From positions 150,001 to 182,000 of the forward strand of contig CP064967.1 of NCBI GenBank assembly GCA_016699265.1: a stretch of 32,000 nucleotides of DNA, given 5' to 3'. Made by a program: the position numbers and the translations under genes. The notes beneath the pieces are model-generated. The model saw only the letters and a program-made list of their open reading frames with translations, made no database searches and had not been told where the DNA came from. Within the stretch, counting starts at the first letter, position 1, and each line of letters begins with the position of its first letter. Source of the DNA: Candidatus Saccharimonadota bacterium. Lineage in GTDB: Bacteria > Patescibacteriota > Microgenomatia > UBA1406 > GWC2-37-13. Of the stretch, positions 1-32,000 are shown piece after piece.

Positions 1-2
1 AA

Positions 3-632
3 TTACCCGATTTGTATAGAACCGCAAGAACCGGAGAACAAACGAGAGAACAAGAGCAGCTTGCGTCAGCTGCGGAAAAATTGAATAAAATTTGGAAGGA
101 TCCGGTGGTAAGGAGGGGAGTAATGAGCTTAGTAACCAATCGGGCGCGAGCGGGCCAGTGGGTGAATGCATGGACACAACAGGGGAATGAAGGAGTCCGT
201 ACGCAGATGTTGGGAATTCCGAATCCAGATCTAGCGGCGGCCGGCCTTACTCCTGAGGAAATAACTATTTTCCATGCAACTCTTGCTGATCCGAATAGAA
301 GTCAAGCGTTTCTGAATGAAACAGCGGACGTGGTGGCTTCTCAAGCTCTCGCAGATTTTGTATCATCGGGAGGGAGATTGGGTCGTGTTGAGATGACAGC
401 TATCACAAGTTCTGCAAAGGGGAGAGATCTTATCTCGCGAGCAATGGCCGATGTTGATGCTCAAAGAGCCGCAAAGAATGCAATGGCAGGTCGTGGTGTA
501 TTAAAAGGAGTAGACAATATTATTGGAGGGCGCGCATCAGGAGAAAAGCGACATTTCGGACCTGCTCGTATAAGTCTTGCAATTCTATTACTCATATTCG
601 GAGCTGCGGCGTTCAAAGGCTCTAAGGGCTAA
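3..632 (+). CDS. Hypothetical tail-anchored protein, probably 5'-truncated by the window edge
   Basis: The ORF-track frame (12..632) stays open back to nt 3 with no upstream stop. A C-terminal hydrophobic helix ISLAILLLIFGAAAF is followed by KGSKG and the stop. No recognisable catalytic motif. Confidence 0.5.
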   Translation, partial: LPDLYRTARTGEQTREQEQLASAAEKLNKIWKDPVVRRGVMSLVTNRARAGQWVNAWTQQGNEGVRTQMLGIPNPDLAAAGLTPEEITIFHATLADPNRSQAFLNETADVVASQALADFVSSGGRLGRVEMTAITSSAKGRDLISRAMADVDAQRAAKNAMAGRGVLKGVDNIIGGRASGEKRHFGPARISLAILLLIFGAAAFKGSKG

Positions 633-636
633 TGCT

Positions 637-1014
637 ATGCCAGATGGATCGGTTGCTACTGAACTCCCACCTATGGGACCACCCGAACTATCGATTCCTC
701 GAGATGTTTTTGCCCCTGAAGTACTCGATGAGCCTATAAGTCATACGCCACTTGATCCGAATATAACTGGTCCAGAACCTTCAGCTGAGGAAATTCGTGC
801 AATGATTGAGGCAATGGGACAACATGCGCCTGCTATCGAAGAACCCGTTCGTCAAATTCGCCAAAGACCGGAAAAAAGTAAAGGTAAGATAGGGCAGTTT
901 TTGGAGCAGCACCATCTTCTCGGAAATGTTCTTAAGATGGGTTTGGCACCGTTAGCAATTTTGTTTGGAGTTTTGTTTGGTGCTTTAAAATCTTCAAAAG
1001 GAGGACAGCACTAA
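637..1014 (+). CDS. Hypothetical tail-anchored protein (Pro/Glu-rich N-terminus, C-terminal TM)
   Basis: The ATG at 637 lies 5 nt after the previous stop. The C-terminal helix LAPLAILFGVLFGAL is followed by KSSKGGQH, the same tail style as the upstream gene. The longer 577 start overlaps the upstream CDS and was not used. Confidence 0.5.
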   Translation: MPDGSVATELPPMGPPELSIPRDVFAPEVLDEPISHTPLDPNITGPEPSAEEIRAMIEAMGQHAPAIEEPVRQIRQRPEKSKGKIGQFLEQHHLLGNVLKMGLAPLAILFGVLFGALKSSKGGQH

Positions 1015-1015
1015 G

Positions 1016-1243
1016 TTATTCTTCGACGGTTACACCAAGGAGTCTGTTTACCACTTCTTTTTTGTATCGTCTGTCTCCTCGTGAATTAATGCGAATTGCA
1101 GGAAGCTTTCCCTTCTTTCCCCAGCGTTTAATAGTGAGAGGGGAGACACGTAAAATATCAGCAACTTCGCGGATGGTAAGAAGGTCGGGAAGATCGCTCA
1201 AAGATACTCGATTTGATTTGAGTGGGTTTGACATAGAACGCAT
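1016..1243 (-). CDS. Excisionase-family (MerR-superfamily) helix-turn-helix DNA-binding protein
   Basis: LLTIREVADILRVSPLTIKRWGKKGKLPAIRI...RRY matches the short HTH_17/excisionase-type pattern. 75 aa; an alternative ATG lies at 1234. Confidence 0.7.
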   Translation of the reverse strand: MRSMSNPLKSNRVSLSDLPDLLTIREVADILRVSPLTIKRWGKKGKLPAIRINSRGDRRYKKEVVNRLLGVTVEE

Positions 1244-1384
1244 TATATGGGCGACTTATTTAATTGTCAATCGATAATTTACATTGAAGGCTTCGCAATC
1301 TTCTAAACGAATTAATAACTATTCAATAATTTTTTATTTATAGATTTTTGATTTATTTTGATTCTAAAAAATACGTTTTCTCGC

Positions 1385-1413
1385 TTGACTCGTACCTAAC
1401 AAACATATATATT
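1385..1413 (+). promoter_or_regulatory. Sigma70-like promoter for the dockerin-protein operon
   Basis: TTGACT (1385-1390), a 17-nt spacer, then TATATT (1408-1413), 24 nt upstream of the ATG at 1438. Such hexamers can arise by chance in an AT-rich context. Confidence 0.4.
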
Positions 1414-1437
1414 TTTCAGTATTACAACAATTGATTT

Positions 1438-3279
1438 ATGAGGCCATTTTCTAAAGGATTTGCATTTGTTCCACTCCTTATCGTCTTCTTCCTTCTTGTT
1501 GTATCTGCGGTGACAAGCTATGTGGTAATCAATCAAGGAACGGGTGGTTATTCGAGTCGCGCCGCTGGAAGCTGTCAGTACAATCTTTGTTCTGCGATGG
1601 TGAATTCTAATGGGCAATGTAGGCAAGACGCGCTTAATGCTGGACATTGTATCACTGTCTTGAAAAGTCCTGGAATTTATGGATGTTCACCAAAAAATGA
1701 ATTCATGCAGAGTAATAACGGCATTGCATATTTTTCATGTCCTGCTAGTGCAACCTGTACCAATAACGCTCAATGTTCATCTGGACTGTCTTGTTCGAAC
1801 GGAACATGTCAAACGCCAAAATGCAGTAATGTGGGAAGTGGGGCAAATTGTGGCAATAATGTGTATGGATGTAATTCTTTCGTTTCTTGTTCTTCCGGTT
1901 TAGATTGTTATAAAGGGTCAAACACGGCGGCGACATGTATGAGTCCAGCAGCAGTTTGTAATAAATTTTCCAATACCAGTTCTCAGTATAAAACTTGCTG
2001 TCAGAGAACAGAAGGACAATCTTGTGGATCAGGAGTTAATGAATGTACCGAGGCAACTGCTGGCGCAGGCGTATGTGGATCAGGATTGACTTGCACTGGA
2101 GGGAAATGTGTTGCGGTGAATGCGCCTCTGGTCAATGCTTCAACTTGTTTAGTGGGGTCTGGTTATCAATGTAACCAGCGGGCACTTGCTACCCTTCACT
2201 GTCCTGACGGAATTATCGATTGTAAGTCGCCAAATGTATGTCTAGACAGCAGTAATAACTCCGTTTCGGGCACAACAAGAACGGGTACCTGTAAAGCAAG
2301 AGCTACTGATCCAAAGCCTACATCAACGCCAACTCCAGCAGATCCAAAGCCAACCGTAACGCCTGTAACAGGTGGTGGAGGCGGTGGTGGCGGTGGAGGA
2401 GGCGGTGGAGGTGGAGCCGTAACTCCTACAGATCCAAAGCCAACAACAGGATCTCAATCGTGTGCTGGTGGAGTTCTTTGTAATGGAACGTTGGTAACCG
2501 GCACAGCAGGACAAGTAGTATGCGGTCAAAAAGATGCTAGTGGAACCTGTCGAACAAGTCAGTGTAATGGATCAACGGGTCAGTGGAACTATGTAGGAAA
2601 TGCCTGCTCCGTAACCCTAACTCCGACAGTTACCCCTGCAGTAACTACAACAACGACACCAACAACGACACCAACAACGACACCAACAACAACACCAACA
2701 ACAACGCCGGGTGCAGAAGAAACGGAAAACATCACTCTGGCGCTCACAGTAAGATTACAAGGAGTTACGGCTAAACCAAAAGGAGGTCAGACTGTTCCAT
2801 TTAAGGTCAAGTTGAGGGGTCCGACAAGTAAAGAATATTCAGCAGGCACTCTTACGGCCAATGCATCAGGGCTTTGGACTGGATCTGTTGCCTTTACCTC
2901 CGTTGCGGTCGGTAGTGATACTAAATACACAGTCTTTGTAAAGGTTGGAAAGCACCTTCAAAAGAGAGTCTGTGGTTTTGCTCCATCTGAAGCTTCAGGT
3001 GGTCTGTACAACTGTTCAGATAGTGCAATTCCATTATCTGCAGGGGTAAACAATCTTGACTTCTCAGGAATAATGCTCTTGGCAGGAGATCTTCCTTCAT
3101 CTTCCGGAGTACAAAATGGAGTTGTGGATTCCTACGATATCTCATACATATTAAACAATCTTGGATCTACCGATGCCACAAAGATGGCGATTGGAGATCT
3201 TAACTTCGACGGCGTAATAGATACCCAAGATAGATCGCTCATCATACAGTCGTTAAATGTTAAGTATGATGACGAGTAA
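1438..3279 (+). CDS. Secreted Cys-rich modular surface protein with Gly15 and Pro/Thr linkers, a beta-sandwich-like domain and a C-terminal dockerin-like module
   Basis: The N-terminal hydrophobic segment KGFAFVPLLIVFFLLVV resembles a signal or pilin-like leader. Repeated C-x-SGL-x-C-x-G-x-C modules are present. The C-terminus carries two Ca-loop-like repeats, NGVVDSYDISYILNNL and GDLNFDGVIDTQDRSLIIQSL, typical of dockerin type I. Confidence 0.7.
   Translation: MRPFSKGFAFVPLLIVFFLLVVSAVTSYVVINQGTGGYSSRAAGSCQYNLCSAMVNSNGQCRQDALNAGHCITVLKSPGIYGCSPKNEFMQSNNGIAYFSCPASATCTNNAQCSSGLSCSNGTCQTPKCSNVGSGANCGNNVYGCNSFVSCSSGLDCYKGSNTAATCMSPAAVCNKFSNTSSQYKTCCQRTEGQSCGSGVNECTEATAGAGVCGSGLTCTGGKCVAVNAPLVNASTCLVGSGYQCNQRALATLHCPDGIIDCKSPNVCLDSSNNSVSGTTRTGTCKARATDPKPTSTPTPADPKPTVTPVTGGGGGGGGGGGGGGGAVTPTDPKPTTGSQSCAGGVLCNGTLVTGTAGQVVCGQKDASGTCRTSQCNGSTGQWNYVGNACSVTLTPTVTPAVTTTTTPTTTPTTTPTTTPTTTPGAEETENITLALTVRLQGVTAKPKGGQTVPFKVKLRGPTSKEYSAGTLTANASGLWTGSVAFTSVAVGSDTKYTVFVKVGKHLQKRVCGFAPSEASGGLYNCSDSAIPLSAGVNNLDFSGIMLLAGDLPSSSGVQNGVVDSYDISYILNNLGSTDATKMAIGDLNFDGVIDTQDRSLIIQSLNVKYDDE
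2371..2415 (+). repeat. Fifteen consecutive Gly codons (mixed GGT/GGA/GGC) inside the CDS
   Basis: Read directly: ggtggtggaggcggtggtggcggtggaggaggcggtggaggtgga. It is flanked by three copies of the DPKPT-coding motif gatccaaagcc (about 2309, 2341, 2431). Confidence 0.9.
2644..2709 (+). repeat. Tandem 12-nt (TTTP)n linker repeat inside the CDS
   Basis: The unit acaacgacacca or acaacaacacca is repeated about 5 times and encodes TTTTTPTTTPTTTPTTTPTTTP. Confidence 0.9.
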
Positions 3280-3390
3280 GTTATTTAATTATTTCTTATT
3301 TATTATTTTTTATTGAATTTTTAAATATAAAAATTGACACATTGAACAATAAATAACAAATAACAAATTAAAAATTTCAAAATAAATAAT

Positions 3391-3987
3391 ATGGATCCCG
3401 TGCAAGAACAACCACCAGTAAAGAAAAATTTTCATAGGAGTCTTTTAGTTGTCCTCGTATTAATCGCGGCAGTAGAGTTCCTTCTACTTATGAACAAGAA
3501 CGGTCAGTTTCCACCGGCCGCATCTACCAAGCAGGAAGCCGAAGTTGAGTCGCCTCTGCAAGAAGGTGTTATGGAGGGCGTATTCAGTCTGAAGGCAGAT
3601 AAGGTCGCAACAGTAGGTGCTCCTCTTACATTCACTGTAGCTGCAGACTCCAATAAAAGAAAAGTCGTAGGCTTCGATACTATAGTTGAGTACGATGAGA
3701 CCGCCTTTACTTTAGGTTCAGTAAGGTCATCTTTGAAGGGTTTTACCGCAACCTCAAGTACGCGTAAAAAATACCTCGAAGTTACTTCGATTAAGGAGCC
3801 ACAGGAAGCCGTAACACCCGTGTTGAAAAATACTGAAGTTCTAAGCTTTACTCTTACACCTCGTAAGGTGGGTAATTACAAAGTTAATCTCGTTGATAGA
3901 GTTGGGGAATCGAGTACGAAGTATATCGATAGCGAGACGCAGGTGTATCTCCCGAAGGTGAATGGAGTGACTGTTACTGTAAAGTAA
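3391..3987 (+). CDS. N-terminally membrane-anchored cohesin-like domain protein
   Basis: TM segment SLLVVLVLIAAVEFLLLM, then VGAPLTFTVAADSNKRKVVGFDTIVEYDETAFTLGSV...VLSFTLTPRKVGNYKV. This fits the cohesin pattern (exposed G, x-v-x-V, i-x-yD...l). Confidence 0.6.
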   Translation: MDPVQEQPPVKKNFHRSLLVVLVLIAAVEFLLLMNKNGQFPPAASTKQEAEVESPLQEGVMEGVFSLKADKVATVGAPLTFTVAADSNKRKVVGFDTIVEYDETAFTLGSVRSSLKGFTATSSTRKKYLEVTSIKEPQEAVTPVLKNTEVLSFTLTPRKVGNYKVNLVDRVGESSTKYIDSETQVYLPKVNGVTVTVK

Positions 3988-4011
3988 ACTTAATTCGAAG
4001 TTTGAAATTCG

Positions 4012-4031
4012 ACCTGCCTACCGGCAGGCAG
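4012..4031. repeat. Palindromic repeat CCTGCCT(A)CCGGCAGGCAGG, copy 1 of 3
   Basis: cctgcctaccggcaggcagg lies 25 nt after the stop of 3391..3987. Near-identical palindromes occur at 26886-26903 and 28411-28428. It may also act as a hairpin terminator, but there is no T-tract. Confidence 0.7.
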
Positions 4032-4100
4032 GAATGTTTCAAAATTGGAACATTTGACCTTGACTTCAAATTAAAAACTTTAAATTTTTAATTAATATTA

Positions 4101-4796
4101 ATGAAAAAGGATATAACTAGACTATTTATCGCACTCTTCCTTTTCCTATGGGTAGCAACCGTACACGGTAGTGTTTATGCGGCTTTTCTAAAGTTTGATC
4201 AGGCAAGTTATGATCTTGAGGTTGGGGACACATTTGATGCACAGATAATAGTAAATCCAGGCACTGCAGAGGTAACTTCGATCGATTCCTATGTGAAGTA
4301 CGGAAGCAGCGTTATCAATGCTACGGGCGTCACAGAGGGATCTTATTTCCCAACAGTACTGAACGACTTAACTAGCGGAAAGGTCTATATTGCTGGACTT
4401 GTTGATAGTCCATCCGACTTCAAGTCTGGCACCGGTACCGTGGCTACAATAACCTTCGAAGCACTCAAGGTAGGAACCACAGAACTTGTATTTGACTGTG
4501 ATGGGCAGGCAACGGTGACCTCAAAGGTAATCAAGAACGATATTAACTCCACAAATATTATTCAGTGTAGCCAAAATGGTACCGCAACGGTAACGATAGG
4601 CGTTGCAGCAGCATCAGGATCAACATTGACCCCAACACCAACCGGCGCTTCAACAGAAAATACATCCACACCAACTACCAGACCAGTAACTCAGCTACCG
4701 GCAAGCGGTTCAGCTGAGAATATGATGCTATTGGGAGCTATAGGTGCAGTACTGGTTGTGATTGGTGGAGTAGCGAAGTTAATAAGACCATTTTGA
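4101..4796 (+). CDS. Cohesin-domain surface protein with a C-terminal LPxTG-like (LPASG) sorting signal
   Basis: Signal peptide LFIALFLFLWVATVHGSVYA. Cohesin-like core: VGDTFDAQIIVNPGTAEVTSIDSYVKYGSSVI...GTGTVATITFEALKVGTTELVF. The C-terminus has QLPASGSAE, the hydrophobic stretch LLGAIGAVLVVIGGVA, then KLIRPF. Confidence 0.7.
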   Translation: MKKDITRLFIALFLFLWVATVHGSVYAAFLKFDQASYDLEVGDTFDAQIIVNPGTAEVTSIDSYVKYGSSVINATGVTEGSYFPTVLNDLTSGKVYIAGLVDSPSDFKSGTGTVATITFEALKVGTTELVFDCDGQATVTSKVIKNDINSTNIIQCSQNGTATVTIGVAAASGSTLTPTPTGASTENTSTPTTRPVTQLPASGSAENMMLLGAIGAVLVVIGGVAKLIRPF

Positions 4797-4860
4797 TCGT
4801 TGGTAAATCGGCATTGATTTGTATTATTTAGTTTTGTAGGATGTATCGAAACAAAAAATC

Positions 4861-5454
4861 ATGAAAAAAAGTAAAGTTGCAGCTTTGGCCATAGGTACGA
4901 TACTAGGAGTCGGATTGATTGCTGGAGGTTTTCTGTTTATGCAAACATTCTCAAGAGCCTCAAGTGATAAACCTGTAGAGGTGGCGATTACCGATCTGAC
5001 TGCAAGTAGCGCCAAAGTATCTTGGAAAACTGGAAATGACACTGTGGGTACAATAATTTCATATGGAACATCTGTAGACCTCGCAACACCTTTGGTTCAG
5101 CCATCAGAGCCAACGCTCAGTAAAGAACATTCAGCTGTAATAACCGGCCTTTCCGCAAACACTACCTATTACTTTGTTTTGGGATCTGAGAAAGAATTTA
5201 ATAATGCGGGTGTTCCTTGGAGTTTTACTACGAAATCTGAGAACGATACAACTTCAGAGCTCTTTGCGTCTCCAACGCCAACCGTAGCCATATCTGGAAC
5301 GGTTGAGCCGACAGAAGTACCAATCAATAATCGAATAAACACCTGCAAGGAGACAAACTGCGAAGCAATTAAGGCTAAGCTTGGTACAGAATGTAGCACT
5401 CAAGAATATATGAAGTGTATTAAGGCTGCTCAAAATCCATCCCCAACGAACTAA
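4861..5454 (+). CDS. Membrane-anchored fibronectin type III domain protein with a Cys-containing C-terminal tail
   Basis: N-terminal TM AALAIGTILGVGLIAGGFLF. The FN3-like stretch is VEVAITDLTASSAKVSWKTGNDT...ITGLSANTTYYFVL. Four Cys lie in the last 40 aa. Confidence 0.6.
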   Translation: MKKSKVAALAIGTILGVGLIAGGFLFMQTFSRASSDKPVEVAITDLTASSAKVSWKTGNDTVGTIISYGTSVDLATPLVQPSEPTLSKEHSAVITGLSANTTYYFVLGSEKEFNNAGVPWSFTTKSENDTTSELFASPTPTVAISGTVEPTEVPINNRINTCKETNCEAIKAKLGTECSTQEYMKCIKAAQNPSPTN

Positions 5455-5457
5455 GAA

Positions 5458-6057
5458 CTATCTTACGAGAAGATTCGTTACGAAGCTGATTGCCGGAGAG
5501 ATAATCGAGGAAATCATCGATCCCTTTCCAATAGGAAGGATTAATAAGATTAGGAAAAGTAGACCATATCTCTCAAGCTGATACCACTCGCGCGCTTTAT
5601 CCTCAGGCAGAAGTCCTCCAACTATCTTAAAGCCGTCTAATGGGTGAATTGGAAGCAGATTGAATACTGCGAGCATTACATTGAGCTGGATAAAGATAAT
5701 CAGGAAAGACATGGATGTAGCCCTAAGAACTATTGATAGAATGACTGCAATGAGTAAATTAGAGATAGGACCAGCCACTGAGATTAACGCCGCATCTCTT
5801 CGAGGGCTTTTCAGATTAAACGGATCAAACTGCACGGGTCGTCCCCATCCGAATCCGAACATAAATAAGAATAAAATTCCCATCAGATCGATGTGTGCTT
5901 TTGGGTTGAGCGTAACTCGTCCCTGAAGTCGGGGAGTAGGATCCCCAAGTTTATCCGCCACAAATGCGTGGCTAAATTCATGAACGGCAATAGCCATAAG
6001 GAGAGCGACTAGATAAATAACAAAAAGAAGGGGAGACTGGGACAATATGCTGATCAT
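5458..6057 (-). CDS. Site-2 protease family (peptidase M50) zinc metalloprotease
   Basis: HExxH motif in the TM helix (AVHEFSHAF) and the second motif FNLLPIHPLDG. The protein is polytopic. Confidence 0.8.
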   Translation of the reverse strand: MISILSQSPLLFVIYLVALLMAIAVHEFSHAFVADKLGDPTPRLQGRVTLNPKAHIDLMGILFLFMFGFGWGRPVQFDPFNLKSPRRDAALISVAGPISNLLIAVILSIVLRATSMSFLIIFIQLNVMLAVFNLLPIHPLDGFKIVGGLLPEDKAREWYQLERYGLLFLILLILPIGKGSMISSIISPAISFVTNLLVR

Positions 6058-6182
6058 ATTTCGAATTTTGAAATTTGAATTTTGAATTCAGTTTGAAATA
6101 TTTTAAGCATTTAAAATTAAAAATTAATTAAAAACTAAAAACTTCAAATTAAAAATTACTATCAATATTATATACTATCTCC

Positions 6183-6785
6183 ATGATTAAGACTGGTGTA
6201 GCAGTGATTTCGGCACTCGGGTTTCTTGCTTTCATGGCAACGATGGTTGCTCTTGCATTATACGCCTTAAAAAAACTCGTTCGGGTTAGGTTGTATGACA
6301 AACTACAAAATCAACTGCAACCTTACGCATACCAACTCGCATTTTTTCTCGCTCTGATGGCTAGCCTAGCAAGTTTATTTCTTTCGGAGGTTCTCCATTT
6401 TCAGCCGTGCATCTTGTGTTGGTATCAGAGGATCGCTATGTACCCACAGGTGGTACTTCTGTATGTTGCACAGCTGCGAAAAGAGCGTGTTTTAACACCG
6501 TATTTGCTCGTTATTAATGTTATTGGTAGTCTCATCTCCCTTTATCACTATTCGCTTCATGTACTACCACATACGATGGTGCCTATTTTACCCTGTTCGA
6601 CGCAGCTTGGCGGAGTTCCATGCGATAAAGGGTATGATTTTTACTTTGGCTTCATGACCTTCCCTCTTATGGCATGGTCAGTATTTATGCTAATTACTTT
6701 CTTACTCATAATCTCACAAGTTAAAGTTAGTCCCGACAGAAAGTCGGGATTCCGATCTCGAAAGCATCGGAAAAACTCGAGATAA
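6183..6785 (+). CDS. DsbB/BdbC-family disulfide bond formation protein
   Basis: CILCWYQRIAMYP (CxxC followed by QR..MYP) and a second Cys pair, CSTQLGGVPC, in a later loop. Four TM helices. The basic C-terminal tail is encoded by a palindromic repeat (cccgacagaaagtcggg, 6733-6749). Confidence 0.75.
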   Translation: MIKTGVAVISALGFLAFMATMVALALYALKKLVRVRLYDKLQNQLQPYAYQLAFFLALMASLASLFLSEVLHFQPCILCWYQRIAMYPQVVLLYVAQLRKERVLTPYLLVINVIGSLISLYHYSLHVLPHTMVPILPCSTQLGGVPCDKGYDFYFGFMTFPLMAWSVFMLITFLLIISQVKVSPDRKSGFRSRKHRKNSR

Positions 6786-6787
6786 CT

Positions 6788-7336
6788 ATGTTAAAAATCG
6801 TAACTGTACCAAATAAAATCCTCACATCTTCAACACAGAAAGTGAAGAATATTACACCTAAAATTAGGCGTCTGGTAGAGCAGATGAAGGAAACTTTGAT
6901 CAGCCAGCGTGATCCAGAAGGAGTAGGCCTTGCCGCAACTCAGGTAGGGGAGAGTTTGAGCATTTTCATAATGCGACCAGAATTAAAGGGCGAGATTATT
7001 GTTTGTATAAATCCTGAGGCAACGGTAGTTGAGTCAAAGGATGTTATTCATGAAAGCAAAACACTTCTTGCTAAAAAAAATAAACATGCGAAGATGGAGG
7101 GATGCCTCTCGATACCCAGAATCTGGGCTCCACTGAAAAGAAAGGGTAGAGTACATCTTAACTATGAAGATCTTGATGGAAACAAACACTCAAAAGAGCA
7201 TGAGGGCTTTGAGGCGATTATTGTTCAGCACGAGGTCGACCATCTAAACGGAATTTTATTCACGCAACGATGTCTGGAGCAGAAAGTTACGCTTTATGAG
7301 GAAGAAGGGGATGAGTTGGTGGCCCTAAAGACCTAG
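6788..7336 (+). CDS. def: Peptide deformylase
   Basis: All three signature motifs are present: GVGLAATQVG, EGCLS and QHEVDHLNG. Confidence 0.9.
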   Translation: MLKIVTVPNKILTSSTQKVKNITPKIRRLVEQMKETLISQRDPEGVGLAATQVGESLSIFIMRPELKGEIIVCINPEATVVESKDVIHESKTLLAKKNKHAKMEGCLSIPRIWAPLKRKGRVHLNYEDLDGNKHSKEHEGFEAIIVQHEVDHLNGILFTQRCLEQKVTLYEEEGDELVALKT

Positions 7337-7445
7337 ATTATTTTTTATCTATTATTTCTTATTTTTTATTGAGTTTCTAATTTGAAATTGATTAATTTAG
7401 CGATCAATTAGAAATAGTAAATAAGAAATTAGCAAATAGGGAGAA

Positions 7446-7733
7446 TTAGGCGGTAGCAACTGGAGTAGAGGTTGCCTTCATCTGAGTCTGAGCAAGAACG
7501 TAGAACGGCTTCACTCCATCGGTCATGTCCTTTCGAATTCGCTTAATGCACTTTGTGCAAAGACGCACTGTTTCGGACTTACCTTTGATCATAATGGCAA
7601 TTTTCTGAAGGTTTGGTTTAAAGATTTTTTGTGTTTTTGGAGCTCTTTTCTTCCATCGTCCTCCCGCAACACCACGATGGTGGGTATGTGAGCGTCCGAA
7701 TATAGTCGATTTTCCACAGTGAAAGCATTCCAT
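7446..7733 (-). CDS. rpmB: 50S ribosomal protein L28 (Cys-containing variant with a C-terminal extension)
   Basis: MECFHCGKSTIFGRSHTHH...FKPNLQKIAIMIKGKSETVRLCTKCIK follows the L28 pattern C..(T)GK...G...SH....F.PNLQK. I chose the internal ATG at 7733 over the longer ORF-track start. Confidence 0.75.
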   Translation of the reverse strand: MECFHCGKSTIFGRSHTHHRGVAGGRWKKRAPKTQKIFKPNLQKIAIMIKGKSETVRLCTKCIKRIRKDMTDGVKPFYVLAQTQMKATSTPVATA

Positions 7734-7838
7734 AGAGTCGTGTAACTTGTAGCTTAGAACATGAAGCTCAAGATAGACATATATGATATCATAAAGATGC
7801 GGTTTTGGCAATTTTCAATTGAGGATTCTAGTTGTATT

Positions 7839-7958
7839 GTCATCCCGAATCCCGACAGTTTTGGGATGAGGGATCCAGCGAAGCGAAGTTAGACTTGGCA
7901 AAGCCAAGTTAGACTTGGCGAAGCGCTGCGCTAGATTCTTCGTTTCACTCAGAATGAC
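7839..7958. repeat. MITE-like palindromic repeat, family A, intergenic copy (GTCATCCCGA ... CTCAGAATGAC)
   Basis: The imperfect terminal inverted ends are gtcatcccga / tcagaatgac. There is an internal tandem duplication of aagttagacttggc(a/g)aagc. The right ~45 nt are nearly identical to 9245-9293. Confidence 0.8.
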
Positions 7959-7982
7959 CAGATTAAATAAGATCTCTAAACT

Positions 7983-8765
7983 ATGAAATTATCGCTTTGT
8001 ATAGCCGTCTTCAACGAAGAAATTAACCTTCACTATCCGCTCGACTCATGTATAGACTGGGTAGACGAGGTGATTATAGTAGACGGAGGCTCTACTGACC
8101 GAACGGTTGAGGTTGCTAAGTCATACGGTAAAAAGGTTAAGATATTCCACCGAGACAACCCTCCATTATTCCTTATTAACCGCCAAAGAGCCATGGATCA
8201 AGCGAAAGGCGACTGGATTTTACAGTTAGATGCGGATGAAGAGGTGACGGAACAATTGAAAGACGAAATACTTTCAATTGTAAGTTCTAAGTTCGAAGTT
8301 CAAAGTTCTAAATACATTGCCTACTGGATACCAAGACGCAACTTTTTTATTGGTCGATTCCTCATGAAAGGTGGTGTATATCCAGATCCAGTCCTCAGAC
8401 TGTACAGAAACGGGTGCGCATCCTTCCGAAGCGAACACGTGCATGAGCATGCGGTCATCGATCCATCTGTTATTTTTCCAAAGCTGAAAAAAGGGGAGTA
8501 TAGAGTTGAGGACTATATCGGTAGGTTGAAGAACGACCTCTGTCACTATGCAGATCCATACTTTGGTCGTTATCTCATGCGATGGAAGCGGTATAACAAA
8601 GTAGATGCAAAGCTGTTGAATGATCAAAAAAAGAAGGCTGGATTTTTCAATTACTGTATCTGGAAGCCAATCTACACATTTATTTTGCTTTACGGTCGCC
8701 ACAAGGGCTTTATGGATGGGTGGCAGGGTTCGTCTTCGCTTTTATGTCATCGGTTAGGTTTATAG
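7983..8765 (+). CDS. Family 2 glycosyltransferase (apparent frameshift near the 3' end)
   Basis: LSLCIAVFNEE...VIIVDGGSTDRT...LQLDADE is the GT2 core. The expected C-terminal amphipathic tail is readable in another frame from 8729 (see findings). Confidence 0.8.
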   Translation: MKLSLCIAVFNEEINLHYPLDSCIDWVDEVIIVDGGSTDRTVEVAKSYGKKVKIFHRDNPPLFLINRQRAMDQAKGDWILQLDADEEVTEQLKDEILSIVSSKFEVQSSKYIAYWIPRRNFFIGRFLMKGGVYPDPVLRLYRNGCASFRSEHVHEHAVIDPSVIFPKLKKGEYRVEDYIGRLKNDLCHYADPYFGRYLMRWKRYNKVDAKLLNDQKKKAGFFNYCIWKPIYTFILLYGRHKGFMDGWQGSSSLLCHRLGL

Positions 8766-8891
8766 ATATCTATCTAAAAGCGAAAAGAATTTCTAATTTC
8801 TGATTTTAATTTTGATATTTATTTCTAATTTTTCAATCTATAGATTTAAGGATCGATAATAAATAAGAAATAATAAATAAAAAATTAGAGT

Positions 8892-9959
8892 TTAAGACCC
8901 TATCTTAAACTCGACTACGTCTCCATCCTTCATCTCGTGATCTTTCCCGCAGATCTGCACCTTTCCTTTCTCTCGTGAACCGGTCCAGCCATTGCAACTC
9001 ACGAAGTCATCATAGGTCACTACATCGGCCTTGATAAACTTCTTTTCAAAGTCGGTATGGATTGTTCCAGCAGCCTGAGGCGCGAGGGTTCCTTTTGTGA
9101 TTGTCCAGGCACGTGCCTCCTTTTCTCCCGCGGTCAAAAAAGAGATAAGCCCCAATGTTTCATAGGCTTTTTTTATCAGAGTAATCAAAGTTGTTTCCTC
9201 GAGTGGGTTGAAAAGCATGAAATTGTCATCCCGAGAACTAGCGAGGGATCCAGCGGAGCGCTGCGCTAGTTTCTTCGTTTCACTCAGAATGACTTCAATT
9301 TTCTTCTTTGTTCCTTCTTGATCTTCGAGCTGCTCGAGCGAGCAGTTAAAACAGTAGATAACCGGCTTAAAGGTAATTAAGTTGAGAGGTTTCACAGCCT
9401 CCACTTCCTCGATGTGAAGTGAAAGAGTGCGGGCTGGACTGCCTCCATCGAGATGATTCTTCAGTTTTTTAACCACTTCATATGCCACAAAAGCCTCCTT
9501 AGGAGCGCTCGTTCCTTTAGGCTCTTTTTGTTTGTTTAAGGTCTGTAGATCGGCTAAAATCAACTCGGTTTCGATGGTTTGGATGTCGCTTACTGGATCA
9601 ACTTTATTATCCACATGGATAATGTCCTTATCCTCAAAAAGTCGAACGACGTGCAAGGTGGCTGCCACCTCCCGTATGTGAGTGAGGAATTGATTACCAA
9701 GTCCTTCGCCTTGCGATGCACCTTTTACAAGTCCCGCAATGTCGTAAAACTCTACCGCTGCGGGGACGATTTTGCTAGTGTGAACAATTTCAGCAAGTTT
9801 TTGGAGCCGTTCATCAGGTACCTCGATGATTCCGACATTAGGGTCAATGGTAGCAAAAGGATAGTTTGCCTCTAGAGCGACCTGCTTCTTTAGTAGGGCA
9901 TTAAATAGAGTTGATTTTCCAACATTAGGGAGTCCAACGATCCCGATAGAAAGTTTCAT
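8892..9959 (-). CDS. ychF: Ribosome-binding ATPase YchF
   Basis: [17 protein letters not shown] (G1), [10 protein letters not shown], and a C-terminal TGS-like region [14 protein letters not shown]...[15 protein letters not shown] preferred the ATG at 9959 over the TTG at 9968. Confidence 0.9.
9225..9293. repeat. Family A palindromic repeat inserted in-frame in ychF (69 nt = 23 codons)
   Basis: gtcatcccgagaactagcgagggatccagcggagcgctgcgctagtttcttcgtttcactcagaatgac. On the minus strand it encodes [23 protein letters not shown], in the variable linker before the TGS domain. Confidence 0.8.
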
Positions 9960-10069
9960 GAGCCTCAATTATAGCAGTAGGACGTGCGTAATAGTTTGTA
10001 GGTTATACTGTTTTAAAGAACTGATATAATCGCTGTTGGTATTGGAGTTGGGAATGTAGATAAAAAGAT

Positions 10070-11914
10070 ATGCGAAGCACTTTAAATCTTAATTCTGAGA
10101 AAAAATCGACAAATCATCAACTTCGACATGAACAAAAGCAGAACTGGAAGGTAGCGTTATATTTTTTCTTCATTATTGTCCTTGGAACGCTACTCTCAAA
10201 AGGCTCTATTCATGCTGGGTTTCTATTAGACGATCTTATACAAAGGCGCGTTTATCTTACACATAATTTACAGTTAAGTTTATTAAGAGCCTTCTCGTTT
10301 ATAGACGGATCTAATTTGGGATGGCTTATAGAGCGAGGGCAAATACCGTGGTGGTCCCACGTAGATCTTAAAATTTCCTTCTTTAGACCCGTTACTGCTC
10401 TCACTCACTACCTCGACTATGTGTATTGGCCAAAATCCTCAGAGCTAATGCACCTACAGAGCATTTTATGGTTTTTGATTGTATGTTCGTTGGTTTTATT
10501 TTATTATGAAAAAATTTTCAGGTCTTGGAAAACGGCATTGGTAGCCGCATTTCTTTTTACTGCTGATTTTAACCATTACAGTCCAATCGCATGGCTTGCA
10601 GACAGAAATCGATTAATCGCTCTCTTTTTCGGTTTGTTAACGCTTCTAACCCATCGAATGTGGGTGAATAGCTCTAAAAGTTTTTACAGATTTTTGGCAT
10701 TATTTCTATTTTTTACGACATTACTTTCTGCGGAGTCCGGAGTAGCGGTATTGGGCTTTATAGTGTTCTATTCAGTACTGCTAAAAAGGTCAGATATCAA
10801 GAAGCTTTCTCTTATGGTCCTAGATTATATTGTCGTTTTTATTTTTTGGTTGGTCATCTATGCTGCACTGGGTTACGGAGTGGCCAATACGGGACTGTAC
10901 ATAAATCCAGTAGCCGATCCAGTTCGATATTTAGGCTTGATTATCGAGCGAATTCCAATTCTTTTCATAGAGCAGTGGCTCAAACCAAGTATGTTTGTGC
11001 CTAGAAATCTATGGTCATGGCCAGATCCTTCACTTTATAGTCTTATAGAGGCTCCAGATAAATATTTTTACTGGACAGCGTCCATTGCAGCCATATTTGT
11101 GCTGTGGAAGGCGTTACACAGGATACTTAGAAAAGATGAGGTTGCTCAATATTTCATAGTCTCGACTTTTATAGCATTGTTTTTCGCTTCAACAACTAAA
11201 ATTATTGATGGACGTTTGCTTATTTTTGTCGGACTAGGCACGAGTGGCCTTGTGGCGCAGCTATTATTTTTATTTTTAGGAAAAAAGAAAAAACAGTTTA
11301 CCTATTTTTCAATTTGCATACTGATATTATCAGTTGTTTTGCAGGGCATACTGTCTCCAATCAGACTCTACAACTCTATGGTTCAAAAGTATTCATTTTC
11401 GGATGAGCTCGAAATTCTTACCGATTTCGAAAAGAACGCGGAAGGAAGATCGCAGTTTGTGATTAATTCTCCAAGCATGCATTATGTAGCTTATGCTCCT
11501 TTCGTGCGTAACTCAGGCTCATCAACTAGTGCTCAGTATTTAGTGCCGGGCTACAATCCGATACTAGTAAAGCGGGTAGATGAGAATGCACTACAAATTA
11601 CCATACTTGAAAAGCCAGAAGTAAAATCTTATTTCAATAAGCTTGATCCGAAAAAGTTATATGAAGATCTAGAACTAACATTTAACAAGTCGGATTTCCC
11701 CACTGAGGTGAGTAATTTTAGAGTACGAAATTTTTATGTTGAAGTTTTAAAATCTCACAATAAATCGGATAGCAAGATTATTAATTTTAAGTTCGATGAG
11801 AAGTTGTCGAGCAAATCTTATATTTGGTATCGGTGGGACTGGAAAAAAAGGAAATATGAGATCTTTACCATTCCTAAAGTTGGAGAAGAAGTCATCATAT
11901 CCGCTCCTAATTAA
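10070..11914 (+). CDS. Large polytopic membrane protein, possibly a GT-C fold (ArnT/PMT-like) glycosyltransferase
   Basis: More than 10 predicted TM helices, an early acidic loop motif (GFLLDDLIQ) and a soluble C-terminal domain of ~170 aa. The functional assignment is weak. Confidence 0.55.
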   Translation: MRSTLNLNSEKKSTNHQLRHEQKQNWKVALYFFFIIVLGTLLSKGSIHAGFLLDDLIQRRVYLTHNLQLSLLRAFSFIDGSNLGWLIERGQIPWWSHVDLKISFFRPVTALTHYLDYVYWPKSSELMHLQSILWFLIVCSLVLFYYEKIFRSWKTALVAAFLFTADFNHYSPIAWLADRNRLIALFFGLLTLLTHRMWVNSSKSFYRFLALFLFFTTLLSAESGVAVLGFIVFYSVLLKRSDIKKLSLMVLDYIVVFIFWLVIYAALGYGVANTGLYINPVADPVRYLGLIIERIPILFIEQWLKPSMFVPRNLWSWPDPSLYSLIEAPDKYFYWTASIAAIFVLWKALHRILRKDEVAQYFIVSTFIALFFASTTKIIDGRLLIFVGLGTSGLVAQLLFLFLGKKKKQFTYFSICILILSVVLQGILSPIRLYNSMVQKYSFSDELEILTDFEKNAEGRSQFVINSPSMHYVAYAPFVRNSGSSTSAQYLVPGYNPILVKRVDENALQITILEKPEVKSYFNKLDPKKLYEDLELTFNKSDFPTEVSNFRVRNFYVEVLKSHNKSDSKIINFKFDEKLSSKSYIWYRWDWKKRKYEIFTIPKVGEEVIISAPN

Positions 11915-12004
11915 CATATTTTTTTGGGGGGGAATCTTGTTTTGTTCGTTTGTTAGGACTCTTTATTCAAAAGACTTATAAGTTTGGTGGGTTATAATTG
12001 CTTC

Positions 12005-12427
12005 ATGAACTATCCGAAAGGATTCGTTTTGGGACGTTTTCAGCCAATTCACAAAGGTCATCAGTATTTAATCGATAGGGCTTTAGAGCAGTGCGACGAG
12101 GTTGTGATAGGGATAGGAAGCGCAAATGTCCAAGATGAGAAAAATCCATTCTCCTTTGAACAACGGCTTCAGCAGATCCAACGTATTCTATCGGAAAAAA
12201 AGTATCGAGGAAGAACCGTCTCTATCGTGGCGGTTGATGATGATCCGGATGACGCCGTGTGGCTTAAGGTACTTATTAAAAAAACAGGGAAGATTGACGT
12301 TGTGTTTGGGAACAATGAATGGCCAAATGGCATTTTTGAGAAGGCTGGTTACAAGGTTATCAGAGTTCCACTTTATAAACGGCACATCTACGAGGGGACT
12401 AAAATTCGTAAGCGGTTGGGAATTTGA
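12005..12427 (+). CDS. NadM-like nicotinamide-nucleotide adenylyltransferase / cytidylyltransferase family protein
   Basis: GRFQPIHKGHQYLI (the GRFQPxHxGH motif) and IGIGSANVQDEKNPFSFEQR. I preferred the ATG at 12005 to the TTG at 11984. Confidence 0.7.
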   Translation: MNYPKGFVLGRFQPIHKGHQYLIDRALEQCDEVVIGIGSANVQDEKNPFSFEQRLQQIQRILSEKKYRGRTVSIVAVDDDPDDAVWLKVLIKKTGKIDVVFGNNEWPNGIFEKAGYKVIRVPLYKRHIYEGTKIRKRLGI

Positions 12428-12436
12428 GAGGTTTTA

Positions 12437-13057
12437 TTATCTTTCTGCGCCGTACTTTTCCATTAATTGCTTGAGGCTTTCTTCGTTCATTGCTCCATTA
12501 GTTGGCTGTGCAACCTTTTGGAGATCCTTCATCATATTTGAGTAATCGGTGAACTTGATCTCTGCAGGAGGAGTAAAGAGGCTGTCAGCGACCGTACCAG
12601 GCTTACAGCTACTCTTATATTTTTCTATCATTGCTAAGGCGTCGGAAGGATTCGTACCTTTTCCAGCTCCGGTTTTTGAGTTTTGAGTAGGAGTGATCTT
12701 GAGATCAGGTACCTGCATCATAAAGCCTTGTTTGGTCGTGTCGTTCCACGAGTACATCTTTTTGTCCTTAAGAATCATACTTCCAGACTCTTCTGCCTTT
12801 GAACCGGTAAAGTCTGTTCGTACTGCTCCAGCCTTCATATACGTCTTAGTCTGTCTTCCGTTATCGTCGGTGAAGGTGCACTCAAGACTCAAGGATCTCG
12901 AAAGTGCATCTTGTATTGAGGTAAATGAAAGTTTTCCCGGTTGAGTTTGAGTTCCTGTCACTAAAGAACCACCATTTGACCCCGACTTATTCATTAAGAA
13001 ATATCCTGCAGCAAGAAGGAGGAGGACCACAACAACGGCTAGTACTTTTTTGTTCAT
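12437..13057 (-). CDS. Secreted or membrane-anchored hypothetical protein
   Basis: N-terminal signal/anchor KKVLAVVVVLLLLAAGYFL. No catalytic motif recognised. Confidence 0.6.
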   Translation of the reverse strand: MNKKVLAVVVVLLLLAAGYFLMNKSGSNGGSLVTGTQTQPGKLSFTSIQDALSRSLSLECTFTDDNGRQTKTYMKAGAVRTDFTGSKAEESGSMILKDKKMYSWNDTTKQGFMMQVPDLKITPTQNSKTGAGKGTNPSDALAMIEKYKSSCKPGTVADSLFTPPAEIKFTDYSNMMKDLQKVAQPTNGAMNEESLKQLMEKYGAER

Positions 13058-13166
13058 AGCAACAATAGGATAGCAAATCGTTTAGCGATGTCAATAGAAT
13101 ATTGATGAGTTGGATTAGAAGGGGAGCTAACACGCCACCTTCGTCGTGGCTTCGGCGAACCTAGGC

Positions 13167-13196
13167 AAAAAAAATCGGGCCGTCGCCCGATTTTTT
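13167..13196. terminator. Bidirectional rho-independent terminator hairpin
   Basis: aaaaaaaa-TCGGGC-cgtc-GCCCGA-tttttt: a GC stem flanked by an A-tract and a T-tract. Confidence 0.6.
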
Positions 13197-13555
13197 AATC
13201 CTTACCTAAATTTGTTTATTTCATAAGTGTTTTTTATCGGTTTTTTATTTTGAGCGTCTTCTCTTAATAATTTAATCTATTGATTGATTTTTTGAGTGAC
13301 GATACTTTTTTTAAATCCGATATGTTTTTTAAATTTATAACAGTGCACTTCTTACCTTATAACTATAATTATAGGATAAACAAAAGTAGCGGTACTTGTC
13401 AAGCGCATTTTATATAGGATAGTATTATGAGGCTAATATATTTATTATTTATTACTTATTATTGATAATTGAATTACTATAGTAGTTTAATCTTTCGTAA
13501 TCCATACAAAAATGAGAAATAAAATAAGATATAAGAAATAAAAAATAACAAGTAT

Positions 13556-15727
13556 CTAGGAGGTTTTTTTTGTGTATTTTTCCTTGGAGTGTTTGATGAT
13601 TTTATCTCGATTGTCATTGCTAACTGCAGGGAGGGGGAGTGTTTTGGCTGGGAATGGCGCACTTGTCATGTCGTCAATTGAGAGTTTGGTTACAACCTCA
13701 TATTTACCAAGAGATACAAGGTCATTCTCAGTATAAAGTTCGGCAAACTCTCTGGTGAGAATGTAGGCATCTTTCGCGCCTACCACAAACGAGATTATGG
13801 TGCCTACATTACCAAAAATTGCTTTTTGAACCGGCAGTTCAAGCTGATCTATATATTGATTGGCGAGAGTGAGCGCGAGCCTATACTTACGCGCCTCAGA
13901 CAGGATCTTTATAAACGAAGCGGTCGCAAAGTTCTGAAACTCATCTACGTATAGGAAGAAATCCTTTCTATCATCTTCTTTTTGAAAGGATCGACTCATT
14001 GCTGCAAGCTGAATGCGCGTAATAAGCATGGCGCCGAGTAGAGCAGCATTGTCCTCTCCGAGCTTACCTTGTGAGAGATTAAGGATAAGAATTTTGCCTT
14101 CATCCATGATTTTTTCAAGATCGATGGTTGATTTTGGGCTTCCAATGATGTTACGGATCATTTTCGAAGCAACAAACTGTCCTACCTTGTTCTGAATCGG
14201 CGAAATAGCTTCTGATCGAAGTTTGTCAGGCATCTTTGCAAACTCTTTATCCCAAAAATTCTTAAGAACAGGGTCGGTAATGTAATCTTTTACCACTTTT
14301 AGTCGGTACTCCTCATCGGCAAGCAATTTTAGAACGTCTACAAGCGTCGCATTCGGAACTTCAAGAAGTGTCAAAATGACATTTCTGAGAATATATTCAA
14401 GTCGAGGCCCCCAACTGTCACCGTAGAGCTTGAAGAAAATACTGACAATTCCAGAGGCTACTAAGTCTTTGTGCTGTTTATGTTTGACCTCGAGTACGTT
14501 AAGTGAAAATGCGTTATCTACATCGAATGGTTCTAGGTATACAACGTCGTTGAGTCGACGCTTTGGAATGTAGTCGAGAATAGTCATTGAGAGATCGCCG
14601 TGAGGATCCACGATACCAACGCCTCGTCCTTTACGAATATCATCGATTGCCATGTTCGTGATCAGAGTCGACTTACCTGAACCCGTTTTACCGATTATGT
14701 ACATATGCTTGCGACGATCTCGAGTTTTGATTCCAAAGATCGCCTCTTTATTCTTAAACTCTGCTCGAGCAAAGAAGTTAAGATCTTTTTTATCTTCTTC
14801 GTTATTTTGGTCAACAACCGGAAGATTCTCAGGTGGTTCGCCTGATAAAGTTTTTCCCCAAGTAATGTTACGAATTCCAGCAAGTAGGAGTCCGGGTGGA
14901 TGCCAGAGTGTGGCTAATTCCTGAGCATTCAGAACCTGATATTTGTGTTCGTTCATGAAGAAGCTACGATTTTTAGTGTGTTTAAACAGTCTTTTTTTAA
15001 AGACAAGTGGTCTTTTGAAGACGAACTGATTACCTTCACCAAGTGAGAAGCTACCAAAGGTTCCACCAAGATTACGAAGATAGTTCATTGGGTCGGCATG
15101 TTTATCGGATCCTGCGATAAGTCGAATTGCGACTTTCCCACCCTGGAATGAGGCCTTTCTCATCATGAGTAATTTCTGTGGATTTTGTCCGTATTTATCA
15201 GCTGACGCATCATAAGAGAGTACCTTTGCGGCCTCGACCGATTTGTGTTGCCAGTTGAAGGTGGTTGGCATGCAAAGTATCTGTATACCAATATGAACAT
15301 CGGGGTCTTGCTTGGATAAAAATCCAACAAGAGCAGAGAGGGGATCAACGTCCTTAAAGTCTTGGTAGGTTTTGATGGGTAGATAGAAAAATGAGTTCAG
15401 CTTCATTTCTGCGACCGCAATATGCTTTGATTTTATGATTCCGTTCATCGGGTCCGTCGTCTTTTGAAGTATGGACTGAGGAAAAGATGATGTTATAAGG
15501 CTTTGAACAAAGGTGTCGCTCTTCGTTGGAGCTGTTAAATAGAAGTAAATGGACTGATTAAGTAGATAGATTTCGGCAGAATATACCTTTGGATGAACTA
15601 TGGCACGTTTCCACAGAGGGACATATGGTGAGGCCAGAAGAGAGGCAAAGATCTGGGTAGCGCTTTCTATAGGCGTTTCGTCGTCCTTCGGATTTTTGAT
15701 ATGAAAGAATGAAAGTGACTTTGACAT
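13556..15727 (-). CDS. VirD4/TraG/TraD-like type IV coupling-protein-family ATPase
   Basis: Walker A IIGKTGSGKST and Walker B-like FFLYVDEFQNF, followed by ARKYRLALTLANQY (the TraG-D_C style). No obvious N-terminal TM helices. ATG at 15727; the ORF track uses a TTG at 15745. Confidence 0.7.
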   Translation of the reverse strand: MSKSLSFFHIKNPKDDETPIESATQIFASLLASPYVPLWKRAIVHPKVYSAEIYLLNQSIYFYLTAPTKSDTFVQSLITSSFPQSILQKTTDPMNGIIKSKHIAVAEMKLNSFFYLPIKTYQDFKDVDPLSALVGFLSKQDPDVHIGIQILCMPTTFNWQHKSVEAAKVLSYDASADKYGQNPQKLLMMRKASFQGGKVAIRLIAGSDKHADPMNYLRNLGGTFGSFSLGEGNQFVFKRPLVFKKRLFKHTKNRSFFMNEHKYQVLNAQELATLWHPPGLLLAGIRNITWGKTLSGEPPENLPVVDQNNEEDKKDLNFFARAEFKNKEAIFGIKTRDRRKHMYIIGKTGSGKSTLITNMAIDDIRKGRGVGIVDPHGDLSMTILDYIPKRRLNDVVYLEPFDVDNAFSLNVLEVKHKQHKDLVASGIVSIFFKLYGDSWGPRLEYILRNVILTLLEVPNATLVDVLKLLADEEYRLKVVKDYITDPVLKNFWDKEFAKMPDKLRSEAISPIQNKVGQFVASKMIRNIIGSPKSTIDLEKIMDEGKILILNLSQGKLGEDNAALLGAMLITRIQLAAMSRSFQKEDDRKDFFLYVDEFQNFATASFIKILSEARKYRLALTLANQYIDQLELPVQKAIFGNVGTIISFVVGAKDAYILTREFAELYTENDLVSLGKYEVVTKLSIDDMTSAPFPAKTLPLPAVSNDNRDKIIKHSKEKYTKKTS

Positions 15728-15771
15728 CTCAATTTGATTATACAAAAACCATGAGATTAGATGGGTGCTGT

Positions 15772-16002
15772 TTAAGTTGTGCCAATCTTTTTTGGTATGA
15801 GTTCATTCACGTTTATTTTAAGTTCTCTGGCGAGTTTTGCGAGTACTATAAATGAAGGATTTCGAAGTCCGTGCTCGATCTGCGAGATGTACGTTCTGTC
15901 AACGTCCGTAATCACCGAGAGCTCCTCTTGAGTAATATTGCGTTTTCGTCGTGCTGTATAGATTTTTTCTCCCAATTTGCGATATAGAACGCGACCTTTC
16001 AT
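15772..16002 (-). CDS. XRE-family helix-turn-helix transcriptional regulator
   Basis: ITQEELSVITDVDRTYISQIEHGLRNPSFIVLAKLARELKINVNELI is a classic Cro/C1-type HTH. Confidence 0.85.
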   Translation of the reverse strand: MKGRVLYRKLGEKIYTARRKRNITQEELSVITDVDRTYISQIEHGLRNPSFIVLAKLARELKINVNELIPKKIGTT

Positions 16003-16005
16003 AGT

Positions 16006-16027
16006 ATGGCTACATTACTGTAGCCAT
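16006..16027. promoter_or_regulatory. Perfect 9-bp inverted repeat, candidate operator for the XRE regulator
   Basis: ATGGCTACA-ttac-TGTAGCCAT begins 4 nt upstream of the XRE start codon. A second small palindrome, TTGACgataGTCAA, lies at 16041-16054. Confidence 0.4.
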
Positions 16028-16097
16028 TAGTCGAAATCTATTGACGATAGTCAACAAAAAGTGTTTTTTGAACTGTTGGAGCAAGCCATGAGATCTA

Positions 16098-17426
16098 TTA
16101 TTTGCTGAAGGCGAAGCGGGGAGTGAGCGTATATGATTTTGAGACCAGAGTCTGATAGTCTCGGGTAAGTTGAGTTGAGCGACGTTTTCTAGCCAATAGC
16201 TTCGAAAAAGTAATTAGTTTTTTATATTTATGTTTATCGGATCGAAGTGTCTTAAGAAGGTCGAGAATATCGTTTTTATCAATTGAGAAAAATAGGTCAC
16301 GATCGGTGATCTGAGACTCCTCCATTGCTTTGAGAAAGTCGGGAGACTTCATGTAATCAAGGAATGTTGTTGAGAAGATCACGGGCTTATGAAATCCTAA
16401 AGCATGCGTCATGGTTGATGGTGCGGCCATGAACTCTCGGTTTGGAAGAGCCACTACGTCTGCAGCTGAGTAGTACTGAGTAAGTTTGTGTTCATCGACA
16501 AACCCAACAATTGTCGTGCGACTTGACTCACGGGCCAACTTATACACTTCCCTGCAATATTTTTGGTACTGGGGACTATTTTTCAGCGCCGGGTTTTTTC
16601 CTCCAACAAGAAGAAGTTTCATATTCTGGGTATTTATTTGGTTGAATACCTTTGTGATCCAATCAGTTCCTTTATGCCAGTCAAAAAAACCAAAAACCAA
16701 CACAACAAAATCATTGCTCGAGAGCCCTAACTTGCGCTTGGATAGTGCTTTTGATACTGTTGGTTGCTCGGTTACCCCAACGGGAATAGTTACGAGCTTG
16801 TCTGCGTTAATGTATTTTCTAAGCTTGTCGCGTAAGTCTTCCTCAAATACGATTACCTTGTCCGAGAGGAGTCCGATGATTTTGTAGAAAAACTTAAGGT
16901 ATAGATTAGTAAGCTGGATACGAGAATGATTCCATAGTTTACGAACCATAAATCTGGTCTGTTTAATCTGTAGTTTGTAGAGCTGGAATTGGTGATGTTT
17001 CAAGGTTGCAAACTCCTGTGGAGCGTGCTGAAACTCAAAGTAAACGTGTTTTCCCAAAAACTTCATGACAGCGACAATAAAAGGTAGGATATAGGTAGGC
17101 GTTACTCCACCATAGACGTGGAAATCAAACTGGATGAGTATATTTCTAATATTTGTGTATTTGACAACCGGTCCAAGTACTGAGAGTAAAGAAAGAGAAT
17201 TGTTTCGCCTCCAGACACGTTGTACTAAAAGACTTTTGTTTTCACTATGAGTGATTTTCTTCCCTAGTTTTTCGGCCAATACTAAGATATTCTGCTTTTT
17301 AGAAAGCTCAATGAGCGATCGTTTCGCATGGATAGCCAAAGGAAGAGCTTCGTGGTCGTTTTCAGGGAAGCTAGTGACCACTAGAAGTGTGTTTTCGTCA
17401 TTTAAGGGCAGGCGCCTTTTTTTCAT
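16098..17426 (-). CDS. Family 1 (GT4-like) glycosyltransferase
   Basis: The C-terminal half has GFVDEHKLTQYYSAADVVALP...ALGFHKPVI, typical of the GT-B retaining family. I chose the ATG at 17426; the ORF track starts at a TTG at 17450. Confidence 0.7.
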   Translation of the reverse strand: MKKRRLPLNDENTLLVVTSFPENDHEALPLAIHAKRSLIELSKKQNILVLAEKLGKKITHSENKSLLVQRVWRRNNSLSLLSVLGPVVKYTNIRNILIQFDFHVYGGVTPTYILPFIVAVMKFLGKHVYFEFQHAPQEFATLKHHQFQLYKLQIKQTRFMVRKLWNHSRIQLTNLYLKFFYKIIGLLSDKVIVFEEDLRDKLRKYINADKLVTIPVGVTEQPTVSKALSKRKLGLSSNDFVVLVFGFFDWHKGTDWITKVFNQINTQNMKLLLVGGKNPALKNSPQYQKYCREVYKLARESSRTTIVGFVDEHKLTQYYSAADVVALPNREFMAAPSTMTHALGFHKPVIFSTTFLDYMKSPDFLKAMEESQITDRDLFFSIDKNDILDLLKTLRSDKHKYKKLITFSKLLARKRRSTQLTRDYQTLVSKSYTLTPRFAFSK

Positions 17427-17550
17427 GATGAAGCTTTTATTATACCACAATTGAAGCCAAATCTCAGTAATTTATAGTTTGTAATTTGTAATTTGTATTG
17501 AATTAGTAATTTTTAAAAATTTAATAAAAATTAAAAAATACGAATTAGGG

Positions 17551-18930
17551 TTAAGACTTCTTTTTGTAGTTAAATGAGAGAGTTACAAGGGTGGCGAGAA
17601 GAAGCAGAAATCCAAGATACTCAAGATATTGAGGCCAGAATATAGTTATCAGTTGTCGGTTTTCAGTCTTCAGATCCTGACCGCCGATATCTGTCGACTG
17701 ATTGCTCAATACCCAGCCGTTTTCCCAGTTATTCACCAATACATGATCCTTCAAAATTTGAAATTTGAAATTTGAAATTTGAAATTGGAATGCGATCCAA
17801 CCATCGTTAAAAGCAGAGCCGTTATGAAGTACCTTAAGTTCTTTTCGTACTCCCGAAACGTCTATCTGCGAAGCAAAATAATTGTAGTAAAGTGGATAGA
17901 TTGTCACGCTCTCAAGCTCATTTATTGTTTCATAGTCTCCATATGAGATGTTATCAATGTAAATGCCATACCCATGCCCAGACTCATAGGGTGGTATTAC
18001 AAAGTAGTCGTTAGTCATAACTGAGGAATGGGACAACTCATCGTATGTGTCACAAAGACTGGAGTATAGATTCTTTATGCAAAAACGGAGTGGTAGGCCC
18101 TTGATATTTTTTGATCTGAACCCAATCGCATAACCAAGATTGTGGGGGAATGTGTCGTTTTGCAATGCTATCCCGCGTGTAAAATTTTTAGTTCTCAGTT
18201 CAACGACAGATGTATTCCCATCCTTTTTCAGCGAGATAACGTTTGGTACCTGTTGATTTTTAATAATTCGTTCTGATGAGAATTTAATCGCGTGCTTTAA
18301 ATCGGAAATTGAGGCCGTGAGTTCAGGTTTTATTCTGTCGGTTTTGGTGAGAAAGTCGCGAAAAGGGTAATTGAAAAGCCTGGTGAGATGTTTGTTAGTA
18401 GTTATGTATTCTGGATGGTCAAGATATGCTTGGTCAATAAAATTCCAGCGATAGCTCGGCGAGATCTGAGTATTTATCTTAAGAATCTGAGGTTTTTTTG
18501 GCAAAACTACTTTATAAATCAGGATTGTACCAAACTGCCTAATTTTTTTAAGTTTTCCAGCCTGTGTGAGTTTCTTTATCGTATCTATAGTCTCGCGTTG
18601 GTACAAAATTTGATTTCTGTTTTTTTCAGTAGGCGTTATGACCGACGTATCCCAAACCAAATAACCAATGTCGTACTTTTCAAGAGAAGCGTAAAATTGA
18701 TTATAGTGTTGGCTATAGAGCGTGTACTGAAGCTCTCTAAACGATTGTTCATTGGCAATGCTCCAACGATCCGAGTCTCTATCAAGCACGGGTTGTTTCA
18801 TGCCAAACCAGATAAATCCAGAACCCTGATAGCCCTGCTTGCCGGTAGGCGTAGTCCAGTTGTAATACTGCCAACCTGAAAATGTATGGAGTGGAAGGGT
18901 GAGCACGGGCTGCATAGGTTGGGATTCCAT
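17551..18930 (-). CDS. Extracytoplasmic domain plus terminal TM; probably the C-terminal part of a split GT-C-like membrane protein
   Basis: There is no N-terminal signal. The C-terminal TM is YLGFLLLLATLVTL. The frame is open upstream to 18963. See the finding on frameshifts with 19074..20438. Confidence 0.55.
   Translation of the reverse strand: MESQPMQPVLTLPLHTFSGWQYYNWTTPTGKQGYQGSGFIWFGMKQPVLDRDSDRWSIANEQSFRELQYTLYSQHYNQFYASLEKYDIGYLVWDTSVITPTEKNRNQILYQRETIDTIKKLTQAGKLKKIRQFGTILIYKVVLPKKPQILKINTQISPSYRWNFIDQAYLDHPEYITTNKHLTRLFNYPFRDFLTKTDRIKPELTASISDLKHAIKFSSERIIKNQQVPNVISLKKDGNTSVVELRTKNFTRGIALQNDTFPHNLGYAIGFRSKNIKGLPLRFCIKNLYSSLCDTYDELSHSSVMTNDYFVIPPYESGHGYGIYIDNISYGDYETINELESVTIYPLYYNYFASQIDVSGVRKELKVLHNGSAFNDGWIAFQFQISNFKFQILKDHVLVNNWENGWVLSNQSTDIGGQDLKTENRQLITIFWPQYLEYLGFLLLLATLVTLSFNYKKKS
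17642..17675. repeat. Family E repeat, copy in a membrane-protein CDS
   Basis: The reverse complement, atctgaagactgaaaaccgacaactgataactat, matches 25473-25506 at about 30 of 34 positions. It encodes LKTENRQLIT. Confidence 0.75.
17754..17788. repeat. Tandem heptamer (AAATTTG)x4 plus one imperfect unit inside a CDS
   Basis: Read directly. On the minus strand it encodes QFQISNFKFQIL. The same motif family fills intergenic DNA at 6058-6100 and 3988-4075. Confidence 0.9.
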
Positions 18931-19073
18931 ATATTTCCAAAGTTCAAAGTAGTTGATGAGGAATTACAACCTTAAATTTATCGGAGATTAAATTACCTCG
19001 TAGTAAAGGAAATCCGTATATAAGAACGGCACAAATCAAAAGAAATATGGCGGGATAAGTTTGTTTCCTATTT

Positions 19074-20438
19074 TTAAACTTTGAGATGATCCATAGAAGA
19101 GCGTACGAAATAAATATAAGCGTATCCGAAAATTAATAGAATCGATAGTTTTGTAAAGACAAAACGGAGCGCCTCTTCAAAAACCGAAAATTTGAGAAGA
19201 ATATTAAAGAGCCAGCTGAATGGAGGAGTACTGTTCATAAGTAGCGTGAAAGGCAGTATGTAAAAGGGCAGTAGAGACTTCAAAACTCGGTTCTTTTCTT
19301 TTATCGCTAGGTAAATACCGAAAAGAGATAGAGCAAAAAATCCATATCCAACACTGGCAACGACGGGATTATTGAGATGATCTCGCCACTCAGGCATAAG
19401 GTACTCAAAACGATTTTTCTCAAAATTGAACACAGACCACTGAAAGTAGAAACCGCGTACAAGGGCGACATCCTGAATATAGCCATTTTCTTGATTGCGA
19501 ACTCGGTACTCCTGTGAGAAGATGCGATTCTGCTTACTTTCCTTGGGGACGGATGATGAGGTTGCTATGTAATAGATATTGGGGAGAAGCCATAAACTAT
19601 TTATAAGGAGTGTTAAAAGTAGAAGGGTTACTGCTTTTTTTGTCATCCCGAACTGTTTTTTGTCATCCTGATTGTTAGTGAAGGATCCAACGACCGAAGG
19701 TAGCGCATTGCCAGATTTTACTCCCGACGTTGCGTTGTGATAAGAATTACGATTTAAAACGGTATAAATAATTAGGAAGAGAAGGTAAACGCCAAAAAAT
19801 GCATACCAAAGATGGGCGGCATACGCCTGAGGCATGGCAAGTAGCGTTACTAATCCAAATAACCACAGATTTTTTTTGTTTGAACTGTGTTCTAGGTACT
19901 TTAGACTAAAAAGTACAATCCACGGTAGAGCCGCATACTGCGAAGTGAACATCTCAAACGGAGCGTAAAATTGCTGAACAGTACCGGGATTAAAGAGATA
20001 AAACAGAGAACCTATGAAGGCGACTGTGCTTGTAGCATAGAGCTTAGAACTTAGAACTTCCTCATGTTCTATGTTTCGAGTTCTACGTTCTAATATCTGC
20101 TTTAGAAGAAAGTACATTCCCAAAGGTCCAAAAAGTAAACAAAGAAAAACATAAAAATAGCGAAGAGAGCTAAGTGGAAGTGCAAAATGAAGCAACCAAA
20201 GTATGACTACTCGTGGTAGATCCGCCATGTGCGAGTGTCCAGCGACTGCCCCAAGACCTTGTTCCTCACGCCATACACCATTAAACATACGTTCGAAGTT
20301 GAGACTAAAGTTGAGCTCGGGATGAAGCGTATCCCATCCGGTTAAGAAGGTATTTGGCTTATAGGTGAGATAGGCTACGGCAGAAACAATGATAATGATA
20401 AGGATTGAGTAGATGTTTCTTTTTAAAAACCGTAGCAT
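19074..20438 (-). CDS. Polytopic membrane protein; probably the N-terminal part of a split GT-C-like (AftD/DUF3367-like) glycosyltransferase
   Basis: More than 10 TM helices. The early loop TGWDTLHPELNFSLNFERMFNGVWREEQGLG resembles the first periplasmic loop of arabinofuranosyltransferase-like GT-C proteins. Repeat-derived segments lie at 19642-19690 and 20041-20098. Confidence 0.55.
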   Translation of the reverse strand: MLRFLKRNIYSILIIIIVSAVAYLTYKPNTFLTGWDTLHPELNFSLNFERMFNGVWREEQGLGAVAGHSHMADLPRVVILWLLHFALPLSSLRYFYVFLCLLFGPLGMYFLLKQILERRTRNIEHEEVLSSKLYATSTVAFIGSLFYLFNPGTVQQFYAPFEMFTSQYAALPWIVLFSLKYLEHSSNKKNLWLFGLVTLLAMPQAYAAHLWYAFFGVYLLFLIIYTVLNRNSYHNATSGVKSGNALPSVVGSFTNNQDDKKQFGMTKKAVTLLLLTLLINSLWLLPNIYYIATSSSVPKESKQNRIFSQEYRVRNQENGYIQDVALVRGFYFQWSVFNFEKNRFEYLMPEWRDHLNNPVVASVGYGFFALSLFGIYLAIKEKNRVLKSLLPFYILPFTLLMNSTPPFSWLFNILLKFSVFEEALRFVFTKLSILLIFGYAYIYFVRSSMDHLKV

Positions 20439-20445
20439 CCGTTAA

Positions 20446-20697
20446 TTATCTCAGAATTCCTTTATCCTTAAGACACTGTTTATATACATCTGCAACTGGG
20501 TAGCTCACTTTTGTACCGGTCTTTTGATCTGTTTGCTCATATCGTGAAATCAAGGCACATTGATAAATCGCCTGATTTTTGAGATATGTGTCTATTCTTT
20601 TCAACGAGAAAAAAAGAGCAAAAGACAAAAAAATTACCAAAAGAAAAGAGCTCGCAGTGCGAGATACTATTTCAGGATTATTTTGTGTATTGTCCAT
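20446..20697 (-). CDS. Small membrane-anchored hypothetical protein
   Basis: N-terminal TM SFLLVIFLSFALFFSL and two Cys in the C-terminal part. It lies 7 nt upstream of the 20438 start, so it is likely co-transcribed. Confidence 0.5.
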   Translation of the reverse strand: MDNTQNNPEIVSRTASSFLLVIFLSFALFFSLKRIDTYLKNQAIYQCALISRYEQTDQKTGTKVSYPVADVYKQCLKDKGILR

Positions 20698-20736
20698 AGT
20701 TTTTTAACTTGTAATACCTCTGAACACAATAACTTA

Positions 20737-20793
20737 AAACATAGAACTTGAATCGTAGAACTTTTAAAGTGGAAAGTTCTACGCTCTATGTTT
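20737..20793. repeat. Nested palindromic repeat (family F) at the left edge of the GC-rich island
   Basis: The outer arms are AAACATAGA / TCTATGTTT. The inner arms are an 11-bp pair, CGTAGAACTTT / AAAGTTCTACG. It is related to 20041-20098 inside the neighbouring CDS. Confidence 0.8.
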
Positions 20794-20815
20794 CAAGATT
20801 GTAGTCAAGGGTAAG

Positions 20816-20903
20816 GCGACGATTGTTGTTTGTGATGTTTTTTGCTGCAGCTGGGGGGCTGGAGTTCCGACGGGGGTCGAGAACAAAACACAACAATCGT
20901 CGC
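20816..20903. repeat. 13-14 bp inverted repeat enclosing a ~60-nt GC-rich loop
   Basis: GCGACGATTGTTG(T) at 20816-20829 pairs with (A)CAACAATCGTCGC at 20890-20903. GGGTAAGG occurs on both sides (20809-20816 and 20909-20916). Confidence 0.75.
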
Positions 20904-21016
20904 GGTATGGGTAAGGAACTATTCCTCAAGTCTTCCTGGTTGGAAGTTCGTTTCGATTTGCATCGAGACAGGCTCTAGGCTTCGGGACCTAGGTTGAGGT
21001 AGCCTCTTTTGTGGTG

Positions 21017-22036
21017 TCACTTGGTGACTGTGGTCTCCAAAACGGAGATCAACGCATCGCCTGCATAGACGAGAACGCGAACGTTCACGCTATTACACCC
21101 TTGTGGTGTACCGCAGTTTGCACCGCTGTTGCCGGGATCACCGCTGTTCAGGACTTCGTCCGGATGAGCCATCGTGGGCATGTTCAGCATGTTCGCCGAA
21201 CCGTGGGAAACCAGTCCCCAGACACCCCATTCGAGTGCATCTCCGTTGAAGTACCGGCCTCGCAACGTGAATCCGTTGTCGAAGGAGTTGTCGCGGAACG
21301 TGTAGGACTGATCCATCACGTTGATGACGAGCAACAAGCAACCCTGATCCGAACCGACCATGCCGCACTCGAAACCTTCGAAGTTGTAGGGACCGCTGTA
21401 GTAGCGATACTCCCAAGCTCCGACGATGAAGTCGCAGGGATCGGTGTAGCAATACGGGCTGTCATACGTGCCGTACTCCATTCCGTCAGGAACCTGTGTG
21501 CCGTCGACGACGCGGAATTCCGGTACATCCGTGTTGGGGACGTTCGGGAATGTCTTCCACATCTCGGGGGCTGGGTCCTGCAGGCGGTCCATCCAGGCCA
21601 TCACGATCGGGTTTTCGGCGAGCCGTTCGGTTGCGTTGATTGTCCACGCTCCGTGGGTCTCCGTTGAGGAGAAGCTTGGTGTGGGCTTCATTGCGACCGT
21701 GTTGGCCGTTGCCGTTGTGACCGTCGTTGCCGTTGCCGTTGTGACCGTCGTGGCGGGTGTCATGGTGGTCGTTGCGGGCGTGACCGTCGTGTCGGGCGTA
21801 GCCGTCGTCGGGTCCGTGGGCGTTCCAGCGGTCGTGCAAAGGACGTTGGCGTCCTGCAGATTGCCGGGGTGCTTCACGTTCCACTGCTCGACCTGCGTCA
21901 CGCAGACGGGGTCCAGGTTGGACACTGCCGAGGTTCCGTTGTTCACGGTGATCGCGTTGAACGCGAGCATACCGAAAACGAGTGTAATCACCACACTGAG
22001 TGCGGTGTAGAAACCCTTTCTATTGGTGGGACGCAT
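21017..22036 (-). CDS. Island protein 1: secreted or membrane-anchored protein with a Thr/Pro linker and a Cys-containing C-terminal domain of unknown function
   Basis: GGAGG-5nt-ATG at 22036. TM/signal FYTALSVVITLVFGMLAF. The linker is TPTDPTTATPDTTVTPATTT.... The ~200 aa C-terminal domain has no motif I recognise. Confidence 0.7.
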   Translation of the reverse strand: MRPTNRKGFYTALSVVITLVFGMLAFNAITVNNGTSAVSNLDPVCVTQVEQWNVKHPGNLQDANVLCTTAGTPTDPTTATPDTTVTPATTTMTPATTVTTATATTVTTATANTVAMKPTPSFSSTETHGAWTINATERLAENPIVMAWMDRLQDPAPEMWKTFPNVPNTDVPEFRVVDGTQVPDGMEYGTYDSPYCYTDPCDFIVGAWEYRYYSGPYNFEGFECGMVGSDQGCLLLVINVMDQSYTFRDNSFDNGFTLRGRYFNGDALEWGVWGLVSHGSANMLNMPTMAHPDEVLNSGDPGNSGANCGTPQGCNSVNVRVLVYAGDALISVLETTVTK

Positions 22037-22245
22037 CACTACCTCCTTCGAGGGTTGTTCATGGTTTGAGCCGTGATGTGCTCTTAAGCCGACTAAGGGG
22101 AGTTCCCTTCCATGAGCCGATCACCATACGACAGTGACGTTGTTCGAGGTTGAGTCGAGCATGACGCTGTCACATTTACGGATTTTACTCCGAAGGACCC
22201 GATCTGTTTGATCGTTGGCGATATCCTATCGTCTTCACCTTGAGC

Positions 22246-22689
22246 TCAGCCGCAGGTAGCCACGAAATCCAGCCACTTGGCCGGGTCGGGGATGACGCTG
22301 TTGAGCTCTTCCACGTCGGCGACGCAGGTGTCGTAGTTCGTCTGGATGACGATCTCTCTGATCTGGTCGCGGTTGAAACCGGTGTCGTCCTTCTTCACGA
22401 AGACGATTGCGCCGAGGATCATGGTGAAGATCAGGCTGATCAGGGTCAGTCCGAGGGACTTCTGGACGTTCTTGGAGAGTTCATAGAGGCTCTCTTCGGT
22501 CGCTGCCAGGGGCATCCATGTGGCGTGATCCGCCGGGTTCAGGGTCTCGAGGTGGGCGACGATGCACTCCTTCAGAGCCTTCTTGGATCCATTGCTGGAC
22601 AGTAAGAGACCTTGTGCGCACCGACGCAAGACCTTCTTGTTGGTCTGCTCCTTGACCCATTGGATCAGTTCTTCGTTGGTGGGATTCAT
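22246..22689 (-). CDS. Island protein 2: single-pass membrane protein of unknown function
   Basis: AAGGA-6nt-ATG. The central TM is LGLTLISLIFTMILGAIVFV. It is preceded by conserved upstream module copy A. Confidence 0.65.
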   Translation of the reverse strand: MNPTNEELIQWVKEQTNKKVLRRCAQGLLLSSNGSKKALKECIVAHLETLNPADHATWMPLAATEESLYELSKNVQKSLGLTLISLIFTMILGAIVFVKKDDTGFNRDQIREIVIQTNYDTCVADVEELNSVIPDPAKWLDFVATCG

Positions 22690-22695
22690 AACACG

Positions 22696-22828
22696 TCCTT
22701 TCGACGATTAGTACTTGTCATCTCGACACGGTATCAGCGGGGTTGCTGAACCGATTTTACGGGATTGTCCGAAGACTTACCGTAGGACTGCAAGCTCGAC
22801 CGAAGTCGGCTGCGATGATCGTGCCCTG
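22696..22828 (-). promoter_or_regulatory. Conserved upstream module, copy A (putative promoter / structured leader)
   Basis: About 130 nt align with 23407-23534. It contains two hairpins and the RBS block CGTCGAAAGGA next to the start codon. See findings. Confidence 0.55.
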
Positions 22829-22842
22829 ATGGGGCCGTTGTA

Positions 22843-23400
22843 CTACAGCGTCGGAGGCAGCGTTAGCTGCGGCGGCGGCGATGTGGTCGTTGTCGGCGGC
22901 GATGTGGTCGTTGTCGGCGGCGATGTGGTCGTTGTCGGCGGCGGCTGTGTCGTCGTTGTCGGCGGCGGCTGTGTCGTCGTTGTCGGCGGCGATGTGGTCG
23001 TTGTCGTTGACGTTGTTGTCGTCGTTGACGTTGTCGTGGTGGTGGCCGGAACACACGAGTTCACGTTGAACTCTTGTTCTGACACATTCCCTGCGTGACC
23101 GTTCGTGTTCCAACTTGCTGACAAAACAACTGATCCTCCTTTCGAGAAGTCGAATGGGATCGTACCGTTGGTGTGAGTACCGTTCCAGACGAGCTGCTTG
23201 TAGGTGGTGACCTCCTTGTACACGATCTTGATCGTGATGGAGTTGCTGTTCGCGTCGGCGAAACCTTCGGTCTCATAGCTCACGCCTACGCAATCTGCGG
23301 ACAGGACGCTTGTGTGCGCACTGGCAATCCGGTTGGTGGTGAATACCATCAACATGTTAAATACAACGAGCCATACTAAGACTCTCTTTTTGCGTGTCAT
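22843..23400 (-). CDS. Island protein 3: secreted protein with a C-terminal (T4-5 S/Q P2-3)n repeat tail
   Basis: The ATG at 23400 is preceded by AAGGA-6nt, chosen by analogy with copy A. Signal peptide KKRVLVWLVVFNMLMVFTTNRIASA. The tail is TTTTSPPTTTTQPPP... Confidence 0.7.
   Translation of the reverse strand: MTRKKRVLVWLVVFNMLMVFTTNRIASAHTSVLSADCVGVSYETEGFADANSNSITIKIVYKEVTTYKQLVWNGTHTNGTIPFDFSKGGSVVLSASWNTNGHAGNVSEQEFNVNSCVPATTTTTSTTTTTSTTTTTSPPTTTTQPPPTTTTQPPPTTTTSPPTTTTSPPTTTTSPPPQLTLPPTL
22869..23045. repeat. Tandem 21/24-nt coding repeats (Thr/Pro tail of island protein 3)
   Basis: ggcggcgatgtggtcgttgtc x3, then ggcggcggctgtgtcgtcgttgtc x2, then further degenerate units. All other frames and strands give low-complexity shadow ORFs. 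Confidence 0.9.
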
Positions 23401-23406
23401 GGAAGT

Positions 23407-23534
23407 TCCTTTCGACGTTGTCATCTCGACACGGTGTCAGCGGGATTGCTGAACCGATTATACGGGCTTAAGACCAGAGGTCTATACCGTAGGACTGCAA
23501 TCTCGGCTGAGCCGGATGCGATGATCGTGCCCTG
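23407..23534 (-). promoter_or_regulatory. Conserved upstream module, copy B
   Basis: It aligns with 22696-22828. The differences fall in loops or bulges, or form compensatory pairs. Confidence 0.55.
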
Positions 23535-23547
23535 TTTGAAGAAAACC

Positions 23548-23622
23548 TCAGTGTCTGAAAAAATTCTTCAGAACTTGATGGAGCCTCCTTCGTCTCGATC
23601 GGTTGTAGTATCTACATCCCAT
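23548..23622 (-). CDS. Candidate 24-aa Arg-rich micro-ORF (MGCRYYNRSRRRRLHQVLKNFFRH)
   Basis: It has the best SD in the window, AAAGGAGGTGATT-ATG. It ends 13 nt before upstream module copy B, which mirrors the 14-nt gap between the stop of island protein 3 and copy A. It is very short and not verifiable from sequence alone. Confidence 0.25.
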   Translation of the reverse strand: MGCRYYNRSRRRRLHQVLKNFFRH

Positions 23623-24107
23623 AATCACCTCCTTTCGGTTGTGAGTGGATTTCGATTCTTGACCGAAGCGACCTTGTGACGGTTAGTTCCACGCGGAGCT
23701 CTATCTCTATGTGAATGACAAAGAACAAAGTTCAAATATCAAACAAAATCCAAAGTTCAAAAACTGAACAATTGATGAGAGAGCTACTACGACGTATGAC
23801 TAAAATAAAAATTCCGAATAAAAAAAAGAAAATAAACAAAACCAAAAATACAATTGAATGTGGGGCAGTACCTATGAAATAAAAATTAAAAACTAAAAAT
23901 TAAAAATTACATTCATAAACACCGTTCCACACTCAATGATCTTGATTGTGTTCGTTCCTTATACCCAAATTGTTAAAGAGCGTGATAATCGCTTATCCAT
24001 GCTTACGGATAAGTCACATCACTCTTACAAACACCTATGAACGTAAGGTTGCAGCAAGCTATCGCTGCTCTTACGAGCGTAAGTGCCTAGATTTTTAGTC
24101 CAGGGTT

Positions 24108-24134
24108 GAAAAGGTATGGGGCTCATACCTTTTC
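24108..24134. terminator. Hairpin terminator downstream of 24247..24924
   Basis: GAAAAGGTATG-gggct-CATACCTTTTC is an 11-bp stem with A/T tracts forming the stem ends, so it is usable on either strand. Confidence 0.5.
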
Positions 24135-24246
24135 ATCTCTAAACTGAAATGAAAAAAAGTATGAAGAATTTCTGAAGAAGGTTGATGTGTGGAGTTTGGG
24201 TAGTTTCGCCTTCGTTGCCCACACGATGGCCTTTCAGAAAAGCTTC

Positions 24247-24924
24247 TTACTTTACCCGTCTTTTAAGATACGCGCCCGATCCAAGACCAAGCATCTGTAA
24301 TGCTAGTAATCCAAGTCCATACTCAGGTCCAGCATTAGGCTGAGATTTTACTCCGAGTACTTTTTTCTCAATACAAAACTGAGCAGCATCATCGTCACTT
24401 ACCATTGAATTTGAAGCTACAGCCTTGTTATAGACACAGAAAACACCCTTATCTGTTGGGAGTTTTTCCTGAGACACAACCTTCGTGTTTAATGTATATA
24501 TATATTCCTCACCCGCATTTAAGGCAAGGTTGTCCGATAGAGTAATGGTTCGAGTTGCTAAATCGTAGTTCTTCACATCTACAGCCTCGAGACTTGTAGG
24601 AAGTGTGTCTTTTACCACGATGTTGCTCAATTTATGATCGGAAGTATTCTTAACCTTGATTTTGAACGATACGGTTTGGCCAGCAAAGAAGCGCTGATCT
24701 GTAGATCCAAGATTATCGACAAAGGTTGTAGAGGTCGTTCCACCCTTGGTAGTTACCTGATTCATACCCACGGTCTTATCAACCAAGATAGAGTTAGATT
24801 GACCACCCTGTCCGTAAGGTCCGTACGCTCCGTACTGACCGTACTGGGCTAAAGCTCCTTGACCTAATGAAAGGAACAAGAAACCTGACAAAAGAAATGT
24901 TACTACTCGCGTCCCCTTAATCAT
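24247..24924 (-). CDS. Secreted DUF11-like (conserved repeat domain) surface protein with a C-terminal sorting-signal-like tail
   Basis: Signal peptide VVTFLLSGFLFLSLGQGALA, then a QYGQYGAYGPYGQGGQ low-complexity stretch. VDKTV...FFAGQTVSFKIKVKNTSDHKLSNIVVKDTLP matches the DUF11/TIGR01451 pattern. The tail is QPNAGPEY + GLGLLALQMLGLGSGA + YLKRRVK. Confidence 0.7.
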   Translation of the reverse strand: MIKGTRVVTFLLSGFLFLSLGQGALAQYGQYGAYGPYGQGGQSNSILVDKTVGMNQVTTKGGTTSTTFVDNLGSTDQRFFAGQTVSFKIKVKNTSDHKLSNIVVKDTLPTSLEAVDVKNYDLATRTITLSDNLALNAGEEYIYTLNTKVVSQEKLPTDKGVFCVYNKAVASNSMVSDDDAAQFCIEKKVLGVKSQPNAGPEYGLGLLALQMLGLGSGAYLKRRVK

Positions 24925-25123
24925 GACAATAGTATACTATAAGACTATATGGATGTCAACTATAGGCTGGTTGGTCTACAACAAGCCTAGTTGAAGGTTT
25001 GGAAGGTTTGAAGGTTGGAAGGTTTGGTTTGGAAGATTAGATAACAAGTTAACCAGTTAGCCATCGAAACAAACTTTTAAACCTGCAACTTTCTAAACGC
25101 GTCAACTTGAGTTACAATACGAT

Positions 25124-25744
25124 ATGAAATTGAACTCAAAACAGCTTCGGGATCTTAAGCCTGAGGAGGCTAAATTAGTCCTTCGGCAGGCTCAGGACGC
25201 GGCCTCGGAACAGGATCGGGACACTGTGCGAAACCCAATCTTTTTCATTGTTGAGAATGTATACGATACCTACAATGTAGGCGGTTTGTTCCGACTTGCC
25301 GACGCGCTGAACGTAGCTAAAATCTATCTTTGTGGCGAAACAGAGATCCCCCCAAATCACAAAATAGTCAAAGCCTCAATAGGCACATATAAGATAGTAC
25401 CTTGGGAGTATAAGAGTTCGGCTGCTGAAGCTATCGCAGAACTCAGAACTCAGAACTCAGATGTTGGCAAGAATCTGAAAACTGATAACCGAAAACCGAT
25501 AACTATTATTGCAGTTGAACAAAGTGGGAAGAGCATAGACTACAGAAAGGCGAGCTATGAGGCTCCAGTGGCTCTGTTGGTAGGGAATGAAACAAGTGGC
25601 GTAACTGAGGAAACGCTTACATTATGTGATCAGATTGTTGAGATTCCGATGTGGGGGATCAATAAGAGTCTAAATGTGATTGTGTCAGCGGCTATTGTGG
25701 GCTATTTTGTAGTGGGTTCGACCGTAACTCCTTCAGAGTCCTGA
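25124..25744 (+). CDS. SpoU/TrmH-family RNA 2'-O-methyltransferase
   Basis: VENVYDTYNVGGLFRLADA, LLVGNETSGVTEE and IPMWGINKSLNVIVSAAI are SpoU motifs 1-3. The gene contains repeat-derived insertions at 25437-25506. Confidence 0.8.
   Translation: MKLNSKQLRDLKPEEAKLVLRQAQDAASEQDRDTVRNPIFFIVENVYDTYNVGGLFRLADALNVAKIYLCGETEIPPNHKIVKASIGTYKIVPWEYKSSAAEAIAELRTQNSDVGKNLKTDNRKPITIIAVEQSGKSIDYRKASYEAPVALLVGNETSGVTEETLTLCDQIVEIPMWGINKSLNVIVSAAIVGYFVVGSTVTPSES
25437..25460. repeat. Tandem heptamer (AGAACTC)x3 inside the trmH-like CDS
   Basis: cagaactcagaactcagaactcag, read directly. It encodes ELRTQNS. Confidence 0.85.
25473..25506. repeat. Family E repeat, copy in the trmH-like CDS
   Basis: atctgaaaactgataaccgaaaaccgataactat encodes LKTDNRKPIT. 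The counterpart lies on the opposite strand at 17642-17675. Confidence 0.75.
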
Positions 25745-26304
25745 AAAAGTGTAGGAAAACTTTCGAATACCGTGCGTGCAACTCTACTTTCCAACATTAT
25801 GTTTTTGAGGCCGTTTCCGTCCAAATCATAGTAAAAAGCATCGCGATTTTTCGGTTCAAGGGCCATAAGCAGAGCAATGAGTGGTCGGTCGTCCAATATT
25901 ATCTGCGTTCCAGGATTACCTGCTTTATAGAACTCGACCATAAGACTTCGCAGTCCCTCGATTCTCCTGTCCACAGTCTGCCAGAGCTTAGGATCGTTTT
26001 GAACCTGTTTTGCAATATCTTCCATTTCTCTATGGCCTTGGTCATTCTCAAGAATTGCCTCTGGACTGAGCCTTTTAGCTTTGAGAGGATCTGAGATTGG
26101 CTCTAGTGGGTGCTCCTGAATTAAACGATGATGTATGTTCAAGGCAAGCTGATTGGTTGCGGTTGCAACTGCATCTTGAAGAGGACTTACCTTGCTGATA
26201 TCAAGTCGCAGTGGTAATGAAGTAACTACGGAGGCGAAGCGACTTTCTAAGGGAGTTGGGAGTGGTTCAGGTGGTAAAGTTATGGATCCTGGTGCTTCTG
26301 CCAT
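25702..26304 (-). CDS. Hypothetical cytoplasmic protein
   Basis: 200-aa ORF with no TM and no recognised motif. Its 3' end overlaps the convergent trmH-like gene by 43 nt. Confidence 0.5.
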   Translation of the reverse strand: MAEAPGSITLPPEPLPTPLESRFASVVTSLPLRLDISKVSPLQDAVATATNQLALNIHHRLIQEHPLEPISDPLKAKRLSPEAILENDQGHREMEDIAKQVQNDPKLWQTVDRRIEGLRSLMVEFYKAGNPGTQIILDDRPLIALLMALEPKNRDAFYYDLDGNGLKNIMLESRVARTVFESFPTLFQDSEGVTVEPTTK

Positions 26305-26313
26305 GAGAGGATT

Positions 26314-26805
26314 TTAATGAGTTTTACGATGTTTTGCAAGGGTAGCTCGCTTTGTACGAAGTGTTTTCAGTACTATGGCCGAGATTATCGCTCCAACTAT
26401 GAATCCACCTATTATGTCGATAGGTCGGTGGCAGTGTAGGTAAATGCGAGAGTAGGCGATTAGGGTGGCTAGGATAAGATAAAACCATCTTCGTTTGGGA
26501 TCAAGGTGCGAAAGTACGAGCCCTGCTGCAAACGAAGTCGCGGTGTGACCCGAGGGGAACGAAAAATCTGTTGGGCAGTACTCAGAATTAAGTAGATAGT
26601 ATGAGGGGCGCTGCATGTGGAATGTGAACTTGAGCGCTTCTGTGGCTAAGAAACTTAGAATTACCGCAGTAGCCGTGCCTGTAAGGAGACGAGTCGCATG
26701 ATTTCTTTGTCGGTGGGCAGCAATCATGGCTAAACACAGCCAAACAAGCGAGTAGTTGCCAAGAAATGTAAGAAAAAGGAAAAATTGATTAAGAACTGTA
26801 AACAT
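26314..26805 (-). CDS. PAP2-family phosphatase (undecaprenyl-diphosphate / phosphatidate phosphatase type)
   Basis: KFTFHMQRP (KX6RP), PSGH and SRIYLHCHRPID (SRX5HX3D). I chose the start at the internal ATG 26805 because the upstream 75 codons run through repeat DNA and the neighbouring gene. Confidence 0.75.
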   Translation of the reverse strand: MFTVLNQFFLFLTFLGNYSLVWLCLAMIAAHRQRNHATRLLTGTATAVILSFLATEALKFTFHMQRPSYYLLNSEYCPTDFSFPSGHTATSFAAGLVLSHLDPKRRWFYLILATLIAYSRIYLHCHRPIDIIGGFIVGAIISAIVLKTLRTKRATLAKHRKTH

Positions 26806-27355
26806 ATGTTGGGTGTACGCCCTTAATTGTACGTGAAGGTGTGAGGTTGGGGATAGGGTAGAAATACGATACGAATTTAAAACCATGCCTGCCGGCAGGC
26901 AGGTTTGAAAATTGTAATTTGCAATTTTTAAATACTTTTGAAAGGAACCACGGGGAGATGTAGGCGAAGAACGTGGTTTTCGTATACGGTATATCGTATT
27001 TCGTATACCGTATTGAGAAGATGTCGCCATACATCACTTTGATATTTTTGCGATTGGGGTGAATGAGAAGGCGAAGCCAGATTACAGCGATGAGAATGGG
27101 GTTAATTTCAATTGCAATAAACTTTATATTAAGTTTTTTACGATGAGCCTCTGTTGCGGCTGCGAAGATTACGACTCCATCTCCAGCACCTAGATCATAC
27201 ACGACTTGATCGTTGGCGAGTTGGAGCGACAGGACAATTTTATTAATATCTTTTTTGTTTGATGGAAAGTAGGGGATGGGGGATAGTTTTCTGGATACGA
27301 AGAATGCAATTGATATCGATAAGAACAGGCTCAATAGTGATACGATAGTTATCAT
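26789..27355 (-). CDS. Small class I SAM-dependent methyltransferase with repeat-derived in-frame insertions
   Basis: Motif I is VVYDLGAGDGVV. The C-terminal half contains IRYTKYDIPYTK and CKLQFSNLPAGRHG, encoded by palindromic repeats at 26981-27013 and 26886-26930. Confidence 0.65.
   Translation of the reverse strand: MITIVSLLSLFLSISIAFFVSRKLSPIPYFPSNKKDINKIVLSLQLANDQVVYDLGAGDGVVIFAAATEAHRKKLNIKFIAIEINPILIAVIWLRLLIHPNRKNIKVMYGDIFSIRYTKYDIPYTKTTFFAYISPWFLSKVFKNCKLQFSNLPAGRHGFKFVSYFYPIPNLTPSRTIKGVHPTYVYSS
26886..26903. repeat. Palindromic repeat GCCTGCCGGCAGGC(AGG), copy 2 of 3, inside a CDS
   Basis: catgcctgccggcaggcagg is followed by tttgaaaattgtaatttgcaattt, the same neighbourhood motif family as copy 1. 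Confidence 0.75.
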
Positions 27356-27473
27356 CTCAATTTCTAATTTCTCCCGATTCTTCAGAATCGAGGATCCCGA
27401 CTGTTATATCGGGATAATTTCTAATAACTCTATTACTAATGCATTCTGTATATAAACGCTGTATATTTTTAAT

Positions 27474-28169
27474 ATGTCTATGAATGGGAATTATACTCCT
27501 TTGAATATCTCACATAAAGATCATGAAGCTGCGGTTTCGCATGCAAAATATCATCATATAGGGCTTCGTGCTGCGATATTTAGCATTTTTGCTCTCTTGG
27601 TTGTTTTTACGTATAACTTCATGCAGATGGAACAGCTCTCGCTGCGCGTATGGAACAGGTCTTTTGCAGATGCCGGAATGTTCTTAATCGGGATATCCTT
27701 CGCACTTAGTGGTCTCTGTTATTTTTACAACTTTGTAGACGACAAAATTGTTTATAGGCGAGATCTAGGAATGAACGGATTCTATTTGATCGCTCTGCAT
27801 GCTATCTATTCTTTCTTACTTAATAAGCACATTGCTTGGTACACCTACTTCGAAAAAGATCGATTAATCGCCTTTATACCAGCGGTTATATCTTTGTTGA
27901 TCTTTTTTACTATGGCTTTAGTCTCAAACAAGTATGCTGGACAGTGGCTGGGGCCACAGCGATGGAGAACGATACTACGTATTGGATATATCGCCTATGT
28001 GCTCGGAGCGATGCATTCAGGGTTTTGGTCGTATGAAGATTGGCAGATGTGGTTCGGCGACGTATCGTTGCCTCCGATTTCACTTGTGATAACTGTTTTC
28101 GTTGGATTAGTCGTACTCCTGCGAGTTGTTCTGTGGTGGGTCTTGAATAATAAAAATAAGAAATCTTGA
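27474..28169 (+). CDS. Polytopic membrane protein (6 TM, conserved His residues; possibly a ferric-reductase/MsrQ-like heme-binding domain)
   Basis: Hydrophobic helices with His in TM segments (LIALHAIYSF, GAMHSGFW). The functional assignment is weak. Confidence 0.5.
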   Translation: MSMNGNYTPLNISHKDHEAAVSHAKYHHIGLRAAIFSIFALLVVFTYNFMQMEQLSLRVWNRSFADAGMFLIGISFALSGLCYFYNFVDDKIVYRRDLGMNGFYLIALHAIYSFLLNKHIAWYTYFEKDRLIAFIPAVISLLIFFTMALVSNKYAGQWLGPQRWRTILRIGYIAYVLGAMHSGFWSYEDWQMWFGDVSLPPISLVITVFVGLVVLLRVVLWWVLNNKNKKS

Positions 28170-28294
28170 GATTGGCACTCTCTGAGTGAGGCCGAAGGGT
28201 CCGCCTTTGTCAAGACTTCGGTGGACCGAGGGAGTCGCCCCGATTGCCGCAGCATCGGGATCCCGATTGCTTATCGGGAAACCCTCTTCAAATG

Positions 28295-28377
28295 TGCCGA
28301 GGGAGAGAATCGAACTCTCATGACCTTGCGGTCATAGGTTTTTGAGACCTACGTGTCTGCCGTTCCACCACCTCGGC
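28295..28377 (-). tRNA. tRNA-Leu (anticodon CAA)
   Basis: The minus-strand sequence is GCCGAGG-TG-GTG-GAACGGCAGA-CAC-G-TAGGT-CTCAAAA-ACCTA-T GACC GCAA GGTC AT-GAGAG-TTCGATT-CTCTC-CCTCGGC-A. It folds into a full cloverleaf with a long variable arm. No CCA is encoded. Confidence 0.85.
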
Positions 28378-28410
28378 ATAATCTATTGACTAGCCCGTAT
28401 ATCATTACAG

Positions 28411-28428
28411 CCTGCCTGCCGGCAGGCA
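28411..28428. repeat. Palindromic repeat CCTGCCTGCCGGCAGGCA, copy 3 of 3
   Basis: Read directly, in the intergenic region between tRNA-Leu and pepA. Confidence 0.75.
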
Positions 28429-28531
28429 CATTCCCTTATGTCGTAGTTTAAATTATACAGTATTTAGAATAAAGCATTAGATCGCTCTAAATACTAAATA
28501 CTAAAAACTGACACACTATTATTTTTGGGGG

Positions 28532-28560
28532 TTGACGTAAGTAGATGTCGGGATTAAGAT
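28532..28560 (+). promoter_or_regulatory. Sigma70-like promoter placed for a leaderless or near-leaderless pepA mRNA
   Basis: TTGACG (28532-28537), a 17-nt spacer, then TAAGAT (28555-28560). The ATG at 28566 is only 5 nt downstream and there is no SD. Confidence 0.4.
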
Positions 28561-28565
28561 AGGGT

Positions 28566-30080
28566 ATGAAGGCTTCGATTTTAAGCTCAACCCCAGCTAC
28601 AAAACAGGTTGAGATGCTTTCTTACCTCGTCTACGAGGGTGAAAAACTTCTTCATAATCCTTCTCAAGAAATGCTTAAAAGATCTGATTTCACCGGAGCA
28701 GATGGACAGATTCTAACGGTGGATAATCTTGATGGATATGATGTAGTGGTATTTGCAGGTCTAGGTAAGAAAAAAAACGTTTCAGAGCTCAAGATGCAAA
28801 ACGCAGTAGCCTCAGTTGTTCGTTTTGCTACCTCGAAAAATCTGTCTACTCTTGCCGTCGTTATTCCGGAGGAGCTTAGCCCAGAGCTCAAAGGCTCGAG
28901 TTGCATGGTTGGAGCCCGACTAGGAGCTTACCAGTTTCTGAAATATAAAACCGATGAAAAAACGAAGAAGTTTAAAAAGATTGAACAGATTTCATTCGTT
29001 GTTTCGAAAGGTGCTGAAGATTTTAAAAAAGGTCTTGAGTTTGGTGTTGTTCTAGCAAGCGGTGTCGCTCTAGCACGCGATCTCGTAAATGATCCGGCCT
29101 CTCACACGAATACACAGACTCTTGTCGATACGGCGAACTTAATTGCAAGTAGCTCGGAAAATATCTCGGTTACAGTGATGGACGAAGAGCAGTGTAAAAA
29201 ACTAGGCATGGGATCGTATCTTTCGGTCGCTCGGGGAAGCATAGTTCCTCCTAAATTTATCGTTTTACATTACTCGCCCTCCGTCAGTGCAAAATCCCCC
29301 AAAGGGCGATCGACCTCTGGTCGAAAAAAGATTGCTTTAGTTGGAAAATCGATAATGTTTGATTCGGGAGGACTTTCTTTAAAGCCATCAGAGTCAATGG
29401 AGGATATGAAGATAGATATGTCAGGGGGAGCCACTGTACTTGGAGTATTCAAAATTCTCTCGGAACTTTCGAGCAATCCCGACTTCGCCAAAGCAACGGC
29501 GGGAAAAGAAATTTTCGGAATTCTCCCTTCGTGTGAGAATATGCCATCGGGTCATGCAACTAGACCGGGAGATATAGTAACAGCCATGAACGGTAAAACT
29601 ATCGAGGTTTTGAATACTGATGCTGAAGGTAGACTCACGCTTGCTGATGGACTCGTCTATGCGGAGAAACATTGTAAAGCAGATGTCATTATCGATCTTG
29701 CAACTTTAACAGGAGCATGTATGGTTGCTCTTGGGAATGACCTTGCAGGATTGTTCAGTAATGATGATGAGTTGTCACAATCTTTTGAAAAAGAAGCAAA
29801 AGAGACGGGAGACGAGTTCTGGAAAATGCCGCTTCATCTGCCATACTTAAAAAAAATGAAAAGTGACATTGCAGATCTCAAAAATATAGGTGGAGGGAGA
29901 TATGGGGGCGCAATAACTGCCGCAGTATTTTTATCGGAGTTTGTAGAAAAAGCAAAATGGATTCATATCGATATTGCGGGACCAGCTTTTAGGACCGAAG
30001 CGCCTAAGGGAGCGCTAGGCAAAGGTGCGACTGGATGGGGCGTGTTATCTATTTACCAATTTCTAATTTCTAATTACTAA
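28566..30080 (+). CDS. pepA: Leucyl aminopeptidase (peptidase M17)
   Basis: VGKSIMFDSGGLSLKP, MKIDMSGGA and NTDAEGRLTLAD are the M17 signatures. It carries a repeat-derived insert at 29303-29325. Confidence 0.9.
   Translation: MKASILSSTPATKQVEMLSYLVYEGEKLLHNPSQEMLKRSDFTGADGQILTVDNLDGYDVVVFAGLGKKKNVSELKMQNAVASVVRFATSKNLSTLAVVIPEELSPELKGSSCMVGARLGAYQFLKYKTDEKTKKFKKIEQISFVVSKGAEDFKKGLEFGVVLASGVALARDLVNDPASHTNTQTLVDTANLIASSSENISVTVMDEEQCKKLGMGSYLSVARGSIVPPKFIVLHYSPSVSAKSPKGRSTSGRKKIALVGKSIMFDSGGLSLKPSESMEDMKIDMSGGATVLGVFKILSELSSNPDFAKATAGKEIFGILPSCENMPSGHATRPGDIVTAMNGKTIEVLNTDAEGRLTLADGLVYAEKHCKADVIIDLATLTGACMVALGNDLAGLFSNDDELSQSFEKEAKETGDEFWKMPLHLPYLKKMKSDIADLKNIGGGRYGGAITAAVFLSEFVEKAKWIHIDIAGPAFRTEAPKGALGKGATGWGVLSIYQFLISNY
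29303..29325. repeat. Family D hairpin repeat in the pepA CDS
   Basis: agggcgatCGACCtctGGTCGaa encodes KGRSTSGRK. It is identical at 22 of 23 positions to 31325-31347. Confidence 0.8.
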
Positions 30081-30098
30081 TTTCTAATTTATACAATT

Positions 30099-31205
30099 AT
30101 GAACTTACTAGATGCGGTTAAGACCAAGAACATCATTAAAATTTCCCTCGATGACTCTCTTTCCAGTGCATTATCCCATCTTTCATCTTCGCATGATGCG
30201 GCCTTTATTTTCGATGATAAGAAAAAATTTGTTGGCGTAATTAATCCTTATCATGCACTCATTCACGCATCATATCCCGGAAATGCGAAGGTTGCGCACT
30301 GTCTCTTTCATCCACCACATGTTAAAAACAACTACAGTATATCGAAGGTTGCCCAACTATTTATTGAGTCAAAGTTACACTATCTACCGGTTTTTAATGA
30401 TAAAGATGAGTTTATTGGCATAACATCTGCAAGAAGACTACTGACCCTTTACAAGGATCATCAGGTGTTTAAGAGGCCGATATCAGAGAGACTGAAGGAT
30501 AAAAATCAACCCTTATTGACCATATATGAGACCGATACAATTGCAAACGCGCTTCATTTGTTCAAAACACGAAAGATCTCAAAACTCATAATGATCAATC
30601 GCGATATGAAGTTAAAAGGAGTTCTGACCTACTACGATCTCATAAGTAACTTGGTAGCTCCAAAACATAAGGCTCACAAGGGAGATCGAGAGGGAGGTTT
30701 GAAACTTAGTTTTCAGAATCAGCCGGTCCGCAACTTTGCAAAGACTCAGTTACTTGTACTGTCGCCAAATCATCTCATGTCCGAAGCCCTACAGCTCATA
30801 CTCGACAAACAGATCGGGAGTGTCATGATCGTTGACGAGAACAAAAATCCAATCGGCGTAATCACAACAAGAGACTTTCTTTCCGCTCTAATTAGAGGCA
30901 AAAAGGAGAAGAAGATTGAGATCAGTGGAAAGGATCTTTCCGAGAACAGCCGTCATATTTTAAGCGGTTTCTTTTTCAACCTAAAGCACTGGGCTCACAG
31001 ACTGCCCAATGTAGAGTCGGTAAAGTTATTTGTCAGAGAGGAAAAAAGTGGAGGAGTCTTCAATGCAATGTTGTCTCTCATTCCAAAAAAAGGTGAGGCG
31101 ACCGTAGTGAAAAGAGAAGGAAAAAATCTCGCCGCAATCCTCAAGTCAATGAAGATTAAAAGAGATAAAACGGGACTAAACTATCCTGACAGAAAGGAAG
31201 ATTAA
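30099..31205 (+). CDS. Protein with two CBS-domain pairs and a C-terminal HPF/RaiA-like domain (tentative)
   Basis: The CBS-like blocks are FVGVINPYHAL, FIGITSARRLL, LKGVLTYYDLI and PIGVITTRDFL. The last ~90 aa (IEISGKDLSE...VKLFVREE...ATVVKREGKNLAAIL) resemble ribosome hibernation factor topology. Confidence 0.65.
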   Translation: MNLLDAVKTKNIIKISLDDSLSSALSHLSSSHDAAFIFDDKKKFVGVINPYHALIHASYPGNAKVAHCLFHPPHVKNNYSISKVAQLFIESKLHYLPVFNDKDEFIGITSARRLLTLYKDHQVFKRPISERLKDKNQPLLTIYETDTIANALHLFKTRKISKLIMINRDMKLKGVLTYYDLISNLVAPKHKAHKGDREGGLKLSFQNQPVRNFAKTQLLVLSPNHLMSEALQLILDKQIGSVMIVDENKNPIGVITTRDFLSALIRGKKEKKIEISGKDLSENSRHILSGFFFNLKHWAHRLPNVESVKLFVREEKSGGVFNAMLSLIPKKGEATVVKREGKNLAAILKSMKIKRDKTGLNYPDRKED

Positions 31206-31792
31206 GTCGTTATTTCTTTCAATCGATTTATTGCTCCACGAAGATTATGGAACTTGTAGTCGTGAGTGATGTTACTGTCAAGAAAGTTCGTAATCCAGAA
31301 GATTTTAGTAGATTTGTCGCCCTGAGGGCGATCGACCTTTGGTCGAAGCTCCTTCACGATATCCCAGTTATCTTCTACAAATACATCAAGACCAAGTTTC
31401 TCTATGGTGTTTTTCTTAAACTCATGCGGTTGCTCATTATTCACGTTGTGACGGTGTGAGGCGAATATATCATCTGCGTGTATGCTCTTCATCCATTTCT
31501 CAAAATCGTGAGTAAGAGAGGAGTAACGAGCAGTTATGAGATGAGCTTCTATTTTGTTGTCCTCAACAAGTTTTTTAAGTTCTTTGAGACCTCGCGCTGG
31601 GACAAAACTCGTTTTGTGGAGGAGATACCATGCGAACTTCATAATAGGCGATCGGGGAATATAGAAGGATGTTTTTTTCTTGTGAAAGAGGAGCTTACTG
31701 GTAAAGGCTGAGAAGGGGCGGAGGACTCTTACTGGGTTGTAAAGAATGACACCATCAAGGTCAAATCCAACCTTTAGAGGTTTTTTAGCCAT
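31202..31792 (-). CDS. HAD-superfamily hydrolase (5'-nucleotidase-like)
   Basis: Motif I is VGFDLDGVI. It converges on and overlaps the CBS gene by 4 nt. It carries the family D repeat at 31325-31347. Confidence 0.6.
   Translation of the reverse strand: MAKKPLKVGFDLDGVILYNPVRVLRPFSAFTSKLLFHKKKTSFYIPRSPIMKFAWYLLHKTSFVPARGLKELKKLVEDNKIEAHLITARYSSLTHDFEKWMKSIHADDIFASHRHNVNNEQPHEFKKNTIEKLGLDVFVEDNWDIVKELRPKVDRPQGDKSTKIFWITNFLDSNITHDYKFHNLRGAINRLKEITT
31325..31347. repeat. Family D hairpin repeat in the HAD hydrolase CDS (opposite coding strand)
   Basis: agggcgatCGACCtttGGTCGaa. Read on the minus strand it encodes RPKVDRPQG. Confidence 0.8.
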
Positions 31793-31814
31793 CCGTTATT
31801 ATATAATCTTTTCT

Positions 31815-32000
31815 TATGAAAGTATTAATAACGGGCGGCTCAGGTTTCTTAGGCCTTCATCTCACAAGATATTTTCATAAAAAGAAGTACCAAATCTCAA
31901 TTATTGATATTCAGGAATATCCAGAGGATGAATACCCTAAAAACATTAATTTCATACATGGTGATATCAGAGATAATAAGGCTGTAGCCAAAGCGATGCG
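31815..32000 (+). CDS. NAD-dependent epimerase/dehydratase, 3'-truncated by the window edge
   Basis: The ATG at 31815 gives MKVLITGGSGFLGLHLTRYF (a GxxGxxG Rossmann motif) ...GDIRD. The ORF runs off the window and is not in the ORF track. Confidence 0.7.

Follow-up and report, generated by a model that had tools for sequence, protein, structure and literature searches.

An in-frame hairpin repeat within ychF of a CPR bacterium from the Microgenomates group, probably translated into a tolerated insert

The ychF gene of a Microgenomates-group CPR bacterium carries a short palindromic element that also lies between genes of the same genome. This raises the question of what kind of repeat the element is, how it came to occupy a conserved coding sequence, and whether the host reads it out as protein or disposes of it. 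The element was analyzed in a stretch of 32 kb (the window), and the loci with which it was compared are designated by L numbers.

The element in ychF and its relatives in the window

The features on which the analysis is built are the following.

8892..9959, minus strand: ychF open reading frame, 355 aa counted from the ATG, host gene of the insert
9225..9293, minus strand: two-armed hairpin repeat of 69 nt, in frame in ychF, encoding residues 223-245
9268..9294, minus strand: sense-strand arm of the ychF element (41.5 bits, E 6e-8 with R1, a covariance model of the arm)
9224..9251, plus strand: second arm of the ychF element (R1 23.7 bits, E 0.0026)
7839..7958, no strand: intergenic copy of the same subfamily, 120 nt (R1 45.3 and 23.9 bits)
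about 19641..19754, minus strand: decayed repeat-derived insert of ~34 aa, in frame, containing GSFTNNQDDKKQFGMT
7970..9876, no strand: divergent allele tract covering the glycosyltransferase gene and ychF, relative to the otherwise identical L081

The host gene encodes a YchF/OLA1 P-loop NTPase with a P-loop G domain, an inserted helical domain and a C-terminal TGS domain. The ORF matches PF06071 (YchF-GTPase_C, 3.9e-34), PF01926 (MMR_HSR1) and PF02824 (TGS), a PDB sequence search returns YchF structures (E about 1e-92 to 5e-92), and the AF2 model of the window protein agrees with YchF structures at TM scores of 0.75-0.81. An alternative TTG start is found upstream at 9968 (ORF 8892-9968, 358 aa). 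The G4 NxxE motif of YchF reads NCSL in the clade of the window, and this clade also lacks ~22 aa downstream of the strand that follows the G4 region. The window and L081 share 94% amino acid identity in YchF and 59% identity at third codon positions, which points to purifying selection on ychF. The first-pass annotation called the gene essential; this is not established, since E. coli ychF deletion mutants are viable.

The 69-nt palindromic element at 9225-9293 was correctly placed by that annotation, in coordinates, length and host ORF. Read on the plus strand, it begins with GTCATCCCGAG and ends with CTCAGAATGAC, and it is a head-outward dimer of CGTC/TGTC-tagged REP/SRM-like hairpins. The sense-strand arm, (A)GTC ATTCT GA GTGAAAC GA AGAAA C, forms a hairpin with a GAA triloop and misses one outer stem pair (AGAAA in place of AGAAT). 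The second arm, GTC ATCCC GA GAACTAGC GA GGGAT C, has an intact 5-bp outer stem and a degenerate inner part. The sense strand has one open frame (VIL...[QR][DN]D) and stops in the other two, so that the proposed multiple-of-three length with a frame kept open holds: the 69 nt are 23 codons in the sole open sense frame.

The intergenic copy occupies a 171-nt gap between the end of a minus-strand ORF (7811), which encodes an L28-like protein, and the start of the glycosyltransferase gene (7983); the two bordering genes are divergently oriented. It aligns with the ychF element over 37 nt at 97% (E 3e-14 within the window) and 18 nt at 94%, and the first 10 nt of both copies are identical. Their suggested kinship is thus confirmed, although its restriction to the right ~45 nt was too narrow, as both ends and the core are common. 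The intergenic copy is identical in L081 (120/120), and in L001, another contig of the same population, it measures 80 nt and shares 63 identical positions with the ychF copy. The degenerate pieces reported at ~19.6 kb are real as well: the membrane-protein ORF 19074-20438 contains an R1 arm (19661-19688, 26.1 bits, E 6e-4) inside the decayed insert, which is apparent against the orthologs in L085 and L087. Scanning the 32-kb window with R1 detected both arms of the ychF and intergenic elements and, beyond the three repeat loci, no match with an E-value below 9.

Between 7050 and 11950, the window and L081 differ at 314 alignment positions (substitutions plus indel columns at the repeat), nearly all of them within 7970-9876, with zero differences in 7200-7969 and in 9877-11244. 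The substitutions of this tract are mostly at third codon positions, and one of its edges (7970) lies at most 12 nt from the intergenic repeat.

Architecture and distribution of the arm

Each arm is an independent stem-loop of the form YGTC + ATYCT-GA-[RY GAA RY]-GA-AGRAT + C. Across 140 arms from many phyla, pair 6/22 is T-A in 77 and C-G in 63 with zero others, pair 11/17 is G-C in 98 and A-T in 38 (four others), and pair 12/16 is C-G in 124 and T-A in 12 (again four others). In total, 98.1% of the cells are paired, a value matched by 0 of 500 shuffles, and slid registers all score far lower. Position 6 pairs perfectly within the arm and at random between the two arms, and a single long inter-arm hairpin was rejected on these grounds as the conserved structure. 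We also considered G-U wobbles as a sign of a sense-strand RNA hairpin and dropped this idea, as the wobble/mismatch bias is 9 to 4 across the coding copies and inconsistent.

The repeat fits the known CGTC-tagged REPs and Ssn-related-motif (SRM) repeats, a class that includes some Rickettsia RPEs, with nuclease action on the arms being putative. CGTC-tagged REPs have a CGTC/TGTC tag and a stem starting with A-T, form head-to-head dimers, include RPE-4, RPE-6 and Neisseria dRS3, and occur inside genes (Di Nocera et al. 2013, PMC3733652). The present arms likewise carry an unpaired terminal tag (TGTC and CCTC variants being allowed), with T in 53 and C in 8 of 67 complete elements before the GTC, a stem that opens with A-T and T-A pairs, and a short tail starting with C. 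CGTC REPs are mostly inverted head-to-head dimers that recur in a genome, and the present arms conform: we counted 69 complete two-armed units in loci drawn from 120 genome stretches, and the window has three loci in 32 kb. CGTC REPs have an uninterrupted stem of 8-9 bp and a loop of 4-5 nt, whereas the F1 arm, the type found in the window, has a stem interrupted into 5 bp, GA/GA internal loops, 2 bp and a GAA triloop. At the ychF site, an 8-bp stem with a loop of 5 nt is seen in F3-type arms and likewise in solo arms. CGTC REPs are known from Bacteroidetes, Chlorobi and others, and in Xanthomonas recB they occupy the same site in orthologs (PMC3733652).

The second affinity is with the NTS/SRM repeats of Neisseria, which the GIY-YIG nuclease SsnA binds and cuts as ssDNA only (Chenal et al. 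2025, PMC11893778). G2, T3, C4 and C26 are invariant among 30 distinct arm variants, giving the GTC upstream of and the C directly after the palindrome that are critical for SsnA cleavage and binding (PMC11893778). Another shared trait is the layout of repeat, nuclease and repeat, as 42% of ssnA homologs have such repeats on both sides (PMC11893778). In six loci of other genomes (L093, L149, L098, L104, L155, L278), a single-domain GIY-YIG gene of ~90 aa is located between or beside the arms, and all five that were scanned match PF01541. Of these loci, L093 is from Saccharibacteria and L104 from Gracilibacteria. This arm-nuclease-arm arrangement accounts for a few percent of the sampled loci, and the GIY-YIG gene is absent from 984 kb of ychF-centered control loci. 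The association itself is already published as the Ssn/SRM system. Neither the window nor the 230 kb of close CPR loci contain a nuclease gene, and the Ssn link of the repeat in the window rests on other genomes. NCBIfam gave weak sub-threshold matches to the arm-associated nuclease, none of them Ssn-type, and a PDB sequence search with it was empty. Unlike NTS, the arms escape the published degenerate SRM pattern, a regular expression without a match among the F1, F2, F3 and F4-solo arms, in the window or in eight of the CPR loci. NTS are also rarely intragenic (2% in N. meningitidis; PMC11893778).

Rfam returned nothing at gathering thresholds, and its permissive matches were generic long-hairpin miRNA models far under their cut-offs. 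The description as MITE-like applies loosely, for the inverted termini. MITEs are defined by terminal inverted repeats, target-site duplication and a transposase-encoding IS; the flanks of the present elements share just a T at -1 and an A at +1, neither a target-site duplication nor an excision footprint was found, and the associated gene encodes a GIY-YIG nuclease rather than a transposase. We separately rejected a link to the PF05635 (23S rRNA IVS protein) genes, which differ from one relative to another, as their flanks are other AT-rich repeats.

The arm is far from restricted to two loci, the case in which the first-pass annotation would have given up its reading. At least 120 genome stretches carry it, as do 77 viral contigs, with a nearly identical sequence across many bacterial phyla (Acidobacteriota, Bacteroidota, Chloroflexota, Nitrospirota, Bacillota [Lachnospiraceae, Oscillospiraceae], Omnitrophota, CPR and others).

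Occupancy of the ychF site and fate of the insert

We consider it probable that the 69 nt, a two-armed hairpin repeat copy in frame in ychF, are translated as a tolerated insert of 23 residues, as deduced from the constraints on frame and length. In related CPR loci, all eight strict copies inside ORFs have lengths that are multiples of three and lie in frame, compared with 16 of 69 cross-phylum copies, mostly intergenic (Fisher p 3.5e-5, or 1.3e-3 when only independent loci are counted). The high share of coding copies in the CPR set is biased, because these loci were all picked around ychF. Tolerated insertion of a palindromic repeat of the intergenic family is the best of the readings initially proposed.

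In the AF2 model, the insert is located in the second half of the G domain, past the G4 asparagine and between a helix and a beta-strand, and not in a variable linker between the helical insertion and the TGS domain as had been suggested. Its first ~10 residues (223-232) prolong the helices 214-227 and 229-232, and the following residues (232-244) have a pLDDT below 50 and precede the strand 247-250. The insert is modeled as a helix extension at its beginning and as a low-confidence loop in its latter part. The insert most likely reads out as a tolerated surface loop, like the palindromic repeats in Rickettsia genes. The orthologs do not display a clean 23-residue indel: the ATG form of the protein counts 355 aa, the nearest relative that lacks the element has 345 aa and others have 338 aa.

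A segment homologous to the insert is indeed found here in orthologs from other lineages. This segment is the repeat itself and not native sequence, as judged from arms that are conserved at synonymous sites and from an occupant that matches the genome's own other copies in three genomes (window, L212, L213). Across CPR lineages, the same ychF codon position is taken by copies from four sister families, be they full, solo or decayed. DNA-confirmed occupants are F1 in the window, L083, L088, L089 and L090 (the last from the complete CPR genome CP065004.1), F2 in L212, F3 in L213 and a solo arm in L214 and L085. The L213 occupant is 56 nt long, which alone is not a multiple of three. At the protein level, repeat-derived peptides are found at the site in about 25 of 120 CPR YchFs, scattered over the tree. 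Third-codon identity of ychF between carrier lineages is 0.33-0.44, while their 5' arms agree at 20-26 of 26 positions, and the 5' arm third positions of L083, L089 and L090 are identical in 8 of 8 cases (binomial p 0.0014). From arms so much better conserved than the synonymous sites of ychF, we infer repeated colonization of a permissive site. The copies of the window and L083 have inner sequence in common, which is also compatible with vertical inheritance in that clade. A short version, ‘EILKQVQNDK,’ is widespread in short and long forms of CPR YchF. We tentatively interpret it as a solo arm, as its 5' codons (GAG/GAA-ATT) fit a single-arm tail and R1 scores one arm; a collapsed two-arm element fits worse.

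Among the competing explanations, a single ancient insertion into an early CPR YchF, inherited vertically and exapted so that the peptide is a functional part of the protein, appears distinctly improbable to us. It would account for the same codon position being filled in many lineages, for the recurring peptide VILNEVKNP...GSFA.AQDD, for the wide spread of the short version and for the inner sequence common to the window and L083. It is at odds with the presence of four sequence families at one site, the occupant family being that of the genome's own copies in three genomes, with arms kept at synonymous positions while the third positions of the host gene are near saturation, and with sister lineages that have no repeat or an unrelated sequence there; moreover, the loop part has a pLDDT below 50 and is variable in sequence. 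We give practically no credence to an assembly chimera or to native ychF sequence copied out to the intergenic site, which would explain a similarity between two loci and nothing more. The arm occurs in over 100 unrelated genomes, and the same allele is found in independent contigs and samples: an artefact was rejected on the identical sequence in the independent contig L001 and a 99%-identical protein from another source (a metagenome scan with the YchF protein gave one identical and one 66% locus among the matches listed).

Two further explanations concern nucleic acids. The hairpins may be kept for a role in DNA or RNA, either as targets of an Ssn-type ssDNA nuclease through which recombination or transformation at the ychF-glycosyltransferase locus is modulated, or as mRNA structure, with the peptide as a by-product; we regard this as possible though unlikely. 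Arm conservation beyond the neutral expectation speaks for it, as do the compensatory outer stems (ATCCC/GGGAT in the window and L083, ATCCT/AGGAT in L089 and L090) and the recombination tract edge that adjoins the intergenic dimer. In Neisseria, NTS modulate the integration of transforming DNA and dRS3-adjacent genes are more diverse (PMC11893778), a diversity of repeat-adjacent genes to which the allele tract is similar. Yet every ychF copy has a second arm with a degenerate inner part, the repeat is missing in many relatives, SsnA is inactive on RNA (PMC11893778), and the nearness of a single tract edge to the repeat may be chance. Such a role and a translated insert are not mutually exclusive. 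The other explanation is that the segment is gone by the time the protein is functional, in the manner of an intron, a translational bypass or an intein. Such removal had been offered as the alternative to tolerated insertion and is very improbable. RNA folding of the segment does beat that of shuffles (z -2.3 and -3.2), but the conserved structure is the intra-arm DNA-type hairpin and not one long hairpin, no Rfam intron or other family matches, 23 aa are far below intein size and no stop codon is available for bypass take-off. In addition, the sense frame is open and the coding copies are multiples of three, a constraint that would serve no purpose in a segment lost at either stage, ahead of translation or following it.

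The tolerated, translated insert probably arose as follows. The repeat would belong functionally to the CGTC-tagged REP/Ssn-related-motif class, and copies would spread within genomes by a route that is probably ssDNA-based. Selection would purge coding copies unless they add a net multiple of three, keep the frame open and hit a structurally permissive site. The loop between helix and strand in CPR YchF would qualify, having been colonized more than once or rewritten through gene conversion by copies from the same genome, and the element-bearing allele would also pass between strains via homologous recombination. A bolder version, which we think quite unlikely, makes this loop and a similar site in the neighboring glycosyltransferase landing pads: where an earlier copy has left a solo arm behind, the resident hairpin family would re-enter repeatedly, by means of repair for which an Ssn-type ssDNA nuclease is required. 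REP-type repeats would then, for the first time, be seen to spread into coding sequence in a homing-like, site-recurrent manner, and the GIY-YIG nuclease would be the missing mobilizing enzyme of CGTC REPs and RPEs; the 2013 survey of CGTC REPs found no dedicated transposase (PMC3733652).

Related in-frame repeats and what the insert means

Palindromic repeats in frame in conserved ORFs at fold-compatible sites are the hallmark of Rickettsia RPEs (Ogata and colleagues; PMC10969869), and the copies described here share it: they lie in unrelated conserved genes of a small-genome, host-dependent bacterium and add a peptide where the fold allows it. RPEs have been described as longer (~150 bp) and Rickettsia-specific (PMC10969869), whereas the present units measure 53-120 nt, occur in CPR and have an arm common across phyla. 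The kinship with RPEs may be real and not an analogy only, which rests on the equation of RPE-4 and RPE-6 with CGTC REPs (PMC3733652). As in REPINs and their RAYT enzymes (PMC3116915, PMC3337134), the non-autonomous unit consists of two REP hairpins in inverted orientation and the gene of the enzyme has the repeats on its flanks, but the head is YGTC instead of GTAG and the enzyme a GIY-YIG nuclease instead of an HUH tyrosine transposase. Coxiella QMITE (PMC5896051) and enterobacterial RU/ERIC (PMC2759123) are likewise small inverted-repeat elements that sometimes yield in-frame fusions or inserts. They are lineage-specific, larger and flanked by direct repeats, in contrast to the cross-phylum arms without visible target duplication. 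New here are the lineage (CPR) and the arm variant of a known phenomenon.

For annotation, this means that the published SRM search pattern overlooks the arm variant, that gene callers will mis-handle in-frame inserts and that intergenic copies may become spurious ORF calls. The recurrent occupation of the YchF loop bears on how CGTC REPs move, SsnA having been tied to these repeats only in 2025. One YchF loop with four sister families is also a natural experiment on the tolerance of a protein to insertion. In-frame palindromic repeats in conserved genes were formerly a Rickettsia curiosity and are now found in CPR, which are also reduced in genome and host-dependent; this suggests a general outcome wherever REP/SRM hairpins enter genomes in which intergenic space is nearly absent.

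Copies of the hairpin repeat in the window

The first-pass annotation placed a 69-nt palindromic segment in frame in ychF, and its coordinates, the identity of the gene, the open frame and the intergenic relative all hold. The host ORF carries the Pfam domains YchF-GTPase_C, MMR_HSR1 and TGS and matches solved YchF structures at E 5e-92. Homologs place the source organism in the Microgenomates group (CPR/Patescibacteria). The annotated features are:

9225-9293, inside the minus-strand ORF 8892-9968: insert of 69 nt, reading GTCATCCCGAG...CTCAGAATGAC
8892-9968, minus strand: ychF ORF, with its ATG at 9959 and 355 aa counted from that ATG
28295-28377, minus strand: tRNA gene, the sole Rfam match in the window at the gathering threshold

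On the sense strand, one frame of the segment is open and encodes 23 residues, and the other two contain stop codons. Since the same allele recurs in an independent contig, L001, and at 99% identity in a protein of different origin, an assembly artefact is ruled out. The labels ‘MITE’ for the repeat and ‘essential gene’ for ychF need correction.

The claimed intergenic relative at 7839-7958 was verified. It matches the ychF segment over its first 10 nt, over a core of 18 nt (94%) and over its final 37 nt (97%; E 3e-14), and R1, a covariance model of one arm (one hairpin of the repeat), matches both arms of both elements. This intergenic dimer is 120 nt long in the window and in L081, the locus of the closest element-free relative, and 80 nt long in L001 (2818-2897), a contig of the same population. 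The two versions differ by the presence or absence of a 40-nt internal hairpin-forming segment, and the shorter one has 63 identical aligned positions with the ychF copy. R1 additionally matches a single arm at 19661-19688, with no other match at E <9 anywhere in the 32-kb window. This arm is located in an in-frame insert of about 34 residues in a membrane protein (compared to two orthologs), which bears out the pieces reported near 19.6 kb. The window carries three loci of the hairpin repeat, two of them within ORFs.

A membrane protein of about 900 aa is encoded by one gene in the related loci L085 and L087 and by two ORFs in the window (17551-18930 and 19074-20438). Between 21000 and 23100, the G+C content is 57-59% against a background of about 40%, and 21-nt tandem repeats code for Thr/Pro-rich segments in proteins that are apparently secreted. 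At 22715 and 23418 there is a direct repeat of 52 nt, which starts with TTGTCATCTCGA followed by a hairpin and may be another head-plus-hairpin variant.

Arm architecture and known repeat systems

Scanning one genome per species with a 25-nt pattern of the arm gave matches in at least 120 stretches. The matches listed include Acidobacteriota, Bacteroidota, Chloroflexota, Nitrospirota, Omnitrophota, Verrucomicrobiota, Gemmatimonadota, Bacillota (Lachnospiraceae, Oscillospiraceae) and several CPR groups; the pattern is also present in 77 viral contigs. Complete two-armed units among these listed matches measure 53-148 nt. Their lengths are unbiased modulo 3 (divisible by three in 16 of 69), and three of the units fall in long stop-free frames. 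In L126 (Bacteroidia), an arm on the minus strand at about 5422 ends 1 nt ahead of the ychF ATG, probably by coincidence.

Within 140 arms, pair 6/22 is T-A (77 times) or C-G (63 times) and nothing else, and at both 11/17 and 12/16 the pair is Watson-Crick in 136 arms. Across 30 distinct variants, 98.1% of cells are paired, a value reached by none of 500 shuffles, and slid registers of the alignment all score far lower. No co-variation between arms was found at variable positions. Because pairs co-vary within each arm and not between arms, the unit is the arm itself, YGTC + ATYCT-GA-[RY GAA RY]-GA-AGRAT + C. All 30 variants keep the GTC and the C at the end; of 67 elements, 53 have T immediately before GTC and 54 have A immediately after the far end.

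No Rfam family matches the repeat. CGTC-tagged REPs, as defined by Di Nocera et al. (2013; PMC3733652), carry CGTC or TGTC as their tag, start the stem with A-T and mostly form head-to-head dimers; Neisseria dRS3 and, in Rickettsia, RPE-4 and RPE-6 belong to them, intragenic copies occur, and no dedicated transposase was found for them. SsnA, a small nuclease of the GIY-YIG type, binds and cleaves NTS/SRM hairpins in single-stranded DNA only; the three bases 5' of the palindrome and the C that follows it are critical (Chenal et al., 2025; PMC11893778). Repeats lie on both sides of 42% of ssnA homologs, the target repeats modulate transformation, and adjoining genes are more diverse (PMC11893778). 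Our arms share the GTC...C signature and, in other genomes, the repeat-nuclease-repeat architecture: a single-domain GIY-YIG gene of about 90 aa lies between or beside arms in L093, L149, L098, L104, L155 and L278, and PF01541 was confirmed for all five proteins scanned. Their stem, unlike that of the described hairpins, is interrupted and carries a GAA triloop, and they are missed by the degenerate SRM pattern as published. Neither the GIY-YIG gene nor the arm was found in loci centred on ychF from other bacteria (984 kb). The association of arm and nuclease is not new but has published precedent (PMC11893778). We infer a dependence of the repeat on an Ssn-type nuclease, and its mode of spread likewise.

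Occupation of the ychF site in relatives

The insert had been expected to be a clean 23-codon indel. Instead, the closest element-free relative (P0002, locus L081) has 15 unrelated residues at the site, and other relatives have 4-20. The window and L081 are identical at 7200-7969 and 9877-11244, and nearly all of their 314 differing alignment positions fall in 7970-9876, comprising a glycosyltransferase gene and ychF. Third codon positions account for most of the substitutions; YchF amino-acid identity is 94% and third-codon identity 59%, and ychF is under purifying selection. The element-bearing and element-free ychF are thus divergent alleles that homologous recombination has exchanged, and do not represent the before and after states of a recent insertion or excision. 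The 1.9-kb mosaic tract looks like an imported allele. One tract edge lies at most 12 nt from the intergenic dimer, a single case that agrees with reports on Neisseria repeats.

Full elements of the window's family occupy the same ychF codon position in L083, L088, L089 and L090 at the DNA level, in YchFs with 63-86% identity to the window protein. At this position, L212 has a 69-nt sister-family element (GTCATTGCGAG...), L213 a 56-nt element of a third family (GTCATCCTGAACTCGTTTCAGGATCC...), and L214 and L085 solo arms. Repeat-derived peptides were found at the site in about 25 of 120 CPR YchFs, scattered across a neighbour-joining tree, and sisters of carriers often have ‘EILKQVQ[ND]DK’ (a solo arm) or nothing recognisable.

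Vertical inheritance is possible within the clade of the window and L083, as the inner sequences of both copies agree. For the site as a whole, repeated colonisation or overwriting is favoured over one old insertion, because the arms are much more alike than the third codon positions of ychF, the occupants fall into four families, and three genomes (those of the window, L212 and L213) have an occupant of the same family or subfamily as their other copies. Between carriers, third-codon identity of ychF is 0.33-0.44 and 20-26 of 26 positions of the 5' arm are identical; among L083, L089 and L090, all eight third positions of that arm agree (p 0.0014).

L212:8860-9620 encodes an IS200-like Y1 transposase (PF01797) near ychF with a sequence of about 31 nt (GCCAAGCTTGTCATAACCTCGGAGGTTGTGT) on both sides, and resembles a RAYT-type unit belonging to another repeat family. 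Small genes for PF05635 (23S rRNA intervening-sequence protein) come and go between relatives, and three of four sites checked have AT-rich inverted repeats on their flanks that bear no relation to the hairpin repeat:

L081:3419-3781: PF05635 gene
L081:19188-19568: PF05635 gene
L084:14280-14633: PF05635 gene
L085:18498-18887: PF05635 gene

Reading frame and the YchF protein

When 230 kb of CPR loci were searched for strict palindromes, eight elements were found against 0.25 expected from shuffles. All eight are inside long ORFs, in frame, 63-117 nt long and multiples of three, compared with the 16 of 69 among the cross-phylum matches listed (Fisher p 3.5e-5, or 1.3e-3 with independent loci only). 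The coding fraction of the CPR copies is biased, as all loci were picked around ychF. The multiple-of-three rule is the expectation under selection on translated inserts, which speaks against removal from either the RNA or the protein, the unsupported alternative offered in the first-pass annotation. The reading of a tolerated in-frame insertion, also from that annotation, is supported; the insert is presumably translated and tolerated in YchF.

In the adjoining glycosyltransferase gene another site is recurrently occupied, by in-frame hairpin dimers or a solo arm in three relatives (L213:3854-3931, L214:7385-7501, L086:11437-11472). In the window's family-2 glycosyltransferase gene (7983-8765), this variable site near residue 100 (8276-8316) is an AT-rich stretch (VSSKFEVQSSKY) resembling intergenic AT-rich repeats. 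Its ORF stops early at about 8730-8765 (GWQGSSSLLCHRLGL), and all relatives go on with ...FVFALFSSIRY..., which is a frameshift or sequencing error close to the 3' end.

In an AlphaFold2 model of the window YchF (66 input sequences; mean pLDDT 80.9; TM 0.75-0.81 to YchF structures), insert residues 223-232 extend helices 214-227 and 229-232, and residues 232-244 have a pLDDT <50, followed by a strand at 247-250. The insertion site lies within the latter half of the G domain, past the G4 asparagine, and not in the linker between the helical domain and TGS as proposed. Around residues 205-255 of YchF (window 8892-9959), this clade has NCSL instead of the G4 NxxE motif and lacks about 22 residues past the following strand (FNPLEE vs CAKLE...YGLEE); its nucleotide-specificity region is remodelled.

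The phenomenon is a known one, that of CGTC-REP/SRM hairpins and, likewise, of the Rickettsia RPEs; the host lineage and the arm variant are new. To what is known of such repeats, this adds a hot spot within YchF that they have colonised recurrently.

Follow-up and report, generated by a model that had tools for sequence, protein, structure and literature searches.

A GC-rich block in a low-GC genome as a probable long-standing, recombination-swapped surface-protein cassette of Microgenomates

The GC-rich block at positions 20792-23712 of the window (the whole 32-kb stretch of DNA analysed here) is probably a long-standing slot of Microgenomates, namely a self-contained expression cassette for surface proteins whose cargo is swapped by recombination. 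Such a slot would have a fixed, conserved place in Microgenomates (Woesebacteria, Levybacteria and their relatives), next to one gene for the large membrane protein p961 and another for a surface protein of the sortase type. Its cargo would encode surface proteins that carry Thr/Pro linkers and are either secreted or anchored in the membrane, and its signals would comprise an upstream element (farUp) with a tiny Arg-rich ORF, leaders of about 130 nt that pair with the Shine-Dalgarno sequence (SD), strong SDs, a 209-nt spacer and a 3' hairpin element, the leader being present once per gene with a helix 3 that could sequester the SD. Replacement of the cargo by recombination would explain why the composition changes so sharply at the boundaries and why the block looks 'foreign'. 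In every lineage the cargo family is GC-rich, and its composition is mostly stationary; the high GC content is therefore not a fading remnant of recent import from a high-GC donor. The block and its surroundings contain the following features:

17551..20438, minus strand: p961, large multi-pass membrane protein of about 960 aa; normal GC; universal downstream neighbour of ORF1
20446..20697, minus strand: p83, small membrane protein; normal GC (0.35); flank, not island
20805..21016, minus strand: conserved 3' untranslated element downstream of ORF1; its distal end is the left GC boundary
21017..22036, minus strand: ORF1, 339 aa; SD-led (GGAGG-5-ATG); GC 0.59, GC3 0.75
22037..22245, minus strand: 209-nt ORF2-ORF1 spacer, the 5' leader of ORF1; ultra-conserved; ends in GAAGGAGG
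22246..22689, minus strand: ORF2, 147 aa, one central TM helix; SD-led (AAGGA-6-ATG); GC3 0.82
22690..22842, minus strand: predicted structured 5' leader, copy 2, upstream of ORF2; direct repeat of 23401-23545
22843..23400, minus strand: ORF3, 185 aa; SD-led ATG at 23400 (AAGGA-6-ATG)
23401..23545, minus strand: predicted structured 5' leader, copy 1, upstream of ORF3; covariation support
23546..23712, minus strand: upstream element farUp; conserved; its distal end is the right GC boundary
24247..24924, minus strand: DUF11/CLIPPER-repeat surface protein (Pfam PF01345 at 1.4e-08, TIGR01451); normal GC

The abrupt change in composition that a sequence-only reading had described from hand counts was borne out by computation. 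The island has a GC content of 0.555 versus 0.409 in the remaining window, with steps at about 20.80 and 23.70 kb in a 100-nt profile; equal-length windows outside the island average 0.409 (sd 0.016, maximum 0.451), which places it at z = 9.2, and the four 60-nt lines counted by hand (36/60, 33/60, 20/60 and 24/60 GC) all reproduce. The GC3 of the three minus-strand ORFs is 0.75 (ORF1), 0.82 (ORF2) and 0.68 (ORF3), and that of the flanking genes 0.30-0.47, leaving aside a doubtful overlapping ORF at 12126-12545 (0.51). Noncoding DNA is likewise affected, with an intergenic GC of 0.49-0.54 within the island versus 0.35 outside. At four-fold third positions, the island has A.20 C.36 G.34 T.10 and the host genes have A.32 C.20 G.16 T.32. 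The described codon shift was recovered: ACG/ACC/CCG/CCC prevail in the island, whereas the PT linker of the host (2644-2709) mainly uses ACA/CCA. All three island ORFs carry an SD at the starts first proposed (22036, 22689 and 23400), whereas none was found upstream of the 24 flanking genes when the region from -20 to -4 was scanned. The absence of mobility genes was also confirmed, as none of the three ORFs has a match in Pfam, NCBIfam, PHROGs or PADLOC, and neither an integrase nor a tRNA gene nor a significant direct repeat was found for the island. The 8-bp direct repeat CTCTATGT, proposed as a boundary mark, does exist at 20784 and 23705, but its significance was not upheld: a chance 8-mer is shared by 17.6% of random 120-nt window pairs, the left copy sits within an AT-rich hairpin just outside the island beside p83, and the repeat is absent from the block boundaries in relatives.

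The most widespread component of the block is ORF1. A membrane anchor or signal helix at its N-terminus is followed by a small N-domain, a linker rich in Thr and Pro and, at the C-terminus, a globular domain of about 220 aa. The latter contains six invariant Cys residues, among invariant W/C/G/N columns in the alignment, and was modelled by AF2 with pLDDT >90 across much of its length. Neither a Foldseek search with this model against PDB and BFVD nor sequence searches of Pfam, NCBIfam, PHROG, PADLOC and PDB returned a match; the six-Cys domain is novel. Ninety-two homologs were identified, each named one belonging to CPR/Microgenomates, and a profile search of 1.84 billion representatives yielded only 158 relatives; no homolog named from outside CPR was present among 5.8 billion clustered proteins, and no phage or plasmid match was obtained in IMG/VR, INPHARED or PLSDB. 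The p961 gene lies directly downstream of ORF1, with or without p83 in between, in all 25 distinct Microgenomates loci tabulated (a p83 homolog intervenes in 13), and the distant homolog L096 is placed upstream of p961 and GC-enriched as well. Enrichment of ORF1 over its flanks was observed at 22 of 22 species loci (GC 0.48-0.63 versus 0.35-0.48) and at 33 of 33 metagenome loci (0.49-0.62 versus 0.34-0.46), with a GC3 of 0.44-0.84 among the orthologs. GC-rich flanks occurred at none of 56 loci (22 species genomes, 33 metagenome contigs and the one distant homolog).

The neighbourhood of the slot is conserved as well. In the window, p961 is split by two 1-nt insertions into ORFs 19074-20438 and 17551-18930; the named members of its family, which numbers at least 529, all come from Microgenomates, and two members carry PF10131. 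On the upstream side, the CLIPPER gene, whose product ends in a C-terminal hydrophobic, basic tail, is by synteny the conserved flank in the 'type A' loci of Woesebacteria and Levybacteria, and is replaced at this position by a sortase and a small protein in 'type B' loci. A GT4 gene downstream, a PMT-family gene beside ORF1/p961 in L089 and the PF10131 matches on the two p961 relatives provide a lead towards glycosylation. ORF1 may be a surface protein of high abundance that is probably O-glycosylated, and its variation may serve attachment to, or evasion of, a host.

The other two ORFs are far more restricted, neither being distributed lineage-wide as ORF1 is. ORF2 has only nine homologs, which share 50-59% identity and support the minus-strand frame. 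Some public gene calls pick a 147-aa shadow ORF opposite the strand of ORF2. ORF3 consists of a Sec-type signal peptide (ASA|H), a domain of about 100 aa and a tail of Thr/Pro tandem repeats (about 22850-23050); it was found only in same-species contigs, in which the repeat length varies by strain and alignments break at about 22914-22984.

Several observations show that the block has a history separate from that of its flanks and has been exchanged horizontally, as had been suspected from its composition. Across lineages, the identities of ORF1 and of the adjacent p454 are strongly incongruent (84% versus 40% between L013 and L019, 66% versus 92% between L019 and L020), although ORF1 is congruent with its flanks in some clades, e.g. 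L032-34. In Levybacteria, the segment in which identity collapses matches the GC-rich block. Within the species, contigs L090-L092, whose flanks share 99% amino acid identity with the window, carry an ORF2 allele that is only 59% identical; three allele combinations occur among such contigs (ORF2a-ORF1a, ORF2a-ORF1b and ORF2b-ORF1b), and in the N-terminal half of ORF1, 23 codons differ synonymously and 22 nonsynonymously, only two of them outside residues 17-156. In the close relative L097 (TrwB 94% identical in amino acids), the slot is filled by a different GC-rich lipoprotein-like gene, with the leader (E 4e-54) on one side and the 3' element (E 2e-24) on the other, as in the window. As judged from these alleles, the cargo between conserved noncoding elements is replaced by homologous recombination, both within the species and between lineages, and the block behaves as a hot spot of allele replacement.

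The noncoding elements are better conserved than the proteins they surround. Two hairpins are present in the 3' element, a small one (20975-20992, CTAGG...CCTAG) and a long one with perfect 14-bp arms (20816-20829 and 20890-20903). The element shares 78-82% identity with its counterparts in L024, L028 and L059, in which the ORF1 proteins are only 50-58% identical, and its long stem displays compensatory changes, e.g. GCGACGATTG...CAATCGTCGC versus GCGACTAGTG...CACTAGTCGC. The spacer, constant in length at about 205-210 nt, has a mean column identity of 95% over eight contigs (about six distinct lineages), while the ORF2 and ORF1 proteins flanking it there are mostly only 50-59% identical to those of the window. 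Its variation clusters in the loop of an AAGGG/CCCTT hairpin; neither fold energy (z = -0.59) nor covariation indicated a structure in the spacer, and it had no match in Rfam. The two leader copies are 82% identical to each other, and copy 2 is conserved in L024, L028, L059, L089, L093, L095 and L090. The leader is predicted to be a structured RNA: compensatory changes occur in nine of the 30 pairs of its consensus structure versus 3.2 +/- 1.0 in shuffles (0/500), and the covariation score is 0.248 versus at most 0.06 for slid controls. In helix 3, GUCCU pairs with the SD AGGAC; this helix is invariant and thus itself without covariation support. The leader appears to sequester the SD, suggesting regulation beyond mere stabilisation. 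Copy 1 also contains a promoter-like site, TAGACC-16-TATAAT (23484 to 23457), matching 10 of 12 consensus positions. Further upstream, farUp is 82-93% identical in L024, L028 and L059 and includes a small SD-led ORF (23548-23622, MGCRYYNRSRRRRLHQVLKNFFRH, SD AAAGGAGGTGA), which starts with (M)GCRYYNR, continues into an Arg-rich tail and is kept in three of four lineages despite nucleotide divergence. With nhmmer profiles, the 3' element was additionally found in L089 and L097, and farUp in L089, L093, L095 and L097. The conserved noncoding elements were detectable in the window's own clade only; there, a slot with conserved arms is shown, and elsewhere it is only suggested.

Why the GC content of the block stays high is a separate question. 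We tentatively favour that the GC-rich composition is kept by selection tied to expression of the cassette transcript. Host-like mutation bias would predict a ratio of W->S to S->W substitutions of about 1:2.25, but the two classes are about equal in four of five clades; in two clades with a GC3 of 0.66-0.75, the polarised substitutions in the ORF1 domain were 43 W->S and 36 S->W, and 54 and 44, respectively. Ordinary codon adaptation does not favour GC, as two highly expressed genes of the Levybacteria genome L011, rpsA and rho, have a GC3 of no more than 0.25 and 0.30, respectively; the rise in the island covers G-ending as well as C-ending codons. The window's own clade, H3, has 70 S->W and 40 W->S changes, which fits a partial decay from a richer source, and 91 S->W and 57 W->S changes were counted in the wider L032-34 alignment. 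These two excesses would also be expected if new copies kept entering the slot from a GC-rich reservoir that has escaped sampling (a sublineage of Microgenomates with high GC, or one of their mobile elements) and then decayed towards host GC. Such a reservoir, which we consider possible but rather unlikely, would agree with the pervasive phylogenetic incongruence, the wide GC3 spread among orthologs and an SD use foreign to host genes. However, no GC-rich flanks were found at any of the loci, the searches of IMG/VR, INPHARED and PLSDB were without match, GC3 is uncorrelated with cross-lineage similarity (rho 0.07), and the balance of substitutions in most clades argues against steady decay. 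GC-biased gene conversion (gBGC), by which biased repair of heteroduplex mismatches at a recombination hot spot would raise GC regardless of function, seems to us quite improbable. Recombination at the locus is demonstrably intense, the W->S shift at four-fold sites is symmetric (T->C and A->G), intergenic DNA is affected too and GC is roughly stationary, all of which would suit this process. On the other hand, when whole alleles of 59% identity replace one another, little heteroduplex would form within the cargo, p83 and p961 have kept a normal GC although they border the exchange, and another hypervariable patch (11321-11620, 74 mismatches per 300 nt versus L015) lies in a region of about 0.35-0.37 GC (500-nt bins). 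The shift of 15-25 points in GC, with a GC3 of up to 0.84, also exceeds any bacterial report known to us. Higher GC3 has been reported for recombining bacterial genes (PMC4450053), and gBGC in bacteria is described as lacking a mechanistic demonstration (PMC8153448).

It had also been proposed that the 2.9-kb island was recently acquired from a high-GC organism outside the lineage, possibly the host of an episymbiont; an actinobacterium or archaeon would be an example of such a donor. Its sharp boundaries, its composition, codon usage and SD use so unlike those of the flanks, and the S->W excess in the window's own clade, consistent with amelioration, would all be in line with such an import. 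We nevertheless regard it as very improbable, as ORF1 is GC-rich in the same context in all sampled Microgenomates and at no locus with GC-rich flanks, its named homologs all fall into CPR, the profile search returned no more than 158 matches, integration marks (integrase, tRNA gene, significant direct repeat) are missing, and the GC-rich noncoding elements are themselves conserved within Woesebacteria. The notion that the same three genes would recur throughout the lineage if the segment were an old resident holds for ORF1, but not for ORF2 and ORF3. A chimeric joining of a fragment from a high-GC organism into a low-GC contig, to which the abrupt GC step and the internal repeats (duplicated leader, TP tandem repeats) that do break some short-read assemblies might point (Logan contigs L006-L009 stop at the leader), is hardly conceivable, given that the same architecture exists in other species and that an identical ORF1 with both junctions was assembled independently in ENA, JGI and Logan data, on 22 contigs in all, with flanks of about 99% identity. 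Both junctions recur at this identity in contigs that stem from no fewer than 10 samples and were built with several pipelines (contig names in the MEGAHIT style, k127/k141; JGI; Logan). The high-GC block is real and correctly assembled.

The block resembles several known systems and also differs from each of them. Like classical genomic islands, it has sharp compositional edges, deviant codon usage and translation signals and a phylogeny discordant with its flanks; unlike them, it is devoid of integrase, transposase, tRNA target and significant direct repeats, and all relatives examined have a filled, GC-rich slot, with no composition-matched donor found. With SD-sequestering leaders such as riboswitches and RNA thermometers it shares a conserved 5' leader of about 130 nt with several covarying helices, in one of which a conserved GUCCU pairs with the SD AGGAC, but it has no Rfam family match, and its SD-pairing helix, being invariant, lacks covariation support.

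Variable surface loci that are recombined between conserved flanks include those for capsule and O-antigen, Neisseria pilE/pilS and Mycoplasma vsp/vlp, the latter with conserved 5' regions. Common to these and the cassette are conserved flanks around highly divergent same-species alleles, secreted or surface-exposed products with repeat linkers, a genome-atypical composition and a 5' noncoding region that is conserved and recurs ahead of every variable gene. However, such loci are usually AT-rich, whereas the cassette is GC-rich within an AT-rich genome; its conserved arms are noncoding RNA-like elements rather than core genes, neither a silent cassette archive nor a site-specific recombinase is present in the 32-kb window, and its anomaly is conserved across order- or class-level lineages. 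In expression units for S-layer or other major surface (glyco)proteins, the promoter is strong and the mRNA is stabilised by a long, structured 5' UTR; glycosylation genes lie next to the unit, and the gene is replaced at the level of strains. The cassette similarly has a promoter-like site, a putative structured leader, a 3' hairpin, strong SDs, allele replacement, GT4, PMT and large membrane-protein neighbours, and Thr/Pro linkers typical of O-glycosylated regions; yet its leader appears to sequester the SD, suggesting regulation and not stabilisation alone, and ORF1, with only 339 aa, an N-terminal anchor and a Cys-rich head of 220 aa, has no SLH or known S-layer domain. Finally, a Pro-Thr-Asp repeat surface protein of a Gracilibacterium (CPR) is described as displaying nucleotide hypervariation within the repeat while the amino acids are conserved (PMC6851277). 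The passages of that report on this protein make no mention of a GC-rich island, a cross-lineage slot or conserved RNA elements, but the protein shares with the cassette its occurrence in a CPR organism, an N-terminally anchored extracellular product with PT-type repeats and a local hypervariation that breaks assemblies.

With a GC content of 0.555, compared to 0.409 in the rest of the window, the block at 20792-23712 lies 9.2 standard deviations above same-size windows elsewhere, and the GC3 values of its genes (0.75, 0.82 and 0.68 for ORF1, ORF2 and ORF3, respectively) are far from the 0.30-0.47 of the flanking genes, the one exception being a doubtful overlapping ORF at 12126-12545 (0.51). 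The abrupt compositional change described in the sequence-only reading of this DNA is thus borne out, and its four hand-counted GC values were matched exactly on recount. In a 100-nt profile, the GC content steps at ~20.80 and ~23.70 kb; bins of 500 nt range from 0.51 to 0.62 at 21.0-23.5 kb and from 0.32 to 0.51 elsewhere, with about 0.40 beside the block. The block comprises the following features:

23712-23546, minus strand: conserved upstream element (a), 82-93% identical in the related loci L024, L028 and L059
23545-23401, minus strand: leader of ~130 nt (b), copy 1, repeated as copy 2 at 22842-22690
23400-22843, minus strand: ORF3 (c), with a putative Sec-type signal peptide ending ASA|H, a small domain and a tail of Thr/Pro repeats
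22689-22246, minus strand: ORF2 (d), with one putative central transmembrane helix
22245-22037, minus strand: spacer of 209 nt (e), with a mean column identity of 95%
22036-21017, minus strand: ORF1 (f), with a putative anchor helix, a Thr/Pro linker and a domain of ~220 aa with six invariant cysteines
21016-20805, minus strand: 3' element (g) with two hairpins, the long one of which keeps its pairing via compensatory changes

Both GC boundaries coincide with the outer ends of the upstream element (a) and the 3' element (g), and the island is thus a single cassette of the size of a transcription unit. Intergenic DNA shares the deviation (GC 0.49-0.54 within the block and 0.35 outside). At four-fold third positions the block has A.20, C.36, G.34 and T.10, compared to A.32, C.20, G.16 and T.32 in host genes, and the share of the codons AAG and ATC rises from 41% to 87% and from 30% to 91%, respectively. 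Similarly, codon counts confirmed that the Thr/Pro linkers of the island are written in ACG, ACC, CCG and CCC, whereas the host PT linker at 2644-2709 uses ACA and CCA, as had been proposed from the sequence. A properly spaced Shine-Dalgarno (SD) sequence, also claimed previously, precedes all three island genes, while a search of positions -20 to -4 revealed a recognizable SD in none of 24 flanking genes. Translation initiation in this organism seems to proceed mostly without an SD, so that the four SD-led starts of the island (the three ORFs and a small ORF within the upstream element) stand out. The 8-bp direct repeat CTCTATGT, which the sequence-only reading had placed at the two boundaries, does not mark them in any meaningful way: when 120-nt windows are paired at random, 17.6% of the pairs have an 8-mer in common, the left copy falls within an AT-rich hairpin adjoining the gene of the small membrane protein p83 (20446..20697), and the repeat was not found at the island boundaries of relatives. 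A target-site duplication was rejected on the same grounds, the 8-mer being within chance expectation and not conserved. It should be noted that the island is separated from the upstream gene encoding a DUF11/CLIPPER-repeat surface protein (24247..24924, minus strand) by 534 nt of AT-rich (0.35 GC), gene-free DNA at 23713-24246, in which poly-A/T tracts are accompanied by direct repeats of 25 nt (23718-23767) and an inverted repeat of 26 nt (24093-24149), and which could represent a promoter region, a terminator or a remnant.

The block is not an assembly artefact. In independent ENA, JGI and Logan assemblies, 22 contigs encode a protein identical to ORF1, with the same neighbours in the 10 places shown, and these contigs are colinear with the window at ~99.3% identity over both junctions; one further such contig (L040) was obtained from a metagenome scan. 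As both junctions recur at ~99% identity in at least 10 samples and in the contigs of several pipelines, the mis-assembly considered in the sequence-only reading can be dismissed. Some short-read contigs stop where the leader is duplicated or are broken within the Thr/Pro tandem repeat, which is the usual effect of repeats and no sign of a chimera. Public gene calls within the GC-rich block often choose long shadow ORFs on the wrong strand (in contigs L001-L005, L016 and L017), the equivalents of which lie on the plus strand of the window at 22163-22606 and 23173-23379; the 147-aa shadow ORF opposite ORF2 has the same length as the true gene. Thus, spurious proteins from this locus have entered protein databases. 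The minus-strand frame of ORF2 was confirmed by nine homologs, and an inversion of ORF2 in some contigs was rejected, since the alignments are colinear and the cause is the wrong-strand gene call.

Among 5.8 billion clustered proteins, 92 homologs of ORF1 were found, and every named one belongs to Woesebacteria, Levybacteria or the 'Patescibacteria group'; a profile search of 1.84 billion representatives yielded only 158 relatives, and none were found among IMG/VR viral contigs, INPHARED phages or PLSDB plasmids. The homolog P0002, which is 91% identical to ORF1 and annotated 'Candidatus Woesebacteria bacterium', resides on contigs sharing 98-99.6% of the flanks of the window. A scan of one genome per GTDB species identified 22 loci, the informative titles of which are Woesebacteria, Levybacteria/Levyibacteriota or Patescibacteria. 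Nine GTDB representative MAGs (L018, L020, L024-L026, L028, L034, L038 and L039) are titled 'uncultured Gammaproteobacteria bacterium'; as the gene order around the locus matches that of Woesebacteria and Levybacteria records, these titles seem to be erroneous placeholders.

In all 25 distinct loci tabulated, the ORF1 homolog is located directly upstream of a large multi-pass membrane protein of the p961 type (17551..20438 in the window), with p83 between the two in 13. The upstream neighbour occurs in two forms, either the DUF11/CLIPPER surface protein, as in the window, or a sortase with a small protein. Since ORF1 is found in the same context across the lineage, the block has long resided in a conserved neighbourhood of surface-protein genes. 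A same-gene, same-context distribution had been named in the sequence-only reading itself as refuting the recent import from a high-GC source that it suggested; for ORF1 this import is thus refuted, and the locus is not a host-to-symbiont transfer. Every related locus with flanking genes carries a GC-rich occupant in the slot between CLIPPER/sortase and p83/p961, and no empty site was seen among them, most loci having been retrieved via ORF1 itself and only two via p961 (L097, with a different GC-rich gene, and L098, which is cut off).

The elevated GC content is likewise a property of the whole family. In 22 of 22 species loci the ORF1 homolog is richer in GC than its surroundings, with values of 0.59 against 0.37 in a Levybacterium, 0.62 against 0.40 in L025 (z 12.5) and 0.63 against 0.48 in L028 (GC3 0.84), and even the most distant ORF1 subfamily reaches 0.48-0.53 in surroundings of 0.35-0.46. 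The same was observed in 33 of 33 metagenome loci with usable flanks (gene 0.49-0.62, flanks 0.34-0.46) and in a very distant homolog with the same synteny (0.50 against 0.36-0.42). As none of these 56 loci (22 species, 33 metagenome and the one distant homolog) has GC-rich flanks, no 'native' high-GC home is visible, and a donor lineage of matching composition was not found, the named homologs all being CPR.

The block has a recombinational history separate from that of its flanks. Based on pairwise identity matrices, the ORF1 domain and p454, a part of the split p961, are incongruent: L013 and L019 share 84% in the former and 40% in the latter, whereas the Levybacteria L019 and L020 share 66% and 92%, respectively. 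The closest relatives of the window are L024 and L028 by p454 (66%), but L018 by ORF1 (71%, with 48% in p454). L019 and L020 share 86-100% of nucleotides in their flanks, and the collapse of identity (70% or unalignable) coincides with the GC-rich block. Within the species of the window, the flanks of which diverge by 0-2%, the N-terminal half of ORF1 differs by 8-21% of nucleotides in L015, L017 and L090-92, and ORF2 of L090-92 differs by 14-34% of nucleotides, with 59% amino acid identity between flanks that are 99% identical in amino acids. The 209-nt spacer occurs in two variants in this species, and three combinations of alleles were observed, ORF2a-ORF1a, ORF2a-ORF1b and ORF2b-ORF1b. Between ORF1a and ORF1b, 23 codons differ synonymously and 22 nonsynonymously; only two of these differences lie outside residues 17-156, and seven of the synonymous ones fall in an unchanged transmembrane helix, a pattern that marks an imported segment rather than point-wise diversification. 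Such divergent alleles between conserved flanks in one species, together with the incongruence with a neighbouring gene, are characteristic of a variable surface-protein locus. In L097, a close relative (94%, 84% and 75% amino acid identity in TrwB, GT4 and CLIPPER), the slot harbours a different gene encoding a 225-aa lipoprotein-like product with a lipobox-like LTAC (GC 0.55, GC3 0.59), which matches the ORF1 profile with an hhalign probability of only 11.6% and is bracketed by the same 5' element and leader (nhmmer E 4e-54) and the same 3' element (E 2e-24). In a search for silent donor cassettes, the profiles of leader, spacer and 3' element matched only the island itself within the 32-kb window. 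A second hypervariable patch is present at 11321-11620, where 74 mismatches per 300 nt separate the window from L015, with 0-2 in neighbouring bins. It resides within an ORF at 10070-11914 (614 aa, no Pfam match), and the surrounding 500-nt bins have a GC content of 0.35-0.37. Thus, as this patch is hypervariable but not GC-rich, local allele replacement alone does not raise the GC content here.

The compositional shift itself is general. In 30 lineages, four-fold sites have A.16, C.35, G.23 and T.26 in ORF1, compared to A.25, C.20, G.17 and T.38 in p454; the shift from A/T to G/C (W-to-S) at these sites is symmetric, involving both T-to-C and A-to-G, and extends to intergenic DNA. Avoidance of U in the mRNA was rejected because of this symmetry across the 30 lineages, and ordinary translational codon adaptation is unsupported, as rpsA and rho of the Levybacterium L011 have a GC3 of 0.25-0.30, compared to 0.69 in ORF1. 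Polarized substitutions in the ORF1 domain, which are small in number and were polarized by parsimony, are balanced in four clades (H1, 43 W-to-S and 36 S-to-W; H2, 54 and 44; GC3 0.66-0.75), while a host-like mutation bias predicts a ratio of about 1:2.25. Accordingly, the high GC content is maintained, and not decaying, in most clades. The window's own clade is S-to-W-biased, with 40 W-to-S and 70 S-to-W substitutions, and a broader alignment of L032-34 gave 57 and 91.

In experiments with E. coli, GC-rich alleles are known to raise fitness. Selection linked to the expression or stability of this transcript might keep the GC content high, an explanation which we rank first and consider quite possible, if short of probable; selection on GC has been argued for previously (PMC2936529). 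Replenishment from an unsampled GC-rich pool would be in line with the pervasive incongruence, but a GC-rich context was found nowhere, and GC3 shows no correlation with transfer (rho 0.07), so that this explanation ranks second and seems rather unlikely. The lack of such a correlation likewise led us to reject the notion that the alleles most widely shared across hosts are recent high-GC imports. GC-biased gene conversion, a hypothesis set out in PMC4450053, ranks last and is improbable, since the hypervariable patch at 11.3-11.6 kb is not GC-rich and the replacement of whole alleles leaves little heteroduplex.

Detection of the noncoding elements of the cassette is limited to the Woesebacteria clade to which the window belongs. 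The upstream element contains a small ORF of 24 aa (23548-23622, minus strand; MGCRYYNRSRRRRLHQVLKNFFRH) behind the very strong SD AAAGGAGGTGA. It starts with MGCRYYNR, followed by an Arg-rich tail, and is kept in three of four lineages: the first eight codons and the Arg-rich tail are retained in L028 and L059 despite nucleotide divergence, and the ORF is disrupted in L024. Its product could be a leader peptide with a regulatory role or a genuine basic protein of small size. For the leader, a consensus fold of nine sequences comprises 30 pairs, nine of which display compensatory changes, compared to 3.2 +/- 1.0 in shuffles (0/500), and the covariation score of 0.248 compares with no more than 0.06 for slid partners. 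In an invariant helix, GUCCU is paired with the SD AGGAC, so that the leader can mask the ribosome-binding site. Copy 1 also includes a promoter-like site (10/12 match), and in L024 the leader directly precedes ORF1, without ORF2. The 209-nt spacer is conserved at 95% over eight contigs from about six lineages, the flanking proteins of which are mostly 50-59% identical to those of the window, and is hence far more conserved than any neighbouring coding DNA. It contains no obvious ORF, and a structured RNA is unsupported, as its fold energy is unremarkable (z -0.59) and compensatory pairs are lacking; the spacer is too conserved for covariation. Compensatory pairing as expected of a structured cis-regulatory RNA was therefore found in the leader and not in the spacer. 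No curated Rfam covariance model, and thus no known cis-regulatory family, matched the window at the gathering threshold, and no credible match at E <= 1 was obtained within 20.7-23.8 kb.

The products of the island look exported, as judged from their hydrophobic N-termini, Cys-rich domains and Thr/Pro linkers. An AF2 model of ORF1 has an N-terminal hydrophobic helix at residues 7-27 and a C-terminal domain with pLDDT above 90 in most 10-residue blocks; a Foldseek search of the model against PDB and BFVD returned nothing below E 0.5, and the alignment profile of ORF1 (A1) matched no PDB sequence at E <= 1. ORF3 was seen in the window's species only. None of the three proteins matched Pfam, NCBIfam, PHROGs or PADLOC, except for a sub-threshold hit of ORF2 to SAP_new25 (E 0.018), in agreement with the earlier statement that no integrase, transposase or phage gene is present. 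The neighbours of the block are a DUF11/isopeptide-type surface protein or a sortase, a GT4 glycosyltransferase and the large multi-pass membrane protein. The latter, p961, has no match in Pfam, NCBIfam or PDB, and only two of its relatives carry PF10131. It is a single ORF of 961 aa in L001 and L015 and is divided into two ORFs (454 and 459 aa) in the window by two separate 1-nt insertions at 18880-19080 (gcTtatat and ctcatCaac); either the gene has really become a pseudogene in this strain, or the assembly contains indel errors. In the contig L089, a PMT/PMT_2 gene (protein O-mannosyltransferase family; 6239-7852) separates the ORF1 homolog from the gene of the large membrane protein, and its predicted function supports putative O-glycosylation of the Thr/Pro linkers. 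Elsewhere in the window, a 613-aa protein (1438-3279) has a Thr/Pro linker in the host codons ACA and CCA, a normal GC3 of 0.31 and a weak C-terminal match to dockerin type I (E 2e-4, under the Pfam cut-off), and is another candidate surface or attachment protein.

The most economical reading of these data is that the locus encodes a surface-displayed, probably O-glycosylated set of proteins, the exposed parts of which would be varied by recombination, and whose transcript would be specially equipped for expression by a regulated leader, a 3' hairpin and SDs of a kind that the genome otherwise lacks. Beyond this, it might be tentatively speculated, with doubt prevailing, that Microgenomates keep an expression slot bounded by RNA elements (the new SD-sequestering leader, the ultra-conserved 209-nt spacer and the 3' hairpin), into which surface genes are swapped within and between lineages and whose cargo is actively maintained at high GC over deep time. 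If so, the locus would be a natural case of long-term selection on GC (or of biased conversion) acting in a defined bacterial transcript against AT bias, and a likely host-attachment determinant in uncultured episymbionts. CPR/Patescibacteria are mostly uncultured, and their host-contact molecules are largely unknown. The locus, being lineage-wide, strongly signalled and hypervariable and encoding predicted exported proteins, is a concrete candidate for a determinant of host interaction or immune evasion, and may also serve as a marker for strain tracking. A family which lies 10-25 GC points above the genome in every lineage and is roughly stationary is unusual; such a composition can mislead compositional detectors of horizontal gene transfer, binning and gene callers, and offers a bacterial test case in which biased gene conversion and selection on GC might be told apart. 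New regulatory RNAs may be represented by leader, spacer and 3' element, in a phylum-level group for which, to our knowledge, almost no riboregulation has been described. The locus is lineage-wide and mechanistically suggestive.

Several known classes of loci were compared. An integron cassette was rejected, as no integrase is present among the scanned ORFs of the window and the 3' hairpin, inspected by eye, has no GTTRRRY core. Similarly, ORF1 is not a type IV pilin, its N-terminus (RKG|FYTAL) having L instead of E at position +5 and no Pfam or NCBIfam N_methyl match, nor is it the target of a diversity-generating retroelement (DGR), since no RT occurs among the scanned ORFs and the duplicated leader and the TP tandem repeats account for all repeats within 20.3-24.4 kb. 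With a classical genomic island the locus shares the composition and codon usage atypical of the genome; no empty site was found among the related loci examined, no integrase or transposase family was matched, the sole tRNA is located at 28.3 kb, and there is no significant flanking repeat, which sets the locus apart from this class by its defining tests. No published description of the locus was found in the literature searched. The nearest CPR precedent in the literature searched is the hypervariable PTD-repeat surface protein of a Gracilibacterium, a different phenomenon (PMC6851277). The locus behaves like both recombination-replaced surface-antigen loci and S-layer-type expression units. 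In contrast to those systems, however, the composition here deviates upward in GC within an AT-rich, reduced genome, this deviation persists across deep lineages, and the arms of exchange are conserved RNA-like elements.

Follow-up and report, generated by a model that had tools for sequence, protein, structure and literature searches.

Among the regulatory RNAs described so far, the closest counterparts of the element reported here include the four-way-junction riboswitches of the SAM-I and yybP-ykoY (Mn2+) type, whose expression platform is translational. These RNAs have a closing stem P1, helices that are variable in sequence and covary, and invariant junction nucleotides; they lie in the 5' leader directly before the Shine-Dalgarno (SD) sequence, and the closing P1 competes with a helix that sequesters the SD. 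Apart from the competition, which is a proposed one in our case, the same set of features was found for a module that occurs in two full copies and one partial copy in the window (the whole 32,000-nt stretch of DNA from an uncultured bacterium analysed in this work). The module differs from the SAM-I and yybP-ykoY type in that it matches no Rfam 15 family in sequence or structure, and in that the genes downstream of it encode uncharacterised surface or secreted proteins, which give no hint of a ligand, rather than metabolic or transport functions. It also differs from the classic metabolite riboswitches by its limitation to one operon in a narrow CPR subclade.

Three other systems share part of this organization. 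The PyrR attenuators of the Bacillus pyr operon have the same repeated-module layout, with three copies (one in the leader and two intercistronic), each of which controls the next gene, and a protein effector is plausible for the module. However, no PyrR-like gene is present here and the architecture is another one; the pyr sites attenuate transcription via terminator/antiterminator hairpins, whereas no terminator was seen in the module. RNA thermometers (ROSE, fourU) are also multi-hairpin 5' UTRs with an SD base-paired to a short run of pyrimidines (UCCU), and they need no ligand. Their SD is located inside the last, imperfect hairpin, while the anti-SD of the module is located ~95 nt upstream in the junction, and the invariant junction strands of the module suggest specific recognition. 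Finally, ERIC/REP repeats and attC sites resemble the module in their length of about 125-130 nt, their imperfect palindrome, their position just past stop codons between ORFs and the differing genes downstream. Differently from these, the module is not dispersed (2 copies and 1 partial copy, all in one operon), lacks core recombination sites or an integrase, is branched, and is tied to an SD and ATG.

CPR bacteria (Patescibacteria) account for much of bacterial diversity, and to our knowledge almost nothing is known about their gene regulation. A full-text literature search for riboswitches or structured RNAs in CPR bacteria returned no relevant paper.

Organization of the operon

The G+C content of the window was about 40%, and a 2.7-kb patch of 51-62% G+C was located at ~21000-23700. 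All genes of this patch are on the minus strand, and the features are listed below in the order in which they follow each other on that strand.

23548-23622, minus strand: small ORF MGCRYYNRSRRRRLHQVLKNFFRH at the operon head, 24 codons, with the strong SD GAAAGGAGGUGA ahead of it
23401-23534, minus strand: module copy B, the P3 leader (CM R1 131 bits, E = 7e-35)
22843-23400, minus strand: P3 gene, after copy B, encoding a signal peptide, a ~100-aa domain and TTTTSPP repeats
22690-22828, minus strand: module copy A, the intercistronic P2 leader (CM R1 160 bits, E = 5e-43)
22246-22689, minus strand: P2 gene, after copy A, 147 aa
22040-22245, minus strand: leader C, the P2-P1 intergenic region of 205 nt, a partial homolog of the module
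21017-22039, minus strand: P1 gene, 339/340 aa, last gene of the GC3-rich operon

The GC3 of the P1, P2 and P3 genes was 0.69-0.82, compared to 0.30-0.44 in ten neighbouring genes. An inverted repeat with 26-nt arms, located at 24093-24149 behind the upstream DUF11 gene, resembles a terminator of that gene; the GC-rich patch, from the small ORF to the P1 gene, is therefore probably one transcription unit.

The small ORF was present solely in loci with the module. Its N-terminus and Arg-rich stretch were retained despite nucleotide changes in two related loci (L039 and L065), and it was truncated in a third (L035). Neither the small ORF peptides nor P3 belonged to a Pfam or NCBIfam family, and the number of P3 repeats differed among assemblies. 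The N-terminus of P2 weakly resembles a SAP domain, a single TM helix is present, and the C-terminus is conserved and contains two Cys. The P1 protein has a TM helix at its N-terminus, followed by a linker rich in Thr and Pro and by a C-terminal domain that is rich in Cys and Trp and was found in CPR bacteria only. The AlphaFold model of the P1 protein (pLDDT 75) had no significant fold match in the PDB, and thus gave no functional hint toward a ligand.

Two direct copies of the module

It had been stated in the initial annotation that two copies of a ~130-nt module each precede an island gene, and our analysis confirmed this arrangement: the copies are direct and on the minus strand, with one ahead of P3 and the other ahead of P2. 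By blastn, copies A and B were 85.6% identical across 118 nt (E = 9e-28). The repeat search gave three ungapped blocks with 88-92% identity and spacings of 703, 707 and 706, and the global identity was 78.6%. Copy A starts with CAGGGCAC at 22828 and leads to the SD AAGGA at 22700-22696 (AAGGAC, 22700-22695) and the P2 ATG at 22689, while copy B extends from 23534 to the SD AAAGGA at 23411-23406 and the likely P3 ATG at 23400. On the minus strand, copy B is read in the order UCAUC, H1 (23497-23519), AGUCCU, H2, UAUAAU, H3, GUGUCGA, GAUGA and the SD AAAGGA; the architecture of copy A is the same, with H1 at 22790-22813. The distances to the preceding stop codons were also as described before, namely 13 nt from the TGA of the small ORF (23550-23548) and 14 nt from the TAG of P3 (22845-22843). 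The alignment of the two copies stops at the module borders, and both the N-termini of P3 and P2 and the sequences upstream are unrelated, which argues that the copies are not a duplication including coding sequence.

Using Rfam 15 at gathering thresholds, the sole match was a tRNA-Leu at 28295-28377, and at E<=10 over 20800-24300 nothing overlapped either module and no tRNA match was obtained in the island. ARAGORN likewise detected the tRNA-Leu (28294-28377) only, and the module was not tRNA-like. In the initial annotation, the module had not been recognised as any named riboswitch or leader, and no family was found for it at either Rfam 15 threshold. Readings as a hammerhead, twister-sister, T-arm, tRNA-like element, attC, DGR or retron were rejected on features or by model searches.

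Distribution of the module among relatives

The homologs of the P1 protein formed 92 clusters, all from CPR bacteria, and the P2 homologs formed nine clusters only; the names of the homologs placed the organism in CPR/Patescibacteria, among the Microgenomates (Candidatus Woesebacteria, Levybacteria). The 19 contigs with identical P1 or P2 proteins were collinear with the window and 99% identical to it, and therefore carried no covariation information. Two apparent rearrangements were dismissed. A P2 inversion in L011, L013 and L015, seen as a 147-aa gene on the opposite strand, was an antisense ORF in GC-rich DNA, the loci being collinear by blastn, and a 227-nt tandem duplication in L002 was really a scaffold gap of N.

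Further versions were sought in the contigs of the P1 and P2 homologs and in 20 GTDB genome loci obtained from a P1 profile search. Eight further distinct versions of the module were found (L020, L021, L026, L028, L035, L039, L056/L058, which is partial, and L065). The modules of L020, L026/L027, L028, L056 and L058 precede P2 homologs with a protein identity of only 54-57%, those of L021-L025 are located after a P3-like gene and before P2, those of L039/L059 before P2, and those of L035 and L065 directly before a P1-type gene, both of these loci being without P2. In all variants, the module was placed 11-16 nt after the upstream stop and directly before the SD and ATG of a P3, P2 or P1-type gene. 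The conserved blocks of the module were invariant although the P2 proteins were just 50-59% identical. L035 has lost P2 along with the Arg-rich part of its small ORF, and its module was kept with compensated stems, which indicated that the element is independent of P2 and of the Arg-rich product of the small ORF. Since L035 lacks both and L065 lacks P2, the sequences suggest that P2 or the small-ORF product alone is unlikely to be the effector. The module of L021 was a mosaic, with H1 of the B type, H2 of the C type and a tail of the A type, indicating recombination between copies.

CM R1 detected the known versions only, and no copies elsewhere, in ~450 kb of related loci including their 20-kb flanks. 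No module was found by CM, nhmmer or regex in 18 of the 20 P1-homolog loci from GTDB genomes (the carriers being L035 and L039), nor in L060. A metagenome pattern scan with TCNGCAANNCCGCTGNNNNNGTGTCGAG returned the window's own population (L051) and chance matches only, with no added diversity, and the viral contigs contained neither the module pattern nor a relative of the P1 protein. As far as searched, the module occurred in one operon only, which is GC3-rich and belongs to a narrow subclade of the Microgenomates.

Predicted fold and covariation of the module

The module was predicted to fold into a four-way junction, in which a 5-bp closing stem P1 (UCAUC/GAUGA) surrounds the three hairpins H1, H2 and H3. 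From 5' to 3', the architecture is AACAGGGCACG(A), UCAUC, H1, CAGUCC, H2, (U)AAAAU, H3, GUGUCGA, GAUGA, CAA, a linker of 0-16 nt, the SD (GAAAGGAC), 5-8 nt and AUG, and the SD is located 8-25 nt downstream. The 5' block AACAGGGCACG and the single strands that join the helices (CAGUCCU, (U)AAAAUC and GUGUCGAG) were invariant. The indels in the module were not multiples of three, which indicated that the module is non-coding. The invariant AUG within GAGAUGACAA was considered as a start codon and rejected, as the variants place it in different frames with respect to the downstream gene.

Base pairing was counted over 31 pairs in 11 sequences, of which about 9-11 are distinct and derive from roughly three or four lineages; the diversity is small, and the events are few and not independent. 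In this set, from which the counted structure itself was derived, 93.7% of the cells were paired, compared to 86.2±0.8% in shuffles and 20-40% with slid partners. Double changes were detected in 12 of the 31 pairs, compared to 3.5±1.3 in shuffles (0/500 as high) and 0-3 with slid partners, and a structure-blind MAFFT alignment gave 10 double-changed pairs against 3.6. The substitutions of the homologs thus retained the stems, with 10-12 double-changed pairs against 3.5-4.1 in shuffles and none of the 500 shuffles as high. Together with the additional homologs and the exclusion of coding sequence from the repeat, this supported the earlier proposal of selection on structure instead of a simple recent duplication. 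RNAalifold independently recovered H1, H2 and H3, and also proposed a GUCCU:AGGAC pairing. The z-scores of single-sequence folding were weak, at about -1.5.

The informative changes were concentrated in certain helices. Five pairs covary in H1, which has 9-10 bp and two conserved bulges, and up to three pair types occur at each: pair 20-42 is U-A, A-U or C-G, pair 21-41 is A-U, G-C or U-A, and pairs 19-44, 28-36 and 29-35 covary too. No pair of H1 was broken in the best register, and its inner stem was re-coded in L035. For copies A and B, the positions of H1 and exactly two double changes (G-C to U-A and A-U to G-C) agreed with the initial annotation. What had been described there as a variable segment of ~20 nt turned out to be hairpin H2, with the outer stem UACGG/CCGUA and the inner hairpin GUC-UUCG-GAC in copy A or GACC-UCU-GGUC in copy B. 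Across the variants, the inner hairpin of H2 was variable, swapped or absent; H2 was shortened in L021 and L065 and fully re-coded in L035 (UGAACC-AAC-GGUUCA).

H3, the second hairpin of the initial annotation, is CGGU-UCAGC, loop AAYCCC, GCUGA-U-ACCG, and the differences between copies A and B were confined to its loop and bulge as claimed. The inner stem of H3 was nearly invariant, with three U·U mismatches, and was therefore uninformative. The outer stem contained two compensated pairs (G-C to A-U, in L026 and L065) and was largely lost in L028, and pair 89-107 was unpaired in 6 of the 11 sequences. For the closing stem P1, the covariation support consisted of one double change and one wobble: U-A changed to C-G in L035, by the sole two substitutions in ~30 otherwise invariant flanking positions, and a U-G wobble occurred in L026. 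The wobble pairs (U-G, G-U) fell on the sense strand, and this, together with the fixed position before the SD and start codon, favoured RNA over DNA.

Predicted pairing between the junction and the SD

The joint GUCCU is fully complementary to the SD AGGAC, so that a putative anti-SD is present in the junction ~95 nt upstream. The GUCCU:SD helix crosses the closing stem P1, and thus the two cannot coexist in a nested fold. When each was enforced, the P1-closed fold and the GUCCU:SD fold were 0-4 kcal/mol apart in 9/9 variants, and either can be the MFE; near-isoenergetic alternative folds are common among 140-nt RNAs. The GUCCU:SD helix dominated the ensembles of copy A, L021 and L026, and the long-range helix was also chosen by RNAalifold, while it was unfavoured by RNAfold in copy B, L028, L039 and L035. 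In copy B and L065 the pairing was limited to 4 bp. Both sides of the helix are invariant, and therefore it showed no covariation.

Proposed role of the module

The module is repeated and conserved, its helices covary, its joints are invariant, and it has a constant place before an SD and ATG. A conserved, covarying structure in the leader before the SD and ATG, as is expected of a riboswitch, was found in all variants. The covariation supports the module as a new, unnamed structured mRNA leader, for which a regulatory logic is plausible. We consider it somewhat probable that the module is a cis-acting structured leader which controls the translation of the next cistron and is either riboswitch-like or protein-binding. 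Its action as RNA in cis, its action on translation and the SD/anti-SD switch are what we infer from these features. In such a mechanism, the sense polycistronic mRNA of the three-gene surface-protein operon would carry one module before each of two cistrons, and in relatives the module sits ahead of whichever gene follows. The module would alternate between two folds that exclude each other and are nearly equal in energy. In the OFF fold, the GUCCU joint would pair with the SD AGGAC and block ribosome binding; in the ON fold, the closing stem P1 would shut the junction, bury GUCCU in its core and free the SD. The balance could be set by a small ligand, a protein or peptide, or temperature, and the translation of the downstream cistron could then be tuned independently of that of the upstream cistron.

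In a more specific version of this proposal, a new CPR/Microgenomates riboswitch class would have the module as its aptamer, or the module would be the target of the Arg-rich micro-peptide; it would sense a signal relevant to episymbiosis and switch on the translation of the GC3-rich, fast-recombining surface-protein operon cistron by cistron. We hold this version only tentatively, as a doubtful one. If it were true, the module would be among the first regulatory RNAs defined in CPR bacteria. With ~135 nt, it offers a small and concrete object for biochemical probing and for ligand or protein fishing. The operon is itself unusual, with leaders more conserved than its genes, a conserved Arg-rich micro-ORF and a GC3 put at twice that of the genome, the genes compared being the ten neighbours, and it may matter at the cell surface of these episymbionts.

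Several other explanations were weighed against the structured leader. The region could be a terminator-plus-promoter cassette, in which H1 would be a terminator without U-tract or a 3'-end stabiliser for the ORF upstream, TA(A/T)AAT an internal -10 and H3 a 5'-UTR stabiliser, with the intergenic control region merely copied. This agrees with the start of H1 ~30 nt past the stop codon, with the conservation of TAAAAT/TATAAT in most copies and with the 10/12 σ70-like match TAGACC-16-TATAAT of copy B, and little is known of CPR promoters. However, no -35 was found at 16-18 nt from TAAAAT in the other eight variants. The sequence called -10-like in the initial annotation therefore has a matching -35 in copy B only, and we prefer to regard it as a conserved joint that is single-stranded; in L026 and L065 it is TGAAAT. 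The supposed spacer is the covarying hairpin H2, whose length varies by 16 nt and which would have no promoter role, and the closing stem P1, covarying in L035, joins a strand ahead of H1 with one behind H3. As for termination, no intrinsic-terminator-like site was present in 22690-22828 or 23401-23534, where AGUCCU comes after H1 and GUGUCGAG after H3, and a terminator would not need the invariant 5' block AACAGGGCACG. Such a cassette is thus unlikely in our judgement. Less credible still is a repeat acting at the DNA level, whether an attC-like recombination site, a miniature mobile or ERIC/REP-like repeat, or a functionless recent segmental duplication. An imperfect palindrome of ~130 nt between ORFs just past their stops, different genes downstream in different lineages and mosaic modules such as that of L021 would suit it. 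But by inspection neither copy had the R''/R' core sites of attC (RYYYAAC/GTTRRRY), and the module is a multi-hairpin junction rather than a single long hairpin. No integrase, transposase or RT was found in the 32-kb window or in the 20-kb flanks of the relatives, a mobile repeat is at odds with the lack of copies elsewhere in ~450 kb of related loci and in viral contigs, and the gene order is stable between lineages. The strand-specific wobble pairs, the invariant junction strands and the tie of every copy to an SD and ATG also argue against DNA, and the similarity leaves out coding sequence, against a segmental duplication.

At the RNA level, a processing or stability element that does not switch would mark an endonucleolytic cleavage or protect the RNA downstream, giving each cistron its own half-life. 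This would be a routine finding, and it is in keeping with the position between cistrons of one operon, the constant distance from the preceding stop, the cloverleaf-like four-way shape and the stable GC-rich, UUCG-capped hairpins that would lie at a new 5' end. Yet the first copy is preceded only by the 24-aa ORF, no match was obtained with ARAGORN or with the tRNA and ribozyme models of Rfam, and a simple stabiliser would need neither invariant junction strands nor a GUCCU complementary to the SD, which made this explanation quite improbable. A comparably low probability was given to an autoregulatory binding platform, which is a sub-case of the structured leader and in which the factor would be encoded by the operon itself, either as the Arg-rich peptide of 24-28 aa, in the manner of λ N/boxB or Tat/TAR, or as the SAP-like cytoplasmic domain of P2. 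Limitation of the module to this one operon is usual for autoregulatory sites. The peptide is favoured by the restriction of the small ORF to loci with the module, its strong SD and the preservation of MGCRYYNR and the Arg run despite nucleotide changes, and P2 by a weak SAP-like match in 6/9 homologs (best E = 5e-5). For either factor the difficulty is L035, which kept a compensated module without P2 and the Arg-rich stretch. P2 is also missing from L065, and its SAP match is below the Pfam cut-off. Over its first eight codons the small ORF is invariant in nucleotides too, so the constraint could be on RNA, and the hairpin loops, which are the usual targets of ARM peptides, are the most variable parts of the module.

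A partial copy upstream of the P1 gene

A diverged third version had also been reported upstream of the P1 gene. The homology of this region, leader C, was found to be partial. It shares with the L021-type module GUCCU, a short H2 (CGGA-GUAAAA-UCCG) and UAAAU, and also the SD-proximal end (CAUGAACAA..CCUCGAAGGAGG). It has no hairpin 1, no closing stem and no hairpin 3, and the CM misses leader C at E<=10. Instead, leader C has its own 5' hairpin (CGAUC-AAACA-GAUCG) and an unrelated insert of ~110 nt in place of H3. By nhmmer, leader C was present in all P2-carrying lineages. Its nucleotide identity was 88-93%, compared to 64-78% for the flanking genes, which made it the most conserved sequence of the operon and too conserved to give covariation information. 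A local hairpin also catches the SD in leader C (CCUC/GAGG), as it does in L065 (AAUCCU/AGGAUU), and these results suggested that SD occlusion is a recurring theme.

Compositional island and its locus

A persistent compositional island is formed by the operon (window 21017-23700), whose third-codon-position G+C (GC3) was 0.69-0.82, compared with 0.30-0.44 in the neighbouring genes. Local GC-rich patches formed by P1-homolog genes were found in nearly all of the 20 CPR genomes examined (L029-L048). Wherever the neighbouring genes were compared, which took in the relatives of the window and the loci L020, L039 and L065, the island occupied the same locus, with the DUF11/CLIPPER gene upstream and the genes for proteins of 83 aa and ~960 aa downstream. 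Viral relatives were searched for and none were found. One possibility for the origin of the island's composition is biased gene conversion at a recombination hot spot. Long antisense ORFs were common in the GC-rich patch and were artefactual; the 147-aa ORF antisense to P2 in the gene tables of L011, L013 and L015 was rejected as a gene-caller artefact.

Two further elements were located near the operon or its relatives:
Window 24093-24149: inverted repeat directly 3' of the DUF11 gene, its 26-nt arms being 81% complementary and its loop 5 nt long
L020 ~4040-4060, L026, L028 and L065 1647-1663: perfect palindrome TTGACA-N5-TGTCAA

The inverted repeat is likely a terminator parting the DUF11 gene from the island transcript. 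In the relatives, the palindrome lay just 5' of the conserved GAGCUCCGCGUGGAACU where the GC-rich unit begins, and its possible roles are those of an operator or a -35 element. At this site the sequence of the window was different.

Leader C and variation among leaders

Leader C is the P2-P1 intergenic region and a partial homolog of the module:
Window 22040-22245, minus strand: leader C (counterpart in the related contig L001, 10430-10660)

The identity of leader C between lineages was 88-93%, compared with 64-78% for their genes. It was also dimorphic inside the window's own population: in L001-type contigs a segment of 20-25 nt was replaced by the module-like CGGGAUGACAAU, and the loop of the second hairpin (H2) was different as well. 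This dimorphism suggests gene conversion between the leaders. In the related contig L002, a run of N representing a scaffold gap (5659-5758) coincided exactly with this dimorphic loop, and an apparent 227-nt tandem duplication indicated by blastn in this contig was discarded because it was mimicked by the same run of N.

Proteins encoded by the operon

The coding features of the operon were as follows:
Window 23548-23622, minus strand: conserved micro-ORF MGCRYYNR(S/R)RRRR... (24-28 aa), preceded by a strong Shine-Dalgarno sequence
Window 22860-23050, minus strand: TTTTSPP/TTTTQPPP coding repeats of P3, in units of 21-24 nt
Window 22246-22689, minus strand: P2 gene
Window 21017-22039, minus strand: P1 gene

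The micro-ORF at the operon head was confined to module-carrying loci, and its peptides had no match in Pfam and NCBIfam. Its Arg-rich stretch was retained in L039 and L065 despite nucleotide changes, and the micro-ORF was truncated in L035. As codons 1-8 were invariant in nucleotide sequence, the start of the micro-ORF is possibly constrained at the RNA level.

The copy number of the P3 repeats varied among assemblies of one population, and assemblies frequently ended within them. Residues ~18-49 of P2 showed a weak SAP-like helix-extended-helix match. The family matched was SAP_new25, in 6 of the 9 homologs, and the best E value, 5e-5, fell short of the cut-off. This region precedes a single TM helix and a C-terminus of ~47 aa that is conserved and has two invariant Cys. 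P2 may be a membrane-tethered nucleic-acid-binding protein.

In the C-terminal domain of P1 (residues ~120-339), six Cys and five Trp were invariant in an alignment of 23 sequences. The AlphaFold model of this domain was confident, and fold comparison of the P1 model with the PDB gave no significant match. The named homologs of P1 belonged to CPR bacteria only.

Other features and record labels

Several GTDB MAG records (L029, L031, L035-L037, L039, L044 and L048) were titled "uncultured Gammaproteobacteria bacterium" despite CPR-type genes and synteny; this title was probably assigned by default or in error. Elsewhere in the window, tRNA-Leu(CAA) was located at 28294-28377. Cohesin- and dockerin-like domains (E = 2e-5 and 2e-4) were identified in adjacent secreted proteins at 1438-4796, and DsbB, peptide deformylase and YchF were encoded near these genes.
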